A stretch of DNA of 64,000 nucleotides from an uncultured Gammaproteobacteria bacterium. Its GTDB lineage: Bacteria > Patescibacteriota > Microgenomatia > Levybacterales > UBA12049. The translations under genes were made by a program, and so were the position numbers. The DNA lies in NCBI GenBank assembly GCA_964653195.1, contig CAZZCX010000003.1, positions 11,688 to 75,687 of the forward strand, read 5' to 3'. The notes under the pieces were generated by a model. That model searched no databases, was not told the DNA's origin, and saw only the letters and a list, made by a program, of their open reading frames with translations. Shown in pieces: positions 1-64,000 of the stretch. How positions within the stretch are numbered: the first letter of the stretch is position 1; each line of letters starts with the position of its first letter.

Positions 1-917
1 TTTTTTCGATAATTACACCAGAACAAAAAGAAATTTTATTGACAAATAAAGAGCTTGATTTCTCGCATGGATATGGTGGTGGTATATATGGAGATAAGGG
101 GAGATTTCGTATAAATGTCTATTACCAGAGAGGTTATTTAGCATCGGCTTTACGATTTCTTCCTCCGACTATCAAATCGATTGATGAGTTGGGTTTGCCT
201 AAGATTTGTCATGAGTTTTCGCTTTTAAAGCAGGGTTTTGTACTAATTACTGGGCCTACTGGGCATGGAAAGTCAACAACACTTGCAGCAATGTTGAATG
301 AAATCAATACTTCCCGACCTTGTCATATAATAACAATAGAAGATCCAATTGAGTATGTTTATCCCGTAGGTAGCAGCGTAATTTCACAACGCGAAATCGG
401 TTCAGACTCTCATTCATGGGCAATGGCTCTTAGGGCAGCTTTAAGGGAAGATCCGGATGTAGTTTTAGTTGGAGAAATGCGTGATCCAGAGACGATGAGC
501 GCTGCTATAACACTTGCAGAGACTGGACATTTGGTTTTTGCCACACTTCATACAAATTCTGCGTCCCAAAGTATTGATAGAATTGTTGATGCATTTCCTG
601 ATGATCAGCGTTCGCAGGTACGGATACAGCTAGCTGCAATTCTAAAAGGTGTTATTTCACAGCGTTTGATCCCAAAAATAGGCGGTGGGAGAATAGTAGC
701 AGCTGAAATTCTTATAGGCACGCCCGCGGTAACAAGTAATATAAGAGATGGTAAGACGCATCTTATAGACTCAGTAATACAGACTTCTAAAGATGTCGGC
801 ATGATGACACTGGAATCTTCACTTGCACAGTTAGTTCTTCAAGGAACAATAACCTTAGACGATGCAAAAGGGTATGCCACACATGAACAAGAACTTATCA
901 GAATGACATCTGGTTAA
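1..917 (+). CDS. pilT: Type IV pilus retraction ATPase PilT, 5' partial. The frame is open to the window edge, so the TTG at 39 is probably not the true start.
   Basis: Walker A GPTGHGKSTT, Asp box IEDPIEY, Walker B VVLVGEMRD and His box ATLHTNSA are present. The sequence aligns to PilT from roughly residue 55 onward. There is no in-frame stop between nt 3 and 39. Confidence 0.85.
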   Translation, partial: FSIITPEQKEILLTNKELDFSHGYGGGIYGDKGRFRINVYYQRGYLASALRFLPPTIKSIDELGLPKICHEFSLLKQGFVLITGPTGHGKSTTLAAMLNEINTSRPCHIITIEDPIEYVYPVGSSVISQREIGSDSHSWAMALRAALREDPDVVLVGEMRDPETMSAAITLAETGHLVFATLHTNSASQSIDRIVDAFPDDQRSQVRIQLAAILKGVISQRLIPKIGGGRIVAAEILIGTPAVTSNIRDGKTHLIDSVIQTSKDVGMMTLESSLAQLVLQGTITLDDAKGYATHEQELIRMTSG

Positions 918-994
918 ATTGTTTTGCGTAAACTAAAGTTAAATAATTATTTCAGAAAATCACAAGCTTAATCCTCTTAATAAAAACATAAATT

Positions 995-2200
995 ATGAAG
1001 TATTTTTATATAGCAGCAGGAATTAACGGAAAAAAAGTGAAAGGTTTTGTAGAGGCTACAGAAACTTCAAAAGCAGCTCAGTTTCTAAGAGAACGTCATC
1101 TTTTACCTATTCGCATTGAACAACAAAAAGAGCACGCCTATCTTCCCCGTCTTCAGATATTCAAGCGCATGGGGAATAGAGATATCGCATTATTCACAAG
1201 ACAAGTATCAACTATGCTCACATCTGGACTTACGCTTACTCAGTCTTTAGAAATAATCAAAAATCAAGTACGTAAGCAGTCCGTAGCTGTTGTAGTAGAT
1301 AGCTTAATAACGAGCATTGAAGAGGGTAAATCTTTTTCTGATTCATTGGCTCAGTTTCCAGATTTATTTTCCCCTATTTACATTTCGTTAGTGAAAGCCG
1401 GTGAGTCAGCAGGACTCTTAGATAAAGTTTTGATTCGTCTTGCAGATTCACTTGAAAAAAGGGATAAAATTAATGCAAAAGTAAGAGGAGCATTGTTGTA
1501 TCCTGCAATTGTTTTAACACTTATGGTCATCGTTACCATAATTATGTTAATCTTTGTGATACCACAATTAAGTAGCTTATACGATTCAATGGAGCTACAA
1601 ATGCCTTTGCCCACCCAAATTATAGTGGGCATATCTGAGATTATTACACAATATATTTTACTTATCATTATTACTATATTCGCAATCGTTTTTTATTTTA
1701 ATAAATGGCGCAAGTCAGAATCAGGAAAAAGAATTATAGATAATTTGATATTGAATATTCCTTTCTTTGGTAAGATGTTTCATTATTCGATTCTAACCGA
1801 ATTTGCCCGTACTTTCGGTCTTTTAATAAGTACTGGAACTTTGGTCATTGACGGATTGCTGAAAAGCGCTGATGTATTAGGTAATACTGTGTACAAACAG
1901 GCTGTTTTGAAACTAGCGGAAAATGTAGAGAAAGGTGTTTCAATTGGTGACGCAATGAATGCCAATCCATTGTTTCCGGCAATTTTAATTGAAATGGTAA
2001 AAGTCGGTGAACAGACCGGCAAACTTGACGAATCGTTAATGCGAGTATCGGAATATTTTGAGCAGGAAGATGAGCAAATTGTTCACACACTAACGACTTC
2101 ACTTGAGCCCTTTATTATGATAATACTAGCAATAGGTGTAGGAATTCTTATTATTTCGGTTGTCACGCCAATTTATAATCTGCTTTCATCATTTCAATAA
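995..2200 (+). CDS. pilC: Type IV pilus platform protein PilC (GspF family)
   Basis: Two GspF-type repeats are present (LTSGLTLTQSLEI and LISTGTLVIDGL). There are three TM segments. It sits directly after pilT. Confidence 0.85.
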   Translation: MKYFYIAAGINGKKVKGFVEATETSKAAQFLRERHLLPIRIEQQKEHAYLPRLQIFKRMGNRDIALFTRQVSTMLTSGLTLTQSLEIIKNQVRKQSVAVVVDSLITSIEEGKSFSDSLAQFPDLFSPIYISLVKAGESAGLLDKVLIRLADSLEKRDKINAKVRGALLYPAIVLTLMVIVTIIMLIFVIPQLSSLYDSMELQMPLPTQIIVGISEIITQYILLIIITIFAIVFYFNKWRKSESGKRIIDNLILNIPFFGKMFHYSILTEFARTFGLLISTGTLVIDGLLKSADVLGNTVYKQAVLKLAENVEKGVSIGDAMNANPLFPAILIEMVKVGEQTGKLDESLMRVSEYFEQEDEQIVHTLTTSLEPFIMIILAIGVGILIISVVTPIYNLLSSFQ

Positions 2201-2285
2201 TGTATATTTCACTTAAAAAATAAATCAATAATTACTAGATTTCTTGACAATGTTTTGAGGATGTGTTGTACTAGAGTTAAGTTTT

Positions 2286-2747
2286 ATGAAAAAGTATTAT
2301 AAGCAACTGAAAATTCAAATTACTGGTGGATTTACATTAATTGAGCTATTAATCGTTATCTCAATACTAGGAATATTAGCAGCAGCTACACTTGCTATTC
2401 TTGATCCTATTGATAAGATAAGAGCTGGAAATGATTCAAAAGTACAACAAGATGTAACTACAGTTGCAAAAGCAGCTGAAGCATATGCAGCCATAAATAA
2501 TGGAGATTATCCAACTGGTACCAGTTTTACAGATATCGTGAACATTCTGATAGCTTCGGGTGATCTAAGGGGGACACCTATCGCGCCAGGAGGTTACAGT
2601 GAATATGTTTGGTCAGGGGATTCTTCATATTTTACAGTTTCCGGTCAACTGCGTTCCAAAAGATATAAAGATACTACTGTTTTTAAATATACTTCAGGTA
2701 GTGGTAAGTCATGTGCTTCAGTTGATGTTGATGAAAATTGCCCATAA
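2286..2747 (+). CDS. Type IV pilin (prepilin), candidate major pilin
   Basis: Class III signal GGFTLIELLIVISILGILAAA (G-F-T-L-x-E). A C-terminal Cys pair (CASVDVDENC) suggests a disulfide loop. A -35/-10-like TTGACA...TGTACTAGAGT motif lies upstream at about 2244-2275. Confidence 0.8.
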   Translation: MKKYYKQLKIQITGGFTLIELLIVISILGILAAATLAILDPIDKIRAGNDSKVQQDVTTVAKAAEAYAAINNGDYPTGTSFTDIVNILIASGDLRGTPIAPGGYSEYVWSGDSSYFTVSGQLRSKRYKDTTVFKYTSGSGKSCASVDVDENCP

Positions 2748-2791
2748 TCTCCTGTTTATTTCTCGGGTTTAGATTGTGATATTATGAGTAT

Positions 2792-3556
2792 ATGCTTATA
2801 TTGTTTTTTTTAATTCTAGGTGCAGTAGTGGGAAGTTTTTTAGGTGTAATCGCGTATAGAGTACCTAAAAAAGAATCGATCGTATTTCCTGCGTCACATT
2901 GTCCTCATTGTAGACATAAACTCCTTTGGTATGATCTTATACCCATAGTTTCGTATCTATCTTTATTGGGGAAATGCAGATATTGTAGAAAACCCATTTC
3001 TTTTGTTACGCTAGCAGTTGAAATTTGGACATCCTTACTTTTTGTACTGATTTATATTTTTTTCCCAGGAGTGCATTTAATTCAGCTTATATATTATTTA
3101 GCTATAGGTTCAATTTTTACTGTGATATTTTTTACAGATTATATGTATGGGATTATCCCCTTTCAGATATCAATTATAGGGTTTTTTATAACTTTTTTCT
3201 ATTTACTTTTTAGCTTTTCTCCATCAGTCGTTATTGTTCATTTTTTTTCTGCTATAGGTGCTTTTTTGTCTTTCCTATTTCTATTTCTTATAACCCGTGG
3301 TAAAGGGATGGGTTTTGGAGATGTCATACTTGTTGCACTTATGGGCATTTTACTTGGTTTTCCGGATATTATATTTGCATTATATATCGCTTTCTTGACA
3401 GGAGCAATTATGTCTGGCTTTTTGATTTTAATAGGAAGAAAGAAGTTAAAAAATGATTCTATACCTTTTGGTCCTTTTCTTGTTATCGGTACATTAGCTA
3501 GTTTTTTTTATGGTACTCAGATTTTAAATCTAGTTAGATACTATCTGCCCTTATGA
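2792..3556 (+). CDS. pilD: Prepilin peptidase / N-methyltransferase PilD (A24 family)
   Basis: An N-terminal CPHC...CRYC zinc-binding tetracysteine is followed by a polytopic membrane region. The catalytic Asp-containing motif GMGFGDV is present. Confidence 0.85.
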   Translation: MLILFFLILGAVVGSFLGVIAYRVPKKESIVFPASHCPHCRHKLLWYDLIPIVSYLSLLGKCRYCRKPISFVTLAVEIWTSLLFVLIYIFFPGVHLIQLIYYLAIGSIFTVIFFTDYMYGIIPFQISIIGFFITFFYLLFSFSPSVVIVHFFSAIGAFLSFLFLFLITRGKGMGFGDVILVALMGILLGFPDIIFALYIAFLTGAIMSGFLILIGRKKLKNDSIPFGPFLVIGTLASFFYGTQILNLVRYYLPL

Positions 3557-4035
3557 TTAAAAGGTTATCTCAGATTTGCAATAAACAGAAAACTAGTGGT
3601 TTTACTTTAGTTGAATTAGTTATAACTATAGCAGTACTTTCTATTTTGATGGTTGGGGTCTTGACATTAATAAATCCTGTCAGTGAAGTTAAGAAGGGTC
3701 TGGATGCAAAGCGGAAATCGGATTTAGCTCAAATACAAAGACTTTTAGAATTGTATTACCATGATAATGGTGAGTATCCATCAAGCATTCCATTCGGAGA
3801 GAGTTGGGATACCTACTCAAATAAATTGCCGAATGACCCAAGTCCGCCGAAGAAATATGCGTACCGCGGAACCGGTCAATCTTATTATCTTTATGCCAGT
3901 TTAGATCAGGGTATTTTAGATAAAAGTATATGTAAAAGTGATGGTTCTGCTTGCGATAATGCGTCAGGATTAACTTGTGGAGAAACTAATGATATATGTA
4001 ATTATGGAGTGGGAAGTACAGATATATTACCATGA
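3553..4035 (+). CDS. Pilin-like protein (prepilin-type N-terminal cleavage/methylation domain)
   Basis: SGFTLVELVITIAVLSILMV prepilin signal. A Cys-rich C-terminus is present. Confidence 0.7.
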   Translation: MIKRLSQICNKQKTSGFTLVELVITIAVLSILMVGVLTLINPVSEVKKGLDAKRKSDLAQIQRLLELYYHDNGEYPSSIPFGESWDTYSNKLPNDPSPPKKYAYRGTGQSYYLYASLDQGILDKSICKSDGSACDNASGLTCGETNDICNYGVGSTDILP

Positions 4036-4466
4036 ATAAATTATCAGAAAAAGGATTTACACTTATAGAGCTATTAGTAACTATTGCTATCATAGGTATT
4101 CTCTCGTCTGTTTTATTAGTGAACCTATCGGGTTTTAGAGAAAGAACTCGGGATGTACAGCGTAAACGTGATTTGAGAACGCTACAGACAGCCTTGGAGC
4201 TTTACAGAGCAGATTCAACCTCTTACCCTGAAACTCTACCTGAATGTGGTTTAGATTTTGTAAGCGTTGATAGTACAATTATATATTTAAAGAAAATTCC
4301 ATGTGATCCTTTGAGCAAACCTTTGAGCAAAGTAAAATATAACTACAATAAGTCATTAAATACTTATGAATTATTTGCCTGTCTCGAAAACGAGACAGAT
4401 TCTGAGCAAGATACATCTAAGAAATCGGAGTGTAGTAAAGCTTCATTTACAGTAGAAAGTCCTTAA
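4032..4466 (+). CDS. Pilin-like protein (GspG/PilE-like)
   Basis: KGFTLIELLVTIAIIGILSSV prepilin signal, with RDLRTLQTALELY typical of the pseudopilin N-terminal helix. Confidence 0.7.
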   Translation: MNKLSEKGFTLIELLVTIAIIGILSSVLLVNLSGFRERTRDVQRKRDLRTLQTALELYRADSTSYPETLPECGLDFVSVDSTIIYLKKIPCDPLSKPLSKVKYNYNKSLNTYELFACLENETDSEQDTSKKSECSKASFTVESP

Positions 4467-4484
4467 CTGACAAATTAAGATTTT

Positions 4485-5003
4485 ATGGCAATAAATTTAC
4501 CTATCAAACGTCAGAGGATTTTCAAAGGATTTACTCTCATTGAAATCGTTGTCGCGTCAGCATTATTAATGACAGTAAGTGTTGTGAGCGTTGCAAACTT
4601 CACGCGCTATTCAGAATCTCAGAAAATAAAAAATGTCGCTATGGATTTGTCACTTATTCTTCAAAAAGCTAGATCTCGGGCTCAAGCTCAGATCAAACCT
4701 TCTGATATAAGCATATGCGAAGGTTATCCTTTGAAGGGATACGAAGTAAGAATATGTAGTTCAATGGTAGAAACCTGCATTGATGGTGATTCATATGGTC
4801 TATATGTACATTGTGGGACTGATTTTCAGCTGATAGAAATGAAGTATCTACCTCAGAAAGTACGATTTGGAGTCGGAAGCGACAGGTCATTTTATTTTGA
4901 ATTAATGAAAGGAACTGTAAATGAAGGACTTATTGTTCTTGATTCAGATAATATTCAAAAAACAATTGAAATAAATAATTTAGGCAGCATAAATATTTTA
5001 TAG
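4485..5003 (+). CDS. Minor pilin-like protein (GspH/FimT-like)
   Basis: KGFTLIEIVVASALLMTVSV prepilin signal. Confidence 0.6.
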   Translation: MAINLPIKRQRIFKGFTLIEIVVASALLMTVSVVSVANFTRYSESQKIKNVAMDLSLILQKARSRAQAQIKPSDISICEGYPLKGYEVRICSSMVETCIDGDSYGLYVHCGTDFQLIEMKYLPQKVRFGVGSDRSFYFELMKGTVNEGLIVLDSDNIQKTIEINNLGSINIL

Positions 5004-5013
5004 CAATATTTAT

Positions 5014-5541
5014 ATGAAAATAATATTAGAAGCAAAAAATAATTTTCGTCACTATGTAAATCGCGGTTCTTCGCTTCTAGAAATTGTTGTCGCTTTGGGA
5101 GCATTAGCAGTATTATTTACTATCACCTCTACAGCGATTATAAGTGCTTTAAATAATGCAACGGAATCTAAATTTCAAAACCAGGCTAGTATTTTTGCTT
5201 CAGAAGGAATCGAAATACTAAGGCAAATGAAAGAATCCAGTTGGAATACTTTCGATAGTTATTCAGGTAATTATTGCCTTGCATATAACTGTAAAAGTTT
5301 AACATCATTTGATGAATGCGGTCCTACGGTTTCGACTTGTGGTAAAAATATTTATGAATACAGTAGAAGTGTCACTCTATTAAGAAATGATCCGGATTGT
5401 ACTGGAGATGGTAATAATTCAACAAAAGCAATTGTAAAGGTGTCATGGCATGATAGTAAATGTGCTCCAGGTATTAAGTTTTGTAGAAATGTAAGTATGG
5501 AAACGTGTTTTTCTAATATTTATTACAATTCTGGGCTTTAA
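5014..5541 (+). CDS. Minor pilin-like protein (degenerate prepilin signal)
   Basis: RGSSLLEIVVALGALAVLFT. The Glu is at the expected +5 position but the F-T of the canonical motif is replaced. The C-terminal domain is Cys-rich. Confidence 0.45.
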   Translation: MKIILEAKNNFRHYVNRGSSLLEIVVALGALAVLFTITSTAIISALNNATESKFQNQASIFASEGIEILRQMKESSWNTFDSYSGNYCLAYNCKSLTSFDECGPTVSTCGKNIYEYSRSVTLLRNDPDCTGDGNNSTKAIVKVSWHDSKCAPGIKFCRNVSMETCFSNIYYNSGL

Positions 5542-5549
5542 CAAATAGT

Positions 5550-6113
5550 ATGACGAAGTATTTAAAAGAAGAAAACGGATTTACTTTAATAGAGTTATTA
5601 ATAGGCCTTTTTATAATAAGTACTATTGGTACATTAGTAGTAGGAATTTTATGGGTTTCTTTGAAAAGTACTGTAAAGATAAACAATATGAACATTATAA
5701 GGCATCATAGTAACTATGCTGTTTTGCAGATAACCAAAATGCTTCAATTTGCCAAAGAGTTTCAAGGTGTGAGTCAAGATGGTATAACTTTCACAACGAA
5801 TTGCGAGTCGCCTAGTATACCAGTAGGTTCAATTTATTCCTCTGTCCGGATTTCTAATCATGATGGTGGAATAACTACCTTGTCTTGTTTAGGTAATGAT
5901 AATACAATCGCATCAAATAGTGCTTCACTTTTTAGCATAGAAACGTTTGAAGTTACTGATTGTAATTTTACATGCACACAAATAAGTGAAGGTTCTTCAT
6001 ACTCGGTAGGCTTCCATTTTAAAGTTCAAAAAAAGACTGACGGGAATATCCTAGATGATCCGGCTGCTTTAAACTTTCAAAATACAGTAACCATCAGGAA
6101 TTCGTATCTATGA
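5550..6113 (+). CDS. Minor pilin-like protein
   Basis: NGFTLIELLIGLFIISTIGTLVVG prepilin signal. Confidence 0.6.
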   Translation: MTKYLKEENGFTLIELLIGLFIISTIGTLVVGILWVSLKSTVKINNMNIIRHHSNYAVLQITKMLQFAKEFQGVSQDGITFTTNCESPSIPVGSIYSSVRISNHDGGITTLSCLGNDNTIASNSASLFSIETFEVTDCNFTCTQISEGSSYSVGFHFKVQKKTDGNILDDPAALNFQNTVTIRNSYL

Positions 6114-6143
6114 GTTTATTGACATCATTTATGAGGGGTTGGT

Positions 6144-7019
6144 ATGCTTAATTTAGCTTACATCATTTATCCTATGTTTATTAAATTACAAAAACATAAT
6201 TTAAATCAGTCATCAATAATTGAAAGAGGTCAGGTATTACTGTATGTAGTGCTGCTTGTAACAGTGCTTCTTACAGTAGTTATGTCTACTCTTTCTCGTA
6301 GCATAGTGAACGTACGTTTAAGTGTACAAGAGGACCAGTCTTTAAAAGCTCTTGCAGCAGCTGAGGCAGGTATTGAAAAATCATTTTCAGGTGATAGTGC
6401 GCTTACTGGTGTTTTATCGAATGATAGTAGTTATACGACACAAGTTAGGCAAGTAAGCGGTTCGACATTTTTATTAAATAACGGTAGATTAGTATTGAAA
6501 GATGAAGGTGCTGATATTTGGGTTTCTGATTATTCAGATGATCCAAGCTTAATTTATAAAAATCCTTGGAATGGGACACTCTATATTTATTGGGGTAATT
6601 CATCTGATAGTTGTATTGGATCAGAGGTTGATAACACAATGGCTGCATTAGAAGTTGTGGTTTTACAAGGCCCAAAATTAACTCCTACTGTTAAAAGGCT
6701 GGCATTTGATCCCTGCGGCTCGCGTAATATTATAAATAATTTTTCTTCACCTTCAATAGGGAGTTTTTCGATCGATGGTAAAACTTTTGTATATAGAGCC
6801 ACTTTGCATATTAGTACATCGGCTCTTTATGTCAGAGTTATTCCATTATATGCAAATACATACATGGCTATAACGGCAAATCCTGCTTTACCAGCTCAGG
6901 GAACAATAATAAGCTCAACCGGTACATCTGGAGATGCTAAGCGTACAATATCAGTATTGAAAGAAAATCCTTCCCTTCCGTCTGAGTTTATATTGTATTC
7001 TTTTATGTGGCCAAAATAA
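6144..7019 (+). CDS. PilX-like minor pilin / pilus assembly protein (PilX N-terminal domain). The true start is uncertain.
   Basis: A hydrophobic segment LLYVVLLVTVLLTVVMS is followed by SLKALAAAEAGIE, matching the PilX_N pattern (AExGl). It lies in the pilin block. Confidence 0.5.
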   Translation: MLNLAYIIYPMFIKLQKHNLNQSSIIERGQVLLYVVLLVTVLLTVVMSTLSRSIVNVRLSVQEDQSLKALAAAEAGIEKSFSGDSALTGVLSNDSSYTTQVRQVSGSTFLLNNGRLVLKDEGADIWVSDYSDDPSLIYKNPWNGTLYIYWGNSSDSCIGSEVDNTMAALEVVVLQGPKLTPTVKRLAFDPCGSRNIINNFSSPSIGSFSIDGKTFVYRATLHISTSALYVRVIPLYANTYMAITANPALPAQGTIISSTGTSGDAKRTISVLKENPSLPSEFILYSFMWPK

Positions 7020-7059
7020 AAATGCTATTAGCATTATTATATTTATCAGTATTTAATAT

Positions 7060-8076
7060 ATGAATAATTCATTCGGTCTGGATATAGGGTTGACTACAAT
7101 TAAAGCGGTTTTTTTACAAAATGAGAAAGACGGAATTCATTTTAAATCTTCGATTATTGCTAAAACACCTATTAAGGGTATACTCTCTGATACCACACTT
7201 GATCAAGAAGAAATCGCACAAACAATCCGTCAAATTGTAAATGATGGAAAAATTCCTGTAAGGAGCGTGAATCTGGCATTGTCGGATAACCATATTTTTG
7301 CAAAAGTTATTGATATGCCACAGTTGTCAGATAAAGAATTAGCTAGTGCTATTTATTGGGAAGCAGAGCAGCATATACCCGTACCTCTTTCAACTATAAA
7401 TCTGGATTGGGTTGTTTTACGTCGGGATTTTGGAAGTCAAAAATATATGCAGGTTTTGCTAATCGGAGCACCAATCAGTGTACTTAGAAAATACGAAAAG
7501 GTTTTTGAGTACGCTGGTCTAAACGTCGAAAGTTTAGAAACTGAAACTCTCTCAGCTATTAGAGCTATAGTAACTGCTGATGATTTCCCAAATTCACTTA
7601 TTGTGAATATCGGTAGCCTTGGAACCACTTTAGCCATAATACAGAAAAATACACTCGTTTTTATATATACCATTCCTTTGGGTGGTATGGCTATGAATCG
7701 AAGTATAGCTTCAGAGTTTGGTTTTAATAGTATTCAGGCGGAAGAATATAAAAAGACATATGGTATGAATGAATCTGACTTTGGAGGGAAAATTAAAGCT
7801 TCTATGCAGCCTATTTTATTGTCTATGACGTCAGAAATAAAAAAAGCACTTTCTTTTTATAATGATAAATATAAAGAAGATCAACCTGTTAAACAGATCA
7901 TACTGACTGGTGGAACTGCGCGAATACCTGGAATTGTTTCAGTGTTTGTTGAACAGACGGGATTTGAAACTGTTATAGCGAATCCCTGGAAAGCATTGTC
8001 TATACGTAATGTACCCTCTGACTTAATTGAATCTGGTCCTGAGTATACGATAGCTGTAGGATTGGCTTTAAAATAA
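7060..8076 (+). CDS. pilM: Type IV pilus assembly protein PilM (actin-like ATPase fold)
   Basis: An N-terminal GLDIGLTTIKAV phosphate-1-like motif and actin/FtsA-like domain order. It is followed by pilN and pilO. Confidence 0.8.
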   Translation: MNNSFGLDIGLTTIKAVFLQNEKDGIHFKSSIIAKTPIKGILSDTTLDQEEIAQTIRQIVNDGKIPVRSVNLALSDNHIFAKVIDMPQLSDKELASAIYWEAEQHIPVPLSTINLDWVVLRRDFGSQKYMQVLLIGAPISVLRKYEKVFEYAGLNVESLETETLSAIRAIVTADDFPNSLIVNIGSLGTTLAIIQKNTLVFIYTIPLGGMAMNRSIASEFGFNSIQAEEYKKTYGMNESDFGGKIKASMQPILLSMTSEIKKALSFYNDKYKEDQPVKQIILTGGTARIPGIVSVFVEQTGFETVIANPWKALSIRNVPSDLIESGPEYTIAVGLALK

Positions 8077-8079
8077 TTC

Positions 8080-8610
8080 ATGAATAATCAAATTAATTTA
8101 CAATTAGGAAAGACACAGAGTTCTCCGTCACTTGCTAAGAAACGCGCATTTTTTCATACTATCTCAATCAGTTTGCTTTTTGGATTCGCTTTTTTTTCTA
8201 TAGTTCTATTTATATTAATTTCTCTTTCTCCCCTTCCGAGCCTTCAAGAGCGTGAAAAAGTAGAAACAAAAAGATTAAGTTTTTTTAAGGATACTATCGT
8301 AAAGATAAATTTAACAAAAGAAAGGATAGATAATGTAGATAAGATTCTTCGAGATAGACCTACTTACTCACAGTCATTACTCACCATAAAAAATTTATTG
8401 CCTACTGAAGCAGCAATTAACGAAATACATCTAAATGATAAAAATTTAACATTTACAATAACGAGCAAATCGTTATTGCCATTGGATACTTTCTTAAATT
8501 CGCTAAAGATGGAAAGTGAAAAGGGAGAAAAGTTTAAAAAGATTACTATAGTGACACTAGAGAAAAATCTTGATAAAGAAGTATATATTTTAGTATTAAA
8601 ATTAGTATGA
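8080..8610 (+). CDS. pilN: PilN-like bitopic membrane protein
   Basis: A single N-terminal TM (ISLLFGFAFFSIVLFILISL) is followed by a periplasmic/coiled region. Its position between pilM and pilO supports the call. Confidence 0.55.
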   Translation: MNNQINLQLGKTQSSPSLAKKRAFFHTISISLLFGFAFFSIVLFILISLSPLPSLQEREKVETKRLSFFKDTIVKINLTKERIDNVDKILRDRPTYSQSLLTIKNLLPTEAAINEIHLNDKNLTFTITSKSLLPLDTFLNSLKMESEKGEKFKKITIVTLEKNLDKEVYILVLKLV

Positions 8611-9287
8611 ATAATGAACTTCGCTATTATTTAAGACGTTTAGTATTGGCTTACTTTAATTTTCGATATTCACAATATTATCATTTAGCGATACCTGTTG
8701 TTTTAGTGTCATTGGGAATTATTCTGCTTGTATCTTTTATTATCCCTCAAATGAATAATTGGTTTTCCGTACAGAATGAAGTGAAATCCACACAAGCAAG
8801 GATAAATACGATAAGACGAAATACAATAGTTCTTGAAAATATCAACAAAGAAAAGATTGAATCTGAATTTATAGTTGCTAATTTAGCATTACCTTCAAGT
8901 AAAGATTTCAGTGGAATTTTAGATTTAATCAATGACACAACTACTAAAAGTGGTATTTCCTTGGATGATTATGAATTTAGCCTGGGGCCAGTTGAAAATA
9001 AAGATAACATAAATAAATCAAAGTCAGAAATCTCAACTATATTATTGAGCTTAAGTATTGAAGGAGATTCAAATGCATTGGGTATTTTTTTATCGGAAAT
9101 AGAAAGCCAGATACCACTAGCACAAATACATTCTGTTAATTACAGTGAAAATAAAGGCCAAATTCAACTATCATTTATAGTTAAATCTTTTGATGATATT
9201 AATTTTCGCTATGATACACCTTTAACAGTTATGAATAATAAACAAAGGAGCCTAATGCAGAAATTGATTACTTGGAATGCTGATTAA
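8607..9287 (+). CDS. pilO: PilO-like bitopic membrane protein
   Basis: A single TM (AIPVVLVSLGIILLVSFII), translationally coupled to pilN by an ATGA overlap. Synteny supports the call. Confidence 0.5.
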   Translation: MNNELRYYLRRLVLAYFNFRYSQYYHLAIPVVLVSLGIILLVSFIIPQMNNWFSVQNEVKSTQARINTIRRNTIVLENINKEKIESEFIVANLALPSSKDFSGILDLINDTTTKSGISLDDYEFSLGPVENKDNINKSKSEISTILLSLSIEGDSNALGIFLSEIESQIPLAQIHSVNYSENKGQIQLSFIVKSFDDINFRYDTPLTVMNNKQRSLMQKLITWNAD

Positions 9288-9991
9288 GTGTTTGAGTTAT
9301 CTCTTTTCTCAGTTTTTTTAAGTGATTCGCTGATTCGCCATTTTTCAACCTCTTTATGATTACCTGAAAGTAGTATCTCCGGTACTGGATAATTTTCATA
9401 TACAGACGGTTTGGTAAAATGTGGATATTCTAGAATATGTCTATCTTTATGACTTAAGGAGAATGATTCATTTTGCGTAGCACCATCTTTCAAAACCCCC
9501 TTAAGCAGTCGTGTTACTGCATCGGTGATAAGCATAGCAGGAATTTCTCCTCCTGTAACTACAAAATCGCCAATTGAAATCTCTTCATCTATGTAATTAA
9601 TAATCCTCTCATCAACCCCTTCATAATGTCCACAAATTATAATAAGATGATCTAGAGTAGAATATGTTTCAGCTGTAACTTGAGAAAACTTTTTTCCAGA
9701 AGCGGAAAGTAAAATTACTTTATCTCTTATCGAAGACTTACTTTTATATATTTTTGAAAATGACATTTTAGTATTTGTGATGGCTTTATGTATAACGTCT
9801 ACTCTCAAAACCATACCTATACCTCCTCCATATGGGGTATCGTCTACTGACTTATGTTTTCCGATACCATAATCACGTAAGTTTATATATTCAATCTCAA
9901 TTAATCCTTTCTTTTTTGCATTTTTAATAATTGAATGATCAAAGGGACCTTGGAACATCTCCGGAAAGAGAGTAAGTATGGAAATTTTCAT
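9284..9991 (-). CDS. trmD: tRNA (guanine37-N1)-methyltransferase TrmD
   Basis: MKISILTLFPEMF N-terminus and a SPOUT knot region typical of TrmD. Confidence 0.9.
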   Translation of the reverse strand: MKISILTLFPEMFQGPFDHSIIKNAKKKGLIEIEYINLRDYGIGKHKSVDDTPYGGGIGMVLRVDVIHKAITNTKMSFSKIYKSKSSIRDKVILLSASGKKFSQVTAETYSTLDHLIIICGHYEGVDERIINYIDEEISIGDFVVTGGEIPAMLITDAVTRLLKGVLKDGATQNESFSLSHKDRHILEYPHFTKPSVYENYPVPEILLSGNHKEVEKWRISESLKKTEKRDNSNT

Positions 9992-10081
9992 AGAATTATA
10001 TCTAAATAGACCTAATGAATTGATGCTTATTCGTAAACAAAAATTGAGTTACATTACTCAATTGATTTGAGACATAAGTAG

Positions 10082-10330
10082 TTATTTTGCAGGAGGTGTA
10101 TTATCTGCAAGAGATATATTGATTCTAATACCCTTTTTTATTGCTGGAATTTTCATTGCGTTACGAATAGATCGTATTATTTTTCCTTCTTTTCCGATAA
10201 TTTTACCGTAATCTGAAGAGTCTGCAGAAATTATAAATTGAGTTATACCGTCTTGCTCTGTCTCTTCTATACTTACCGATTCTGGCTTATCAACGATTGA
10301 TGTAATTATATACTTAAGTGTGTTTTGCAT
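10082..10330 (-). CDS. khpA: KH-domain RNA-binding protein (KhpA/YlqC-like)
   Basis: An 82-aa protein with the KH GxxG-like motif IIGKEGKIIRSIR. It holds the conserved position between rpsP and trmD. Confidence 0.75.
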   Translation of the reverse strand: MQNTLKYIITSIVDKPESVSIEETEQDGITQFIISADSSDYGKIIGKEGKIIRSIRNAMKIPAIKKGIRINISLADNTPPAK

Positions 10331-10339
10331 GAGTGAAAC

Positions 10340-10570
10340 TTATTCAGCGACTAGTGACCTTATGGTGTCCGATGGTTGTGCGCCTTTAGAAACCCAGTAA
10401 TTGTATCTGTCCATTTTTAAAACTTTGATATTCTTTGGTTTATTTTTTTCGTACCAGCCTAATAACTCCAAAAAATCACCGTCTCTGCGGCTTCTTTTTT
10501 CTTTTACTATGATACGAAATTTACGTTCTCCTTTTTTGCCAATTCTTGTTGAGCGTATTACTAGCGACAT
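10340..10570 (-). CDS. rpsP: 30S ribosomal protein S16
   Basis: MSLVIRSTRIGKKGERKFRIIV... is a typical S16 N-terminus. It is 76 aa. Confidence 0.9.
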   Translation of the reverse strand: MSLVIRSTRIGKKGERKFRIIVKEKRSRRDGDFLELLGWYEKNKPKNIKVLKMDRYNYWVSKGAQPSDTIRSLVAE

Positions 10571-10627
10571 ATGGTTAATATTTTAACAGATTGAAGTTTG
10601 ATTCTCAAGGCTTTTTTGAGTTTGATC

Positions 10628-11296
10628 CTAAGACGGTTTCTGGAGTTTCTTAAGTGCTTCTTTGGCTGCTGCTTCTTCTGCTTCCTGCTTGGACTTGCCT
10701 ACTCCTTGGCCCATGATTTCATCCTGAATCAGGACTCCTATAGTAAAAATCTTAGCATGAGGTGGTCCTTCTTCTTCTAAGACTTTATATATTGGAGAAT
10801 TCTGTTTTTGGGATTGGACAAACTCCTGTAGTAAGCTTTTTGGATCTTTAAATGCTTTTTTTGACACTATAACGTCAATTTTTGGTGCCAGAATGGATAG
10901 TATGAATTCTTTAACTGCTTCTATCCCCTGATCTATAAATAGTGCGCCTATAACAGCCTCAACTACATTTGCAAGGAGTGATTCGTTTTCTCTCCCATTG
11001 GACTCTTCTTCTCCTCTGGAAAGCATTAAGAATTGACCTAGCTTAAACTCTATAGCAATTTTAGCCAGGCTTTTAGTGTTTACGACTAGAGATCGGATAT
11101 TTGTAAGAATTCCTTCGTCGTAGTCGGGAAACGTGTCATAAAGGTACTTAGATACCACAAACGAGAGTATACTATCACCTAAAAACTCCAGTCTTTCATT
11201 AGAAGAGAGTTTTTCTTTAGTTTCGTTTAGATAGGATCTATGTATAAAGGCTTGCTTAAGAAGCGTTTTATCTTTAAATTCAGGTAGTCTATTCAT
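10628..11296 (-). CDS. rnc: Ribonuclease III
   Basis: RNase III signature ERLEFLGDSIL and a C-terminal dsRBD (KSKQEAEEAAAKEAL). Confidence 0.9.
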   Translation of the reverse strand: MNRLPEFKDKTLLKQAFIHRSYLNETKEKLSSNERLEFLGDSILSFVVSKYLYDTFPDYDEGILTNIRSLVVNTKSLAKIAIEFKLGQFLMLSRGEEESNGRENESLLANVVEAVIGALFIDQGIEAVKEFILSILAPKIDVIVSKKAFKDPKSLLQEFVQSQKQNSPIYKVLEEEGPPHAKIFTIGVLIQDEIMGQGVGKSKQEAEEAAAKEALKKLQKPS

Positions 11297-11639
11297 TTTT
11301 CAATATATTTCCTAGTGCGCCGTTAATAAATGCAGGGCTAGTATCGTTTGCGAATTCTTTTGCAAGCTCAATAGCTTCATCTATAATAACATTTGCAGGT
11401 TCAGTTTTCTCTATAAGCAATTCGTACACAGCTAGCCTAAGAATAGCCAAATCGATCTTATTTATTTTATCAATTGGGAATTCAGGTGCAGCTTTTTGTA
11501 TTTGTAGATCAAGCTGCTCTTTATTTTGTAATATTATCTTAATTTCTGGTTTGGTAGATTGATCGTGAAAGTCTACCTTAAATAGTTCTTGAATTAAATT
11601 TTGCCTGTGTTTATGCCTCGGATCTGTAGATGTTTTCAT
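11289..11639 (-). CDS. nusB: Transcription antitermination factor NusB
   Basis: DLAILRLAVYELL...VIIDEAIELAKEFANDTSPAFINGALG aligns well to E. coli NusB (AVLRIALYEL...VAINEAIELAKSFG...FVNGVLD). Confidence 0.8.
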   Translation of the reverse strand: MKTSTDPRHKHRQNLIQELFKVDFHDQSTKPEIKIILQNKEQLDLQIQKAAPEFPIDKINKIDLAILRLAVYELLIEKTEPANVIIDEAIELAKEFANDTSPAFINGALGNILKNE

Positions 11640-11768
11640 TGTTATTTAGCCAATATAGACTTAGCTTGGGGTTTTGAGTAGCTTTGCGGAATAAATGTTC
11701 CCGAAACTACCTGTCCGCAATGCTACGCAAAACGTTGCAGGCGGGAGCTAAACTCTATGCTAAGACAA

Positions 11769-11960
11769 TTATTTCTGATTTGTTTTAACCTGTATTACTT
11801 TATTGCCTTTATAATAACCGCATGATGGGCAAACAATGTGAAATAGAATACTTTCTTTACAATTACTGCATTTAGTCAGTTTTTGTAGAGTTAAGTGGAT
11901 ACTTGCTCTTCTTTTGCCCTGTCGGGCTCTGGAATGTCTTTTTTTAGGCTCTTGGGACAT
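11769..11960 (-). CDS. rpmF: 50S ribosomal protein L32
   Basis: A 63-aa protein with PKKRHSRARQGKRRA and a CxxC...CxxC zinc ribbon. Confidence 0.85.
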   Translation of the reverse strand: MSQEPKKRHSRARQGKRRASIHLTLQKLTKCSNCKESILFHIVCPSCGYYKGNKVIQVKTNQK

Positions 11961-12105
11961 AAATTAATAGTTATGAATTATAAGTGATAAATTATGAGTT
12001 GTTTAAACTTAAAACTTAGGACTCGCGACTCATAGCTTATTATTGTATTGTACCCTATCCCAGCCTCGCTTGCAACGGGTAAATAGTCTAAAATTTAAAT
12101 ATAAT

Positions 12106-13191
12106 TTAATTTGATAGATATAATAAGTGATTTAAGAGCATTGCAAAGTCTGTTTTTTGATGAGCAGGAAAATTCGCTATTCTTATTTGCTTTTCCTTCA
12201 TTGATCCGTATCCTGAGCCTAATATAAACCCTTTTGTTTTTATTGATTCAATAATTGACTTAGAGCCATTTGGCGTAGATATGACTATAGTAGTTTTGGA
12301 TCGTAATTTTGCGTTTTTTACAAAAAGAAATAAATTTTCTTGTTTTTCAAAGAAATCATATAGTAGATTACTTTTTTCCTCTGTATCTTTTCTAATTTGC
12401 TGTATACCGGTATTTAGCATATCTTTTGAAATTTTATCTAGAAGATAAATACTTAATACATTCGGTGTTTCTGGAGTCTGGAATATCTTATTTTGCTTAC
12501 TAAGCGAGGCAAATGAATGGTAACTTCCTGTAGACAGCCCTTTCTTATTAAGAAACACAGATTTTTCGTAAGCTCTAGGACTAATAATTAATACCCCCAA
12601 CCCGGAAGGCATTCCGAACCCTTTCTGTACGGAGAAGAAAACGCAGTCAAGTAATTTAAAGGGTAAATTTACGTAAGGTACTGATGATACTATGTCTACA
12701 GCAATTAGCACCTTAGGGTAACGTTTAGCTAAATATTCAATTTCATTAATTGGAATTGAGACACCCGTACTCGTTTCATTTTGAGTTAGCGCGATAAGTT
12801 CAGTTTTAGGCGAAATTTGTATTTTTTTTATATCACACCATTCGCCTAGCTCTATATTGTTAGAAGATGCGTTTTTTTTAAGATTAAGTCCAATGTCACA
12901 AAATTTTTTAGAAAAACTGCCATTAACAAAATGAAAACTTTTTATTTCTACTGTATTTTGGATTATCCTTTCCATGGCTTCAGTTGCTGAAGAAAGAAAG
13001 AATATACTGAAATCTTGCGGAACTCCTAATAAGTGACGTATATTATCAATTGCGGATTTATAAATTTCATGAAATCTCTCACTTCTATGAGAAATTGATA
13101 ATATATCTTCTGCAAATGCATTATTGATATGTTGTTCAACCGTTGGATAAAGTTGTGAAGGTCCAGGCGTGAAGAAAATTAGCTTTTGCAT
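12106..13191 (-). CDS. serC: Phosphoserine aminotransferase-like class V aminotransferase
   Basis: The PLP-lysine context SVQKGFGMPSGLGVLII resembles SerC (SAQKNLGPAGLT). It is adjacent to the serB-serA fusion. Confidence 0.7.
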   Translation of the reverse strand: MQKLIFFTPGPSQLYPTVEQHINNAFAEDILSISHRSERFHEIYKSAIDNIRHLLGVPQDFSIFFLSSATEAMERIIQNTVEIKSFHFVNGSFSKKFCDIGLNLKKNASSNNIELGEWCDIKKIQISPKTELIALTQNETSTGVSIPINEIEYLAKRYPKVLIAVDIVSSVPYVNLPFKLLDCVFFSVQKGFGMPSGLGVLIISPRAYEKSVFLNKKGLSTGSYHSFASLSKQNKIFQTPETPNVLSIYLLDKISKDMLNTGIQQIRKDTEEKSNLLYDFFEKQENLFLFVKNAKLRSKTTIVISTPNGSKSIIESIKTKGFILGSGYGSMKEKQIRIANFPAHQKTDFAMLLNHLLYLSN

Positions 13192-13193
13192 GT

Positions 13194-15095
13194 CTAATAA
13201 AGTATTCTAAAGCGAATTGTATTGGTTATATTTTTTAATTCCTCTATAACTGACTGACTATAATTTTTATAAACGTCAGTTATCACATAGCCAATTTCCT
13301 CATTTGTTTTAAGATATTGACCTTCAATATTGATTTTATTTTGTGCGAATACTTTATTTAGATCGGAGAGTACACCAGGCTGATTTTTATGAATATGAAT
13401 AAACCGATGAGCTTTTTTAAGCTTAGGTAGCTGAATATTAGGGAAGTTTACACTATGTGCCGTATTCCCTGTATTTACAAAACTTATTAATTTTTCGGAC
13501 ATAAACTCTGCGATATTTTTTTGTCCTTCTTCTGTACCGGCACCAATATGTGGAGTAAGTATTACATTTGGAAGCCCTTGAAGAAATGACGTAAATTTTT
13601 CATTATTGCTTCTCGGTTCGTTTGGGAATACATCTATTGCAGCTCCGTGAATTTTGCCATTTTTAATGAAGCTTACAAGAGGTAAGACGTCAACCACTAA
13701 CCCTCTACTGCAATTAATGAAAATTACTCCATCTTTCATTTTCGAAAACTCGTTTGAACCTATAAGATTAATGTTTTCTTTTCTACCATCTACATGGATA
13801 GTTATAATGTCTGAGATTCTTAGCAGCTCTTCAAGCGTTTTGCAGCGTTTGGCATTACCGAGTGCTAATTTATCAGTGACATCGAAATAATAAACTTCCA
13901 TACCGAGATTTTCAGCTAGAACTGAAAGCTGAGATCCGATATTTCCATAACCTACAATTCCTAGTTTTTTTCCTCTTATCTCGTGACAGTTCAATGCTGA
14001 TTTATCCCATATACCTGCGTGCATTTTTTGTGATTTATCAAAAACACGGCGATTTAACATAATTATATTTCCGATTGTGAGCTCGACAACACTTCGCGTA
14101 TTACTAAACGGTGCATTAAAAACACTAATTCCTGAAGTTGAGCATGCTGATAAATCAACATTATTCGTACCTATTCCAAATACACCAATGGATAATAATT
14201 TATTAGCATGAAGTAGAATATCTTTTTGAATTTTTGTTTTCGATCTGATACCGAGTATTGATACACTTGGAATAACTCTCCTTAATTCCTCTGTACTTAA
14301 AGAACCGTTAAATGTTTCTACCTTATATCCTTCGCTGAAAAGTATATTTTCAGCTTTAGAGTGGATATTCTCTAGAAGTAACACTTTCATCATAGTTTTA
14401 GGGTATGAAAGTGCGCGTGGTAATTTTAGTTTAAAAAGTATTTCATCGAACGAAGCAGTTACGTAATCAGCTTTGTCCATGACTACCTGCCGTTTTATAT
14501 TTTCGGTAAATGCAAAAAATTTTTCAGCACTACCATTTTCTTTAATTTGATAATCGGTAAATCCATCCCCTATAATGTAAATTTTTCCTTGTAGATTTAA
14601 TTTTTCAATTGCTTTTATTTTACCTCTATCTTGACTTAACGGGTTTTTTTCATCAAATCCGATTACTAAACCCTTATTATCGAATTGGAAAGTATTTGCT
14701 AATACATGTTTTTCTGTTATGCCGTAAGATTTAACTACAGGAGTGATAAATTCTTTGAACCCACCTGAAATAACATAAATTTGCTCTGCATAATTTTTAA
14801 AGAAATCTCTATTATTCTTCACGGACTTTGTTATGTGATTCTTAATTAATCTTATTAACTTATGAATATCATTTTTATCTGTTTGGAACAAAAGTAGTCT
14901 TTTACGTAAAGATTCATTGAAGCTAATTTTTCCTTCCATGCCCAAATTTGTAATTCTTGAAACTTCTTTTAGTATTTCTTCCTTTCCTGATTTATCTTTC
15001 AAAGTGATTTTTGCCAATTCTTCTAATGATTCGACAGTTACAAATGTACTGTCAAAGTCGATAATAAAATAAGTGTTTTTGCTCAATGGTTTCAT
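13194..15095 (-). CDS. serA: Fusion of a phosphoserine phosphatase-like HAD domain with D-3-phosphoglycerate dehydrogenase (ACT domain at the C-terminus)
   Basis: HAD motif I DFDSTF at the N-terminus. A 2-hydroxyacid dehydrogenase NAD-binding site (GIVGYGNIGSQL) and catalytic region follow. A C-terminal ACT-like segment is present. Confidence 0.75.
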   Translation of the reverse strand: MKPLSKNTYFIIDFDSTFVTVESLEELAKITLKDKSGKEEILKEVSRITNLGMEGKISFNESLRKRLLLFQTDKNDIHKLIRLIKNHITKSVKNNRDFFKNYAEQIYVISGGFKEFITPVVKSYGITEKHVLANTFQFDNKGLVIGFDEKNPLSQDRGKIKAIEKLNLQGKIYIIGDGFTDYQIKENGSAEKFFAFTENIKRQVVMDKADYVTASFDEILFKLKLPRALSYPKTMMKVLLLENIHSKAENILFSEGYKVETFNGSLSTEELRRVIPSVSILGIRSKTKIQKDILLHANKLLSIGVFGIGTNNVDLSACSTSGISVFNAPFSNTRSVVELTIGNIIMLNRRVFDKSQKMHAGIWDKSALNCHEIRGKKLGIVGYGNIGSQLSVLAENLGMEVYYFDVTDKLALGNAKRCKTLEELLRISDIITIHVDGRKENINLIGSNEFSKMKDGVIFINCSRGLVVDVLPLVSFIKNGKIHGAAIDVFPNEPRSNNEKFTSFLQGLPNVILTPHIGAGTEEGQKNIAEFMSEKLISFVNTGNTAHSVNFPNIQLPKLKKAHRFIHIHKNQPGVLSDLNKVFAQNKINIEGQYLKTNEEIGYVITDVYKNYSQSVIEELKNITNTIRFRILY

Positions 15096-15250
15096 GATTA
15101 ATTAATAAATTTCTTTGTTGTTTATAATACTTTTTGTTTATATCTGCCTATATTTATGCTCAGCTTATGGTTGTCATCCATTTAAATGAAATATTTATTT
15201 TGGCAGACTATGTTTATTTAAGTAAAATATAAAAATTTAGTAAGTTACAC

Positions 15251-15279
15251 ATAAAAAAACTCCCTTTCGGGAGATGGTT
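15251..15279 (-). terminator. Intrinsic terminator downstream of recG. Read on the minus strand it is CTCCC-GAAA-GGGAG followed by a T-run.
   Basis: Plus-strand aaaaaaactccctttcgggagatgg. The GAAA tetraloop hairpin is followed by T7 on the minus strand. Confidence 0.6.
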
Positions 15280-15436
15280 TATAAAATACATTTTTCCACC
15301 TCCCTAGCTAAAGGTAGCGGATGATGGTGAAAAATTATTTGTTAATTGGACTCTAGTATTCATAGATAATATTTAATCAATTCAAATACTACAAGAGTTT
15401 CAATGGATAGTCAATAGTTATTTATTGTTAGATTTA

Positions 15437-17530
15437 TTAATCAGGTGAAATAATTGATGTAGTGATTTCATTTAATTTCTTTTCAAGCGATGGATAATCT
15501 GATAATGCTGAAAATATTTGTTCGGCTTCTAATTTACTATTTTTAATAATTGTAAAATCTGAAAAACTAGCTGCTTTTAACTTAGGTATACCTGATTGAG
15601 TAGTTCCAAAAATATCTCCAGGTCCTCGGAGTCGAAGATCAAGCTCCGACAACTCGGCACCTATATGCATCCTTTCCATAGCTTTTAGACGAGTTAATGT
15701 TTGTGTGGATTTAGTATCGCTGAAAAGTAAACAATACGATTGCTTGTCATCTCTGCCCACCCTCCCTCTTAGTTGATGAAGCTGACTTAAGCCAAATCTT
15801 TCCGCTGCCTCTATGAGTATGATTGTAGCGTTAGGTATATCAATACCTACTTCTACTACAGGTGTCGCTATAAGAATATCTGACTTTTTATCTTTAAAAC
15901 TGGTAAGTATTTGGTCTTTTTCCTTCGCTTTAAGTTTTCCATGGAGCATCTCAAGACGTAAGTCAGGAAACACATTAGTTTTTAAGCGCTCAAATTCTAC
16001 TTTCGCTGCTTTTACTGAAAGTAAATTTTCAGATTCCTCTATGAAAGGACAGATTATAAAAACCTGAGTTCCTAATTCGTTTATTTGTTTACGGATCCAG
16101 TCATATGCAGCTTCCCGTTTTTCCTCTGGTACAAGCCATGTCTTAATACGTTTTCGACCTTTAGGGAGCTCATTGAGATATGAGATATCCAGATCACCAT
16201 ATGCCGTAAGTGCGACAGTTCTTGGGATGGGTGTTGCAGTCATGGTAAGGAAATGTGGATTTCTACCTTTAAGCCTAATAATACTTCTCTGCTCTACCCC
16301 AAATCTTTGCTGTTCATCTACTATCACTAACCCAAGCTTATTAAACTGTATTTTTTCACTTAAAACAGCGTGTGTACCTATTAGAATATCAGTATCCTGT
16401 AACGATTTGTCAATTGAATGTTTTAATTTCTTGCTACCTGCTACTTGATTCTTAGTCCTTTTTTGTGATCTTGTTACTAAATCGATTTTAAGATTAAAGG
16501 GAGTTAGGAATTGACTAATAGTTTTATAGTGTTGCTCTGCTAGTATCTCAGTCGGTGCCATTAATACTGATTGAAATCCATTGAGGTAAGATATATATAA
16601 GGCATAAATTCCGACGATTGTTTTTCCGCTCCCTACATCTCCCTGAAGAAGTCTGTTCATGGGTTTTTCTTTTGACATATCTTTTAATATTTCCTTTATT
16701 GCTTTCTCTTGAGTTTCAGTTAGAGTAAAAGGTATAGATTTATTAAATATACTTACTTTTTCTTGATACTTATTTGAAGACATAGGATATCCTTTTACAT
16801 TTTTATCCCATTCAGTTCTGCGTTTCTTAGATTTCAATTGCAGTAAGAATAATTCATCAAATGCTAATCTTTCGCGAGCCTGTTTCACATCATCTAATTT
16901 TTTTGGAAAATGAACTTGTGTTAATGCATCATATAGACTGGGGTATGAGTATTTAGAGGTAATGGAATCTGGTAATATATCAATAATTTCGTTATTGAAT
17001 TCTTTTAATATTAAATTTATTTGTTTTCTTAGCCACTTTGAAGTAATACCCTTCGTTTCAGGATAAATTGGTACCAACCGTCCAGTATGAAGTTGATTTT
17101 CATTACGACTATTTTCAGTAGCTAATATTTCATAATCAGGGGACGTTATAACAAATTTATTCTTGAATATGTCAACTTTACCTGAAAGAGATATCTTGTC
17201 ATTTACGTGAATATATTTTGTCAAAAAGGGCTGGTTATACCAAACTACTTCAATTGAGCCTGTTTCATCAGCTATAATCGCTTTTTGTATTTTTCGAAAT
17301 TTTCTTGTGAACACGTTCTCAATTGATATGACTTGTCCATGAATAGTTACGACTTCACCTGCTTGAACCTGATTTATTTTTGAGATTAACGAAAAGTCAT
17401 CATAGCGGAAAGGTAAATGCCAGAGAAAATCATTTAATGTGAAAATATTAAGCTTTTCAAGTCTTCCTGAGAATAATTTATAAATTCTACCTGCGTTTTT
17501 TAGAGAAGTTTGCAGTGTAATTTTATCCAT
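15437..17530 (-). CDS. recG: ATP-dependent DNA helicase RecG
   Basis: An N-terminal wedge/OB domain, Walker A GDVGSGKT, DEQQRFG (DEAH-like) and helicase C motifs QLRGRVGR. Confidence 0.9.
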   Translation of the reverse strand: MDKITLQTSLKNAGRIYKLFSGRLEKLNIFTLNDFLWHLPFRYDDFSLISKINQVQAGEVVTIHGQVISIENVFTRKFRKIQKAIIADETGSIEVVWYNQPFLTKYIHVNDKISLSGKVDIFKNKFVITSPDYEILATENSRNENQLHTGRLVPIYPETKGITSKWLRKQINLILKEFNNEIIDILPDSITSKYSYPSLYDALTQVHFPKKLDDVKQARERLAFDELFLLQLKSKKRRTEWDKNVKGYPMSSNKYQEKVSIFNKSIPFTLTETQEKAIKEILKDMSKEKPMNRLLQGDVGSGKTIVGIYALYISYLNGFQSVLMAPTEILAEQHYKTISQFLTPFNLKIDLVTRSQKRTKNQVAGSKKLKHSIDKSLQDTDILIGTHAVLSEKIQFNKLGLVIVDEQQRFGVEQRSIIRLKGRNPHFLTMTATPIPRTVALTAYGDLDISYLNELPKGRKRIKTWLVPEEKREAAYDWIRKQINELGTQVFIICPFIEESENLLSVKAAKVEFERLKTNVFPDLRLEMLHGKLKAKEKDQILTSFKDKKSDILIATPVVEVGIDIPNATIILIEAAERFGLSQLHQLRGRVGRDDKQSYCLLFSDTKSTQTLTRLKAMERMHIGAELSELDLRLRGPGDIFGTTQSGIPKLKAASFSDFTIIKNSKLEAEQIFSALSDYPSLEKKLNEITTSIISPD

Positions 17531-17706
17531 TTACAAATATAAATTATATTTAATAGGAAACTAAATCCTAAAAATACATTAAATAAGGAAGAAAAGAGGT
17601 AGCTATCATCGCAATAACAGCGAATATCATTATTATTCTGAAAATTTTTTTATGTTTTCGTACGAAATTCATAGAATTTATGTATCTTATAACTTATAAC
17701 TTGTTA

Positions 17707-18897
17707 CTAGTTACCTGTAGCTATTCTAGCAAATCTTCTTTTTCCTACTCTTATTATCATATCATTTTTTATTAAAATTATTTTATTAGGATTCGTAATC
17801 CTTTCTTCGTCAATTTCTACCCCTCCTTGTTCTATTAGTCGTTTTGCTTCAGCTTTGCTCTTGCTGAATTTTATAAGCATTAATAAATCTGCAACTTCAA
17901 CTTGATTTTGTCCAGAATAGTGATGTAGTGGTAAATCTAAAGGAACTATCTTTTGCTGAATAGTTTTTTCAAAATGTTCTTTAGCATTTTCAGCAAGCGT
18001 TGCGTCATGTATGTCATTAATGACATTAAAAGCCAATAGTTTTTTTACCTCCATTGGATTTCTACCATTTTCTAATCCGTTTGCGATATTTTTAATTTCA
18101 CTTACGGAAAAGTTTGTGCAAAGTGTTAAATATTCGATAATAAGTTCATCTTTTATAGCCATAATTTTAGCAAAAATATTTTCCGGAGTATCATCAATCC
18201 AAATAGCATTGTTCCAGGTTTTGCTCATTTTTCTTCCATCTGTACCCGACAAGAATGTATTCGTCATAACAAATGATTCTTTTGAGCGCAAATTCTTTTG
18301 TAAAATTCTTCCTGCTTGCATATTGAAAGTTTGGTCAGTACCTCCAAGTTGTAAATCGGTATCCATTATATAACTGTCATATCCCTGCATAATTGGATAA
18401 AGCACTTCGTCAAGTCTAACTCTCTTCCCTTCAGTAAGACGTTTTTTAATAAGTTCACGGCTAATAAAGTCATTCATTGAGAAATTTTGAGTAAGTTTTA
18501 TTATTTCAGAAAAGGTTAATTTTCCAAGCCATTCACTGTTATGCACTATTTCAATCTTATTGAAGTCTATTATTTTCTCTGCTTGTTGTTTATATGTTTG
18601 AAAGTTAAATTTTATTTCTTCTGGAGTAAGTATAGGACGTTCTGATTCTTTATCTGATGTGTCACCAACTAGAGTAGTAAAATCACCAATAAGAAATGTT
18701 ACTTTATGACCTAATTCTGAAAATTGTTGGAGCTTTCTGAGTGGAACAGCATGACCTAAATGAATTCTTGTCATTGTGGGATCTATCCCGAGGTAAATAT
18801 TAAGAATTTTTCCTGCTTCGAGAACTTTTTTAAGTTCTTCTTTTCCTGGAATTATATTTGCTACCCCTCTTGTTAGTAGCTCTTCAATTTTATCCAT
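17707..18897 (-). CDS. tyrS: Tyrosine--tRNA ligase
   Basis: Class I motifs HLGH (HIGH) and KMSKT, plus a C-terminal S4 domain. Confidence 0.9.
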   Translation of the reverse strand: MDKIEELLTRGVANIIPGKEELKKVLEAGKILNIYLGIDPTMTRIHLGHAVPLRKLQQFSELGHKVTFLIGDFTTLVGDTSDKESERPILTPEEIKFNFQTYKQQAEKIIDFNKIEIVHNSEWLGKLTFSEIIKLTQNFSMNDFISRELIKKRLTEGKRVRLDEVLYPIMQGYDSYIMDTDLQLGGTDQTFNMQAGRILQKNLRSKESFVMTNTFLSGTDGRKMSKTWNNAIWIDDTPENIFAKIMAIKDELIIEYLTLCTNFSVSEIKNIANGLENGRNPMEVKKLLAFNVINDIHDATLAENAKEHFEKTIQQKIVPLDLPLHHYSGQNQVEVADLLMLIKFSKSKAEAKRLIEQGGVEIDEERITNPNKIILIKNDMIIRVGKRRFARIATGN

Positions 18898-18971
18898 ATT
18901 GGGAGTATAACATATTTTTTATTACAATTTTGGTTGCTATCAGCTTTTTTGGTATACTATAGTTTGCAGGT

Positions 18972-21320
18972 ATGGATTACCGCTCACACAGACGAAAAAA
19001 TAGACGCCAACGTCGACCTTATCTCAGTAAATCCCGTTTATTTAATATATTTACTATTAATAAGCTCACTCGTTATATTTTCTTTGGAATAATAGCTGGT
19101 ATTATTTTTATAGCTTCTCTCTTTATATACTACAGTTTCCAGCTTCCTCAACCCGGCAAAATCGCTGAATCTAAATATTCTGATGCGACTCGGATTTATG
19201 ATAGATCAGGTGAGTTATTATATTCAGTTTATGCTGATGAAAATAGAACATATATCAAGCTAGATAAAATTTCTAAAAAACTTCAGGATGCTACGATTGC
19301 GATTGAAGATGAGAATTTTTACAAAAATAAAGGTTTTGACCCTTTTGGACCAATGCGTATAATTAAAAATTTGATCTTACGTCAGCGTGCTATTGGTGCA
19401 TCAAGTATAACTCAACAACTCGTGAAAAACATTCTTCTCACAAACGAACGAAGTATTCCTAGAAAAGTTAAGGAATTGATATTGGCGATTCAGGTGGATA
19501 GTAAATTTTCAAAAGATCAAATCCTCGAGATGTATTTAAATAATATTCCATATGGAGGCACTGCGATAGGTGCTGAGGCTGCTTCTCAAACTTACTTCGG
19601 CAAAGCTGCAAATGAACTTGATTTGGCAGAGTCTGCTTTTTTAGCTGGACTTCCACAAAGTCCTAGTGTTTATTCTCCATTTACAGGTAACAAATATTAT
19701 GTGGACCGCACAAAAGCAGTACTAAAGCAAATGGTAAGCAATAGGTATATAAGTCAGAAAGAGTCTGATAATGCTTTAAAAAAGATAGATAATTATAAAT
19801 TTTCTAAGCAAGATACAGCAATGAAAGCTCCGCATTTCGTGCTTTATGTAAAAGAACTTCTTGCACGTCAATTTGGTGAACAAGTAGTAGAAAGAGGCGG
19901 TCTGCAAGTTACAACTACACTAGATTATAAACTTCAAAAAGATGCAGAAAAAATAATCCGTGAAGAAATTGATAATCTTGAAGATTATCACGTAGGTAAT
20001 GGCGCAGCGATGATAAATGATCCTAAGACTGGTGAGATATTGACTCTAATAGGAAGTAAAGATTATTTTGCTGATCCATTACCTGAAAATTGCACATCGG
20101 GTAAAGATTGTATTTTCGAACCAAACTATAATACTGCATTTGCGAAAAGACAGCCCGGCTCTTCTCTTAAACCAATTATTTATGCAGAAGCATTTGAAAA
20201 AGGTTTTACGCCGGCAACTTTACTTATGGATGTAAAAACTAATTTTCAGTCTGGATCAGCTGACAAACCTTATGCACCAGCAAATTACAGCGGTAAGTAT
20301 CAAGGACCAGTTCAAATTCGTTTTGCTTTAGGGAATTCTCTAAATATTCCTGCTGTAAAAACACTCGCTATGATAGGCATAAAAGATGCTATGCAAAAAG
20401 CATATGAAATGGGAATTGAAGATTGGGAACCAACAGAGGAAACTATGAAAAATGTCGGATTATCATTGGTGTTGGGCGGTCGAGAGACTAGCTTATATAA
20501 CGAGATGGTCGCTTATGGGACTTTTGCAAATAGCGGAATCAGAAAAGATCCTGTGACTATTTTGAAGGTATCTGATAATAAAGGAAAAAGTTTATTTGAA
20601 CATAAGGATAGAAGCGGAATTAGAGCATTATCTGAAGATGTATCATTTCTCATTTCGCATATACTCTTGGATAATGTGGCAAGATCCCAAGAGTTCGGTT
20701 CGCGGTCACTTTTAGTAATACCTGGGAAAACAGTGGCTGTTAAGACAGGAACTACAGATGAGAAACGCGATAACTGGACAATAGGATATACGCCTTCAAG
20801 AGTAGTCGGTGTTTGGGTCGGGAATAATGATAATAGTGCGATGAATCCCAAGATAGCATCAGGTGTTACTGGCGCTTCATCTATCTGGCATAAAATAATG
20901 GTTTTAGCCTTAAAAAATAAATCTAATGAAGAGTTTGCGAAACCTGAAAATGTTTTCGCAATGCAGGTGGATTCGTTTACCGGTATGCTTCCTGTGGAGG
21001 GCAAACCTACAAGATCAGAGTATTTTATCAAAGGAACTGAGCCTACTATTAAATCATTAATATACCAGAACAAGGATGGTCAGGATTATATGGTTTTTCG
21101 AGAAGATGATCCATTATCTTATGATAGTACAAATCGTTGGCAAGAGGGTATTAATTCATGGATTGAGGAATTTCATAAAGACGATCCTAAGTATCATCCT
21201 CCAGGTGATATTCTTGATGTGAATAAACCGAAAGAAAAAGAGGAAAAAACAGAGGATAATAATGAAAATAATAAACCAACGAATACTCCTTTTCCTTCAG
21301 ATACCCCGACCCCTACTTAA
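18972..21320 (+). CDS. Class A penicillin-binding protein (GT51 transglycosylase plus transpeptidase), with a Pro/Thr-rich C-terminal tail
   Basis: The GT51 motifs (EDENFYKNKGFD, RQRAIGASSITQQL) and the transpeptidase SxxK context (PGSSLKP), SLN and KTGT are present. An N-terminal TM anchor is present. Confidence 0.85.
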   Translation: MDYRSHRRKNRRQRRPYLSKSRLFNIFTINKLTRYIFFGIIAGIIFIASLFIYYSFQLPQPGKIAESKYSDATRIYDRSGELLYSVYADENRTYIKLDKISKKLQDATIAIEDENFYKNKGFDPFGPMRIIKNLILRQRAIGASSITQQLVKNILLTNERSIPRKVKELILAIQVDSKFSKDQILEMYLNNIPYGGTAIGAEAASQTYFGKAANELDLAESAFLAGLPQSPSVYSPFTGNKYYVDRTKAVLKQMVSNRYISQKESDNALKKIDNYKFSKQDTAMKAPHFVLYVKELLARQFGEQVVERGGLQVTTTLDYKLQKDAEKIIREEIDNLEDYHVGNGAAMINDPKTGEILTLIGSKDYFADPLPENCTSGKDCIFEPNYNTAFAKRQPGSSLKPIIYAEAFEKGFTPATLLMDVKTNFQSGSADKPYAPANYSGKYQGPVQIRFALGNSLNIPAVKTLAMIGIKDAMQKAYEMGIEDWEPTEETMKNVGLSLVLGGRETSLYNEMVAYGTFANSGIRKDPVTILKVSDNKGKSLFEHKDRSGIRALSEDVSFLISHILLDNVARSQEFGSRSLLVIPGKTVAVKTGTTDEKRDNWTIGYTPSRVVGVWVGNNDNSAMNPKIASGVTGASSIWHKIMVLALKNKSNEEFAKPENVFAMQVDSFTGMLPVEGKPTRSEYFIKGTEPTIKSLIYQNKDGQDYMVFREDDPLSYDSTNRWQEGINSWIEEFHKDDPKYHPPGDILDVNKPKEKEEKTEDNNENNKPTNTPFPSDTPTPT

Positions 21321-21322
21321 TA

Positions 21323-23194
21323 TTATTTCAGCATCACATTTTTTTTCTGAAGCGCTTTAGTAATTTTTTCTCTTACAGGTGCTACGTCGCTAGTGGTTAG
21401 GTTTCTGTCAAAATTTAGATAAGTTATTCTAAATGTTTTTGTGTTCTGAAATTTGTCATAGAGCTCGACATTAGCGATAGTTAGACTTTGTTTTTTTATA
21501 AGATCAATAATCTCACTTACTTTTGCTGATACAGGAATTATAAAAGCCATATCTTCGATTATTGGCGGATATTTGGGTATAGGAATATATTGCCTGTATT
21601 GTATTTTGTCTGTCATAAGTAAATTAAAAGGAAATGAGAAATATATAAAGTTCTCATTCCATTCTATATATTTGTCAATAGATTCCGTTATATGAAAATC
21701 AGAGAATATACGTTCAATCAAACCTTTTACTTCAAAATAATTTTTGTTATTACTTATTCCCGCTACCTCGTAAAGTTCTTTAGCATTTTTTAAATTTTTT
21801 CCTAAATACACTTTTCCAATTTCAAAAATATTTATATTTTCAAAGTTTGGATTATTGAGCTTCATTGCTTTCATAAGATTGATTTTTAGGTTTGGCCTGA
21901 GATATTCAAACTCGCGGCTTACAGGATTATCCACTCTTAAAACCTCGCTTATATTGTAATTTATAGTATTTAAGTCATCTTCACTTATCAAACTATATGT
22001 CTGAATTTCACAATAAGATGAAGCAGTAAGTAAATTTTTAATTTTTAAATCTAGTCTATAATCTTTGAAATATGGTATTGATATTGTTGGGATATCACCT
22101 GTAGGAAGCGATTTTGGAAAGTTATTGTAGCCAAATATTCTTGCTACTTCTTCAATTAGATCCTCTTCAATTGTTAGATCTCCTCTATAGGTAGGTATTG
22201 TACATTCGACTAATTCCGATTTTAATACTGGATTAAGTAGGAGCCTTTTTAGTATTGAATGAACTTCCTTTGCAGGTATATTTATTCCCAATATATTATC
22301 AAGTCTTTTTAAGCTCAAATTTAACTTCCGGGGTTCAAAAGATTCCTTTTTCGCGTCAATTAATTTACTTGCTACTTCTCCTCCAGCTATTTCTTGGATA
22401 AGATTACTAGTTCTTTTTAATGTATCTAATGTGCCGCCAGGGTTTGCGCCTCTTTCAAATATTCTAGAAGCTTCGGACCATAAACTCAAACGTTGTGAAG
22501 TCCTCCTTATTAATTTACCGTTATATACTGCTACCAAAATAAGTATTGTAGTAGTGTCTTGAGTTATTCCGGAATTTAGACCGCCTTTAATACCACATAG
22601 ATCTATCACTTTATCACCATTTTTGAAGATAATCGCATTTTCAGGAAGTGAATAAGTTTTTCTATCAACACTTTCAAAGTTCTCACCACCTACAGACTTC
22701 ATTAAAGTCATTTCAGCATTATGGAGTTTGTCGTAATCGAATACATGTATTGGGTTTCCGGTTTCAAACATAACATAATTCGTGATGTCTACGAGATTAT
22801 TTATCGGGCGAAGACCCACGCTTTTTAGTCTCAATTGCATCCATTCAGGTGATGGTTCTTGTCTGACATTTTTAATAATAAGAGCGGAGTAACGTGAGCA
22901 AAGTTGAAAATCGTTATTTATTATTAAAGGGAGTTTCTTTGTAGGTTCATTGAGGTCATTTAGTTTTGGAAGTGTAAGTGGGGTATTTTGAATTGCTGCT
23001 ATTTCACGTGCCACTCCTATTATTGACATCCAATCAGGCCTATTCGGTGTTACCTCACAATCAAGCACTATTTCACCTTCTATTTTTTCATAGCTTTCAG
23101 TAGTCAGCCCTACCTCAGTCATCTTCCACATCAATTGACTTAATGGCAAATTTATTTTTACAAAATCTTCTAGCCAAGATAAAGGTGTTTTCAT
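21323..23194 (-). CDS. pheT: Phenylalanine--tRNA ligase beta subunit (short form)
   Basis: B3/B4 and B5 domain order and a C-terminal FDX-ACB-like segment. It lies directly downstream of pheS. Confidence 0.8.
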   Translation of the reverse strand: MKTPLSWLEDFVKINLPLSQLMWKMTEVGLTTESYEKIEGEIVLDCEVTPNRPDWMSIIGVAREIAAIQNTPLTLPKLNDLNEPTKKLPLIINNDFQLCSRYSALIIKNVRQEPSPEWMQLRLKSVGLRPINNLVDITNYVMFETGNPIHVFDYDKLHNAEMTLMKSVGGENFESVDRKTYSLPENAIIFKNGDKVIDLCGIKGGLNSGITQDTTTILILVAVYNGKLIRRTSQRLSLWSEASRIFERGANPGGTLDTLKRTSNLIQEIAGGEVASKLIDAKKESFEPRKLNLSLKRLDNILGINIPAKEVHSILKRLLLNPVLKSELVECTIPTYRGDLTIEEDLIEEVARIFGYNNFPKSLPTGDIPTISIPYFKDYRLDLKIKNLLTASSYCEIQTYSLISEDDLNTINYNISEVLRVDNPVSREFEYLRPNLKINLMKAMKLNNPNFENINIFEIGKVYLGKNLKNAKELYEVAGISNNKNYFEVKGLIERIFSDFHITESIDKYIEWNENFIYFSFPFNLLMTDKIQYRQYIPIPKYPPIIEDMAFIIPVSAKVSEIIDLIKKQSLTIANVELYDKFQNTKTFRITYLNFDRNLTTSDVAPVREKITKALQKKNVMLK

Positions 23195-23195
23195 A

Positions 23196-24233
23196 TCAAA
23201 ATTGATTTATTATTCTCAGATCAGGGTTTGTGAGTATTCTTAAATCATCCATTTGATAACGTAGTGTTGCTATTCTAGATAGTCCTATTGCAAACGCAAA
23301 ACCATTAACTTTTTTCGGATCGTGTCCAGCTGCTTTTAATACATTTGGATGTATCATTCCAGCCGGCATAATTTCACTCCAGCCACTTTTTTTACAAAAA
23401 CTACAACCTTTACCAATACATATTGTACATTCCATATATGTATCCACTCCCGGTTCTACAAATGGAAAATTAGTTGTAGCAAATCGCAGTTTTATATTCT
23501 TTCCCATTAATTTTCTTAAAACATAATCAATTGTTCCGAAAAGATCAGTAAGGCGTACATTAGTGTCAATTAGAAAGCCTTCAACCTGCCAGAATTCAAA
23601 CCCATGGGAAGCGTCAACTTGTTCATATCGATAATTCTTACCTGGAACGATACACCTTATAGGAGGTTTAATTTTTTCCATAACGCGTCCTTGCATTGCT
23701 GAGGTTTGTGTACGAAGTATAATTTCGCCGGGATTTATTTTTTCATTACGTGTATCTAGGAATAAGGTTTGCTGCATGTCTCTTGCTGGATGATCCTTTG
23801 GTATATTTAAAGCTTCAAAATTATAATAATCTGATTCTATCTCTGGTCCATCAGCAGCCTGAAATCCTAGAGTCTTAAAAACATCTATGACATCAAATAG
23901 AACATGCGTTAAAGGATGCAAGTGACCGATTTGTGGTTTAAGTCCTGGTTCAGTTGTATCAAATTCAATCTTTTTAGTTTTTGTTTGTTTATTCTCTAAT
24001 TCATCTCGCTTTTGTCTGATAGTTGTTTCAAGTATCTCTTTGACTTCATTTAATAATTTTCCAACTGAAGGCTTTTCTTCAATTGGGACGTTTTTTATCT
24101 CTTTCATTAATATGGCCAAGGAACCATTTTTACCTAAGAACTGCATACGAAATTCTTCAATTTCACTCACATCTTGCGCATCAAGTATCATAGGAAGTGC
24201 TGCGTTTTTTATATTTATCAGTTTTCTTTCCAT
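23196..24233 (-). CDS. pheS: Phenylalanine--tRNA ligase alpha subunit
   Basis: Class II motifs (FRMQFLGKNG-like N-terminus, GFEFWQVEGF motif 2 region, GLSRIATLRY motif 3). Confidence 0.9.
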   Translation of the reverse strand: MERKLINIKNAALPMILDAQDVSEIEEFRMQFLGKNGSLAILMKEIKNVPIEEKPSVGKLLNEVKEILETTIRQKRDELENKQTKTKKIEFDTTEPGLKPQIGHLHPLTHVLFDVIDVFKTLGFQAADGPEIESDYYNFEALNIPKDHPARDMQQTLFLDTRNEKINPGEIILRTQTSAMQGRVMEKIKPPIRCIVPGKNYRYEQVDASHGFEFWQVEGFLIDTNVRLTDLFGTIDYVLRKLMGKNIKLRFATTNFPFVEPGVDTYMECTICIGKGCSFCKKSGWSEIMPAGMIHPNVLKAAGHDPKKVNGFAFAIGLSRIATLRYQMDDLRILTNPDLRIINQF

Positions 24234-24274
24234 ATAAACATTTTAACAGAATATAATGATTTCTTGAATATGTC

Positions 24275-25627
24275 TTAGCCCCTTTTTACTAAGAGAAATC
24301 TTGTAAGATTATCTTTTTGATCTTGAAGATTTTCAGCAATAATATCTAAATTGTATTTAAGAGCTAAGCCAGAGGGACCTAATATTGCAGTAGATTTTGG
24401 AATTTTCATTTTTGCTAAGTAATTTGCAGCCTTCGCTGTATCTATTAAATCTCCTTTTCCGCTTATTTGTTTATACTTATTAAATTTATTTTTCAAAGTA
24501 TTTTTACATTGTGCAAAAACTTGTGGGTGTGCGATTATGGTAGTAATTTCAGAAATATCTACGTCACTTCTTTTCATTAAAAAGTGTCTAATTAGAATAT
24601 TAAAATCAGAAACAATAACTGATGAATATTTAGCTAGAGCATTCATTGACTCTTCTACTATTCCTCCCGTAGAGTTTGTAATAGCGAAAAGACCGTAATC
24701 AATATATCCAAGTTGTAAGCTCTTAAGTACTTTCTCAGATGTATAAAGATATTTTATTTTATAAGGAAGACTTTTTTTTAGATTATTAGAATAAAGATTA
24801 TTTATAAAGTACATCAAAGCTTCTTCATTGAAGCTTACCTTGCCGCCTTGAATTCCATATGTTATGTATTTACTGTTTACGTAATTTGGTAGTAATTGGT
24901 TGTAGAGACGATTATAAGCCTTGCCTAGTTTTAAGCGCATTCTTTTTGTAAAGGGATTATATATTTGTAAATCAGTAAACAATTGCCAAGTGTCATTTAC
25001 TGTTTGTTCAGTTACTTCATGTAGCTTTTTTGAACCTAATGAATCAATAGGTGTAGGCGTAAAATGCACTTTTTCCAATAATCTGCCTATAAAATGAGTT
25101 AATCCTTGGGAATCTGCTGCAAGTCTGTCGTGTTTTTCGGCAGACATCTCAACTACATTTAGTTTTTTGCTTATGAAGTATTCTTTCCAAAATTGCATCG
25201 TTTCATCAGTGCACCTGAATTTGTCTATTATCATTGTTAAATTCGTAAATCCCTCCTTACTGCTATCAGGACCAAACATAGGGTGAGTCAGCATTGCCTG
25301 AATACTCGTATTTTTTAAATATCTAGTAAATACTTTTTTCGGATGTATTTTTACGGATAAAACATCAATTAAAATATTCCTTGTATTAAAAAACTTTTTA
25401 TGTTTTTTAATCACATTTTCAAAAACTGAGATAGGTACAGCGAAAAATGTGTAATCTGCTTTATAGATTTCTTCTAAAGATTTGGTAAATTTTGAATTTT
25501 TATTTAGTTCTATATTTTTTGAATTTAAACTACCTTTATCATATATTTGAACTAAAAAGTCATCCTTAATAAGTCTATATAAGGTTTTTCCGAACCTGCC
25601 AAAACCAATAATACTAATTGTTTTCAT
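24275..25627 (-). CDS. Bifunctional prephenate dehydrogenase (N-terminus) / prephenate dehydratase-like (C-terminus) protein
   Basis: An N-terminal Rossmann ISIIGFGRFGKT and the TyrA catalytic region. The C-terminal half has PDT-like segments (AITNSTGGIVEESMNAL, LTRFLLV). No clear ACT domain is present. Confidence 0.55.
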   Translation of the reverse strand: MKTISIIGFGRFGKTLYRLIKDDFLVQIYDKGSLNSKNIELNKNSKFTKSLEEIYKADYTFFAVPISVFENVIKKHKKFFNTRNILIDVLSVKIHPKKVFTRYLKNTSIQAMLTHPMFGPDSSKEGFTNLTMIIDKFRCTDETMQFWKEYFISKKLNVVEMSAEKHDRLAADSQGLTHFIGRLLEKVHFTPTPIDSLGSKKLHEVTEQTVNDTWQLFTDLQIYNPFTKRMRLKLGKAYNRLYNQLLPNYVNSKYITYGIQGGKVSFNEEALMYFINNLYSNNLKKSLPYKIKYLYTSEKVLKSLQLGYIDYGLFAITNSTGGIVEESMNALAKYSSVIVSDFNILIRHFLMKRSDVDISEITTIIAHPQVFAQCKNTLKNKFNKYKQISGKGDLIDTAKAANYLAKMKIPKSTAILGPSGLALKYNLDIIAENLQDQKDNLTRFLLVKRG

Positions 25628-25911
25628 TTTGCGTTTTTATTTATAAAGCTAGATTCTATTTTTAACGCAGCTTTGTGTATGAGTTCGTAAATATTTTTTA
25701 CCATATCGGCGTCAAGATTATGAGCTTTTGCCAGTGTTATTTTAGTTTTTAATACTTCTGTCCATCTGTTCTTATCTAACGGCGGTAAACCTTCTCTTTT
25801 CTTAAGTGCGCCTACTTGTTTAACTAACTTCATACGCATTGAGAGTAGTTCTATTATTTCTTCATCTACTATATCTATTTCATTTCTTAATAAAATTAAT
25901 GGGTTTTTCAT
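25624..25911 (-). CDS. Chorismate mutase (AroQ class). The ORF track start at 25971 overlaps the upstream gene; the internal Met at 25911 is more likely.
   Basis: LRNEIDIVDEEIIELLSMRMKLVKQVGALKK matches the AroQ helix-1 pattern (R..ID.iD..l..Ll..R). Confidence 0.7.
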   Translation of the reverse strand: MKNPLILLRNEIDIVDEEIIELLSMRMKLVKQVGALKKREGLPPLDKNRWTEVLKTKITLAKAHNLDADMVKNIYELIHKAALKIESSFINKNAK

Positions 25912-25918
25912 ACTTTTA

Positions 25919-27448
25919 TTATAACCTATACCGTAAAGGTGAAAAATCTTCAGCAGGCATATTTCCTTCAATATTTTTTCCTATCTCATTATCGACTATA
26001 GCAATTGGTTCATTTTCTCCTCTAATTTTTCTATTCCAGCCTTTAATTAGGGCATGAGAGAGACTAACTAGTTCATTGCCTTGATCAAAAGTATTTAATT
26101 CATCATCCCACACGTCTAATGTGTCTTGTGCTTCATTCCTTCCAAAAGTTAATTCTAGTACATTTCTAGTATTTATGTCTCTTAATCCTTCTGGAGCTCT
26201 TTGCAGGGCTTGCGGGTCAGGATCTTTAGACATAATCTGCCATCTTTTAGTTAAAGTATTGTTGTCTTCGTCATCATTTAAACTGTCTATTGCTAAATCA
26301 CTTGCTAGACGAGCAGTTACTAAGCAATTAGCTAATGCAATTCCCGGAGACCTTTTACGATTATTTGTCCAATAAGATGGTCCGACAGCATCACCTACTG
26401 CCTTTAGATTTCTCATTCCCTTAACGCTGACACCATCAGTTGTCACGGTTCCTAACTGACTATAGTGAACTGATACACCGGCAATATGTTCTTCTCCTGT
26501 CATATTGTCTACGATCCTGACATTCCCGCCTTGATCAGAAAATCTTAATGCGATTTCTCTAAATTTATCATGAGCCATATGATTTCTCAGCAAATATGTT
26601 GTTTCTGTGTCTATTTGTCCATTAGGTAAATACACCGTACTATTAGCTAAATCATCTGTTTCATAGCAGCCAAATGCTGGTTGTCCATCTACTCTCTTTC
26701 TGCCAAAAGGGTGAAGCATGTTAATTGTTGTGCCTGTTATGGGTAATCCTGCTTTATAAAGTAGTTGAGTAGCTGAGTAATCTATAGGTATATTGGTCGA
26801 TTTATATAGTGAACCGCCAGCGTTTCCGTTTGCTAGAATTACCATCTCGGGACTTAACGAAAATCCTTCGTTCCTGTTTTGAGCTACATTTAGTTGAGTT
26901 ATTAAATTATGTTGTCGAGTTAGAGAATAAACTTCTCCTTGTAAAAATGCAATTCCCATATTTAAAGCTAGTCGTTTCAATTCTGATAAAATGCTGTAGC
27001 CCCGTCCTTTTCCGCCTTGATTAGGTACTCCCCATTGAGGACCAAACCATATCGGGTTATCGTGTACTAGTTCGGGATCAATATCTATAAGTCTTTTGTT
27101 CCATGTTTCTAATTCTTCAGCGAGTAATCCCGCAAAATGAATCATTTCTGGAGATTTATTGCCATCGTTTTGTTTTGATAAAAGTGAGACGACTTCAGCT
27201 TCTTGCTCAAATCTATCATCAGTTCTTGTTCCGGTTCCTCTTGCTCTGATTCGCATCCCGGCAATACGGGTATTGCTTTGGGGTCTTGGTTTTTCAATTA
27301 TTACGACTTGCATATCATCATTACATTTTTCGGCAAGTTGAATAGCTGTCAGTAGACCTGCAAAGCCTGCTCCAACTATACAGGTTAGAGGTTTATCACC
27401 TCTGAGTCTGCTTACTTCATTGAGACTATTTTTAGTAATAGATGGCAT
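25919..27448 (-). CDS. FAD-dependent oxidoreductase of the succinate dehydrogenase/fumarate reductase/L-aspartate oxidase flavoprotein superfamily
   Basis: An N-terminal dinucleotide fold CIVGAGFAGLLTA. VHYSQLGTVTTDG resembles the HY.MGG motif. AVGDAVGPSYW...RSPGIALANCLV resembles the C-terminal AvGD...G.NRL.sNsL motif. Confidence 0.5.
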   Translation of the reverse strand: MPSITKNSLNEVSRLRGDKPLTCIVGAGFAGLLTAIQLAEKCNDDMQVVIIEKPRPQSNTRIAGMRIRARGTGTRTDDRFEQEAEVVSLLSKQNDGNKSPEMIHFAGLLAEELETWNKRLIDIDPELVHDNPIWFGPQWGVPNQGGKGRGYSILSELKRLALNMGIAFLQGEVYSLTRQHNLITQLNVAQNRNEGFSLSPEMVILANGNAGGSLYKSTNIPIDYSATQLLYKAGLPITGTTINMLHPFGRKRVDGQPAFGCYETDDLANSTVYLPNGQIDTETTYLLRNHMAHDKFREIALRFSDQGGNVRIVDNMTGEEHIAGVSVHYSQLGTVTTDGVSVKGMRNLKAVGDAVGPSYWTNNRKRSPGIALANCLVTARLASDLAIDSLNDDEDNNTLTKRWQIMSKDPDPQALQRAPEGLRDINTRNVLELTFGRNEAQDTLDVWDDELNTFDQGNELVSLSHALIKGWNRKIRGENEPIAIVDNEIGKNIEGNMPAEDFSPLRYRL

Positions 27449-27450
27449 AT

Positions 27451-28233
27451 TTATTTAATTGACTCCATTAATTTATCAAATTCATTCCAAGTGAGTTGTT
27501 GTTTGGCATCGGTTTTGGCATTTTTGGGATCTGGGTGAACTTCTATAATCCATCCATCATAAGAGTGTTTCCGAGCTTGCTTTGCAATTTTATGTACATT
27601 CTCGACAGTCCCGCCGGTATGTGATGGATCGAAGATCATGGGTAGCTGAAATTCCCGTCTTATCTCCATAGCCATTTCATGATCTGGAATATTTCGAAAG
27701 CTGTGTGGATTTGGTGAGTGCGGGACATGTGGTACAAATCCTCTATGACAGATCATAAATCTGTTTTTGGGCATATTAGCAGCTAAGACATGCTCTACTA
27801 TGCCTTCCCAATGTTTCTTATGATGCCATGGCTGATTTTTCACCATAAGTGTAATTCTTTCATCTTTTGCGACAAATTGAGCAATTTCTCTTTGTATGAA
27901 ATGGTTTTGATTTCTGGCACCGATCCATAGTAGTAGATTAGCTTTCGGGTTTTCCTGAAATACTACATCAGCTACGTGCTCAGCATGGCCTGGAGTGAGC
28001 ACCTCAACACCTGGATTCACTCCCTTTGAGACTGCAATTTTCAGAAAGTGAGAGCCATCCATTCCCAATCCTTCATATCCGGGTTTTGTTCTGGGTTTCC
28101 AGAGGGTGAGACGCATGAAATCTATATATGGTCGTTTGTTTATTTCCTTAATTGATGCGCGCAATACTTCATCAGATTCAGTATTGCACGGTCCTATAAT
28201 TAGGATAGGTTTTTTCGATTCTTTATTTTTCAT
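27451..28233 (-). CDS. 3-deoxy-D-arabino-heptulosonate-7-phosphate synthase, short type I-beta (the DAHPS/KDO8PS family; KDO8P synthase is not excluded)
   Basis: IIGPCNTES (GPCxxES), KPRTKPGYEGLG (KPRTSP..FqGLG), IGARNQNHF and DPSH motifs are present. The 260-aa size matches unregulated archaeal-type DAHPS. Confidence 0.65.
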   Translation of the reverse strand: MKNKESKKPILIIGPCNTESDEVLRASIKEINKRPYIDFMRLTLWKPRTKPGYEGLGMDGSHFLKIAVSKGVNPGVEVLTPGHAEHVADVVFQENPKANLLLWIGARNQNHFIQREIAQFVAKDERITLMVKNQPWHHKKHWEGIVEHVLAANMPKNRFMICHRGFVPHVPHSPNPHSFRNIPDHEMAMEIRREFQLPMIFDPSHTGGTVENVHKIAKQARKHSYDGWIIEVHPDPKNAKTDAKQQLTWNEFDKLMESIK

Positions 28234-28235
28234 AT

Positions 28236-29150
28236 TTATAAAACTATCTTAGAAAAGTATGAACGTATTCCTTCTAGGTCTGTACTTTTTTTCAAGTACA
28301 TCATATCGAAAATTTCCATTTCTGATCTAGTTGGAATTGCAGCAGCATTTCCTAGTTTTGTGCATTGTAGACCACCAACAAAATTACCAAAAGTTGCGCA
28401 TTTTATATGATCCCAACCTTTTATAATCCCGTATGCAAATGCACCCCTGTATACATCGCCTGCGCCAACTGTGTCAATTACAGATACATCATACGCCTGG
28501 ATATGGCGCAATGTTTTGCCATCGTATATTAAACTTCCTAATTTACCCGCAGTTATTATAAGCTCTTTACCGTTATATAATTTTTGAATTGATTTCAACA
28601 AATCGTTTGAATCAATTTTTACCAGCGATTCTATAGGGAGTATAGGAAAATCAGCGTTTCGGATCATATCTAATGTAAATTCAGATATTTCAATAGATGG
28701 GTCAATTATTATCTTGGCTTCCAATTTTTTCTTGTCCATAATTTCATAAAACGCTGTTTTTTCATGTCTATCAATAATTATTAAATCGAATTGACGTAAA
28801 AATTTTCTATCAAGGTTTTTGATATCTAAATGAATAGTATTGCCTCGAATTTTCTCTCTCTGCCCTGTATCAATAGGTACTAGTATAGTATTTATCTTCG
28901 TCCTTTTTTGAATTTTATGATGTAATTTTATATTTTCGTGTTTTATAGTTTTTTTTATTATTTTAGCTTCTGAATCTCTCCCAAGAGATGTCACCAGAGT
29001 ACAATCTATATTCAATCTTGAGAGCACAATAAGAGCTGACAGTACGGGACCACCAACATGAGTCTTGGTTTTTATCACTTTTTTCTCCTTTAAATTGTTT
29101 ACCACAATTACTCTATCAATTATTGATTCACCTATGCCTAGTACTTTCAT
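28236..29150 (-). CDS. PfkB-family carbohydrate/nucleoside kinase (ribokinase fold)
   Basis: The PfkB signature DTVGAGDVYRGAF lies near the C-terminus. An N-terminal GG dipeptide region is present. Confidence 0.75.
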   Translation of the reverse strand: MKVLGIGESIIDRVIVVNNLKEKKVIKTKTHVGGPVLSALIVLSRLNIDCTLVTSLGRDSEAKIIKKTIKHENIKLHHKIQKRTKINTILVPIDTGQREKIRGNTIHLDIKNLDRKFLRQFDLIIIDRHEKTAFYEIMDKKKLEAKIIIDPSIEISEFTLDMIRNADFPILPIESLVKIDSNDLLKSIQKLYNGKELIITAGKLGSLIYDGKTLRHIQAYDVSVIDTVGAGDVYRGAFAYGIIKGWDHIKCATFGNFVGGLQCTKLGNAAAIPTRSEMEIFDMMYLKKSTDLEGIRSYFSKIVL

Positions 29151-29165
29151 ATTTATTTTTTAACC

Positions 29166-29192
29166 ACAAAAAAACCTCCCTTTCGGGAGGTC
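29166..29192 (-). terminator. Intrinsic terminator of the thrS-infC-rpmI-rplT operon
   Basis: Plus-strand aaaaaaacctccctttcgggaggtcc. On the minus strand this reads a 7-bp GC stem, a GAAA loop and T7. Confidence 0.7.
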
Positions 29193-29297
29193 CAGTAATC
29201 TGGTTTTCACTAGTGTTTAAGCACTAGCTTTCCTCCCGGGTTGGGAAGTAAAATAAAACCAAAAATATGCAAAAGAGTTAGTCATGTAATTATTATA

Positions 29298-29645
29298 TTA
29301 GTTTGTTTTAATAGAGTCAACTATGTGCTTAAATGTTTTTGCATCGTTGACTAAAATATCATTTAGAATTTTTCGATCAAGTTGTACATTTGCTTTTTTA
29401 AGTGAATCTATAAAGACACTATAAGACATGCCTTCATTTTTTACGGCTTCGCTTAACCGTGTAATCCACAGAGTGCGAAAATTTCTTTTTCTTAATTTTC
29501 TACCATGATAAGAATAAGCATCAGCATGTAAGACAGCTTCCTTAGCTGCTCTTATAAGCTTACTCTTAGTACCCCTATAACCTTTTGTAAGGTCTGCAAG
29601 TTTATTGTGTCTTCGTCTTGATACTATTCCTCTTTTTACTCTCAT
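29298..29645 (-). CDS. rplT: 50S ribosomal protein L20
   Basis: MRVKRGIVSRRRHNKLADLTKGYRG... is a canonical L20 sequence. Confidence 0.9.
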   Translation of the reverse strand: MRVKRGIVSRRRHNKLADLTKGYRGTKSKLIRAAKEAVLHADAYSYHGRKLRKRNFRTLWITRLSEAVKNEGMSYSVFIDSLKKANVQLDRKILNDILVNDAKTFKHIVDSIKTN

Positions 29646-29723
29646 ATGATGATTTACACGGATTGTAAACTGATTTTCGCGGATAATCCGTGTGTATCCG
29701 CTTAATTTCTGTGAAAATCTTCT

Positions 29724-29921
29724 CTAGGCTACACCTAACATTCTTTTCACTTTTTTTGCAAATGCTCCTTGTAATACTCCTGGTTCTTTTTGTCTCCTTA
29801 ATCTTCTTTTTGATTTATTCAATTTTAAGTGAGATCCGAATTGATGGCCGAACATTACTTTTCCGGTTTTTGTTACTTTAAATCTTCTATTTGCTGATTG
29901 TCTTACTTTCACTTTGGACAT
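29724..29921 (-). CDS. rpmI: 50S ribosomal protein L35
   Basis: A 65-aa basic protein, MSKVKVRQSANRRFKVTKTGKV. Confidence 0.85.
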   Translation of the reverse strand: MSKVKVRQSANRRFKVTKTGKVMFGHQFGSHLKLNKSKRRLRRQKEPGVLQGAFAKKVKRMLGVA

Positions 29922-30462
29922 GTTTTTTCCTTTCCGGAGAAACGACAGCTACCATCTGTCTCCCTTCCATTTTTGCTTCTCTATCAACTTTTGATATATC
30001 CTGAACTGCCGCAATTACTTTATCCATTACAATTCTTCCAAATTCAGATCTAGTCACTTCTCGTCCTCTGAATTTTACAACTAATTTGATTTTATTGCCT
30101 TCAGTCAGAAATTCTCGGCATCTTTTGATCATATTACCGAGATCATTGTCAGACATAAATGGTCCTAGTCTGACTTCTTTTGTATCGGAACTTTTAGTTT
30201 TCCGCTTCTCTTCCCTTTTCCGTTTCTCTTCTTGGTAAAGAAATTTTTTAAAATCGATAATTTTTGCTACAGGTGGCTTAGCTAATGGCGCAATTTCAAC
30301 AAGGTCCAGTCCTGCATTTCTTGCTTTTTCTAAAGCCTCAAATTTGGACAGTACCCCGATTTGTTTACCTGTGTCATCTATGACCCTGAGCGTTGTTGCA
30401 TAAATTCGCTCATTTATTCGGTAAAATTTTTTCGTTTGTTGAGTTTTATGCTTTCTTATCAA
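29887..30462 (-). CDS. infC: Translation initiation factor IF-3. The start codon is uncertain; IF-3 often uses an unusual start.
   Basis: INERIYATTLRVIDDTGKQIGV (N-domain), EVRLGPFMSDNDL...KIKLVVKFRGRE (C-domain). Confidence 0.85.
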   Translation of the reverse strand: MIRKHKTQQTKKFYRINERIYATTLRVIDDTGKQIGVLSKFEALEKARNAGLDLVEIAPLAKPPVAKIIDFKKFLYQEEKRKREEKRKTKSSDTKEVRLGPFMSDNDLGNMIKRCREFLTEGNKIKLVVKFRGREVTRSEFGRIVMDKVIAAVQDISKVDREAKMEGRQMVAVVSPERKKHVQSESKTISK

Positions 30463-32188
30463 TTTTCTCCTGTAACTCCATTATAAACTGATCAATTTTT
30501 TGTATTCCCAAATCCTTCCCTTCTCGAGTCCGGATAGAAATTCCTTCTTGATCAATTTCTTTGTCCCCTATTATACCCATAAATGGTGTTTTTTGTAAAG
30601 TCGCAGCTCGAATCTTTGCTTGTAGTGTTTCTTTATCGTTGTTTACATCAGTGCGGATTCCTTTCTCAATAAATTGTGTGGCTAATTTTTGAGCGTATTC
30701 GGTATGCCTGTCAGCTATGGGAAGTATGGAAAGCTGTAAAGGTGAAAGCCAAAGAGGGAAAGCGCCGGCTGTATGTTCTATATAGACAGAAAGAAACCGT
30801 TCTAGCGCTCCAGCCAAGGCGAAATGAATCATGACAGGGGTTTGTTCTTTTCCCTCACTATCAATATACTTTAACTTGAAACGTTTTGGTTGTACAAAAT
30901 CAAGCTGAGGTGTACCTAATTGCCATTCCCTGTTTAGTGCATCCTGAACCATAAAATCAATTTTCGGACCATAAAATGCTGCTTCTCCCTCTGCTATAAA
31001 ATATTCGAGATTATTCTTTTCGGCTATAGATAAAAGTATCTGTTGTGCTTTCTCCCATAAATCTGTATCCCCTAAATATTTTTCAGGTGTTTCATTACTT
31101 CTGAAAGATAATCGTGCCCTAAATTTCATATTGAGTGCCGAATAGAACTCTTTGACTATTTCGATCATTTCTCCGTATACCGATTCAATTTGGTCGATGC
31201 GACAAAAAGAATGACTGTCATCCTGTGTAACAGCTCTTACGCGTGATAAACCAAGTAATTCACCAGCTTTTTCATCCCGGTAAATAGTAGTAGTTTCAAG
31301 ATACTTTATAGGTAGGTCTCTATAGCTTCTAGTTTTAGATGCGTAAATTTGCTGATGATGAGGACAATTCATCGGTTTCATAACAAGTTGGTCAGTTGTC
31401 TCCTGGCTTTTTACGAGAAATAATTCATCGCCGAATTTATCCCAGTGTCCTGAAGTTTTATATAGATCATTTTTAGTAATATGAGGAACCCATACTTTTT
31501 GATAACCTCTTTTGAGCCTTAATTCTTGAGAAAAATCATTGATCAACTCGCGTAGAATTGTACCCTTCGGTGTAAAAAGAGGTAGTCCTTTACCGACTAG
31601 GTCTGAGAAAACAAATAAATCAAGTTCTTTGCCAAGTTTACGGTGATCTCTTTTTTGGGCTTCTTGAAGAAGATGTATATAGTCTTCAAGTTCTTTTTTG
31701 GTAGCAAATGCTGCACCATAGATACGTGTCAGCATTTTATTTTTTTCATCTCCTCTCCAGTAAGCGCCTGCTATAGATAAAAGTTTGAAAGCACCTATTT
31801 CATTTTTAGGATTATTTACGTGTCCGCCTTTGCATAAATCCCAGTAATTTCCAGATTTGTAAAAAGTTACGGTTTGTCCCTCTTTCGTAAATTCCTCTAT
31901 TAGTTCAAGTTTAAATTCATTACCTGGATATTCTTTTTTGGCCTCTATAGGCGTAAGTGTGTGTGCTTCAAATGAATCCCAAGAGGATAATATTTCCTGC
32001 ATTTTAGCTTCAATTTTTGGAAAATCGTCTTCTGATATTGGTTTCTTGAAGTCGAAATCAAAGTAAAATCCATTTTCAATAGCAGGACCAATAGTTCGTT
32101 TTGTGTCTGGCCAAAGCTCCATAACAGCAGCTGCTAGTAAATGCGCTGTCGAATGCCTTAGGTTACTGAGATATTGTTGATCCTGCAT
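30446..32188 (-). CDS. thrS: Threonine--tRNA ligase (lacks the N-terminal TGS extension)
   Basis: The N-terminal second additional domain with HSTAHLL is followed by a class II core and an anticodon-binding domain. It begins the operon. Confidence 0.9.
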   Translation of the reverse strand: MQDQQYLSNLRHSTAHLLAAAVMELWPDTKRTIGPAIENGFYFDFDFKKPISEDDFPKIEAKMQEILSSWDSFEAHTLTPIEAKKEYPGNEFKLELIEEFTKEGQTVTFYKSGNYWDLCKGGHVNNPKNEIGAFKLLSIAGAYWRGDEKNKMLTRIYGAAFATKKELEDYIHLLQEAQKRDHRKLGKELDLFVFSDLVGKGLPLFTPKGTILRELINDFSQELRLKRGYQKVWVPHITKNDLYKTSGHWDKFGDELFLVKSQETTDQLVMKPMNCPHHQQIYASKTRSYRDLPIKYLETTTIYRDEKAGELLGLSRVRAVTQDDSHSFCRIDQIESVYGEMIEIVKEFYSALNMKFRARLSFRSNETPEKYLGDTDLWEKAQQILLSIAEKNNLEYFIAEGEAAFYGPKIDFMVQDALNREWQLGTPQLDFVQPKRFKLKYIDSEGKEQTPVMIHFALAGALERFLSVYIEHTAGAFPLWLSPLQLSILPIADRHTEYAQKLATQFIEKGIRTDVNNDKETLQAKIRAATLQKTPFMGIIGDKEIDQEGISIRTREGKDLGIQKIDQFIMELQEKIDKKA

Positions 32189-32256
32189 ATTTTTATTAAC
32201 TATTAACTATTCGCAATCTAACTACAATGGCTTTACTATAGCAAATTCAGTATTAC

Positions 32257-32284
32257 TTGACAATTGATGAGATAAATTTATAAT
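32257..32284 (+). promoter_or_regulatory. Sigma-70-like promoter (TTGACA, 16 bp, TATAAT) for the ATP-grasp/M20 operon
   Basis: Exact consensus hexamers with a 16-bp spacer, about 65 bp upstream of the GTG start at 32351. Confidence 0.55.
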
Positions 32285-32350
32285 TACATAATGATTGTGA
32301 AATATGCCGTAAATAATTCAAAGAAACACCTCTCGTAAGGAGGGGTTTTC

Positions 32351-33691
32351 GTGTTATTTAATTACGACCCCTCTGAAGAGGGGTTTTTTAGTGGAATAAA
32401 TATGAAAGAAAAATATAACAGAATAATTGCACATTCATCTGTCGAAGCTTATCGAAATGATGGTGATGATGAAGATAGGTACTATATACCTTGGCGTGTT
32501 GCTGCAGAAGCTGCAGGAAGAATCAAAAACGGCGAAAGAGTACTTACAGTGCTACCTAGAAAGGATAGGTTTAATGAATACCTTACGTTATTAAGTGAGG
32601 TATTACTAAAAGGTACCCCAATACCCATATTGTTTACTCCAGATAATGATTATTTGATGGACGTTGATATAAGACACCATTTATTGCCACAATTGTCGGG
32701 CATGGTAGATAGAGATACCACAGTCATTCCCTATCAAGCAACAAATGAATTTTATGACTGGGCTCAGGTTTTAGAGCAGGAAAAGGGTATAAAAATCTAT
32801 GCAGATCGTAAAAGAGAAGATTTAAGATTCTGGTGGGGTCATAAAGGAGCTTATCATAGATGGATAGATGATATTGAAACTCCATCTCCGTATGAAAATA
32901 TAGGTATTTCTATCCCTAGAGGTTATATAGCTCAGAATTATGAAGAACTTGAAGGTGCCAGAAGTTTATTGGGGTCAGGAATAGTCGTTAAGCCAATTTT
33001 TGGTGCTGGAGGTTTTCAGATTGAGAAATTTGGCGAAACTGAAAATTTATCAGGATATGACTGGCCAATTGATCCACATACTAAAAGAAATATGCCAGTT
33101 GCAGTGCAGGAGTGTTTGCCGATCTCAAATGATATATTTGGCGAGAGAGTCTATTCACACCAGTTTGCAGGACAAAAATTACAAGGACGACTGACAAGGC
33201 AAATTATGGATTCTGATACAGGTAGGCAATGGATAGGCAATAGAATTCCTGCAGGTGTTTCAGTTGATTTCGAACGAAAAGCTGACAGAATGTGTGAGAT
33301 GTTAATAGATCGAATTAATCCTCTTGGTGATGGCGGAATAGATTTAGCTGAAGTATTAGGTGAACCTGTATTGATAGAAGTAAATGGTGGCAGGCCGACA
33401 GGGGCGACAGGTCCTAAGATATTTCAAGCATCTTTTGCTCCTGATGCTCCGCATTTTATTTTTACTAAAGTAGCACCAAATGGCTATTCAGCTCATGATG
33501 CGTGGGACAGTTTGCATAGAGTTACTGGACCTAGATCAAAACGGAAAATAGTTTTTCAAGAAAGAACTAGACGAGGTGTATTCCCAATGGTTTGGTTGAA
33601 TGATTCGTGGGGTATGCTTGCAAGCTTTGGTGATTCATATGAGGAAGCTGACTCGCAGCTAAAACAAGCGCGTGATAAATTAGGAGTATGA
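32351..33691 (+). CDS. ATP-grasp family ligase of unknown specificity. The GTG start at 32351 has an AAGGAGG 7 nt upstream; the alternative ATG is at 32402.
   Basis: ATP-grasp hallmarks are present: IVVKPIFGAGGFQI (the K and glycine-rich loop) and VLIEVNGGRPTG (the C-terminal Mg/ATP site). The roughly 180-aa N-terminal region is unassigned. GC is higher than the neighbours. Confidence 0.6.
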   Translation: MLFNYDPSEEGFFSGINMKEKYNRIIAHSSVEAYRNDGDDEDRYYIPWRVAAEAAGRIKNGERVLTVLPRKDRFNEYLTLLSEVLLKGTPIPILFTPDNDYLMDVDIRHHLLPQLSGMVDRDTTVIPYQATNEFYDWAQVLEQEKGIKIYADRKREDLRFWWGHKGAYHRWIDDIETPSPYENIGISIPRGYIAQNYEELEGARSLLGSGIVVKPIFGAGGFQIEKFGETENLSGYDWPIDPHTKRNMPVAVQECLPISNDIFGERVYSHQFAGQKLQGRLTRQIMDSDTGRQWIGNRIPAGVSVDFERKADRMCEMLIDRINPLGDGGIDLAEVLGEPVLIEVNGGRPTGATGPKIFQASFAPDAPHFIFTKVAPNGYSAHDAWDSLHRVTGPRSKRKIVFQERTRRGVFPMVWLNDSWGMLASFGDSYEEADSQLKQARDKLGV

Positions 33692-34752
33692 ATACAGCAA
33701 TGATTAATTTATTTTTGGACTTAGTTAAAATTGATAGTCCCACTGGAGAGGAAGCAAATGTATTGAAATACGTAAATACATTTCTTAAGAAATTTGGAAT
33801 AAATTCACACTTTGACGATTTCGGTAATTTATATGCAAAGATCGATGGATTTTTAAATCCAATTCTACTTTCTGCACATGCTGATACTGTTGAGCCGGGA
33901 AGAAATATAAAACCGAAGATAATAGACGGAATTATAAAAAGCGATGGGAAAACGATACTTGGTGCGGACAATAAAGTAGGCCTTGCAGTGATTCTTGACA
34001 CAATTCGCGAGCTAATTGAAAAAAAAATACCTCATAGAAATTTAGAATTTGTGGTTACGAGATCTGAAGAATCAGGTAATTATGGAGCTATAAATTTGAA
34101 CTATTCACAAATATCTGCAAAAATCGGTTATATATTTGATAATAGTAACCCAATCGGAACTATAATTTCCGCATCACCCTTTTATTACCGATTTGACATG
34201 AAATTTATTGGTAAAGCTGCGCATGCATCTAGTCCTCAAAAGGCAATTAATATACTACCTGCGTTTTCTGATTTTATAAATTCTATAAAACTTGGAAGAA
34301 TTAATGAACAATTGATAGCCAATATTGGAGTAATAAATTCGGGTCATGTGCGAAATTCAATTCCAGGGGAATTATATATTGAAGGAGAGGTACGGGGGTT
34401 CAAAAACGATGAAGTCCAAGAGTTTTTAAATATACTGATCTTGAATGCAAAAAAATCAGCCTACAAATATGGTTGTAAAATAAAATATGAAACAGTTTGT
34501 GAGAATAGCGGATATATGTATTATAGAAATGATCAGTTTATAAAAGAGACTATAGTAAAAATGAGATTAATAAAGCGTCAATTTAGACTCAAAAAATCCT
34601 TAGGATGTTCAGACGCAAATATTTTTCAGGAACACGGGATAAAGGTGCTAGATTTGGGAGATGGCTCGAAGAATTCACACACAGTAAATGAATCTATAGA
34701 AATTAAAAACTTATTAAATTTGAAAAGTTTACTTATTTCTTTGGTGACCTAA
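33688..34752 (+). CDS. M20-family metallopeptidase (PepT/tripeptidase-like)
   Basis: HADTVEPG and DGKTILGADNKVGLAVIL (metal-binding Asp) and the RSEESGNYGA (Glu-Glu) motif. A 4-nt ATGA overlap with the upstream gene indicates coupling. Confidence 0.7.
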   Translation: MNTAMINLFLDLVKIDSPTGEEANVLKYVNTFLKKFGINSHFDDFGNLYAKIDGFLNPILLSAHADTVEPGRNIKPKIIDGIIKSDGKTILGADNKVGLAVILDTIRELIEKKIPHRNLEFVVTRSEESGNYGAINLNYSQISAKIGYIFDNSNPIGTIISASPFYYRFDMKFIGKAAHASSPQKAINILPAFSDFINSIKLGRINEQLIANIGVINSGHVRNSIPGELYIEGEVRGFKNDEVQEFLNILILNAKKSAYKYGCKIKYETVCENSGYMYYRNDQFIKETIVKMRLIKRQFRLKKSLGCSDANIFQEHGIKVLDLGDGSKNSHTVNESIEIKNLLNLKSLLISLVT

Positions 34753-34762
34753 AATTTCAGAA

Positions 34763-35008
34763 TCACTGGATGCGTATGCTTTGATTATGTTGTAGTACAA
34801 AATCAATAATTTCAGATACAAAAGAACCTACGACCGGCACCAGATTTGCTTGAGTTGCGATAAAGCCAAGAATTGCTACAATTAATGATACGCCGAATGT
34901 AGCACCAAGTCCCCATGCGATTCCACCTATAAAGTTATTAAAAAATATCTCACCTCTGCTTTTATAAATATGATTTGATTTCTCATCTACCATAAAGTAA
35001 TTATTCAA
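34763..35008 (-). CDS. Small membrane protein (two TM segments), function unknown
   Basis: An 81-aa protein with a hydrophobic GGIAWGLGATFGVSLIVAILGFIATQANLVPVVG segment. Confidence 0.4.
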   Translation of the reverse strand: MNNYFMVDEKSNHIYKSRGEIFFNNFIGGIAWGLGATFGVSLIVAILGFIATQANLVPVVGSFVSEIIDFVLQHNQSIRIQ

Positions 35009-35111
35009 TAAAATAAATCATATTACAAGGATTCTTAACTTAAATTGTGAATAATGAAATTGGAAAAATTTAATTTACTAAATACTAAATACTAAATACT
35101 AGATACTAAAT

Positions 35112-35699
35112 CTATAATCCTAGTTCTTTATGAATCCCCTGCATTGCTTTTAGTACGATTGAAATAAATTCCTTTAGTGGGATTTTCAGTTTATCTTCAC
35201 AAAGCAATATTGATTCTCTTTTTGCTCCTTTTGCAAATGCTTTTTCTCCGAAACGTTTCAATATATACTCTGGTGTGAGTGATTCAAGTTTTTTATCTGG
35301 GTGTACAAGTGCGCCAGCGACAATAAGGCCAGTAAGCTGATCTGCGCAGAATATTGCCCAATCAAGTGTTGAATTTGGCATCACACCTGTCATTTCGAAA
35401 TTGTGTGATTTGATAGCATGAGCAATTGGTTCAGGAATTGCATCGGGTTCGTATTCTTTTTCAAAAATTAGTTTTCCATGCAAATCCAATCTATTTGTAT
35501 TTTGTGCGACTTCATAATCTATATCATGAAGTAAGCCTGTTATTCCCCAAATTATTTCATCGTTTTCTTTTTGTTTATCATTTGGTGTCAAATATTTATA
35601 TATCCCTTTCATTGCTGCTTCTGCAGCTAAGGAATGCTTGATAAGATTTTTATTTTGAAGATATTTGGTGAGTAATTTGTACCCTTGATTTCTATCCAT
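35112..35699 (-). CDS. HD-domain phosphohydrolase
   Basis: HSLAAEAAMKGI ... GLLHDIDYE (the H...HD metal-binding pattern). Confidence 0.65.
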   Translation of the reverse strand: MDRNQGYKLLTKYLQNKNLIKHSLAAEAAMKGIYKYLTPNDKQKENDEIIWGITGLLHDIDYEVAQNTNRLDLHGKLIFEKEYEPDAIPEPIAHAIKSHNFEMTGVMPNSTLDWAIFCADQLTGLIVAGALVHPDKKLESLTPEYILKRFGEKAFAKGAKRESILLCEDKLKIPLKEFISIVLKAMQGIHKELGL

Positions 35700-35703
35700 A
35701 AAG

Positions 35704-35777
35704 TGGGCCCGAGAAGATTCGAACTTCTGACCTTTGCAATGTCAATGCAACGCTCTAACCAACTGAGCTACGAGCCC
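35704..35777 (-). tRNA. tRNA-Val (anticodon GAC)
   Basis: Manual fold of the reverse complement: acceptor GGGCUCG/CGGGCCC, D-loop AGUUGGUUA, anticodon stem UUGCA/UGCAA with loop UUGACAU, and T-arm AGAAG-UUCGAAU-CUUCU. No encoded CCA. Confidence 0.8.
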
Positions 35778-35895
35778 AAAAAACTAGGTTCAATTGTAAC
35801 AAAATGAATATGCGAAAACAACGTACATACAATTTTATACCAATCATTCATGTTATAGAAATACTTTCTTAATTATATAAAAAACTAATATATAC

Positions 35896-36714
35896 TTAAG
35901 AAGATTTATATCTTTGAAGATAAGTACCTAATTCAGGAACATTATTTATGTAATGGTATGGGGCTGTCAGTAAACCAGATAGATTTGGACCAACTAATAT
36001 ATTACTTCCAGTCGCATTATTTACAAACGCGGGAATATCATTATGGTCGTTGCCAGCAAATAATACATCTGTTGGGTCAAAACCTAATAACTCCCTAATA
36101 TCACTCAGTCCAGTACCTTTATCAATACCGCGCCTATTAACATTTACTAGTCCTTCGTTTGTACTAGCGTTAATACCATTTGGTAATGCTGTAATCCATT
36201 CGTCATTTAGGGGTTTAATTGCAAGCATACTGGGATTATCGATTTTTGCCTTATGTTCGAACGAACTTGGAGGTAGGTGAGAAACTACTGCAAAATGTCC
36301 ATATTTTTTTTGTAATTGTTCTGCGTTGCTAGCGTTAGGAGTCCAGACAACAGCTTTTCTACGTGTCTTCTCAGGAAAATAAGCAACGAAATTGACGTCT
36401 CCCATAAGTGTGGCGTCTACAACTGCGGTTATTTCACTTGAATGCAATGGATGGTATATGATGTTTTGCCTGCCTCCCCATTTTGTAATCCTTGAACCAT
36501 TTTCTAAACCAACGAGAATTCCTCTTCTGACTAATGATGGGTAATTTAAGCCTAGTGCTTCTCGAGCCCGCTTATAGCCTCTTCCTGTAAGTATTGTGGT
36601 AATTACTCCTTCTGAATAAAGATTGCGAAATCCTTCTATAACTTCAGGCGGTATCCCCTCACTATTTCGTATTGTGCCATCAATATCAAAAATACCCAAT
36701 CGTATGTTTTCCAT
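35896..36714 (-). CDS. HAD-superfamily hydrolase (Cof/HAD-IIB-like phosphatase)
   Basis: Motif I FDIDGTI near the N-terminus and motif III/IV AGNDHNDIPAF near the C-terminus. Confidence 0.7.
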   Translation of the reverse strand: MENIRLGIFDIDGTIRNSEGIPPEVIEGFRNLYSEGVITTILTGRGYKRAREALGLNYPSLVRRGILVGLENGSRITKWGGRQNIIYHPLHSSEITAVVDATLMGDVNFVAYFPEKTRRKAVVWTPNASNAEQLQKKYGHFAVVSHLPPSSFEHKAKIDNPSMLAIKPLNDEWITALPNGINASTNEGLVNVNRRGIDKGTGLSDIRELLGFDPTDVLFAGNDHNDIPAFVNNATGSNILVGPNLSGLLTAPYHYINNVPELGTYLQRYKSS

Positions 36715-36747
36715 AAATATAAATTATACTATAGGATTATTAAAAGA

Positions 36748-37596
36748 TCAAATTAAAGCTCCGATTGAGGCAGGATGATTTATTGTGGTTATTTTAAACT
36801 CTCGTGCTTGCATAAATTTAGGTAGTTTTTTTGAATAATTCTTTGTAACTTGCGGTAACCATGATTCCGCAGATTTAGTTACAGAACCTCCAAATACAAA
36901 CAATTCCGGGTTATAGAAATAAGATAAGTTCACGATAAAGTTACTTAGATAGTTCACATACATAATTACAATATCATTATGTTTTCCATCAAATATTTCT
37001 TCAGGCGGGAGGATTTTACCTGTTTTATAAATACTTAACGACTTTAGACCCTTACCTGCTAAAAGATTATCTGCGGTTTCAAATTGTTTTTTTTCATAAC
37101 TCCAAATATCCATGGGAGATATTTCTCCAGCCATATTACTAGAACCCCTTAAAATAATGCCATTCTCTATAGCAACTACGCGAATACCTGTGCCTAAGTT
37201 TATGTAGACTAAAGAATTATGTTTTTTACCGTACCCATATAATTTTTCTGCTTTTGCCATGCATATAACATCGTTATCTGAATCAAAAGATTTGTAGTTT
37301 AGATACTTGTTTGCAATAGAACTAATATCAACCCCATTTCCTCCGTTTATTAAACTGGAATATATAATTCTGTTATTCATAATCGCACAATTTATACTTA
37401 CACCAAGTTTTTCATATCTTGAACCTCCAAATTCATTAGCTATAAGCACAAAAAGATTTTTAAGATCATTTAAATTTTTATGTTTAAATAAAATCGTAGT
37501 ATCTAGGCGTATTTCTTTTATTATTTCTAGGCTTTTAGTAAATTCTACACAAAGTATTTTTGTACCGCCTATGTCGATGGAGAGAAATTTTTTCAT
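36748..37596 (-). CDS. ROK/BadF-type sugar kinase (ASKHA fold)
   Basis: N-terminal LSIDIGGTKI phosphate-1 motif. GGSVTKS lies near the C-terminus. Confidence 0.6.
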   Translation of the reverse strand: MKKFLSIDIGGTKILCVEFTKSLEIIKEIRLDTTILFKHKNLNDLKNLFVLIANEFGGSRYEKLGVSINCAIMNNRIIYSSLINGGNGVDISSIANKYLNYKSFDSDNDVICMAKAEKLYGYGKKHNSLVYINLGTGIRVVAIENGIILRGSSNMAGEISPMDIWSYEKKQFETADNLLAGKGLKSLSIYKTGKILPPEEIFDGKHNDIVIMYVNYLSNFIVNLSYFYNPELFVFGGSVTKSAESWLPQVTKNYSKKLPKFMQAREFKITTINHPASIGALI

Positions 37597-38741
37597 TTTT
37601 TTATATAATAAAATGGCTTGTTTTCTTTATCTTCTTTCCAGTAGACCCTAATAAATGTTTCCTTCATTCTCAATACATCGATTAGATATTCAATAGTAAA
37701 TATATTTTTTTTCACATGAAAAACAGGGACACCATGATACGGAAGTCGAATACAATTTTTATTTACTGGAATTATACCTAATCGATTTGGTTTAGGAGAA
37801 ACTGAAAGTGTAATTGCGTTAGGTACAGTTTTCTCAATAAAATTTAAGTCATCTCTTACCATTAAGTATGCATGATAGTTTAACAAAGTTTCATGGGTCA
37901 TAGCTTTTATATATTTTCGTATTTTCACTACTTCTGCTGTCGCTATTTTATTTCTGAGTTTTATATTATATACATCCATAAGTACCGAATTAGATACACC
38001 TAGATCTCGTGTATTAATTATTCTAGAAATGGAAAGCTTAGCTCCTTTATATTTTTTTAAAAAGTTTTTATCGGCATTTAGATAAAGGTTTTTAAGTTTA
38101 TTTACTTTTTCACCAAACACATCATTGAAATTATTTATCAGTTGTTCCATACTTTCCAATTCAACTATAAATAGTGAATTATCCCAGTTGAATTTTTTTA
38201 TAATTTCTATTAACAAGTCTTTATATGAATCATACTCAGATTTATCCATCTTGTTATACCTTCCAAATACACCTTCAGTCACAATTGTTATCTTTGCCCC
38301 AGGTTTATAGACCTTGCGAATTAACTCAGTTAGAAAATGTAATCTTTTTAAAGATAAAACTTCTCCCATATCAGGGAGCGATCGATTAGTTTTTATTGGA
38401 ACAGGCATTTTAAACGGAAAACCAAGAATTGTCAGCTGTATTGGTTTATTTTGATTTATAAAATATTGAAATGATTCTAGCCAGAAATCAGTGTTGTCAA
38501 TAACAAATTTTTTAGGCCCAAAAATAATTTCATCATCTACGAAAATATTTAGAATTTTTTCAGCGATAGAATTACCACTTAGAATTAATTCTGGATAAGA
38601 TAAAGAAGATAGTAGATCTTTCAAGTTTTCTGTAGAAGCTAATCGGTTCGGTTTAAATACCGCTTTAATTTGCTTCTTAGATAAATCCATGAAGTTCGTA
38701 CTTGGATAAACATATGGATTTGATTTCATTTTCATATTCAT
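37593..38741 (-). CDS. Uncharacterized enzyme-like protein, distant paralog of the upstream 435-aa ORF
   Basis: It shares a conserved block with 38741-40048: LSLKRLHFLTELIRKVYKPGAKITIVTEG versus AEFEMLRYQAVMGRVAKEIGLNINFTIVDET. It is coupled to both neighbours by overlapping stop/start codons. Confidence 0.35.
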   Translation of the reverse strand: MNMKMKSNPYVYPSTNFMDLSKKQIKAVFKPNRLASTENLKDLLSSLSYPELILSGNSIAEKILNIFVDDEIIFGPKKFVIDNTDFWLESFQYFINQNKPIQLTILGFPFKMPVPIKTNRSLPDMGEVLSLKRLHFLTELIRKVYKPGAKITIVTEGVFGRYNKMDKSEYDSYKDLLIEIIKKFNWDNSLFIVELESMEQLINNFNDVFGEKVNKLKNLYLNADKNFLKKYKGAKLSISRIINTRDLGVSNSVLMDVYNIKLRNKIATAEVVKIRKYIKAMTHETLLNYHAYLMVRDDLNFIEKTVPNAITLSVSPKPNRLGIIPVNKNCIRLPYHGVPVFHVKKNIFTIEYLIDVLRMKETFIRVYWKEDKENKPFYYIKK

Positions 38742-40048
38742 TATTTATTATTTCTTATTCTTCCAAGCATAGGTTTGTTATCTAGATAAACCAATTGCGC
38801 TTCGCAGACATTTTGCATTTCCTGAAGCACATTAAATGGGATATTTCCGACATAATCATTATTGGAACCGTACCCAGCTATTCCATGCATAGGATTGACA
38901 GTTCTTCCCATAAATTTAGTTGGATGAGGTAGAAAGCTCCACCTATGTGTACTTCTCGTTACGCCTCCATAAACTCTACTCTCGTCTTGATATTCGGGAT
39001 ATTCTGCGGTTAAGCCTTTTTCTTGTACAGCTTGCTTTGCTTTACCCCTCAAAGCCATCATAGCATCTATATGCGTAGTTAAACCAGTTAAATATTGAAG
39101 TGTTTCTTGAGGTAAACTGCCGAAATCGCCACTCATTGCAGATTTTCTAATATAATCTATTGCATCAGGATCTACTCCTTGTGCAATTAAGCCACTGTCG
39201 GGGATGCAATCTAAGAGGGTGTATATCCTTCTCATAAGAGCATTGTTTTGTCTGGGTTCTTTTAATAGTCCAGCAGTTTTATCTTTAGATAAAATTAACT
39301 GGTCTTCATATGCAGCGTGGAATTCATCTCCAATAGGAAGAGCTATTGAATCCCTTAGAGACCTAATACGAATTCGGTCTGAAACTCCTTGTTCTTCTAA
39401 GTATCTAGTTGCAATTAAACGGTTTACTTTAGAATCACTATTATTAAAACCTAAATACGGATCTTCGGGTAATATATCTGTTTCGTCAACGATTGTAAAA
39501 TTTATATTTAAGCCAATTTCCTTTGCTACTCTTCCCATCACTGCTTGATATCTTAACATTTCAAATTCTGCATAATCTATCTTAGTATCTGGAGAGCCTG
39601 TTCTACTAGGCGATTGTGTTTTGCTCAAAGCATAATATTGAACCAGATTTACTCCTATTCCGTTGGCCGCTCGTTCACAAAAATGAGTTATATCTTCTTC
39701 TGTCGGTTTATATGCATCATTCCCGGTGGCGACCCAAGGTTTTATAAATTCAGAATAAAAAGCTCCTGCGACTTTAACTGTGGAATTTGCTGATTCTCTA
39801 ACTCTTACAGGCAATCCTTTTCTCATTTCCTTAATATTTAATCTTTTTTCAATTACCTCAAGCCGTTTGCTTACTTCATCGTCAATATCAAAGGTATTTA
39901 AACCTTCTTTTTTAGCGACTCGTTGTAAATCAAAGTAATATAAATCAGCAGTTCTCTCTTCTTCCGAACGTTTTAAATCTGGACCGAATAATAAATCGCC
40001 TCGCCTAGAATGTGTTATTGGTTTATTTCTTTCAATCGACATAACCAT
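38741..40048 (-). CDS. Uncharacterized enzyme-like protein (435 aa), with non-K/N-rich composition and higher GC than the background
   Basis: A long ORF with no family recognised by eye. Its start is immediately preceded by a hairpin and T7. Confidence 0.35.
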   Translation of the reverse strand: MVMSIERNKPITHSRRGDLLFGPDLKRSEEERTADLYYFDLQRVAKKEGLNTFDIDDEVSKRLEVIEKRLNIKEMRKGLPVRVRESANSTVKVAGAFYSEFIKPWVATGNDAYKPTEEDITHFCERAANGIGVNLVQYYALSKTQSPSRTGSPDTKIDYAEFEMLRYQAVMGRVAKEIGLNINFTIVDETDILPEDPYLGFNNSDSKVNRLIATRYLEEQGVSDRIRIRSLRDSIALPIGDEFHAAYEDQLILSKDKTAGLLKEPRQNNALMRRIYTLLDCIPDSGLIAQGVDPDAIDYIRKSAMSGDFGSLPQETLQYLTGLTTHIDAMMALRGKAKQAVQEKGLTAEYPEYQDESRVYGGVTRSTHRWSFLPHPTKFMGRTVNPMHGIAGYGSNNDYVGNIPFNVLQEMQNVCEAQLVYLDNKPMLGRIRNNK

Positions 40049-40226
40049 AAAAAAACCCGCCTATTGGCGGGGATCCTTTCTTTTGGTTGATACCAAAAAT
40101 CCTCCCGCCCTTAGGGGGTAATAAGGAGGACAAAAATCATGTTTAATGCGTGTTTCATAAAACCAGAAATTTATTCTAGCACATCATTAATTGCATGACA
40201 AGTATTTATTTGAATATGAAAAATCT

Positions 40227-41063
40227 TTATGTAAAAATTACTTGTGAGCTAGGCGTTAGTCCAAATTCCTTCGCAGCACTTTCTCCTTGAATCACAAGCT
40301 CAATAAATCGTTTATCTTTATACCCAGAGCTTCCGAGAATTAGCGCTTTATTACCATTAGGTACGTCTCTGAGCCTGGTAAAGCATTTAAATACACCTAA
40401 ATTGGTGTTTATATCTTTTCCATTTTCAAATTCGATTTCTTTCGGAAGAATAGTTGTTTTACAGTTTCCGAAATTATCGACGTACCAAATGGCACTCTTT
40501 ACTTGAGGTACATGGCTAAGGGTGTAGGATGCAGCAGGTACGGTTATCCCGTCCACCAGCCATTTTGCTACTCTTGGCTGGAATTCAAAGCTTCGGAACT
40601 GAGTATTTATTATTTGCATAGCTAGGACGACTGAGATGATTTTATCCTCTGCCATTTTATTTGCGACTTCGGGTATATCTAGCAGTTGAATAGAATTTAT
40701 AAGTCTAAGTTTTTTCACCATTGATAATGTTAACCCATCAATTGTTGAAATAACGAGCGTATCATTGATGTAGAAATATCCAAAAGGAGTGCCGTTAGGC
40801 CATTTTTTCCCCTTGCCATGGCGATTGGCTACGTTTACAAGTATTATTCCTTTTTCGCCATTTGCTGCATCCAGTGTGTCTATAAGGCATCCGGCTGCTT
40901 GGTATTCTGCGGGGTCATGAGAATTATTAGATACAAGATTTCCTCCTACTCCAATTATCGTTGGAGATATTCCGAAAAGTGAACTCACTCTCGTCCCAAG
41001 TCTGGCTTTTACGTTCTCATCGAAGCAATCGTTAATTATAGTAATAAATCTCGTTTTTTCCAT
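40227..41063 (-). CDS. DUF62 / S-adenosyl-L-methionine hydroxide adenosyltransferase-like protein (the fluorinase/chlorinase SalL fold family)
   Basis: The C-terminal IWYVDNFGNCKTTI resembles the D.FGN..TNi motif of the SAM-hydrolase C-domain. The N-terminal ITIINDCFD and the central YFYINDTLVISTIDGLTLS resemble the TDFG and PDNGLLS blocks. The match is by eye only. Confidence 0.45.
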   Translation of the reverse strand: MEKTRFITIINDCFDENVKARLGTRVSSLFGISPTIIGVGGNLVSNNSHDPAEYQAAGCLIDTLDAANGEKGIILVNVANRHGKGKKWPNGTPFGYFYINDTLVISTIDGLTLSMVKKLRLINSIQLLDIPEVANKMAEDKIISVVLAMQIINTQFRSFEFQPRVAKWLVDGITVPAASYTLSHVPQVKSAIWYVDNFGNCKTTILPKEIEFENGKDINTNLGVFKCFTRLRDVPNGNKALILGSSGYKDKRFIELVIQGESAAKEFGLTPSSQVIFT

Positions 41064-41248
41064 AAAAAAACCTCCTTTCGGAGGCTGTTCGTAATAGATA
41101 CTATAACGAAACCTCCGTTAGGAAGTCATCATTTCCATCATATTTACTGAATAAATTTTCATATAGATTACTCTACTTTATATACGATTTTAATATCAAA
41201 TTCAATAAGCAAATTGAGTTAATTTTGAATTCTGAATTCTAAATTCTA

Positions 41249-41944
41249 TTATCCTGTTTGCGTTGCTGGAGTGCGTTCGTTATTTAGAGTAAAGCTGGTA
41301 CCATGTTTTTTAGCCATTGCGCCATATTTCTTTAGTGATTTTTTACTTTTCATCACAGAAAGCCACGCGCCAGCATCTTCAACTTTCATTCTTATTTTTC
41401 TGACCTCCAATAGCAACCATTCAAAAAAATTAGTGTAATACTTACCGGATTTGATGGGCTTATCTTCAACAGTAAGGACAGCAAATTCAGCTTTTAAAAT
41501 GCCAGACGAACCAATTAATCGTTTAAGTTCATTCATGATATCTTCTATTCTATTCTCAAGCTGTACAGCCTCACTTCTTGATAATCGTTCTGAGCCCTGA
41601 ATTACCTCAGCTCTATAATTAATTCCTCCCAGAATATCCATTCGCTTTTCGGGTCTTCGACTTTCAGTTTGATTCTTTTTTGTTCTAATATCATGATTTC
41701 TTTTGCTTTTTAAATCTATTGCCTGGCCTTCAATCATTACGCCACTGAAATAATTATCTGATCTTTCAGTACTATCATAGCCTAATAGCTGAGAAATAAA
41801 GTCTGAACCTGTGCCTGATAGCTGATCTTTTATTGCACTTGTAGTTTTTTTTAATTCTGATGCAGCAGTAGAATTATCCAGTTGAGGATCTTTTTCTATA
41901 GGATTAACTTTGCTTATGGCAGGCTGACTGGCTTTTTTGATCAT
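41249..41944 (-). CDS. Hypothetical protein
   Basis: A 231-aa ORF with a hydrophilic N-terminus and no recognised motif. Confidence 0.3.
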   Translation of the reverse strand: MIKKASQPAISKVNPIEKDPQLDNSTAASELKKTTSAIKDQLSGTGSDFISQLLGYDSTERSDNYFSGVMIEGQAIDLKSKRNHDIRTKKNQTESRRPEKRMDILGGINYRAEVIQGSERLSRSEAVQLENRIEDIMNELKRLIGSSGILKAEFAVLTVEDKPIKSGKYYTNFFEWLLLEVRKIRMKVEDAGAWLSVMKSKKSLKKYGAMAKKHGTSFTLNNERTPATQTG

Positions 41945-41959
41945 ATTGCCCGCACTCTA

Positions 41960-42805
41960 TCACAAGTTTTTCAAAAAATCAAGGGTCTTTTGCTGTCTAA
42001 GTATACTTGCTAGCATATAACTGTTTTTTTGTAAGTTTTCCATCTCTATAGGATCTTTTGCTTTTTGAATTGCTTCTTTAAGCTCTTTATCCTCAATTGT
42101 TATCTTTTCTTCTTCAGCAATTTTTTGAAGGATAAACTCTAGTTTTATGTCACCTTCTGCTTTGACTGCATATTCATTACGTAGTTCTTCTGGCTTTTTT
42201 TGTGTAGACGCAAGATACTGATCAAGCGTAAGTCCTAAACGTTTAATTTCATCTAATGTTTGAGCAAGTAGCCTATCCACTTCCTGTTCAATCATTATTG
42301 TAGGGACTGAAACTGTTGAGGCACCCAAAAGTTCTTTTACGATTTCATCAAGACTTACTTCTTGCTTCTTTTCTTCTTTACCTGGCAAGATTATTTTAGA
42401 TTTGGCAGTAACTTTTTTTATTGCATCTTTATATTTGCCTAGCTTTACTTCAGGCATTTCACAAGTTATAGCAATTATATTCCAGTCTTTATCATCTGGG
42501 AGTGTATCGACATGAATTTTTGGATTCATGATTGGTTTTATTTTATGTTCTTCAACAGCTTTGACATAAGCATTTGGTAGTAGTTTTCTTAGTACTTCTT
42601 CTTTGATCTTAGCTTTATTTATAGTAGGTTCTACTATATGACGGGGTGCTTTTCCTTTTCTGAATCCGGTTATTTCGGCATTAGATACGTAAGTTGTGAT
42701 TATTTCATCTGTAGTTTTTTTTATCTCAGGCTGAGTAATGCTGATCGTTAGATGGATCGTACCATCTTCTTTGCGTTCAAATTTGGAGTTAGATATATTT
42801 GTCAT
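41960..42805 (-). CDS. tig: Trigger factor (ribosome-binding N-domain plus C-domain; no PPIase domain)
   Basis: The ribosome-docking signature GFRKGKAP is at the expected position. The 281-aa length means the FKBP domain is absent. Confidence 0.75.
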   Translation of the reverse strand: MTNISNSKFERKEDGTIHLTISITQPEIKKTTDEIITTYVSNAEITGFRKGKAPRHIVEPTINKAKIKEEVLRKLLPNAYVKAVEEHKIKPIMNPKIHVDTLPDDKDWNIIAITCEMPEVKLGKYKDAIKKVTAKSKIILPGKEEKKQEVSLDEIVKELLGASTVSVPTIMIEQEVDRLLAQTLDEIKRLGLTLDQYLASTQKKPEELRNEYAVKAEGDIKLEFILQKIAEEEKITIEDKELKEAIQKAKDPIEMENLQKNSYMLASILRQQKTLDFLKNL

Positions 42806-42916
42806 AGTTTAATATGTGCGGGCGAGAGGATCCTTCGACTATGCTCAGGATCTAACTTACCAGCTTTTTTTCAGTTTCCTCAAATTTAAAACTTCGACTC
42901 TGAGTTTATCGAAGAG

Positions 42917-42997
42917 TGCGGGCGAGAGGACTCGGACCTCCACGGATTTCTCCACAAGGTCCTAAACCTTGCGTGTATACCATTTCACCACGCCCGC
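42917..42997 (-). tRNA. tRNA-Leu (anticodon UAG)
   Basis: Reverse complement: acceptor GCGGGCG/CGCCCGC, anticodon stem CAAGG/CCUUG with loop UUUAGGA, and a long variable arm. Confidence 0.7.
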
Positions 42998-43243
42998 AGG
43001 TATATGTCCTCGTCTTCCCTAGGCAAGCTTATTTATTATAAAACATTTTAGACTAAATGAAAATAGATGTATATTTAAATGTATCTAGGTTTACAAAATT
43101 GATTTGAGGATACAATATGGAGTTTTTCCACAAAAAATAGGATCGCCTCAGGTTTGGGCTGAGGCCATCCTATCTAGGCGTGAGTATAGCATTTAACTAT
43201 AGGTTTGTCAAGTAGCAATTTATGATGTTTTTAATACGATTCT

Positions 43244-43822
43244 TTACTGCATTTTTTCCATGAAGTGGTTTACGGAGCGAGCCCAGCTACCATTACTGGA
43301 TGGAGTGTACATGCTCATAATCTGTTCTGGTGTTATAAGTCCCCGATCTCGGTATTTTGTCGCCAACGTTTTTGTTACAGTTTCTATAGCTTGAGGATAA
43401 TTCTCAAATCTGGTTACTTTACCGCCATAAATTCCAAATCCCCAGCAATTATGAGAATCTATAGGAATTTTTTTACATAGATTTGATTCCTGCATTGCTA
43501 TTGCCGGTATTAAGCGAAAATCCATTTCATAATTATCAGCTGTTTGGACTATGAATTCAGCATGAGGCTCAAGCGGTGAATTGTATTTTGAGAGGAATTG
43601 TCTGACCGTTTCTATCCTTCCTTCCTTCAAAATTATGTTACCTGAAAAATTACTTGAAGATGAAGGAAGCGCAGCATATGTAAATGCATTTACTTTTTTG
43701 TCATTTGCATAAACCAATCGATCAGTATCTCTTGGGATTGTGGTTAAGAGGAAAATAAGAGTGAAAAGAAATAAAAATGGCGCTATAAAAGAAAACGTTA
43801 CAAGCAGAATAACTTTTCTCAT
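43244..43822 (-). CDS. Membrane-anchored peptidoglycan hydrolase-like protein (lysozyme/glucosaminidase-type domain)
   Basis: An N-terminal TM. AIAMQESNLCKKIP...CWGFGIYGG resembles the catalytic-Glu region of lytic transglycosylase or glucosaminidase folds. Confidence 0.45.
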   Translation of the reverse strand: MRKVILLVTFSFIAPFLFLFTLIFLLTTIPRDTDRLVYANDKKVNAFTYAALPSSSSNFSGNIILKEGRIETVRQFLSKYNSPLEPHAEFIVQTADNYEMDFRLIPAIAMQESNLCKKIPIDSHNCWGFGIYGGKVTRFENYPQAIETVTKTLATKYRDRGLITPEQIMSMYTPSSNGSWARSVNHFMEKMQ

Positions 43823-43936
43823 CCACTTTATACTTACAAATATTTATCTAGTTGTCAAGTTTTGCGATCAATTTATGAAAAAGATGATATATTTAATTGT
43901 GTGACATAAGATCGTTTGTTACAATACAAATTGCTC

Positions 43937-44022
43937 GCCCTGGTGGTGGAATGGTAGACGCGCTGGCTTCAGGTGCCAGTGTCCGCAAGGACATGGGAGT
44001 TCAAGTCTCCCTCAGGGCACCA
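43937..44022 (+). tRNA. tRNA-Leu (anticodon CAG), CCA encoded
   Basis: Acceptor GCCCUGG/UCAGGGC, anticodon stem CUGGC/GCCAG with loop UUCAGGU, a long variable arm, and T-arm GGGAG-UUCAAGU-CUCCC. Confidence 0.8.
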
Positions 44023-44136
44023 GTTTTGCAACGCAAAATACTTTAAACTTATGACTTAAAACTATATTAAAAATAAGTTATAATGCATTAAGTTCTAAGT
44101 TTATAGTTCATTGTTATTTTTACCTTTTAAAAATAC

Positions 44137-44219
44137 GCGGATGTGGTGAAATGGTATACACGCAGCCTTGAGGTGGCTGTGCCGTAAAAAGCGTGGAGGT
44201 TCAAGTCCTCTCATCCGCA
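44137..44219 (+). tRNA. tRNA-Leu (anticodon GAG)
   Basis: Acceptor GCGGAUG/CAUCCGC, anticodon stem CAGCC/GGCUG with loop UUGAGGU, and a long variable arm. Confidence 0.75.
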
Positions 44220-44223
44220 CAAA

Positions 44224-44297
44224 GGACGATTAGCTCAGCTGGCTAGAGCGCTTCATTTACACTGAAGAAGTCGGGGGTTCAAATCCCTCATCGTCCA
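44224..44297 (+). tRNA. tRNA-Val (anticodon UAC)
   Basis: Acceptor GGACGAU/AUCGUCC, anticodon stem CUUCA/UGAAG with loop UUUACAC, and T-arm GGGGG-UUCAAAU-CCCUC. Confidence 0.8.
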
Positions 44298-44302
44298 CTA
44301 TA

Positions 44303-44569
44303 ATGCCTTACGTTTATATTTTATTAAGCGAAAAGTACAATACATATTATATTGGGAGTACTAAAGATCTTATTCGTAGGTTAAAAGAACATACCTCAGG
44401 TGCATCAAGATTTACAAAGTATAGACTCCCACTTCGCCTGGTTTTTAGTCAAAAGTATCCAGATATAAAAAATGCCAGATCTGTCGAGAATTGGATTAAA
44501 AAACAAAAAGATAGGAAATTATTAATTAATATAATTAAAGAAGGTAAGATAAATAAAGAATTTGTATAG
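44303..44569 (+). CDS. GIY-YIG nuclease domain protein (88 aa)
   Basis: YVYILLS...YYIGSTKDLIRRLKEH...ENW matches the GIY-YIG core (GIY, YIG, Arg, Glu, Asn). Confidence 0.75.
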   Translation: MPYVYILLSEKYNTYYIGSTKDLIRRLKEHTSGASRFTKYRLPLRLVFSQKYPDIKNARSVENWIKKQKDRKLLINIIKEGKINKEFV

Positions 44570-44591
44570 AGCGGTCCGGTGTACACCGGAC

Positions 44592-44624
44592 AAGTCGGGG
44601 GTTCAAATCCCTCATCGTCCACTA
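44592..44624 (+). repeat. 33-bp perfect direct repeat of the tRNA-Val(UAC) 3' end (copy 2; copy 1 is 44268-44300)
   Basis: aagtcgggggttcaaatccctcatcgtccacta is identical at both sites, bracketing the GIY-YIG ORF. Confidence 0.9.
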
Positions 44625-44660
44625 TTTGTAAACTTATTTGTAAATACAATAGTAAATAGA

Positions 44661-45566
44661 TCAAGTGGGTTGAACGCAGACTCTATTCGTAATAAGACTT
44701 ATTATATTCGTTAGCTGATTATTGACAGGTGCATGAAAGTAATCGTTTGGACCTGAAGCCACATTTCTCATCATATTTTGAAGTTTGTCATTTAATTTTG
44801 CATCTGCATGATCATCAGTAAAGGCGATTGTAAATATTCTAGTCCCATTGGCTTTTATTCTCGCTGCTACATCGGTTGGATCTTGATTGGTATCAAAACA
44901 CCGACATGCACTTGCAGCCAGTGGATGTCTCATACAGTATTCACCATTCTGACCCCCGGGGCACAGATTATTCATTTGGCGTGATTCGGGTATTCCATCA
45001 GATATAAATACTAATGAGAATTGGAAATCAGGAAATAAACCTTTTCCTAGGTTGATATTTCTTTCAGCGACAAGGAAAGCATCCCTGCTGTGAGTAGCTG
45101 TCTGTGGGCCCATAGCGCTAACTTCTTCGAGAAAAAGCGTTTTAGATTCATTAAAAATAGAAAAAGGTACCCTTTCTCGTACTTGTTCGCTATATGTCTG
45201 CATGGCGATTGCTCCTGTTGGCGGAAAATATTCCGCAAAAGTACGCAGTGCTGTCTTTAATTGGTCAATTTTCGAATCAGGTTCACCGAATTGCATAGAT
45301 CCTGAATTATCTATAAGAAAGTTTATAGCAGTTTTGTTTTTGCATTGAAGCACTCCAAAGGTACCTAATTGCAACCCTTCCTGCGTAGTGCTTCCTGTTC
45401 CGAAAAGTTCTGTCTCGTATGTGCCTTGATTTGTAAATGGTGACAGTCGTGTGAATACTCCTCCTGCCAGAGCAAATGCCAATATTAAGATCAAAATAAC
45501 AATAAAGTCTCCGCTTATTAGATTGCGTCTTTTTTTACCTTGATTTATATTTATACTTCCTGACAT
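44661..45566 (-). CDS. von Willebrand factor A (VWA) domain protein with an N-terminal TM anchor
   Basis: MIDAS motif DNSGSM. A later TIAFTDDHAD segment fits the VWA fold. Confidence 0.65.
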   Translation of the reverse strand: MSGSININQGKKRRNLISGDFIVILILILAFALAGGVFTRLSPFTNQGTYETELFGTGSTTQEGLQLGTFGVLQCKNKTAINFLIDNSGSMQFGEPDSKIDQLKTALRTFAEYFPPTGAIAMQTYSEQVRERVPFSIFNESKTLFLEEVSAMGPQTATHSRDAFLVAERNINLGKGLFPDFQFSLVFISDGIPESRQMNNLCPGGQNGEYCMRHPLAASACRCFDTNQDPTDVAARIKANGTRIFTIAFTDDHADAKLNDKLQNMMRNVASGPNDYFHAPVNNQLTNIISLITNRVCVQPT

Positions 45567-45572
45567 AGCTTA

Positions 45573-45938
45573 TTATAAAGGTTGTGGTCCAGGTGGTTTA
45601 GGTTTCTTGGTCGGCTTACTACCGCCGTTGTTATTTCCATTATTATTTTCGTCGTCATCATCCGGGGTTCTGGTAGGTCTTGGTGTAGGGGTGACAGTGA
45701 CTACGATAAACGTACACGCATGTAGATTGTCTCCCTTACAGCTTGGATCAGGAATAGTTATGTATTCGGTGGTGATTCGAGTCCGGGGAGTGTTAGGTAT
45801 GAACAAAAAACCACCAATAACAAGGCTACCTGCTGCTATTGCGAGTATTATACTTATCCACCCTATTCCTTTTGCTTTTAGAATTTTCTTATTTTTTATG
45901 TGTTTAGTTTTATTTTTTAAACTTATTTTTTTTCTCAT
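45573..45938 (-). CDS. Small membrane-anchored protein with a Pro/Thr/Asn-rich low-complexity tail
   Basis: A TM segment WISIILAIAAGSLVIGGFLF is followed by TVTPTPRPTRTPDDDDENNNGNNNGGSKPTKKPKPPGPQPL. Confidence 0.4.
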   Translation of the reverse strand: MRKKISLKNKTKHIKNKKILKAKGIGWISIILAIAAGSLVIGGFLFIPNTPRTRITTEYITIPDPSCKGDNLHACTFIVVTVTPTPRPTRTPDDDDENNNGNNNGGSKPTKKPKPPGPQPL

Positions 45939-46036
45939 CTAATTAAAGAGTAGATGAGCATTTTATTAAAGTCAAGTAAACTCTAAGCATATTGTCATAC
46001 GTCAGTAAAATTGCTATTATAAGTTGGTTCAGAAAT

Positions 46037-46109
46037 GCCGAGGTAGCCAAGGTGGTCACGGCGGGTGTCTGAAGAACATCAGATATGTGTTCAACTCACA
46101 TCCTCGGCA
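46037..46109 (+). tRNA. tRNA-Phe (anticodon GAA)
   Basis: Acceptor GCCGAGG/CCUCGGC, anticodon stem GGUGU/ACAUC with loop CUGAAGA, and T-arm AUGUG-UUCAACU-CACAU. Confidence 0.65.
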
Positions 46110-46229
46110 CTTAAAATATAATTGATTTCTGTATATTATTTGTTTGAAAATTAAAAGAATCTGATTACTTTTTATCAAAGTGGAGAGATTTTTGCATCAA
46201 AAATATAGTATTCCTGCTAAATTTTTTTA

Positions 46230-46967
46230 CTACTGAGGTGTTGTACCGTATATAGTTATTAGAGTTCCTGGTGTTTCCTTAGTCGCATATGTGACATTTT
46301 TTGTACTGGGAGGATTTGCCCAATTATAAAGTTTCGCGACGTCTTCTTCTCGCATATTCACACATCCATGACTCATAGGATTTCCGAAATTATTATGCCA
46401 GTAAGCGCCATGTATCCCATATCCTTTACTTTTTGGTACTTTGTCATTATAGAAAAACATTGTGTAGGGTACATTGGGTAAGTTATAATAATTTGCGCCT
46501 GTTCCTCCCTGCATGCGGGTATAGCGGAGCTTTATCCAAATACGAAAATCACCAGTTGGAGTTGGCCACCAGGGTTTTCCTGAAGAAATCGTGAATTCAT
46601 GGATTAGTGTATTATTTTCGAAGGCGTACAATTTTTGTTTACTTAAGTCGACATAGATCCGCTTACTGTCTTCCGCCGTATCTCCAAGGACATTATTATT
46701 CACAGCAATTTTATATGGTTTGTCAGCTAACGCTGGACCAGCGATTTTTTTGCCTTCAAATTGCCCAGTGTTGTCATCTGAATAGTGGCCTGATAAATCA
46801 GAGATACAGCTTATGCTATTTGCACAATCGAGGTCATTTGTTGGTTTAGATGGGAGAAGTAGAATTGAGAAAATGCTTATGAAAAGTAGAGAAAATATAA
46901 GAATCAACTTTCTTTTATGATATAACAGTCCTTTCACCTTTTTATTTTTATTGTTTTTTCGAGGCAT
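46230..46967 (-). CDS. L,D-transpeptidase (YkuD domain), N-terminally anchored
   Basis: Catalytic motif SHGCVNM (His, Gly, Cys) near the C-terminus. Confidence 0.75.
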   Translation of the reverse strand: MPRKNNKNKKVKGLLYHKRKLILIFSLLFISIFSILLLPSKPTNDLDCANSISCISDLSGHYSDDNTGQFEGKKIAGPALADKPYKIAVNNNVLGDTAEDSKRIYVDLSKQKLYAFENNTLIHEFTISSGKPWWPTPTGDFRIWIKLRYTRMQGGTGANYYNLPNVPYTMFFYNDKVPKSKGYGIHGAYWHNNFGNPMSHGCVNMREEDVAKLYNWANPPSTKNVTYATKETPGTLITIYGTTPQ

Positions 46968-47067
46968 ACATATAGCGTAGGAAAAAAATAATTGTTTGTA
47001 AAGAAGGAAATTTATCTAATAAAATAAATCTATTAATTTAGAATAAAAATATAATTATGAGTTTGTG

Positions 47068-47139
47068 AGCGGTGGACCGGATTTGAACCGGCGACCTCGT
47101 CCTTGGCAAGGACGCATTCTACCACTGAACTACCACCGC
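47068..47139 (-). tRNA. tRNA-Gly (anticodon GCC)
   Basis: Reverse complement: acceptor GCGGUGG/CCACCGC, anticodon stem CGUCC/GGACG with loop UUGCCAA, and T-arm GCCGG-UUCAAAU-CCGGU. Confidence 0.75.
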
Positions 47140-47229
47140 AGGCTTTGATTATAGCAAATTCTATATTATTTGACACTTTTAATAACCCCCGTTATTTACT
47201 AAGATAGAATAAGTCAGGCAGATTTATAT

Positions 47230-48396
47230 ATGTTATCTTCTTATAATTATAAATTAATGCCTGAGAAAGAAAGCGAATCTACTTACTTATCTGCATTAGC
47301 TAAATTAGCATACCCAGTGAATAATATCCTTTTGTATTATGCAGGTCTTCCCTACTATTCTTATAATTTTTCAAGAGATAGTATTCTCTCGGCTATTCTA
47401 ATGCGTGACCCCTTAATGCTGCGTGATCAATTAGTTTTTTCTGCATTATTACAAGGCACAAGAAAAGATCCATTATCCGGTGAAGAGCCAGGAAAAATAT
47501 TTCACCAGATACCCAGTGTCCGTCAAAATAGATTATCAACAGAATATAACGCTTGTGATACAACCGCACTTTTTATTATTGGACATGAGGCATATCTAGA
47601 TATGACCAATGATTATCAATTTATAAAAAAACAAAGAGTGTATCTAGAGAAAGCAGTTGATTACATTTTAAAGCATCTTATGAATAATCTTTTTGTAGAA
47701 GATCCTAAGTTTTCAGATTCAAAACGATTTGCATTGAAAGTTACTTATTGGAAAGATTCTCAGGCACCAAACAGAAAGCATGGGCTACCAATTTATCCAG
47801 CAGTTTTTACTCTTGCTCATGTGCAGAATATGAAGGCTTTGAGAAGCGCTGCGAAATTGCTGGGTTTTAATGATTTGGAGACCAAAGCGTTAGAAATGAA
47901 AAGACATCTGACTATTCTTTTTGATGAAAAGCAAGGTATATTTGCTAGTGGCGTAGATCAACGAGGCTTTTTTCAAGGAACGAGCTCTGATAATCTTCAT
48001 ATGCTTTATTATCTTGATGAATCAGATATTACGAAAGAGAAAGTAAAAAGAATTTTGGAGAATTCTGTGAATTTAGAAACGCCATTAGGATATATGACCT
48101 TTAATACTGATAACGCTTCAACTGACCAGGATATCACCCATCATACCAATTATCACACTAATACAGTTTGGCCTTTCGAACAAGCATTTATACATCAGGC
48201 TGCTTTAAGATTCGGACTTGATACAGTTGCTAGTATTAGTGAAAGAATTTATCCCTATATTAAAGTTGATTTTCCAGAGCTTTTTCATTTAGAAAACGGA
48301 AGACATTATAAAAAAGGTTGTGATATACAGTTGTGGACTATTGCTGCAAGTATTTATTTTGCAAAATATTTTCAAAGCACAAATTCTTCAAAATGA
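47230..48396 (+). CDS. (alpha/alpha)6-barrel glycoside hydrolase, glycogen-debranching (amylo-alpha-1,6-glucosidase)-like
   Basis: Segments resemble the GDE_C/GH15-like toroid (NACDTTALFIIGHEAYL, TYWKDSQAPN, WPFEQAFIHQAALRFG). Confidence 0.45.
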   Translation: MLSSYNYKLMPEKESESTYLSALAKLAYPVNNILLYYAGLPYYSYNFSRDSILSAILMRDPLMLRDQLVFSALLQGTRKDPLSGEEPGKIFHQIPSVRQNRLSTEYNACDTTALFIIGHEAYLDMTNDYQFIKKQRVYLEKAVDYILKHLMNNLFVEDPKFSDSKRFALKVTYWKDSQAPNRKHGLPIYPAVFTLAHVQNMKALRSAAKLLGFNDLETKALEMKRHLTILFDEKQGIFASGVDQRGFFQGTSSDNLHMLYYLDESDITKEKVKRILENSVNLETPLGYMTFNTDNASTDQDITHHTNYHTNTVWPFEQAFIHQAALRFGLDTVASISERIYPYIKVDFPELFHLENGRHYKKGCDIQLWTIAASIYFAKYFQSTNSSK

Positions 48397-49694
48397 ATTT
48401 GGGATGGATGGACCCCGGAAGATTTTAATTCATTAGTTATGTTTTTTGCCATAGCTTTGGGTCCGCAAATATAAATATCAAATTCCATAAGATTACTTAC
48501 GTATTGTTTGATTAAATTTAGATCAATCCTGCCCTTTATTCCTTTGTACGTTTCCTCCCTGCTGATAACATAATAAATAGGAAATTTATATTTTTGTGAA
48601 AGGCTATCGAGTTCTTTTTCGAAAATAATATCAGATGAAGTTCTATTAGAATAAAAAAGTATTTGTTGTTTGTTGTTGCCAATACTTTCAATTATTGAGC
48701 GTATAGGAGTGATGCCAACTCCAGCTGCTATAAAAAGTATTTTATCTTTCTTCATGAATCTTTCCGTGAATGCACCATGTGGTCCATCGATAAGCAGTTT
48801 TGTGCCAGATTTAATTCTCATTAGTTTTTCTGTGAAATCTCCTTCTTTCTTTATTGTAATTCTGATAAATTCCCCATTTGGTATACTTGAAAACGAGAAA
48901 GGATGCGATTCCTTGCCAAGTTCTTTACTCAGAAAACGGACGAATAAAAATTGTCCTGGCTCAAAGTGAAAGCTATTCAAATCTATACCTTTTATAAAAA
49001 GAGAAATGGTATCATCCGTTTCTTTGCTAACTTTGTCTATATAAAAGCGATGTTTCTTAAATCTTAAAATTAATACTATAAAGCGTGTATAAATGGTAAT
49101 TGCGAAAACTATGAAATACATTAAATACCAATAATAAGAAAACCATTTGTTAACTAGAAAATCAGTTCCTACTGAAAATTGGTGGAAAAATGATAAAAGC
49201 ACAGCTATATAAACTGCTAAGTGGACGATATACCAGAATTCATAACGGAGTCTATTTCGCACGATATAAATCGATGAAAAGATGATTAGTAAAAAAGTTA
49301 TATAACCTATAAACGCAAGCCAGACATTTTCATATATAGTTATAAATTGAATGTATTGAGATATTGGATTTATTTTCCCTTGTATAGAATATCCAAGTGT
49401 AAGAAGCATTGGATGTGAGATTAAAAATACAGCAAGATACAAACCAATTTTTTTATGAATTTTATTCAATAATTCGTATCCGAATATTTTTTCAAGTGGC
49501 ATAATTCTTCCTCGAAGCACGAATTGAATTAAAATAAGATAAACAGTAATGAGGCCCATAAGTCGGCCTAAAGATATAAGTATTGATGCAGAAGACGTAA
49601 GATCTAATCCCGTTGTAGTTAGCCAAAAATATACAGTAATTATTAAAGGAGTCGCAAAAATGACATAAGTGATCCGTCTATTGATCATATTCAA
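48372..49694 (-). CDS. Ferric reductase / NADPH oxidase-like membrane flavoprotein (FRD transmembrane domain plus FAD plus NAD(P) domains)
   Basis: N-terminal polytopic region with His residues. FAD motif HPFSFSS (HPFT-like). NAD(P) motif AAGVGITPIRS. A C-terminal CGP. Confidence 0.7.
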   Translation of the reverse strand: MNMINRRITYVIFATPLIITVYFWLTTTGLDLTSSASILISLGRLMGLITVYLILIQFVLRGRIMPLEKIFGYELLNKIHKKIGLYLAVFLISHPMLLTLGYSIQGKINPISQYIQFITIYENVWLAFIGYITFLLIIFSSIYIVRNRLRYEFWYIVHLAVYIAVLLSFFHQFSVGTDFLVNKWFSYYWYLMYFIVFAITIYTRFIVLILRFKKHRFYIDKVSKETDDTISLFIKGIDLNSFHFEPGQFLFVRFLSKELGKESHPFSFSSIPNGEFIRITIKKEGDFTEKLMRIKSGTKLLIDGPHGAFTERFMKKDKILFIAAGVGITPIRSIIESIGNNKQQILFYSNRTSSDIIFEKELDSLSQKYKFPIYYVISREETYKGIKGRIDLNLIKQYVSNLMEFDIYICGPKAMAKNITNELKSSGVHPSQIHFEEFVL

Positions 49695-49721
49695 AAATTA
49701 TAAATTTTGTATTTGACTATA

Positions 49722-50159
49722 TTAATTAGAACAATATTTTTCAATCGCTTGGAAATCTAAACCAAAACTATTTTTGCTGAATTCGACGACACCTAAGCTT
49801 TGAGGGACTTTGCATACAACAGATAAAACACCGTCCCAGTTTGGATTTTCTATTTCTCCTCCATATCTTATGAGGCATAAATTTCCCGATTTTCCCAAAA
49901 CTGCAATTGTTACTGATCCAAATTCAAATCCTTTACTTTTTTTATCTTGGGAACAAGTCGTAAAATTAATCGATATATTATCATTTATTTCTTTTATGGT
50001 CTGCTTTTCAGAAAAGTCAGGCTCGATAAAGATAGCACGATCAGCACTATATTTATAAAAATATAATATGCTCGTAAATAACAGAATTCCGATTAATATA
50101 ATAATTATTTTCTTATTAAATATTTTTGAAGATATTTGTTTATTTACTTCCCATTTCAT
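49722..50159 (-). CDS. Hypothetical membrane-anchored protein
   Basis: An N-terminal TM (IIIILIGILLFTSILYF). No recognised domain. Confidence 0.3.
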   Translation of the reverse strand: MKWEVNKQISSKIFNKKIIIILIGILLFTSILYFYKYSADRAIFIEPDFSEKQTIKEINDNISINFTTCSQDKKSKGFEFGSVTIAVLGKSGNLCLIRYGGEIENPNWDGVLSVVCKVPQSLGVVEFSKNSFGLDFQAIEKYCSN

Positions 50160-50323
50160 GACATCAGTATATCAAATATAGTTAGTTATACTTAAAAGTT
50201 TTTTAAGTGGAGGTGAAAGCTTTAGAGTTTTTAGTTCATTTACAGCAAACCATTTTATTTCGGCAAACATGTCAGCAAATAATGTAGACTCTTCTATTGC
50301 TTGATAGTATTTTTTTAACTACG

Positions 50324-50815
50324 CTAAATTTTTAGAAAGTATCCTACGACTAATCCAATTGCTGTAGCCATTGCTCCTATGATAAAAAGCTCAATGGCAC
50401 TTCTTATTGGTTTATCTTCGACAATTTTTCCTTTTATATATCCAGTTATAAATAGGCCGATAAATGCAAATAGGATACTAATTACTCTTGTATCTGTAAA
50501 GTTGAATAAAAACAATGGACTTATCGGTATAAGGCCTGCCAGAAGATAACTTATAAACATTATGATAGCACCAAGTATTAGACTATCGTTGTGCTTGCCC
50601 GTTTTATCCATTTGGTGAACCGCTTTTTCTGAAGAATATTGGCCTGCAGCCATAGATGATGCTTCGACCATTACTGCAACCAAAGCAGCTAAAATTATTA
50701 TGTCCTTGTTTTGTACTCCGGTGCTAATTCCTACTACGACTCCAGTAGTGGAAACTAAACCATCCTGTAGACCAAATAAACCACTTCTTAGATAGTCTTC
50801 ATGTATCTTACCCAT
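50324..50815 (-). CDS. VIT1/CCC1-family iron/manganese transporter (membrane domain)
   Basis: GLFGLQDGLVSTTGVVVGIS matches the VIT-family DGLVS motif. Multiple TM segments are present. Confidence 0.55.
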   Translation of the reverse strand: MGKIHEDYLRSGLFGLQDGLVSTTGVVVGISTGVQNKDIIILAALVAVMVEASSMAAGQYSSEKAVHQMDKTGKHNDSLILGAIIMFISYLLAGLIPISPLFLFNFTDTRVISILFAFIGLFITGYIKGKIVEDKPIRSAIELFIIGAMATAIGLVVGYFLKI

Positions 50816-51455
50816 ATATATTTTACTATCATTTACAATTTTGATTTTACTATATCCAAACTATATCTGTCTAGTTTGGTTACTTTACATATTGGTAATT
50901 TATTCAGTTTGGGAGCTATACAAGTATATACCGATTTTTTTATCTGTAGTGGGAAAATATATCTATCTCGATGAGATTCAAATGTAAACTATAAAGATGA
51001 AAGATAAAAGTAGTTTTAACTATTTTTGCTTCTTTGGCTTTTTCTTCTCCTTCTTTCTTTTTTGATTATTTCTTTCGGCCATATATTCAGTATATAATTT
51101 CAAAACAAAATTGCAAGTACTATAACGATTTGATGCAGAATCTTGTCCCCGAATAAATAAAAGCTTATTATATTAGCTTCAATATCGTGCATGCGGTAGA
51201 ATTTGTCACAAATATCTTTTTAAGTGCCTAGGTTTTCAGTTCGCCTTATTTATATAGTTAAACAATGAGCGATCGTAGTGTGTCGAATTGCTGAGGCTAC
51301 CGGTCTGGACCCTTTCAGTCCTTATAACTCGCTCAGAAATTGTATCATCTCCAGGCTAAATGAGACAAATAAGACACCTAAAAAGGGGTGTCTCAAAAAA
51401 TCAGTCCGATTTATCCATTCAGTATCTGTTATACTGTTGGATAAGAGGTAATTTT

Positions 51456-51857
51456 ATGCTAAAAGGATTTAAGGATTTTATATTGAAGGGAAACGTTGTT
51501 GATCTTGCGGTAGCTGTCGTCATTGGTGTGGCTTTTGGTAATGTGGTGACAGCCATGGTCAAAGATTTAGTAACCCCATTAATTGGGGCTTTTGGCGGGA
51601 CACCTGATTTTTCTAATATATCTTTCACTATCAATAATAGTAAATTTATGGTTGGAGATTTTATTAACTCACTCATCTCCTTCCTAATGATTGCTGGGGT
51701 AATTTATTTTGCCGTGGTAATTCCGATGAATAAGCTGATGGAAAAGATGAAAAGCGGTAAAAGTGTCGATCCGACGGAAAAAGCTTGTCCCGAATGCCTA
51801 AGTCTCATACCCATTAAGGCTAAAAAATGTAAGTTCTGTGCTTCTGTTGTACGGTAA
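51456..51857 (+). CDS. mscL: Large-conductance mechanosensitive channel MscL with a C-terminal CxxC...CxxC extension
   Basis: MLKGFKDFILKGNVVDLAVAVVIGVAFG is canonical MscL. AAGAGG lies 8 nt upstream of this ATG. The track ORF start at 51360 is probably an upstream extension. Confidence 0.8.
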   Translation: MLKGFKDFILKGNVVDLAVAVVIGVAFGNVVTAMVKDLVTPLIGAFGGTPDFSNISFTINNSKFMVGDFINSLISFLMIAGVIYFAVVIPMNKLMEKMKSGKSVDPTEKACPECLSLIPIKAKKCKFCASVVR

Positions 51858-52111
51858 CTAACTCAGGTTAAACTATTATATCTTCCGGATATCATATGCC
51901 CAGTGTAGTAATGTTTGGCGCTGTTTCTTCCGGCAAGTTTCATCAAATGGTAGACTGTTATTTTTAATTTGAGCTATGTAACGCACCATAGCTTTCCACC
52001 GCTTGATTTGCCGTAGAAGTTCTTGGCTACCAATACCAGTCAGACAATATCGACAGCAAGAAAGGTAATAAACGAAATTAAGTAGAGTTTTAAAAACATA
52101 TCATTTCTGGT

Positions 52112-52891
52112 TTAATTTTTAGACTTATTAAAAAAAACTAATTTCCCTTCCGCTAGGATAAATAATCCGATACAAATCAAGACGGTAGTAATGACCGGAG
52201 TGAATTGGCTGGCAAAAGTGGAAGTGTGTTTAATCCAGATCCCAAAATATGCCCAAATCAATACTAACCCATAGGCTTTACTACTATCTTTAAGCATTCT
52301 TACGAGACCTATAGCAGCGCCAACCAAGAGAATAATCACCATCCACAGCTGATTGGTCAACCCGAAGCCGTTCCAATTAATACTCACTAAAAACGTCGTA
52401 ATGTTGGCAATGGTAGCTACCGTAATCCACCCAAAATAGACGCTAAACGGCACCCTAATAAGAAAGTTTTCCTTTGTTGATAAGTGCAGTTGTTTGGTAA
52501 TATCAGCAATTTTAATCAGACAATAAAGAATCACCAGCATGAAGATCACTGAAATACCAATCTGGTGATAATGCCAGGAGAAAATCCACAGTATATTTGC
52601 AAGCGAACTGGTAATGTAATAGGTATTAATATCTGTAAATACCCTGCTCGTCGAAGTTAAGATCTTCTTTGGAAATATCCCTGTCTGATAAATCGTATAG
52701 GCCGCCAGCAGTGCATAGATCACTCCCCAGATTGAAAAGGTTAAGGCAGCGGGAGCAAACAGGTTTGGATACGAGTTAGACACATCGCCGGTAGTCGTGT
52801 TATTGATTGGCAAAATATTAGCCAAGGCATTAACAACGACCATACCGATGAATGTTATGACTGCCAATATTGTTTTAGTCTTATTATTCAT
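52112..52891 (-). CDS. TspO/MBR-related polytopic membrane protein (long form)
   Basis: LFAPAALTFSIWGVIYALLAAY resembles the TspO first-helix motif (PxW.F..vWt.LY). Confidence 0.4.
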   Translation of the reverse strand: MNNKTKTILAVITFIGMVVVNALANILPINNTTTGDVSNSYPNLFAPAALTFSIWGVIYALLAAYTIYQTGIFPKKILTSTSRVFTDINTYYITSSLANILWIFSWHYHQIGISVIFMLVILYCLIKIADITKQLHLSTKENFLIRVPFSVYFGWITVATIANITTFLVSINWNGFGLTNQLWMVIILLVGAAIGLVRMLKDSSKAYGLVLIWAYFGIWIKHTSTFASQFTPVITTVLICIGLFILAEGKLVFFNKSKN

Positions 52892-52994
52892 AAATTTCTC
52901 CTCTGAAATTCAGGAAGAAATAGAATTCTTCTCTTTAATAATACCACAAACAACACCTTCCCCATGATGGACTTAAGTCTGAATTATCCTTAAA

Positions 52995-53402
52995 TTATTC
53001 AGTCGTCACTCCGTCAAACTCTTCCTCGTTTGCAATTGCATCAGCTTTCGTTGCACGTACTATTCCATCTTTGTGATGAGCTGGACTATAGATGGTATAC
53101 ATCTTTAATTCTTCAGTTGCTGAGACATTGATAATGTTATGCTTTGCCCCTGCTGGAATAACGATAGCATCTCCATCAGTAACAGCGTATTCGTTGCCAT
53201 CAATGAAGCATTTTCCCTGTCCCATCTCAAAACGGAAGAACTGGTCATTGTCGGGATGCGTTTCCATACCGATTTCTTCATTGGGTTTAAGGGACATGAG
53301 CACTAACTGACTGTGTTTTCCGGTGTAGAGTACTTTACGAAAATTGGTATTTTCGCGAGTCGCTTTTTCAATATTTATGTTAAATCCTTTCATACATATC
53401 AC
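52995..53402 (-). CDS. Cupin-domain protein
   Basis: The conserved-barrel pattern GMETHPDNDQFFRFEMGQG...GDAIVIPAGAKHN (cupin motifs 1 and 2 with His ligands). Confidence 0.65.
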   Translation of the reverse strand: MICMKGFNINIEKATRENTNFRKVLYTGKHSQLVLMSLKPNEEIGMETHPDNDQFFRFEMGQGKCFIDGNEYAVTDGDAIVIPAGAKHNIINVSATEELKMYTIYSPAHHKDGIVRATKADAIANEEEFDGVTTE

Positions 53403-53407
53403 CTCCT

Positions 53408-53854
53408 TTATTTATTTAAATACGTAATAGTAACTTGTAAAACAGTTGCAAATAATACCCACAAAAGATATGGAACTTGAATGTAGGCAATCCACCGCGC
53501 ATGAGGAAAGATTGCCAACATGGCCCAGATCAGAGTTATTAAAACAAGTAAGATATCTACTGAAGCAAGAAGATTATTCTTCAACCCAAATTGCAGTGGG
53601 GTAAATAAAGCATTAAATATAAGGTTTAGGATAAATGGCAGGGCTACAATGAAGGCGACTTCCTTTTTCCAGGTCATCCAGAATACTTTGCCAAAAGAAA
53701 TAGCGATCAGAATATAGAGAAATGTCCACACCGGACCAAAAAGCCACGAGGGAGGTGACCAGGAGGGTTTAATAAGTTTTTGATACCAAGAATATGTGTC
53801 TATATGCTTATATTGTACTCTGTTTACGATTATTTTATCTGTAAGAATCATCAA
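53408..53854 (-). CDS. tspO: TspO/MBR family tryptophan-rich sensory protein
   Basis: KPSWSPPSWLFGPVWTFLYILIA is the canonical TspO motif. It is 148 aa with five TM helices. Confidence 0.75.
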   Translation of the reverse strand: MMILTDKIIVNRVQYKHIDTYSWYQKLIKPSWSPPSWLFGPVWTFLYILIAISFGKVFWMTWKKEVAFIVALPFILNLIFNALFTPLQFGLKNNLLASVDILLVLITLIWAMLAIFPHARWIAYIQVPYLLWVLFATVLQVTITYLNK

Positions 53855-53902
53855 TCAACTCTCACTCAACTCTAGACCTATAATACTCATTGACAACGAC
53901 AG

Positions 53903-53931
53903 TCCGTTTCTGTAATATTAAATTGTTCCTA
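53903..53931 (+). promoter_or_regulatory. Candidate sigma-70 promoter (TTGACA, 17 bp, TAATAT) for the ParB-MTase gene
   Basis: cattgacaacgacagtccgtttctgtaatattaa. Confidence 0.4.
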
Positions 53932-54045
53932 CAAAAAGGAACCGGTGTCGACGAGCACCGTTATAAATGACGCCTTAGGAAAGAACTTAGGAATTGTAAG
54001 TTTTTTCTCGAGGCGTTTTTTTATGGTTATAAGTTACAAAACATT

Positions 54046-55389
54046 ATGAATAACAAGATCCAAATCCAGTATGTTCCGATCAATAGCTTAAAATTTGCCG
54101 AATACAACCCTCGCAAAATCAGTGAGATAGATCTGGATGGCTTAGTTGCTAGCCTCACGGAATTCGGTACAGTTGATCCATTACTGGTAAATAACGCCCC
54201 GGGAAGAGAAGGGACCGTTATAGGAGGCAACCAGCGTCTTACTGCTCTGAGGAAGATGGGACATACGGAAGTTCCCGTAGTCTTTTTGACTATTCCAGAT
54301 CTTGAACGGGAGAAAGAATTAAACGTGCGGTTGAATCGGAATCAGGGAGAATGGGACTTTGACCTGCTGGCGAAGTTCGATGAGTCTCTCCTGAAGAACA
54401 TTGGCTTCTCCAGCGAAGAACTGGATAATATTTTTGATATTGATCCCACTCCTGAAATATTTGACCTTGAAAAGGAATTAAAGAAGCTAAAAATTGATAG
54501 TATCCAGACACAAAAAGGAGATGTCTACAAGCTGGGTGAGTCTCGACTCATGTGCGGCGACTCCACGATTGAGGCAGATATGTTAAAGCTTATGAACGGA
54601 GAGAAAGCTTATGCCTGCATCACTGACCCACCCTATATTTTGGACTATCTAAACGGCAAACAACGACATGGGAATCCCACCGTAGGATTTGGAGCCAAAA
54701 AGAATCGCAGATACCTAGAAACCGATGTGCTTCCTCCTGACTTTACAGAAAAATGGATGGCGAATGTTAATAAAGTTCAGGAAGAACACTTCAGCATCAT
54801 CGTATATGAAAACTGGAAAAACATTCGGATTATCTGGGGAGAGATGGAAAAATACTGGAAGGTTAAGAATATGATTGTTTGGCATTTGCCCAATCGTAAT
54901 CAAGGGTATGCGGCCAGCCACAAGTTTTTCTCAAAGCACGATATTGCTATGGTTGGAGCCTCTGCAGGTGTTGATGTCGAGTTCAATGATGAACCTGAAG
55001 AAGATGGGTTGCAGAACGAATATGAAACTGCCCTGTACGCAATATCGGGAAACCCTCAGTGGGAGGGATACAAGAAAGGAAAAAAGATCCAACCCACAGA
55101 CTTCATCGACTACAAAGCATCTGATGAGAAAAGTTCTGGACAAGGGATCATCTTTGGCACTAAGCCAATCGAAATCCTGATTCCCTATATCAAGGTACTG
55201 ACCAAACGAAACGATATTGTACTGGAACCGTTTTCAGGAAGCGGAAGCACTCTTATCGCTTGTACCAAGATGAAAAGACGTTGCTATGGAATGGAAAAGT
55301 CACCAGTGTATACAGAAGTGATCAAAAAACGATGGGAAAATCTCACCGAGAGGAAGGCTGTAAAAATTGACCAAACCGAAAAACTATGA
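54046..55389 (+). CDS. ParB-like nuclease domain fused to an N6-adenine/N4-cytosine DNA methyltransferase (beta class)
   Basis: The N-terminal ParB/Srx fold (GGNQRLTAL). MTase motif IV ITDPPY precedes motif I FSGSGST, which is the beta-class order. This is a phage-type orphan MTase architecture. GC is elevated. Confidence 0.75.
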   Translation: MNNKIQIQYVPINSLKFAEYNPRKISEIDLDGLVASLTEFGTVDPLLVNNAPGREGTVIGGNQRLTALRKMGHTEVPVVFLTIPDLEREKELNVRLNRNQGEWDFDLLAKFDESLLKNIGFSSEELDNIFDIDPTPEIFDLEKELKKLKIDSIQTQKGDVYKLGESRLMCGDSTIEADMLKLMNGEKAYACITDPPYILDYLNGKQRHGNPTVGFGAKKNRRYLETDVLPPDFTEKWMANVNKVQEEHFSIIVYENWKNIRIIWGEMEKYWKVKNMIVWHLPNRNQGYAASHKFFSKHDIAMVGASAGVDVEFNDEPEEDGLQNEYETALYAISGNPQWEGYKKGKKIQPTDFIDYKASDEKSSGQGIIFGTKPIEILIPYIKVLTKRNDIVLEPFSGSGSTLIACTKMKRRCYGMEKSPVYTEVIKKRWENLTERKAVKIDQTEKL

Positions 55390-55805
55390 AAAGCAAAACG
55401 ATTGTAAAACGACAACAAAAAGATAAGGAGGCAGTGATAGAAAACCTTAAGCGGATGCCGATTATCGAGATTGCCTGCAATAAAAGTGGCGTATCTCGTG
55501 CAACCTATTATCGGTGGAAGGAACAAAATCCGGCTTTTTCCCAAGCGGTTGATAAAGCACAGGAGGAGGGTGAAGCATTAATTAGGGATGTGGCGGTCAG
55601 TAAAATCATCAAGGGAATCAATGATGACAATTTAACGGCAGCCATGTATTGGCTGAACCATCGAGATCCCCGGTTTAGCAACAAAGTTGAGATATCGACA
55701 ACCACAAAACCTCAGGAAGCGTTATCTAAAGAACAGGAAGAGGTGGTCAAGAAAGCACTGGCATTAACTGGTATTAGCGAGAGTGACCAGAAAAATAAAA
55801 GTTGA
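55386..55805 (+). CDS. Phage-type HTH protein, probable terminase small subunit
   Basis: HTH segment CNKSGVSRATYYRWKE. Its position immediately upstream of the terminase large subunit and its overlap with the flanking genes support the call. Confidence 0.45.
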   Translation: MKSKTIVKRQQKDKEAVIENLKRMPIIEIACNKSGVSRATYYRWKEQNPAFSQAVDKAQEEGEALIRDVAVSKIIKGINDDNLTAAMYWLNHRDPRFSNKVEISTTTKPQEALSKEQEEVVKKALALTGISESDQKNKS

Positions 55806-57013
55806 AAATAAATATGGCTATATTACCTAATCTTATAAAACTACTTATGAGTGATCGCCGGATTCGGATCGAAGCGACCCGCCGTGATCTCTCACTATTC
55901 TTCAGTTTTTACTTCACCAAATATATTAAATATGAAATTGCCCCATTTCAAAACGAGATATTAAGACTCCTTCAAGATGTGCAAAACAGACAAATTGTGA
56001 TAACAGCGTTCCGTAACTCTGCAAAGTCTACCTTTTGCAGTCTCGTACTTCCGATTTGGTCTGTGGTTGGGATACACAACAAGAAGAATATTTTACTGGT
56101 CAGCCAAACTGACCCGAAAGCGGAGCAACTGCTCATAGATATCCGCAGAATGCTGGTTTCCCAGAGTTTACTACTTGATGATCACGGCACTTTTTACAGT
56201 AGTAATGACGAATGGAACAAGCGGACTTTAGTGATACCAAAATACGGAGCAAGAATTACGGCAGTATCTATTGGCGAAAGTATTCGTGGAATGAGACATG
56301 AAGAGAGTCGTCCGGATCTAATTATTTACGACGATATTGAAGATGTTCAGTCGGCCAAAACCCAAGAAGGTCGAGATAAACTGTGGGAAATCGTCACCCG
56401 TGAATTTATGCCACTCGGGACCAAAGACACACGACACATTTTTATAGGAAATTTAGTCCATCCGGATTCTACTATGGTTCGTTTGCGAGAACTAATCTAA
56501 AGCGGAAGAATGTCAGGGATCTATCGAGAATATCCACTTATTAAAGATGATGTAATTTTATGGCCGGGACAATTTCCTGATATGGATGCTATTGAGGAAT
56601 TCAAAAAAAGCTTACCAAGCGAGATTGATTTTTTACGGGAATACATGCTTCAAATTATTCCGGAAGGCAGTCGGCTTGTGTTTGCGAAAGATATCCAAAG
56701 ATATGAAGAAAATGATCTGCGTTCTCGATCCGACTTTCAAATGTATCTAATTTTGATTGATCCAGCGGTATCGGGAGAGAGAACATCAAAACATGATAAA
56801 ACCAGCATTATTGTTGTGAGAGTTTACGGATCAGGTGAAACAATGAAAATGTATATCAGCCCCAATCCAATTAATGACTGGCTTGAGTGGCCGCAAATCA
56901 TTGAAAAGGTTCAGAACATAGTTGCTTCATTTGGAGAATCCGCTACATTGAAATTGCAATACAATGCAAGTTTCTATAGCAATAAAAACATTCTAGTCGA
57001 TCTTGGAATGTAA
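55802..57013 (+). pseudogene. Terminase large subunit remnant. The ATPase domain is intact to 56497, an in-frame TAA lies at 56498-56500, the frame continues to 57013, and the nuclease domain is truncated.
   Basis: A Walker A-like AFRNSAKST and a Walker B LIIYDDIED. After the stop, the same frame encodes LILIDPAVSGERTSKHDKTSIIVV (start of the RNaseH-like nuclease domain) and then ends early. Confidence 0.6.
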
Positions 57014-57031
57014 TAACAGATCTGTTATTTC

Positions 57032-57057
57032 AAAAACCCCTTTTAAAAGGGGTTTTT
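57032..57057. terminator. Perfectly palindromic hairpin flanked by A-run and T-run (bidirectional terminator)
   Basis: aaaaaccccttttaaaaggggttttt. Confidence 0.6.
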
Positions 57058-57093
57058 GATTGGTTTTGATACCCTATCCTGTATAATACACTT

Positions 57094-57768
57094 ATGAGAA
57101 TTTTGGTAGTTGAAGATGAGTCAAAGCTTTCTAACAACATTAAGCAAGGATTAACAGAAAGTGGATTTGCTGTTGATCAGGCATTTGATGGTGAAGAGGG
57201 GCAATATTTGGCAGAATCAGAAGAGTATGATGCAATCGTGCTTGATGTCATGCTACCAAAGATTGACGGTGTGACCTTATGCAAAGAGCTACGTAGAAAA
57301 CAGAAAAAAACTCCGATACTTATGCTCACTGCAAAGTCCAGGTTAGATGACAAGATAGAAGGACTTGATGCAGGAGCGGATGATTATCTAACAAAACCGT
57401 TTGAATTTGCTGAACTGAAATCCCGTATCAATGCACTTTTGCGCAGAAGTCATAACCAAGCAGAGACAATCATTGCCATAGGAGATCTTGTGGTTGATCC
57501 AAAATCACATAAGGTGGAACGAAATAGTAAAACCATTTCTTTAACTGCAAAAGAATTTGCCATTTTAGAATTTCTAGCACGACATAAAGATGAGGTCGTA
57601 ACACGAACACAAATACTTGAACATACATGGGATTATAATTTCGACAGTATGTCCAACATAGTTGATGTTTTTGTAGCAACCTTAAGAAAAAAAATTGATG
57701 GAGAGTCCAAAAAGAAATTATTGCATACAGTTAGAGGTGTAGGCTTTAAATTAAGCGAACAGGGATAA
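57094..57768 (+). CDS. OmpR-family two-component response regulator
   Basis: A receiver domain (VVEDE, D at LDVMLP, the K of LTAK) and a winged-helix output (VRGVGFKL). Confidence 0.9.
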   Translation: MRILVVEDESKLSNNIKQGLTESGFAVDQAFDGEEGQYLAESEEYDAIVLDVMLPKIDGVTLCKELRRKQKKTPILMLTAKSRLDDKIEGLDAGADDYLTKPFEFAELKSRINALLRRSHNQAETIIAIGDLVVDPKSHKVERNSKTISLTAKEFAILEFLARHKDEVVTRTQILEHTWDYNFDSMSNIVDVFVATLRKKIDGESKKKLLHTVRGVGFKLSEQG

Positions 57769-57769
57769 T

Positions 57770-58771
57770 ATGAATACTTTACTTAAGACTCTTCGTGCCC
57801 GCCTAATTCTTGGATATGTTGGTAGTATCGCTTTTTTTACCCTCTTTTTCTATATAGTAGTACATAATTTTGCGCTACCACATAGTGATCATATTTATAT
57901 AGTTCTATTTGTGATTTTTACTGTTTTAGGAATATTTCTTATTTATCGCATAACGAAATCAATAACCTATGTATCCTCCAGAATACGTCATATATCACGA
58001 AAAAACCTTGATGAGAGAATCACAGATATTAATTCAGAGGATGAAATTGGTGAACTTGCAGCATCATTCAATAGCTTACTTGATAACATGAATGATGCAT
58101 TTAAAAGAGAACAACAATTTATTGGAGATGTTGCACACGAATTAAAAACCCCGCTTGCTACACAAAGAAGTTCTCTTGAGGTAACTCTCTCCAAAGACAG
58201 GACGAAAGAAGATTATAAGAAGGCGTTGGAATCAGCACTCGAAGAAAATAACCATATATCATCAACACTGAAAAATGTACTTGATCTTGCCTGGTCTGAA
58301 ACACATGAAGAAAAGAAAAACAGTGCAGTTTTTGATCTATCGGAATTAATGGAAGAATTACGTGATATTACAGAAAAGTTGGCTCAATCCAAAAAAATAA
58401 CAGTTGAAGCGTCAATTCACGAGGATATACATGTAGAAGGATTTAAAGATAAGCTAGCAAGAGCCTTACTTAATATAATTGATAATGCAGTGAAATATAC
58501 GCATAAAGGAAAGATATCAATAAAACTCAGAAAGTCACACAACAGGGCATTTTTGACAATTTCTGATACAGGTCAAGGAATAGAATCTGAAGAATTAACC
58601 AAAATTTTTACTAGATTTTATAGAGGTTCAAAAACAGATAAAATTTTAGGTTCAGGATTAGGTTTGGCAATAACAAAATCTGTAATTACACTTCACAATG
58701 GACATATTAATGTTGAAAGTAAATTGAATATAGGTACAACGTTTACTATTATCCTTCCTCTGGCTCAATAG
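57770..58771 (+). CDS. Sensor histidine kinase (two TM segments, HAMP, HisKA, HATPase_c)
   Basis: The H-box VAHELKTPL, the N-box IIDNAVKYT and the G-boxes DTGQGI and GSGLGL. Confidence 0.9.
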   Translation: MNTLLKTLRARLILGYVGSIAFFTLFFYIVVHNFALPHSDHIYIVLFVIFTVLGIFLIYRITKSITYVSSRIRHISRKNLDERITDINSEDEIGELAASFNSLLDNMNDAFKREQQFIGDVAHELKTPLATQRSSLEVTLSKDRTKEDYKKALESALEENNHISSTLKNVLDLAWSETHEEKKNSAVFDLSELMEELRDITEKLAQSKKITVEASIHEDIHVEGFKDKLARALLNIIDNAVKYTHKGKISIKLRKSHNRAFLTISDTGQGIESEELTKIFTRFYRGSKTDKILGSGLGLAITKSVITLHNGHINVESKLNIGTTFTIILPLAQ

Positions 58772-58826
58772 CTCTTCATAATTTCTTAATATTTCATTTA
58801 GTATCCTCTGCATAGGTATAAAAACT

Positions 58827-59354
58827 ATGCATCATAATAAACAAAACTACAGCTCGGGGATTAGCGAAAAAAAGATTGGTATTCTTTTGATTCTTACAAC
58901 AGTAGCGATTTTATTTGGTGGCATTCTTTTTCTTAACAATACATCTGCATCATCCCAGGTAGTCGCATCAGCTAACGCCGAAGCTGTTGTAGAGAGTGAT
59001 ACCTACGACTGGGGGAATATTCCGATCAACGGTGGAAATGTTACCAAAAAATTTAGTATCAGAAATACTGGTTCTGATCCATTGCAACTTACCAATATTA
59101 GAACATCATGTCACTGCACAACAGCCAGTGTCACAATTTACGGCAATGAAAGTCCATCATTTGGAATGAGTGGAACTTCTCAATGGGTTGGAGAAGTGAA
59201 GCCAGGACAAGAAGCAACATTAAATGTTGTCTTTGATCCTCTATTTCATGGTCCGCAGGGAACTGGTCCAGTAAACAGATATATCTCAGTCGAAACAAAT
59301 GACAAATCAAATAGTAAATTAACATTTTCATTAACAGGAGTCGTTATTAAATAA
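58827..59354 (+). CDS. DUF1573-domain protein, membrane-anchored
   Basis: YDWGNIPINGGNVTKKFSIRNTGSDPLQLTNIRTSCHCT matches the DUF1573 pattern (YDFG...NtG...L.I..v.tSCGCT). Confidence 0.65.
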   Translation: MHHNKQNYSSGISEKKIGILLILTTVAILFGGILFLNNTSASSQVVASANAEAVVESDTYDWGNIPINGGNVTKKFSIRNTGSDPLQLTNIRTSCHCTTASVTIYGNESPSFGMSGTSQWVGEVKPGQEATLNVVFDPLFHGPQGTGPVNRYISVETNDKSNSKLTFSLTGVVIK

Positions 59355-59355
59355 T

Positions 59356-60198
59356 ATGGGAGGAATGGAAGGGGTATTATTACAAACATCACTTATAGCA
59401 GCGTTCGTTGCAGGTATTGTTGCACTCTTTGCGCCATGCTGTATTTCATTTTTGCTTCCAGCATATCTAGGTAATGTCTTCAAGGAGAAAGAAAAAGTTG
59501 TCCTCATGACTCTTATATTTGGAGCTGGCATTTTTACAGTTATGATGCCTGCAGTGTTAGGAGTAGCAGCATTATCACGATTTTTGTTTGACTATCATGA
59601 TGGGATTTATTATCTAGGAGGTGTTGTCATGCTTTTATCCGCAGCAATAACTTTTCTTGGTATAAAATTCCCAATGCCACAATTACCAGGGAGAGATACT
59701 ACTAAAACAGATCCATTGTCAGTATTTACCCTTGGTATATTTTCAGGAATTACTAGTGCATGCTGCGCTCCTGTTTTAATTGGTATATTAACCCTTACCT
59801 TCTTATCTCCTAACTTTTTTGGGGCAATGGCTATAGGTGGAATGTATGTATTAGGAATGGTGATGCCGCTTCTTTTCATTGCGGTCTTTTTATCAGGAAA
59901 GATGACAAGGTTTATGTTTTTACGAAAACCTGTTACAAGTTTTAACTTCTTAGGTAAAGAAAGAACAGTAATTATGAGTAATCTGATTGCAAGTATCATC
60001 TTTTTCCTGACAGGGATATTTATCATTTATTTGAAATCAATCGGAAGACTTGGCATGGAAGATACAGAAGGATTCACGAAGATGATTACTGATGCTAGTA
60101 GCTATGTCAATCAATTTGTCGGTGGAAGCATACTGCTCAATATCATTTTTGTCGTCCTGATCATATATGGACTATATAAGATTGCAAAGCGAGCATAA
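59356..60198 (+). CDS. CcdA/DsbD-family thiol-disulfide transporter-like membrane protein
   Basis: A polytopic protein with Cys pairs inside TM helices (LFAPCCISF, ITSACCAPVL). It is adjacent to DUF1573, a recurrent pairing. Confidence 0.55.
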   Translation: MGGMEGVLLQTSLIAAFVAGIVALFAPCCISFLLPAYLGNVFKEKEKVVLMTLIFGAGIFTVMMPAVLGVAALSRFLFDYHDGIYYLGGVVMLLSAAITFLGIKFPMPQLPGRDTTKTDPLSVFTLGIFSGITSACCAPVLIGILTLTFLSPNFFGAMAIGGMYVLGMVMPLLFIAVFLSGKMTRFMFLRKPVTSFNFLGKERTVIMSNLIASIIFFLTGIFIIYLKSIGRLGMEDTEGFTKMITDASSYVNQFVGGSILLNIIFVVLIIYGLYKIAKRA

Positions 60199-60242
60199 AA
60201 ATCTTAATGATTTCTTAATAATTTATTTAGTAACCTAAGATT

Positions 60243-61604
60243 ATGAATAAAACAACAATAGATATTACCGGAATGCACTGCAAGTCATGTGAAATCCTCA
60301 TTGGAGATGAATTATTAAAAATCCCAAATGTTAAGAATGCAAAAGTATCCCAAAAAAAAGGGTGTGCTGAAATAATCCATGAAGGTAGATTAAATCATAA
60401 TGATGTGGCTTATGCAGTGAAAGAGGCAGGATATTCACTCGGAAAAGAAAAACGACATTTCTTTTCAAGAAATCCTGAAGATTACACAGAACTAGGAATT
60501 GCTGTTACCGCACTTTTTATTATTTGGGCTGTAGCCTACTTAAATGGATGGTTTAATGTTGATGCCTCTGGTCTTAATAATTATGCAAGCCTTCCTATTG
60601 TTTTTCTTATAGGTATTACAGCAGGAATCTCAACATGTATGGCACTCATTGGAGGATTAGTATTGGGTGCGGCCGCTAGATTTTCAGAAAAGCATCCAGC
60701 TGCTACTGCATTACAGAAATTTAAACCTCATCTCTATTTTAATCTTGGTCGAATACTTTCATTTTTCTTCTTTGGTGCAGTAATCGGGTATCTCGGATCA
60801 TTCTTCAGACTAGCACCTTCAACACTTGGCTTTCTTATTATTCTTGTAGGTATCGTTATGCTTTTCCTGGGATTACAACTTGTCGACATATTCCCTAAAT
60901 TAAGCGGTATGACTTTTACTTTACCAAAACAATTAAGTAATCTACTTGGTATTAAAAGTCGTAACGACAAAGAATATAGCCATAAGAATTCGATGATTCT
61001 TGGTGCTATGACATTTTTCCTCCCTTGTGGTTTTACTCAGGCAATGCAGCTTTTCGCGATGAGTACAGGCAGTCCAGTTACCGGAGCATTAACAATGGGA
61101 GTATTCGCTATCGGAACAGCTCCAGGGCTTCTCTCAATTGGAGGACTGACATCAGTTGTTAAGGGAGCATTTGCAAGAGTATTCTTTCGATTCGCAGGAG
61201 CAGTCGTTATCGCTCTTGCTTTCTTTAATATAACAAGCGGATATACATTAACCGGAATAAAAGGTATTTCCCTGCCTAAATTCGATAATGTCCTTTCTTC
61301 ATCAACAAGCAATGCGGCTCCAAAAGGAGAAGTTCAAGTTATAAAAGCGACATATTCCGCATCAAACGGTTTTCAACCAAAAGAACTAAGCGTTAAAGCA
61401 GGTGTTCCCGCACGACTTGAAGTAGAGGCGTTTGATAATGGTGCTGGATGCATGGGAAGTATAGCCTTACCTGGTTTATCACAAAACATGGAGATCTTTA
61501 AGAAAGGTCAAAAAGCAGTGTTTGATTTCACAGCAGAAAGTACCGGATCATACACGATAGCTTGCGCGATGGGTATTCCTCACGGAACCCTCAAAGCTAT
61601 TTAA
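60243..61604 (+). CDS. Tripartite protein: N-terminal HMA metal-binding domain, a polytopic DsbD_2/TauE-like membrane region, and a C-terminal cupredoxin-like domain
   Basis: GMHCKSCE (the GMxCxxC HMA motif). The central TM region carries FFLPCGFTQAM. The C-terminal roughly 110 aa has His/Cys/His/Met-type spacing (GAGCMGS ... YTIACAMGIPHG). Confidence 0.55.
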   Translation: MNKTTIDITGMHCKSCEILIGDELLKIPNVKNAKVSQKKGCAEIIHEGRLNHNDVAYAVKEAGYSLGKEKRHFFSRNPEDYTELGIAVTALFIIWAVAYLNGWFNVDASGLNNYASLPIVFLIGITAGISTCMALIGGLVLGAAARFSEKHPAATALQKFKPHLYFNLGRILSFFFFGAVIGYLGSFFRLAPSTLGFLIILVGIVMLFLGLQLVDIFPKLSGMTFTLPKQLSNLLGIKSRNDKEYSHKNSMILGAMTFFLPCGFTQAMQLFAMSTGSPVTGALTMGVFAIGTAPGLLSIGGLTSVVKGAFARVFFRFAGAVVIALAFFNITSGYTLTGIKGISLPKFDNVLSSSTSNAAPKGEVQVIKATYSASNGFQPKELSVKAGVPARLEVEAFDNGAGCMGSIALPGLSQNMEIFKKGQKAVFDFTAESTGSYTIACAMGIPHGTLKAI

Positions 61605-61645
61605 TCTTAATAATTCCTTAATAATTTATTTAGTAAGCTAAACAT

Positions 61646-61855
61646 ATGAAAACAACTACATTAAAACTTTCAGGACTTACATGCACAGCATGTACAAAGT
61701 TAATTACAAAACGAATTAAAACGATTGTTGATGTTGCAGATGTAACTGTCGAACTTCCTGGTACAGCGACTATAAAAGCTGAAAGAGAAGTTACAGAAGA
61801 AGAAGTTAAAAAAGTATTAGAAGGGACACATTATAGTGTTGTTGGAAAAAAATAA
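61646..61855 (+). CDS. copZ: Copper chaperone CopZ (single HMA domain)
   Basis: A 69-aa protein with [13 protein letters not shown]. Confidence 0.85.
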
Positions 61856-61856
61856 T

Positions 61857-64000
61857 ATGAATCAACCGTTATCATTTAATGTAAAAGGAATGACCTGCAC
61901 ATCATGCGAAATGCTTATCAAAGATGAGCTTGGTGATGTGAAAGGTGTTAGTGATGTAGCAATTAATCATAAAACAGGTAAAGGATCACTAACTTATGAT
62001 GCCGCTTTAGTTACCGGCGACATGATACGAAAAGCGGTAAAAAACGCAGGATATGATGCAGTTTTTGCGGAAGAACCAAAGACAAATGGTTTGGCAAATC
62101 AGAATGGAATAAGTAAAAATACACTTCTCTTTAAGCAAGCAGTCAAAGAGACTCCTCTTAAAGTAACGATTCAAACAAAAATAGAGGCGAAAGGAAAAGT
62201 ATTGCAGGATGAGAATAATAATTTAGTTTTTGAAGGTGAATTTGATAGTAATAGTGCTACAAAAGTTACATTACCAAAAGGAATTGAAGAAAAGTCAAAA
62301 GAACATTTAGAAAATGTTTTTCGTTCAATTAACTTCTCAACCTTGCTTGATAGAACCTCTCAAAAAAATCCACAGTCTTTAACTAATGGGAAGACTAATT
62401 CTATTAGCGTACAGGAACAGACTAAGGATGAGGAGTATGAAGAAGCTGATGAAAATAAAAGAGTACAGCTTATCCTCTCCGGTATGCACTGCACATCCTG
62501 CTCACATATTATTGAGCGAGGTCTAATGAAAGTTGAAGGTGTAAAAGAGGCACATGTTAATTTTTCTGCTGAAAAGGCGACAGTTACATTTGATGAAAGT
62601 CTGGCAGATGAGGAGGACTTAATTAAAGCTGTTAATAAGTCAGGCTACAAAGCTGTAATACTTGATGCTGCAGATACAGAGTATGAAGCGAAAAAAAGAA
62701 AGGAGGAAATCAAACTACAAACATTTAAGTTTGTCGTAAGTTTCCTGTTAAGTGCGCCAATGCTTTACTTCATGTTGTTTGATTTCTTCACTTGGATTCC
62801 AGGTAGAGCTTTCTTATTCCCATATATCGGTTTAGTCTCATTCCTGCTTGCTGCACCAGTTCAGTTTATTATAGGCGCATCATTTTATAAAGGAATGTGG
62901 TCAGCTCTCCGAATGAAGACTTTTAATATGGATAGTCTTATTGCCATTGGTACAACAGTTGCTTTCTTCTATAGCGTAGTCAGTTATTTTATCTATGTAA
63001 ATACAACAGGATCATTACTTGGCCTCAACGGAGAAAAGATTCCGGATCTATACTTTGAAACAGCAGCATTTCTTATTACCTTTGTAATTCTCGGCAAACT
63101 ACTTGAAGCGAAGGCAAAAGGACGTACCTCAGATGCAATTAAAAAGCTCATGGGACTTCAAGCAAAAACAGCACGTGTTATCCGAAATGGAGTAGCACAA
63201 GATATTTCTATAGATGAAGTAGTTGCAGGTGATGTTATCCTTGTTCGACCTGGGGAGAAAGTACCTGTCGATGGTGTTATTGTAAAAGGCTCATCCTCGG
63301 TTGATGAATCTATGATCACCGGAGAAAGTTTACCTGTAGAGAAAAATATTGAAGATACAGTAATAGGTGGAACAATTAATAAAACTGGCAGCTTTGAATT
63401 TAAAGCAACTAAAGTAGGTGCTGAGACAACTCTCTCACAAATTATTCGCCTTGTAGAAGATGCACAAGGTTCTAAAGCGCCAATTCAAGCATTTGCAGAT
63501 AGAATCTCAGCGTGGTTTGTTCCTGCAGTTATCTTGATAGCAATCCTTACGTTCGTCGTCTGGTACTTCTTCCTTGGTGCGACACTGGCGTTTGCGCTCA
63601 TGACGTTTACAGCTGTTATCGTTATCGCTTGCCCATGCGCATTAGGACTTGCAACACCTACAGCTATCATGGTGGGTACAGGAAAAGGTGCAGAGCATGG
63701 AATTTTAGTTAAAGGTGGAGAACCACTTGAAGCAGCAAATAAGATCAATACAATCGTTTTTGACAAGACAGGAACACTTACCAAAGGTAAGCCAGAAGTT
63801 ACCGATATAATTCCGCTTTCAGGAATGGATGAAGATGATTTTCTTGCTATCGCTGCAAGTCTTGAGAAGCAGTCAGAACATCCACTTGCAGAAGCAATCT
63901 ACTCTTATGCAAATGATGAAGATATAGAACTGGCTGAAGGACAAAACTTCTCCGCTATTCCAGGTCATGGGGTACAAGGCGATGTTGACGGAACAACGTA
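61857..64000 (+). CDS. copA: Copper-translocating P1B-type ATPase CopA, 3' partial. The frame is open to the window end.
   Basis: Two N-terminal HMA domains ([16 protein letters not shown]), the TGES actuator motif (ITGESLPV), the CPC motif ([12 protein letters not shown]) and the phosphorylation site DKTGTLT. No stop is found before position 64000. Confidence 0.9.

Follow-up and report, generated by a model that had tools for sequence, protein, structure and literature searches.

TerL is missing from classical PICIs, which have TerS or redirecting factors, and in cf-PICIs it comes with portal, protease and capsid genes. With these PICI/SaPI satellites, the CPR elements described here have several things in common: they are integrative islands of 7–19 kb that encode a recombinase and a repressor of their own, they combine packaging genes with accessory or defence cargo without amounting to a complete virus, and their likeliest way of moving is in the capsids of another element. 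They differ in combining TerS and TerL without any structural gene, in using a large serine recombinase as integrase where PICIs use a tyrosine recombinase, and in having a LexA-like repressor; no primase/replicase module is recognised in the CPR elements. Of the parts of a PICI-like satellite, the relatives of our locus have an integrase (of the serine type), a repressor and TerS/TerL; the virion module is absent, and a replication module was not recognised.

The tycheposons of Prochlorococcus have tyrosine recombinases in 910 of 937 cases and carry replication hallmark genes, and the PICI-like ones possess terS or a capsid gene and no cargo (bioRxiv 10.1101/2020.12.28.424599). Like the CPR elements, tycheposons are tRNA-associated, site-specific islands in streamlined genomes with niche-adaptive cargo and, in a subset, a packaging gene (bioRxiv 10.1101/2020.12.28.424599). 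In contrast to them, the CPR elements join TerS, TerL, a ParB-methyltransferase and cargo in one element, and none of the tested tycheposon hallmark genes was found in them. Identity with tycheposons was rejected on the grounds that the CPR recombinase is of the Resolvase/Recombinase/Zn_ribbon_recom domain type and that the frequent cargo families include no primase or helicase hallmark. The CPR module resembles the packaging modules of temperate phages in its families (phrog_498, phrog_309 and phrog_38), in the order of these genes and in the residues of the Walker A/B motifs and the RNase-H-type nuclease in intact TerL. In phages, however, portal and head genes come after TerL, whereas the CPR clade has cargo and a serine recombinase in that place.

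The locus analysed here (Table 1) lies in a 64-kb stretch of DNA, hereafter the window. It probably belongs to an island of at least 15.1 kb inserted at a tRNA-Gln 3′ end and represents a broken member of a terminase-bearing integrative family of CPR.

Table 1. Coordinates, strand and supporting evidence of the island features in the window.
Feature	Position	Strand	Evidence or remark
Left junction	51289..51296	-	last bases common with empty-site strains: TGCTGAGG vs TGCTGGGG
Conserved motif marking the left end in the family	51297..51415	+	nhmmer profile
Cargo: mscL, large-conductance mechanosensitive channel	51456..51857	+	PF01741 E = 7e-33; TIGR00220
Cargo: 259-aa multi-pass membrane protein	52112..52891	-	TspO label from the NCBI name of homologues only
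Cargo: cupin (Cupin_2)	52995..53402	-	PF07883 E = 6e-15
Cargo: TspO/MBR protein, 148 aa	53408..53854	-	PF03073 E = 1e-31
Promoter-like site and structured leader	53890..54045	+	upstream of ParB-methyltransferase start
ParB-N and beta-class N6/N4 DNA methyltransferase fusion	54046..55389	+	phrog_498 E = 5e-80
Intact HTH-type TerS (small terminase), 139 aa	55386..55805	+	phrog_309 E = 3.5e-14
TerL, ATPase part	55814..56500	+	phrog_38 E = 3e-41; NF033889
TerL continuation, same frame	56501..56948	+	homologous to residues ~234-382 of intact 523-aa protein
Non-homologous tail of TerL frame and terminator	56949..57060	+	frame stop 57011-57013
Cargo: OmpR-type response regulator and HAMP/HisKA histidine kinase	57094..58771	+	protein clusters shared with L076
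Cargo: DUF1573, 280-aa membrane protein, HMA-DsbD_2-cupredoxin protein, CopZ-like HMA protein	58827..61855	+	
Cargo: 1218-aa heavy-metal P-type ATPase	61836..64000	+	runs off the window

Left junction, extent and composition of the island

Up to position 51296, contigs L164 and L168 are 98–99% identical to the window; there homology breaks, and they read on with GGGGACATGGATTCGAACC..., a tRNA-Gln 3′ fragment followed by a complete tRNA-Gln. Together with L175 they are empty-site contigs, from strains whose flank is 98–99% identical and in which the island is missing, and beyond the junction they carry tRNA-Gln, GIY-YIG, NUDIX and SulP, a flank that occurs neither in the window nor in L162, a contig extending it by 2.4 kb. 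Because there are three such contigs from 98–99% identical strains, the DNA from 51297 onwards is horizontally acquired. The last shared bases are what is left of a tRNA-Gln(ttg) copy or fragment on the minus strand, namely of its 3′ acceptor end. Insertion next to a tRNA, at an att site in the tRNA-Gln 3′ end, coincides with a presence/absence polymorphism between strains; the crossover probably took place at the GG common to the window and the empty-site strains. The foreign DNA spans 51297 to past the window end, at least to 66.4 kb; the resulting 15.1 kb are a lower bound, the right end of the island not being reached within the window and the extension.

The original prediction had placed the borders at about 50.8–51.4 kb and 57.0 kb and suggested looking for att repeats there. 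Its left border is close to the junction at 51296/51297. Its right border does not stand, as 57060 is internal to foreign DNA that continues to at least 66.4 kb and marks an internal deletion scar, and no att-type direct repeats linking the two positions were found. The higher G+C content that it had described was recovered, the stretch concerned being the left part of the island: GC is 0.395 (39.5%) in 51360–57060 versus 0.339 (33.9%) in the backbone (1–51296), in which windows of equal size reach at most 0.3685 and never the island value, and the tetranucleotide distance reaches z = 8.7 at 54–57 kb. Both GC and tetranucleotide distance lie above the backbone in three of three island segments.

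Starting 1–8 nt past the synteny break, the island carries a left-end motif, about 150 nt long in the family, which opens with a tRNA T-arm-like stretch, CGGTCTGGACCC, and continues with AAATGAGACAAATAAGACAC and a GAGACAC/GTGTCTC hairpin. The window match (51304–51415, nhmmer E = 2.4e-10) lies upstream of the packaging module on the same strand. With the profile, 24 copies were found, 23 in 22 fetched loci and the one in the window; all of them are on the module's strand, most 1–9 kb upstream of the ParB-methyltransferase gene, and for the motif's 20-mer about 0.1 matches are expected by chance. Of about 125 loci, only 22 showed the motif. The elements are associated with tRNA genes: a minus-strand tRNA follows the recombinase within 2 kb in at least 22 of 124 loci.

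Packaging module and cargo of the window copy

The packaging module is preceded by a promoter-like site (TTGACA-17-TAATAT, 53890–53918), the joint top-scoring promoter match (10/12), and by a leader that ends in a long, terminator-like hairpin with U7 just before the ParB-methyltransferase start. This leader is kept in four relatives (L001, L002, L083 and L003), folds with an MFE of −44.9 kcal/mol (z = −6.5) and contains three pairs with compensatory changes. The ParB-methyltransferase is full length with 447 aa (445–448 aa from the same start in relatives) and has 93% aa identity to that of L001 (dN/dS 0.04). Its methyltransferase domain matches PF01555 (N6_N4_Mtase, E = 1.5e-21), and ITDPPY is located N-terminal to PFSGSGST, the beta-class order; the predicted fusion of ParB to a beta-class methyltransferase was therefore correct, and the HTH small-terminase-like gene next to it was likewise recognised as TerS by its profile match.

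A large terminase with an in-frame TAA had also been predicted and is present. Its Walker A (FRNSAKST) and Walker B (DLIIYDDIED) motifs align with the invariant columns, and the TAA (56498–56500, codon 233) replaces the CAA (Gln233) of intact relatives, whose 523-aa TerL homologues are 95% identical in amino acids to the window TerL; identity to P0001 is 95%. Homology stops at 56946–56948, after 'GESAT' at residue ~382 of 523, which is a deletion breakpoint. The missing ~141 C-terminal residues include the conserved E384 and D451/D452/D455 (P0001 numbering), and the first nuclease Asp, D316 (LILIDPAVS), is the sole listed nuclease residue retained. With ~141 of 523 residues gone, about a quarter of the protein is therefore lost, and the claim that most of the nuclease domain is lacking went too far; an uninterrupted ORF with a complete C-terminal nuclease is nevertheless absent from the window. 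The frame ends shortly before a perfect 15+15 nt palindromic terminator (57030–57059). Over 3.0 kb (53939–56948), the window is collinear with L001, L002 and L083 at 85–88% nucleotide identity, and these relatives have an intact TerL with a recombinase directly after it. The deletion took the last ~141 TerL codons plus whatever came next, the recombinase being there in the closest relatives, and the window copy is without TerL function.

The stress and membrane genes are positioned within the island. Of those originally predicted, mscL, the cupin and one TspO were substantiated by profile matches; the second TspO was not. In mscL, the PF01741 match covers residues 33–147 of a long ORF whose true start is probably 51456, and the protein carries a C-terminal CxxC...CxxC tail. 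The supposed second TspO, a 259-aa protein, gave no Pfam or NCBIfam match even at E ≤ 10, with the PF03073/TspO models included, nor did BLASTP relate it to the 148-aa TspO (E = 0.26); its homologues (~57–59% identity) are named 'tryptophan-rich sensory protein' by NCBI. In other CPR genomes, the 259-aa protein is found in a housekeeping gene context. The TspO/MBR family also occurs inside or beside the module in L046 and L053. In the window, TspO, cupin, 259-aa protein and mscL take the place of the divergent LexA-like repressor of the family.

To the right of the module, the clusters of both two-component proteins as well as those of DUF1573 and the membrane protein are also found downstream of an intact TerL in L076. 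After the P-type ATPase, the identical contig L162 continues with CsoR, DUF2933 and a partial DUF305-like gene (judged by eye). The island includes a copper-resistance cluster. The 57–66 kb region could have joined the packaging module by rearrangement instead of being original cargo. Searching the window and L162 by tblastn with 136 recombinase and LexA queries revealed neither a recombinase nor a LexA homologue; a deletion may have removed the serine recombinase, or it could sit to the right of 66.4 kb. LOOT RNA (RF03000) had no match at gathering score in the window, and model R1 detected none in the window or in L162. The decay of the window copy comprises no more than the TerL stop codon, the internal deletion and the missing repressor and recombinase, and what is left is a fixed cargo island with mscL, TspO, cupin, two-component system and copper resistance.

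A terminase-bearing element family in CPR

The TerL clade has more than 570 confirmed sites among the matches listed in species-representative genomes, mostly of CPR; some element-carrying genome records are titled as non-CPR taxa, which may be naming or binning artefacts. About 45 related contigs are filed as viral in IMG/VR, and single contigs contain up to two element copies. In about 120 loci the genes run from a LexA-like repressor, where present, and the ParB-methyltransferase through TerS and TerL to cargo, a large serine recombinase and often a tRNA. Based on gene calls from a crude ORF caller, the ParB-methyltransferase lies upstream of TerL in 116 of 124 loci, TerS is present in 96, the serine recombinase is downstream of TerL in 86, and 34, including the closest relatives, have a divergent LexA-like S24 repressor; some members possess a second methyltransferase. 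Promoter and leader, the left-end motif and, in many cases, a LOOT-type RNA complete the core, with cargo in between. All 127 element-type TerLs form one NJ clade without any phage-type TerL inside. The window has ParB-methyltransferase, TerS and TerL in this order, with its TerL inside the element-type clade.

The search for structural genes was confined to the window, the related loci and their cargo proteins, and no portal, capsid or protease gene was found in the window, in the ~120 related loci or among 117 cargo proteins. As a positive control, distant TerLs (≤33% identity) are directly followed by portal and major head genes. The 117 proteins include CBASS, type I and type III restriction-modification, DGR, XRE regulators, metal resistance and TspO. 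Packaging genes of the family have dN/dS values of 0.03–0.07, which shows strong purifying selection and indicates that they are kept functional. The lack of virion genes in ~120 loci together with purifying selection means that being capsid-less is the normal state of the element and not a result of decay.

LOOT RNA (RF03000), which Rfam lists only as an sRNA, is found in related elements at gathering score (76–86 bits). With a model built from those matches, it was detected in 28 of 85 sources searched, and it mostly adjoins the recombinase gene where such a gene is visible; the tie of LOOT to the element family and the recombinase gene is an observation of the present analysis. CPR islands with a terminase and without capsid genes constitute a widespread and apparently undescribed family.

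Origin and movement of the elements

In intact elements, the serine recombinase would integrate the element into tRNA 3′ ends via a tRNA-like attP, the LexA-like repressor would tie induction to DNA damage, TerS and TerL would cut the element's own DNA and package it, satellite-like, into procapsids that a helper phage provides in trans, and the methyltransferase would mark or protect element DNA. By analogy to known satellites, packaging into helper-phage capsids seems the likeliest route of movement for intact elements; no excised or circular form was present among the fetched contigs, and no helper phage or pac site was identified. More tentatively, the elements could be ancient, phylum-wide phage satellites of CPR with their own TerS, TerL and ParB-methyltransferase and no capsid genes, which integrate at tRNA 3′ ends by a LOOT-flanked serine recombinase, are switched by a LexA-like repressor and use helper procapsids to move defence, DGR, stress and metal cargo, the window being a recently disabled copy. 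We regard this full scenario as possible rather than probable.

The designation 'cryptic prophage or phage-derived island' in the original prediction captured the horizontal acquisition and the inactivated phage-type packaging module; the degraded prophage is contradicted by the ~120 capsid-less relatives and their low dN/dS. A complete or decayed tailed prophage was rejected, since virion genes are absent from the window, the related loci and the cargo proteins. Descent from an ordinary temperate CPR phage by deletion of structural, lysis and replication genes would account for three genes typical of phage packaging modules, for the visibly decayed TerL and for the classification of related contigs as viral in IMG/VR. 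However, it is very unlikely, because repeated independent decay would not reach one identical end state, and yet ~120 loci in very different CPR lineages share one capsid-less order ending in a serine recombinase, with TerLs in a single clade that excludes those followed by portal genes, zero structural families among the 117 cargo proteins and packaging genes under selection.

The elements might instead be no satellites, and either serve as a host-beneficial anti-phage or DNA-processing module on a defence island or form the packaging half of a split GTA-like system with structural genes elsewhere. The defence-rich cargo (CBASS, restriction-modification, DGR), the LexA-like regulator that often adjoins, the lack of a recognised replication module and the very wide spread over CPR classes fit this alternative, which we nonetheless deem rather improbable: PADLOC models match the generic methyltransferase only, and the recombinase and tRNA link, the presence of the element in one strain and its absence from near-identical ones, and contigs with as many as two copies all indicate mobility. 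Hardly credible is an assembly or binning chimera as the cause of the composition jump and odd gene order, despite the metagenomic source and the related Logan contigs that end within the module. Two independent assemblies cover 44761–54761, crossing the left junction at 99.99% identity (L165), and 56663–66427 at 100% identity (L162); only 54762–56662 is without an independent identical contig, and 53939–56948 is collinear with the three relatives.

An integrative, terminase-bearing island family remains our preferred reading. It explains the origin of the window's mscL/TspO/cupin genes and copper-resistance cluster, and empty versus occupied alleles in near-identical strains open the insertion event to direct testing. 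Virus-detection pipelines class these islands as viruses, and the orphan LOOT RNA would gain a genomic home. Gene movement between CPR bacteria, which have tiny genomes and mostly resist cultivation, is little known; hundreds of element sites with a selected terminase and no capsid point to a major unrecognised gene-transfer route, which probably depends on phage capsids.

Borders, content and composition of the island

The stretch 51360-57060 had been described as a G+C-rich island with stress-related genes and a degraded prophage module. Sliding GC and tetranucleotide analysis bore out the compositional part: GC is 0.395 as compared with 0.339 for the backbone (1-51296) and lies above the maximum of equal-size backbone windows (0.3685), with 1-kb values rising from 0.36-0.38 over 51-54 kb to 0.40-0.42 over 54-57 kb (window mean near 0.34) and a maximum tetranucleotide distance from the backbone of z = 8.7 over 54-57 kb. 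The right part of the island beyond 57 kb is also off backbone composition (GC 0.365, tetranucleotide z 2.9-5.2). Most gene assignments held as well: MscL, a 148-aa TspO and the cupin are present, together with a 447-aa ParB-nuclease/methyltransferase fusion (ParB_N/N6_N4, DPPY N-terminal to FSGSG), a 139-aa HTH small terminase (TerS, phrog_309) and a large terminase (TerL, phrog_38/NF033889 type) interrupted by an in-frame TAA. The proposed second TspO (259 aa) has no HMM match and no similarity to the 148-aa TspO, and its label rests solely on NCBI's name for its homologues. At its C-terminus MscL is extended by a zinc-ribbon-like tail that bears two CxxC pairs (CPECLSLIPIKAKKCKFC).

Near-identical strain contigs were retrieved by exact-protein look-up of the VIT1 gene to the left of the island. 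Two of them, L164 and L168, are 98-99% identical to the window up to 51296 and diverge beyond, where they have a 3' fragment of a tRNA-Gln on the minus strand and, some 60 nt further on, a complete tRNA-Gln(ttg), followed by GIY-YIG, NUDIX and SulP genes; L175 has the same empty-site arrangement. The island thus begins at 51297: homology to these strains is lost after 51296, and their following DNA (tRNA-Gln, GIY-YIG, NUDIX, SulP) is absent both from the window and from L162, a 100% identical contig that carries the sequence on to what would be window position 66427. The predicted attL lies at 51296/51297, and the predicted attB spans position 8455 of L164. Another contig, L165, equals window 44761-54761 at 99.99%.

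On its left the island holds mscL, the 259-aa protein, the cupin and TspO, and on its right a two-component system, DUF1573, a membrane protein, an HMA-DsbD_2-cupredoxin protein, a CopZ-like protein and a 1218-aa P-type ATPase, beyond which follow CsoR, DUF2933 and a partial gene, DUF305-like by eye. The right border originally set at 57060 was not upheld, as foreign DNA continues into the L162 extension. Because island genes and foreign composition run on past it, and protein clusters of the right part also occur 3' of an intact TerL in the Gottesmanbacteria locus L076, we read 57060 as an internal deletion scar and not as the island's end. Walking from the empty-site NUDIX gene did not reach the right end, every contig breaking at the GIY-YIG/tRNA region, and no plasmid matched the DUF305-like gene, the last one visible. 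Neither recombinase nor LexA homologues occur in the window or L162, and the suggested att sites found no counterpart, there being no direct repeats between the two borders first proposed.

The tRNA-Gln fragment at the empty site of L164 and L168 duplicates part of the gene's 3' half; lying some 60 nt away from the complete copy, it has the look of a scar left by a previous integration or excision event. Small GIY-YIG (T5orf172-like) genes adjoin tRNAs both there and in the window (table). Beside the island, a further 2.2-kb difference is second-site strain variation: between VIT1 and a 145-aa gene, L164 has genes for a 388-aa PsbP_2-like and a 140-aa NUDIX protein that are absent from the window. 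In the copper cluster, a 61-nt repeat (84% identity) across the starts of two HMA-domain genes may reflect no more than the common HMA N-termini and the DNA upstream of them, or may be a regulatory site that both genes share.

The damaged terminase and its capsid-less relatives

The closest TerL homologues are intact (521-523 aa, up to 95% identical to the window TerL) and have Gln at the position of the TAA. Walker A, Walker B and the first nuclease Asp are kept in the window TerL; its homology to relatives ends abruptly past 'GESAT', at about residue 382, and the conserved E384 and D451/452/455 are missing. ParB-methyltransferase and TerS are full length. The window is 85-88% identical at the nucleotide level to three related contigs (L001, L002 and L083) from 53939/53951 to 56946/56948, and the dN/dS of 0.03-0.07 in all four segments compared with them shows the packaging-gene family to be under purifying selection and the damage in the window to be recent. 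A known phage was rejected as the source: searched against 50,697 phage records, TerL has no match better than 31% identity, the level reached in Mu-like Pseudomonas phages and others.

In these three contigs, which lack virion genes, a 436-452-aa large serine recombinase (Resolvase + Recombinase + Zn_ribbon_recom) lies directly 3' of TerL, and a divergent S24/LexA-like gene lies 5' of ParB-methyltransferase in the two that include upstream DNA, L002 and L083. A scan of one genome per species gave more than 570 confirmed TerL-family sites among the matches listed, in which nearly all named records are CPR lineages (Woese-, Gottesman-, Saccharibacteria, Nomura-, Peri-, Moranii-, Gracili-, Dojkabacteria, WWE3 and others); IMG/VR holds about 45 additional members. 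Closed CPR genomes with an element include CP011214.1, CP175956.1, OZ246402.1 and BOLA01000001.1, and intact copies include those in L002, L036 and L065. Several element-carrying records (L003, L010, L025 and L067 among them) bear non-CPR titles (Pseudomonadales, Gammaproteobacteria, Bdellovibrionales, Flavobacteriaceae, Methanoregula), which, given their gene content, may be naming or binning artefacts. Gene order was surveyed in 124 loci with window-type TerL, in which ORFs were called by a simple method and their products clustered by BLASTP (table). From left motif to recombinase end, elements span 6.8-18.8 kb, and two copies were found within one MAG, even on a single contig. No terminal overlaps pointing to circular or excised forms occur among the fetched contigs. 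A subgroup with tandem TerL pairs, which includes Peribacteria loci, usually adds a stand-alone methyltransferase of about 257 aa after ParB-methyltransferase.

Features of the window and of related loci, with gene frequencies in the 124-locus survey
Feature	Sequence	Position	Remarks
GIY-YIG gene beside tRNA	window	44303-44569	
Second-site difference	window	50266-50313	L164 9436-11673
Left motif	window	51297-51415	
Left motif	L100	1183-1331	
Left motif	L043	1099-1245	
MscL	window	51456-51857	
Promoter-like site	window	53890-53918	TTGACA-17-TAATAT
Leader	window	53919-54045	
In-frame TAA of TerL	window	56498-56500	
61-nt repeat	window	60200-60260, 61603-61663	
LOOT	L025	13599-13731	
LOOT	L043	11591-11719	
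LOOT	L046	12602-12723	
LOOT	L126	4850-4979	
LOOT	24 more loci		
Apparent DGR cassette	L021	11623-14499	
Apparent DGR cassette	L091	9579-12490	
Apparent DGR cassette	L034, L037		
Tandem TerL pair	L006, L013, L022, L024, L087, L088, L090, L101, L103		about 520 aa each
ParB-methyltransferase			<=3 genes upstream of TerL, 116/124 loci
TerS			96/124 loci
Serine recombinase			downstream, same strand, 86 of 96 loci with >3 kb downstream sequence
Recombinase immediately adjoining TerL			43/124 loci
LexA-like gene			upstream, 34/124 loci
tRNA			minus strand, <=2 kb past recombinase, 22/124 loci

The original prediction of a degraded prophage, that is, decay from a full phage genome, is contradicted by this capsid-less order in about 120 related loci, by TerL phylogeny and by cargo. 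In an NJ tree, the 127 TerLs that have ParB-methyltransferase or recombinase genes nearby group into a single clade without any phage-context TerL inside, and portal and major head genes lie 3' of TerL only where TerL identity is <=33% (L125, L128-L161). The 117 non-core proteins surveyed from 17 elements gave no match to portal, capsid or protease families; they matched CBASS nucleotidyltransferases, type I and III restriction-modification, DGR reverse transcriptase and Avd, as well as XRE regulators, TspO, P-type ATPase and multicopper oxidase. That the odd locus is an assembly chimera is likewise contradicted, as the independent contigs L165 and L162 reproduce the window sequence at 44761-54761 and from 56663 on. 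We regard it as unlikely that the family benefits or defends its host, or that it is part of a split GTA-like system; PADLOC lends defence no support, matching only the generic methyltransferase.

Structural genes suspected in L021, L034 and L091 look, from the Pfam/PHROG summaries and by eye, like a DGR cassette with type III restriction-modification. Apparent DGR cassettes between TerL and recombinase (L021, L091, L034, L037) comprise reverse transcriptase and Avd (Pfam/PHROG) and a putative variable protein, and are accompanied by type III restriction-modification-looking cargo genes.

Element ends, LOOT RNA and the packaging leader

Directly past the left junction lies the left motif (51304-51415 in the window by profile match), a conserved sequence of about 150 nt in the family and 92% shared with L002. 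Profile search found 24 copies, 23 of them in 22 loci and one in the window; all have the same strand as the module, and most lie 1-9 kb upstream of ParB-methyltransferase. Its start resembles a minus-strand tRNA T-arm or acceptor, after which ATGAGACA(A) occurs in two direct copies and one inverted, the layout being T-arm-like start, then AAATGAGACAAATGAGACAC and an inverted TGTCTCATTT. Because it matches no Rfam family even at E <= 10, and an 18-sequence alignment gave no RNAalifold consensus structure, we treat it as a putative DNA site or terminator and not as an RNA gene; candidate roles are those of an attP arm, a site bound by a protein, a pac site and a terminator acting in both directions. 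Together with the tRNAs past the recombinase gene, the tRNA-like motif fits integration into tRNA 3' ends, which would proceed via a tRNA-like attP. No direct repeats link left motif and the region past the recombinase in nine loci, as expected for a recombinase of the serine type.

LOOT (RF03000), an orphan family in Rfam, belongs to the parts of these CPR elements. It was found at gathering score in four of seven related loci and, once these hits had been made into a model of their own, in 28 of the 85 sources scanned; in most cases with a visible recombinase gene it adjoins that gene, either downstream in the same orientation or upstream and divergent. The window has no LOOT by gathering score or by the model from related hits.

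The joint best-scoring promoter-like site on the module's strand within 51.0-57.4 kb precedes ParB-methyltransferase, and the leader between this site and the gene start is strongly structured (z = -6.5), ending in a long terminator-like hairpin and U7 just 5' of the start codon. Site and leader are kept in relatives, the leader in L001, L002, L083 and L003 with some compensatory changes. The hairpin looks like a terminator that would need to be overcome in the manner of phage late operons, and the leader suggests antitermination control of the packaging operon.

Relation to known elements and proposed mechanism

The full-text literature, of which our coverage is incomplete so that an earlier description is possible, yielded no description of a terminase and serine-recombinase element in CPR bacteria. 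The main text of the LOOT paper does not mention such an element, and one study lists genomic islands and prophages in Patescibacteria MAGs, including nzgw467 (our locus L021), with no mention of terminases or recombinases. Among known elements, PICI-type satellites and the tycheposons of Prochlorococcus (bioRxiv 10.1101/2020.12.28.424599) come nearest. In contrast to these two jointly, the CPR elements have TerS, TerL and ParB-methyltransferase without capsid genes, use a large serine recombinase, have a LexA-like repressor and LOOT association, and hold cargo within the same element.

We consider it probable that the locus is an integrative island and a disabled member of a terminase-bearing CPR family. 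Rather more tentatively, with the balance somewhat against it, intact relatives might be mobile: loss of the LexA-like repressor would be the trigger, the serine recombinase would excise the element, and its own TerS and TerL would package its DNA into capsids that another phage supplies. The copy in the window has decayed from this family.

What the first reader, a model, noticed from the sequence alone, without database searches (positions are those of the whole stretch)
60243..61604. Unusual tripartite fusion of an HMA domain, a DsbD_2/TauE-like membrane core and a cupredoxin-like domain
A single 453-aa ORF combines three parts: an N-terminal GMxCxxC metallochaperone domain, a polytopic region with a membrane-embedded Cys, and a C-terminal soluble domain. 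The C-terminal domain has ligand spacing reminiscent of type-1 copper sites (C-x-M-G-x-P-H). This arrangement could shuttle Cu(I) across the membrane to an extracytoplasmic cupredoxin. I do not recognise it as a described architecture.
Basis: inference. Interest (0 to 1): 0.55.

Follow-up and report, generated by a model that had tools for sequence, protein, structure and literature searches.

The report
Copper-relay membrane protein of CPR bacteria
The gene is real and encodes a common but unstudied membrane protein of copper-resistance operons in ultra-small (CPR) bacteria, with a copper-binding domain on each side of the membrane joined by a core holding two buried cysteines; it most likely passes copper ions across the membrane, and its database label "sulfite exporter" is wrong.

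Summary
The 453-aa ORF at 60243-61604 (+) is real. Pfam confirms three domains: HMA, DsbD_2 and Cupredoxin_1. The fusion is not unusual. Thousands of relatives share it: at least 592 loci in species-representative genomes, nearly all Patescibacteria/CPR, and one cultured Clostridium. Actinobacteria and Deinococcus have it with HMA as a separate adjacent gene. NCBI calls all of these "sulfite exporter TauE/SafE family", which Pfam's TauE model does not support.

The gene sits directly upstream of copZ and a Cu(I)-type copA in 70 of 81 loci. It often follows csoR or a two-component system, as in this window.

The predicted topology has seven TM helices, with HMA in the cytoplasm and the cupredoxin outside. 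The C-terminal domain is not a blue-copper site, because His447 is Arg in 83% of relatives. It is homologous to the pneumococcal Cu(I) chaperone CupA and keeps CupA's Cys pair and first Met.

Two invariant cysteines, C132 and C262, sit at breaks in TM helices. These are the positions of CcdA's redox cysteines.

Best reading (about 0.45, inferred): a three-station thiolate relay moves Cu(I) from HMA through the membrane cysteines to the CupA-like domain. Main rival: a CcdA-like reductant shuttle. I found no experimental study of this family.

The parts
60243..61604 (+). Whole gene: 453-aa HMA / 7-TM DsbD_2 core / CupA-like cupredoxin protein
   Evidence: ORF; Pfam; full-length homologs.
60255..60434 (+). 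Cytoplasmic HMA domain (aa 5-64). Its G-M-H-C13-x-x-C16 motif has codons 60279-60281 and 60288-60290.
   Evidence: Pfam HMA, E 3.6e-8. H12, C13 and C16 are invariant. [quoted passage not shown] Foldseek matches CopZ-type structures with TMt 0.8-0.9.
60474..60542 (+). TM1 (aa 78-100): an extra adaptor helix that links the cytoplasmic HMA to a core whose own N-terminus faces outward
   Evidence: AF2 helix. This helix is absent from the actinobacterial and Deinococcus homologs, which also lack a fused HMA. Positive-inside counts support the orientation.
60591..61253 (+). Six-TM DsbD_2 core (aa 117-337). It holds the intramembrane cysteines C132 (60636-60638) and C262 (61026-61028).
   Evidence: Pfam DsbD_2, E 1.5e-30. 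Both Cys are invariant in CPR and in Actinobacteria and Deinococcus. Both lie at breaks in TM helices in two AF2 models. Both align with the CcdA cysteines in hhalign.
61263..61328 (+). Flexible Ser/Thr/Ala-rich linker (aa 341-362), predicted to lie outside the cell
   Evidence: pLDDT below 50 over residues 341-362.
61329..61601 (+). Extracytoplasmic CupA-like cupredoxin domain (aa 363-453). Proposed Cu(I) ligands are C403 (61449-61451), M404, C441 (61563-61565) and M443 (61569-61571). H447 (61581-61583) is not conserved.
   Evidence: Pfam Cupredoxin_1. phmmer matches CupA 2mry/4f2e at E 1.7e-5. Foldseek matches 4f2e at E 1.1e-5 with TMt 0.81. Residue conservation.
60203..60224 (+). 22-bp direct-repeat box CTTAATGATTTCTTAATAATTT, 18 nt upstream of the start codon. 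It is probably the binding site of the OmpR-type response regulator.
   Evidence: Three copies in the window against 0.18 expected by chance. A related box occurs in L007.
61606..61627 (+). Second copy of the box, upstream of copZ
58774..58795 (+). Third, degenerate copy of the box (3 mismatches), upstream of the DUF1573 gene
57094..57768 (+). OmpR-family response regulator of the island
   Evidence: Pfam Response_reg and Trans_reg_C. A two-component system lies next to the gene in about 12 of 81 loci.
57770..58771 (+). HAMP/HisKA/HATPase sensor histidine kinase
58827..59354 (+). Membrane-anchored DUF1573 Ig-like protein with an invariant CxC motif (C95, C97)
   Evidence: Pfam and NCBIfam; conservation in 16 of 16 sequences.
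59356..60198 (+). Divergent CcdA-family membrane protein with two invariant CC pairs. It is a separate reductant-transfer module in the same island.
   Evidence: No Pfam or NCBIfam hit. hhalign against annotated CcdA proteins gives probability 99.8%, E 4e-28. The CC pairs are conserved in 13 of 13 sequences.
61646..61855 (+). CopZ-type HMA metallochaperone (69 aa)
   Evidence: copZ lies downstream of the target gene in 34 of 81 loci.
61857..64000 (+). CopA P1B-type ATPase, cut off by the window end at aa 714. It has two HMA domains, a CPC motif and DKTGT.
   Evidence: Translation. The full-length ortholog in L005 has CPC, YN and MxxSS, the P1B-1 Cu(I) signature. copA follows the target gene in 70 of 81 loci.

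Best explanation
The gene encodes a copper-handling inner-membrane protein of the cop (copper-resistance) island of a Levybacteria-type CPR bacterium.

Shown:
- It has a cytoplasmic CopZ-like HMA domain with a CxxC motif.
- An adaptor helix joins the HMA to a six-helix core of the DsbD/CcdA superfamily.
- The core has one invariant cysteine at a helix break in its first TM helix (C132) and one in its fourth (C262).
- A flexible linker leads to an outward-facing cupredoxin domain. This domain is homologous to the pneumococcal Cu(I) chaperone CupA and keeps its bis-thiolate site (C403, C441) and one or two Met.

Inferred: the three cysteine pairs form a ligand-exchange relay for Cu(I). The ion would pass from the HMA (or from CopZ via the HMA) to the intramembrane pair and then to the external CupA-like site. 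The scaffold that CcdA and DsbD use to pass a disulfide would here be reused to pass a thiophilic metal ion.

The direction is most likely outward, meaning detoxification alongside CopA. The gene is co-regulated with copZ and copA by CsoR or by a CopRS-like two-component system, and most LysE-superfamily metal carriers are exporters. The external domain would hold Cu(I) at the cell surface or hand it on. Ag(I) and Hg(II) would fit the same chemistry.
For: Domains and motifs.

Topology (N-in, C-out): seven helices in the AF2 model. Mean K+R is 13.2 in the inside loops and 1.3 in the outside loops. Homologs without a fused HMA also lack TM1.

CupA homology with the Cu(I) ligands aligned. The ligand roles of C74/C111 and C74/M113/M115 are from PMC5646241 and PMC7558416. 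Of the cupredoxin domains in the family, 97% keep CxM and 69% keep the full CupA CxMxM.

Membrane cysteines: they are invariant across phyla and lie at helix breaks.

Genetic linkage: copZ and copA follow directly on the same strand in 70 of 81 loci. csoR lies upstream in 24 and a two-component system in about 12. The CopA is of the Cu(I) type, with CPC, YN and MxxSS. The same regulator box precedes this gene and copZ.

Fusion versus adjacency: the HMA is fused in CPR and in Acetoanaerobium. In Tsukamurella, Streptomyces and Deinococcus it is a separate roughly 72-aa gene immediately downstream, and a P1B ATPase is adjacent in the first two.

A separate CcdA-like/DUF1573 module already covers reductant transfer in this island.

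HMA+DsbD-type proteins (COG2836) were computationally placed in the CsoR regulon of gut Firmicutes (PMC4938975). The DsbD family belongs to the LysE superfamily of mostly metal and amino-acid exporters (PMC4608589).
Against: - No transport or metal-binding experiment exists for any member of the family, as far as I could find.
- The two intramembrane cysteines sit exactly where CcdA has its redox-active cysteines. An electron-transfer role therefore fits the core equally well.
- CopA already exports Cu(I), so the need for a second exporter is unclear, as is its energy source.
- DsbA-like thioredoxin genes lie directly upstream in 13 of 81 loci.
- merA or merB lie nearby in two of the split-gene loci. 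This could point to inward, Mer-like transport.
- The model coordinates could not be inspected, so the C132-C262 distance is unknown.
Confidence: 0.45

Rival explanations
1. CcdA/DsbD/ScsB-like reductant shuttle. The C132/C262 pair carries reducing equivalents, not metal, from the cytoplasm to the outside. This keeps the cysteine pair of the external CupA-like domain reduced. That domain can then keep binding Cu(I) released by CopA, or reduce and sequester Cu(II) at the cell surface.
For: - The core belongs to Pfam DsbD_2.
- hhalign aligns 202 columns with CcdA, and both cysteines fall on CcdA's catalytic cysteines.
- CcdA (5vkv) is the nearest solved fold for the core-only model, with probability 0.72 and TMt 0.44.
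- DsbA-like genes lie directly upstream in 13 of 81 loci.
- DsbD-family members are linked to copper tolerance (PMC4608589).
- The cysteines of CupA can reduce Cu(II), and the source that re-reduces them is unknown (PMC5646241).
Against: - It does not explain the obligatory HMA partner, which is either fused or encoded adjacently. HMA is a metal-binding fold, whereas the known cytoplasmic donor of CcdA and DsbD is thioredoxin.
- No thioredoxin-fold domain is fused to the protein.
- This island already has a dedicated CcdA-like gene paired with a CxC protein.
- Similarity to CcdA is weak: hhalign probability 12.6%, Foldseek E 0.53, and no Pfam DsbD hit.
Confidence: 0.25
2. Inward thiol relay with the logic of MerP/MerT. 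The outer cupredoxin captures Cu(I), Ag(I) or Hg(II) and passes it through the membrane cysteines to the cytoplasmic HMA. The HMA then hands it to CopZ/CopA or MerA for controlled disposal, or supplies copper for cell needs.
For: - The arrangement of outer metal site, intramembrane Cys pair and cytoplasmic HMA mirrors MerP, MerT and the N-terminal domain of MerA (established knowledge of mer systems).
- merA lies two genes downstream in the Tsukamurella plasmid, and merB and a MerR-family regulator lie nearby in Deinococcus.
- NCBIfam MerTP and MerP models hit the HMA part weakly.
Against: - In CPR the gene is co-regulated with a copper exporter by copper-stress regulators. Importing Cu during Cu stress would be harmful or futile.
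- The membrane part shows no homology to MerT. The NCBIfam MerTP hit covers only the HMA, at 28.7 bits against a cut-off of 180.
- The association that is common across the loci examined is with a P1B ATPase, not with MerA.
Confidence: 0.12
3. Sulfite/organosulfonate exporter of the TauE/SafE family, as NCBI names it.
For: Only the names that NCBI and JGI give to homologs.
Against: - Pfam TauE does not hit, even at E<=10.
- The HMA and CupA-like domains are unexplained by this role.
- The copZ/copA/csoR context is unexplained, and no sulfur-metabolism genes lie nearby.
Confidence: 0.02
4. Blue-copper (type-1) electron-transfer domain fed with copper by the membrane part.
For: The domain has a cupredoxin fold, and the string C-x-M-G-x-P-H is present in this protein.
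Against: A type-1 site needs two His, one Cys and one Met. This domain has a single His, which is Arg in 83% of relatives and Lys in 4%. The conserved ligand set, two Cys plus Met, is that of the CupA Cu(I) cluster.
Confidence: 0.02

Closest known systems
CupA, the membrane-anchored Cu(I) chaperone of Streptococcus pneumoniae (PDB 4F2E/2MRY), and the cupredoxin-type N-terminal domain of its CopA (4F2F)
   Same: This is the best sequence and fold match of the C-terminal domain. The bridging Cys (C74 = C403), the second Cys (C111 = C441) and the first Met (M113 = M443) are conserved. Both domains are tethered to the membrane, and both genes sit in a cop operon with CopA.
   Different: CupA faces the cytoplasm on a single N-terminal helix and feeds CopA from inside (PMC7558416). 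Here the domain follows a seventh TM helix and is predicted to lie outside the cell. The second Met (M115) is Ile in this protein, with an invariant Met next to the first Cys instead. In addition, the CopA here has ordinary HMA domains, not cupredoxin domains.
CcdA / DsbD-beta / ScsB transmembrane thiol-disulfide electron carriers (TC 5.A.1; CcdA structure 5VKV)
   Same: Both belong to the same Pfam clan and the LysE superfamily. Both have a six-TM core with N- and C-termini outside. Both have one essential Cys in the first TM helix and one in the fourth, at helix breaks. Both follow the same logic of a cascade of cysteine pairs running inside, membrane, outside. ScsB and DsbD are linked to copper tolerance.
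   Different: The partners here are metal-binding folds (HMA inside, cupredoxin outside) rather than thioredoxin-like or Ig-like redox domains. The PCxxP motifs are only partly kept (STCM and LPCG). Similarity is below significance.
COG2836-type HMA + DsbD-type + DUF2318 membrane proteins of gut Firmicutes, inferred members of the CsoR regulon (Hobbs et al. 2016, PMC4938975)
   Same: Both have an N-terminal HMA fused to the same kind of membrane core, and both are linked to copper regulation. That study is purely computational.
   Different: The extracytoplasmic domain there is DUF2318, not a cupredoxin. Orthology with the CPR family was not tested here.
MerT/MerP and MerTP fusion mercury transporters
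   Same: Both move a thiophilic metal across the membrane by ligand exchange between cysteine pairs, with an HMA domain as one station.
   Different: The membrane parts are not homologous. In Mer the HMA (MerP) lies outside and transport is inward. Here the HMA is inside, and the copper-stress regulation argues for export.
[quoted passage not shown]
   Same: The N-terminal domain has the same fold and the GMxCxxC Cu(I) site. The motif MHCKSC is the same as in domain 3 of human ATP7B.
   Different: Here the domain is fused to a secondary-carrier-type core rather than to an ATPase.

Membership tests
HMA (PF00403, CopZ/Atx1-like) | Profile score above Pfam's gathering cut-off | tested here: met
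   34.1 bits against a cut-off of 24.8, residues 5-64.
HMA (PF00403, CopZ/Atx1-like) | GMxCxxC metal-binding loop | tested here: met
   G10-M11-H12-C13-K-S-C16 is present. H12, C13 and C16 are invariant in 121 sequences.
HMA (PF00403, CopZ/Atx1-like) | [quoted passage not shown] | tested here: met
   AF2 secondary structure shows E2-9, H14-24, E30-36, E41-46 and H52-61. Foldseek matches CopZ structures with TMt 0.8-0.9.
DsbD_2 (PF13386) | Profile score above Pfam's gathering cut-off over the whole model | tested here: met
   107 bits against a cut-off of 24.9, covering model positions 2-197 of 199.
CcdA/DsbD electron carriers (TC 5.A.1, PF02683) | Six-TM core with both ends outside the cell | tested here: met
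   AF2 helices and the positive-inside counts support this. Homologs without HMA start directly at the first core helix. This rests on prediction only.
CcdA/DsbD electron carriers (TC 5.A.1, PF02683) | One conserved cysteine in core TM1 and one in core TM4 | tested here: met
   C132 and C262 are invariant. They align with the CcdA cysteines and lie at helix breaks.
CcdA/DsbD electron carriers (TC 5.A.1, PF02683) | Significant sequence or structure similarity to characterised members | tested here: inconclusive
   There is no PF02683 hit at E<=10. hhalign gives probability 12.6%, E 2e-3. Foldseek against 5vkv gives E 0.53, probability 0.72 and TMt 0.44. A PDB profile search found nothing.
CcdA/DsbD electron carriers (TC 5.A.1, PF02683) | Thioredoxin-dependent thiol-disulfide exchange with a thioredoxin-fold acceptor | not testable with these tools
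   This needs in vivo redox trapping. No thioredoxin-fold domain is fused to the protein. DsbA-like neighbours occur in 13 of 81 loci.
TauE/SafE sulfite exporters (PF01925) | Match to the family profile | tested here: not met
   At E<=10 the membrane part hits DsbD_2 and no related transporter family; the only other row is a sub-threshold DUF3566 match at E 1.4. The NCBI name is not supported.
CupA-like Cu(I) cupredoxin (within PF13473 Cupredoxin_1) | Profile score above cut-off and a cupredoxin fold closest to CupA | tested here: met
   Pfam gives 31 bits against a cut-off of 27. phmmer matches 2mry/4f2e at E 1.7e-5. Foldseek matches 4f2e at E 1.1e-5 with TMt 0.81.
CupA-like Cu(I) cupredoxin (within PF13473 Cupredoxin_1) | S1 bis-thiolate site (CupA C74 and C111) | tested here: met
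   C403 and C441 align to C74 and C111. C403 is invariant, and C441 is present in 120 of 121 sequences.
CupA-like Cu(I) cupredoxin (within PF13473 Cupredoxin_1) | S2 site with two Met (CxMxM) | tested here: not met
   This protein has C-A-M-G-I, so the second Met is Ile. An invariant M404 lies next to C403. In the wider family, 106 of 154 cupredoxin domains have the full CxMxM.
CupA-like Cu(I) cupredoxin (within PF13473 Cupredoxin_1) | Cytoplasm-facing domain on an N-terminal anchor that delivers Cu(I) to a cupredoxin-type CopA domain | tested here: not met
   The domain is predicted to be extracytoplasmic, after the seventh TM helix. The neighbouring CopA has HMA-type domains.
Type-1 blue copper proteins (plastocyanin/azurin type) | Ligand set of His, Cys, His and Met | tested here: not met
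   The domain has a single His (H447), which is Arg in 100 and Lys in 5 of 121 relatives.
MerT/MerTP mercury transporters | Match to the family model over the membrane part | tested here: not met
   The NF033556 hit covers only the HMA, at 28.7 bits against a cut-off of 180.

The most novel reading that the evidence does not exclude
The DsbD/CcdA scaffold, known only as a carrier of reducing equivalents, has been turned into a cysteine-relay Cu(I) (and perhaps Ag(I)/Hg(II)) transporter. It would take the ion from a cytoplasmic HMA domain and deliver it to an external CupA-like domain. This would be a second, ATP-independent copper efflux route. It would be standard equipment of CPR bacteria and would also be present in Clostridia, Actinobacteria and Deinococcus under the wrong name 'sulfite exporter'.
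Probability: 0.35. Interest if true: 0.7.

Novelty: new variant of a known kind. Interest (0 to 1): 0.45.

Why it matters
- Copper efflux across the cytoplasmic membrane is attributed almost entirely to P1B ATPases. A widespread cysteine-relay carrier built on the CcdA/DsbD fold would add a new mechanism. It would also show how a redox relay can evolve into a metal relay.
- The family is retained in the very small genomes of hundreds of CPR species, which suggests it matters for their survival.
- It is systematically misannotated as a sulfite exporter, which misleads metabolic reconstructions of these organisms.
- Cultured carriers make the hypothesis directly testable. Acetoanaerobium noterae has the full fusion. 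Streptomyces, Tsukamurella and Deinococcus have the split form.

Tried and rejected
- Internal 3+3 TM repeat: hhalign of residues 112-222 against 243-340 gave no signal, so the pseudo-symmetry of C132 and C262 rests only on the CcdA alignment.
- Profile search of the membrane core against PDB sequences: no hit at E<=10.
- Foldseek with the full model returned only the soluble domains. A core-only model gave no significant hit; CcdA ranked second by E-value and had the highest probability and TM-score.
I replaced it with home-made domain HMMs.
They covered DsbD_2, PF13386, COG2836, TauE with copper, and CPR with copper. They found no functional study. The only link was the computational CsoR-regulon paper PMC4938975.
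- Frameshift or two-gene artefact: rejected because the full-length architecture is conserved.
- Sulfite exporter and blue-copper readings: rejected.
- Model coordinates are not exposed, so the S-S distance between C132 and C262 and any docking of the domains could not be measured.
Full report
**1. The observation**

An ATG-to-stop ORF of 453 aa occupies 60243-61604 on the + strand. Pfam finds three domains, all above their gathering cut-offs:
- HMA at residues 5-64, E 3.6e-8;
- DsbD_2 at residues 120-326, E 1.5e-30;
- Cupredoxin_1 at residues 360-450, E 2.7e-7.

The cysteines are C13 and C16 (HMA loop GMHCKSC), C41, C132, C262, C403 and C441. So the description is correct, with two amendments. 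There are two intramembrane cysteines, not one. The 'TauE-like' label has no support: at E<=10 the membrane part matches DsbD_2 and no related transporter family, the only other row being a sub-threshold DUF3566 match at E 1.4.

**2. Is the fusion real and is it unusual?**

It is real and it is common.
- A search of 5.8 billion proteins gave 3439 hits at E<=1e-5 among 8000 scored candidates. The best 120 all cover the whole query, and 118 of them carry all three precomputed Pfam domains.
- A word-index-free search of 1.84 billion 50%-identity representatives found 776 clusters at E<=1e-30. Nearly all of the top 150 align over residues 1-450, down to about 30% identity.
- I built domain HMMs and applied them to those representatives. 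Of 149 sequences, 126 are HMA-core-cupredoxin. Of these, 106 have one cupredoxin, 16 have two, and 4 have two HMA domains. The other 23 lack one or both terminal domains, and several of them are clearly fragments.
The 80 loci listed come almost entirely from Patescibacteria/CPR MAGs: Levy-, Roizman-, Gottesman-, Amesbacteria, WWE3, Saccharibacteria, Gracilibacteria, Moran-, Magasanik- and Berkelbacteria, and Parcubacteria. A few records carry other names, such as uncultured Gammaproteobacteria, Pseudomonadales, Bdellovibrionales or Udaeobacter, which I did not check.
- The nearest genome is a Candidatus Levyibacteriota MAG (L005, 98% identity) with the same gene order as the window.

A frameshift artefact is therefore excluded.

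Close relatives in Microgenomates are mostly about 600 aa. They carry two tandem cupredoxin domains separated by a Cys/Gly-rich linker, SCGxxGGCGCG. The window protein is the one-domain form, which is the commoner form across the diversity-normalised set.

Outside CPR, the full fusion occurs in the cultured Clostridium relative Acetoanaerobium noterae (490 aa), with copA 59 bp downstream. In Tsukamurella, Streptomyces and Deinococcus plasmids the core and cupredoxin form one gene, and a separate roughly 72-aa HMA gene follows immediately. A P1B ATPase lies next to it in Tsukamurella and Streptomyces. In the annotated plasmid records I inspected, the gene is called 'sulfite exporter TauE/SafE family protein'.

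**3. Anatomy and topology**

The AF2 model built from 121 sequences has pLDDT 74.6 and pTM 0.63. It shows:
- an HMA fold;
- seven TM helices at 78-100, 117-150, 156-185, 192-214, 247-275, 278-305 and 309-337;
- a disordered linker at 341-362;
- a beta domain at 365-452.

Across the 121 sequences, the loops predicted to be cytoplasmic hold 13.2 Lys+Arg on average and those predicted to be outside hold 1.3. This gives HMA inside and cupredoxin outside. The actinobacterial and Deinococcus homologs that lack the fused HMA also lack TM1 and begin at the first core helix. The six-helix core therefore has both ends outside, as reported for CcdA (my own knowledge). TM1 acts as an adaptor that lets a cytoplasmic HMA be attached.

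In both the full model and a core-only model (pLDDT 80.3, pTM 0.73), C132 and C262 lie exactly at breaks in the first and fourth core helices. Such breaks are typical of substrate sites in carriers.

**4. The C-terminal domain is CupA-like, not blue-copper-like**

The best PDB sequence match is the S. pneumoniae Cu(I) chaperone CupA (2mry/4f2e, E 1.7e-5). The best structural matches are CupA (E 1.1e-5, TMt 0.81), the cupredoxin-type domain of pneumococcal CopA (4f2f), FtrB, and the B. anthracis Cupredoxin_1 protein.

In the alignment, C403 corresponds to C74, C441 to C111, M443 to M113 and I445 to M115. [quoted passage not shown] C403 and M404 are invariant, and C441 and M443 are present in 120 of 121 sequences. 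H447 is Arg in 100 and Lys in 5 of 121, so a type-1 site with two His is excluded. In the wider family, 149 of 154 cupredoxin domains have CxM and 106 have the full CupA motif CxMxM. The window's CAMGI is a minority variant.

One important difference from CupA is orientation. CupA faces the cytoplasm, whereas this domain is predicted to face outward.

**5. The membrane core**

Pfam places it in DsbD_2. Profile-profile comparison with annotated CcdA proteins is weak (probability 12.6%, E 2e-3). However, it spans 202 columns and places C132 and C262 on the two catalytic cysteines of CcdA. For the core-only model no solved structure matches significantly. CcdA (5vkv) ranks second by E-value and has the highest probability (0.72) and TM-scores of the list (0.39 and 0.44). 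A PDB sequence-profile search found nothing.

The core is thus a distant DsbD/CcdA-superfamily member that retains the two key cysteines. That superfamily lies within the LysE superfamily, whose other families are mostly exporters of metals and amino acids (PMC4608589).

**6. Genomic context**

In the window the gene order on the + strand is:
- OmpR-type response regulator (57094-57768);
- histidine kinase (57770-58771);
- membrane-anchored DUF1573 protein with CxC (58827-59354);
- a 280-aa protein with two CC pairs (59356-60198);
- the target gene;
- copZ (61646-61855);
- copA, which runs off the window end and has two HMA domains, CPC and DKTGT.

The full-length CopA ortholog in L005 has CPC, YN and MxxSS, the Cu(I)-type P1B-1 signature.

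Across 81 non-redundant loci, a P1B ATPase follows on the same strand, usually after a copZ, in 70. Most exceptions are truncated contigs. csoR lies just upstream in 24, a two-component system in about 12, and a DsbA-like thioredoxin in 13.

A 22-bp direct-repeat box, CTTAATnATTnCTTAATAATTT, with the 11-bp periodicity typical of OmpR/PhoB-type sites (my own knowledge), lies just upstream of the DUF1573 gene, the target and copZ. There are 3 copies against 0.18 expected by chance. A similar box precedes the regulator and the target in another genome.

The only literature link I found is a computational one. HMA+DsbD-type membrane proteins (COG2836) were inferred to belong to the CsoR regulon of gut Firmicutes (PMC4938975). 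Ten completed searches found no experimental work on the family.

**7. Mechanism**

What is shown:
- There are three cysteine pairs, in the cytoplasm (C13/C16), in mid-membrane (C132/C262) and outside (C403/C441).
- All three are essentially invariant.
- The two soluble pairs lie in folds known to bind Cu(I).
- The gene is embedded in a copper-stress operon.

What is inferred: Cu(I) moves by ligand exchange along these stations, most likely outward. The same scaffold passes a disulfide in CcdA and DsbD.

Four points favour a metal over electrons as the thing carried:
- The cytoplasmic partner is always an HMA domain, either fused or encoded next door. This is a Rosetta-stone argument for physical interaction. 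The donor of CcdA and DsbD is thioredoxin.
- The outer partner is homologous to a Cu(I) chaperone.
- Met residues flank both the membrane and the outer cysteines (STCM, GCMGS, CAMG).
- This island already has a separate CcdA-family gene. It scores hhalign probability 99.8% against annotated CcdAs, although Pfam and NCBIfam do not recognise it. It is translationally coupled to a CxC protein, so reductant export is already provided for.

I give this reading about 0.45.

The main rival (0.25) is that the core does carry electrons. It would keep the outer CupA-like cysteines reduced so that they can bind, or reduce, copper at the surface. This matches the core's ancestry, the DsbA-like neighbours, and the open question of how the cysteines of CupA are re-reduced (PMC5646241). 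It leaves the HMA unexplained.

An inward, Mer-like relay (0.12) is suggested by merA and merB near two of the split-gene loci. It fits poorly with copper-stress regulation.

The sulfite-exporter and blue-copper readings are essentially excluded.

**8. Novelty and verdict**

The window gene is an ordinary member of a very large protein family that is already in the databases, so the architecture itself is not a discovery. What appears not to be described is what the family does. It combines three known modules in a way not documented in the literature I could search: a CopZ-like HMA, a CcdA-like two-cysteine core, and an outward-facing CupA-like domain. I therefore rate it as a new variant of known kinds, of moderate interest (0.45). 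The hypothesis is clear and cheap to test in cultured carriers.

Noticed in passing
window 59356-60198 (+), with 58827-59354 (+): A 280-aa membrane protein has two invariant CC pairs (C28C29 and C136C137, in 13 of 13 orthologs). Pfam and NCBIfam do not recognise it, but hhalign shows it is clearly CcdA-family (probability 99.8%). It is translationally coupled (stop at 59354, start at 59356) to a membrane-anchored DUF1573 Ig-like protein with an invariant CxC motif. The pair recurs near the target gene in 5-12 of the loci. An ortholog in Streptomyces pFRL6 sits next to peroxiredoxin and glutaredoxin genes. It may be an unrecognised CcdA subtype with a DUF1573 acceptor.
   Followed up: partly
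window 58774-58795, 60203-60224, 61606-61627: The 22-bp direct-repeat box CTTAATnATTnCTTAATAATTT occurs 3 times against 0.18 expected by chance. The roughly 45-nt stretches before the target and copZ are almost identical. The box ends only about 18 nt before each ATG and there is no obvious Shine-Dalgarno sequence. This suggests regulator-dependent promoters that produce very short-leader or leaderless mRNAs.
   Followed up: partly
window 54046-57013 (+), ending at terminator 57030-57059: This is a prophage remnant directly upstream of the metal island. It comprises a ParB-N6/N4 DNA methyltransferase, a small terminase, and a large terminase split into two ORFs and truncated (PHROG 38 positions 254-462 and 478-578 of 760). 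It is closed by a bidirectional hairpin terminator.
   Followed up: partly
window 48372-49691 (-): A NOX/FRE-type membrane ferric-reductase-like protein (Ferric_reduct, FAD_binding_8 and NAD_binding_1) lies about 10 kb from the copper island in this CPR genome. It could be a metal (Fe or Cu) reductase.
   Followed up: no
L005 6579-10232 (ortholog of the window's truncated copA at 61857-64000): This CopA is 1218 aa long. After the last TM helix it has a roughly 250-aa C-terminal extension containing an internal duplication (…GDTIANFFG… and …GDTISPFFG…). The function of the extension is unknown. Many CPR CopA proteins next to the target gene are 1000-1240 aa long.
   Followed up: no
homologs P0016, P0027, P0061, P0093 and others (not in the window): The two-cupredoxin forms carry a Cys/Gly-rich linker (SCGxxGGCGCG) between the domains. 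A few proteins of 713-719 aa have four cupredoxin domains plus a Filamin-type Pfam hit. These features suggest extra external metal-binding capacity.
   Followed up: partly
window 42916-47139: A cluster of six tRNA genes (Leu-tag, Leu-cag, Leu-gag, Val-tac, Phe-gaa and Gly-gcc) lies here. MscL is encoded at 51360-51857.
   Followed up: no
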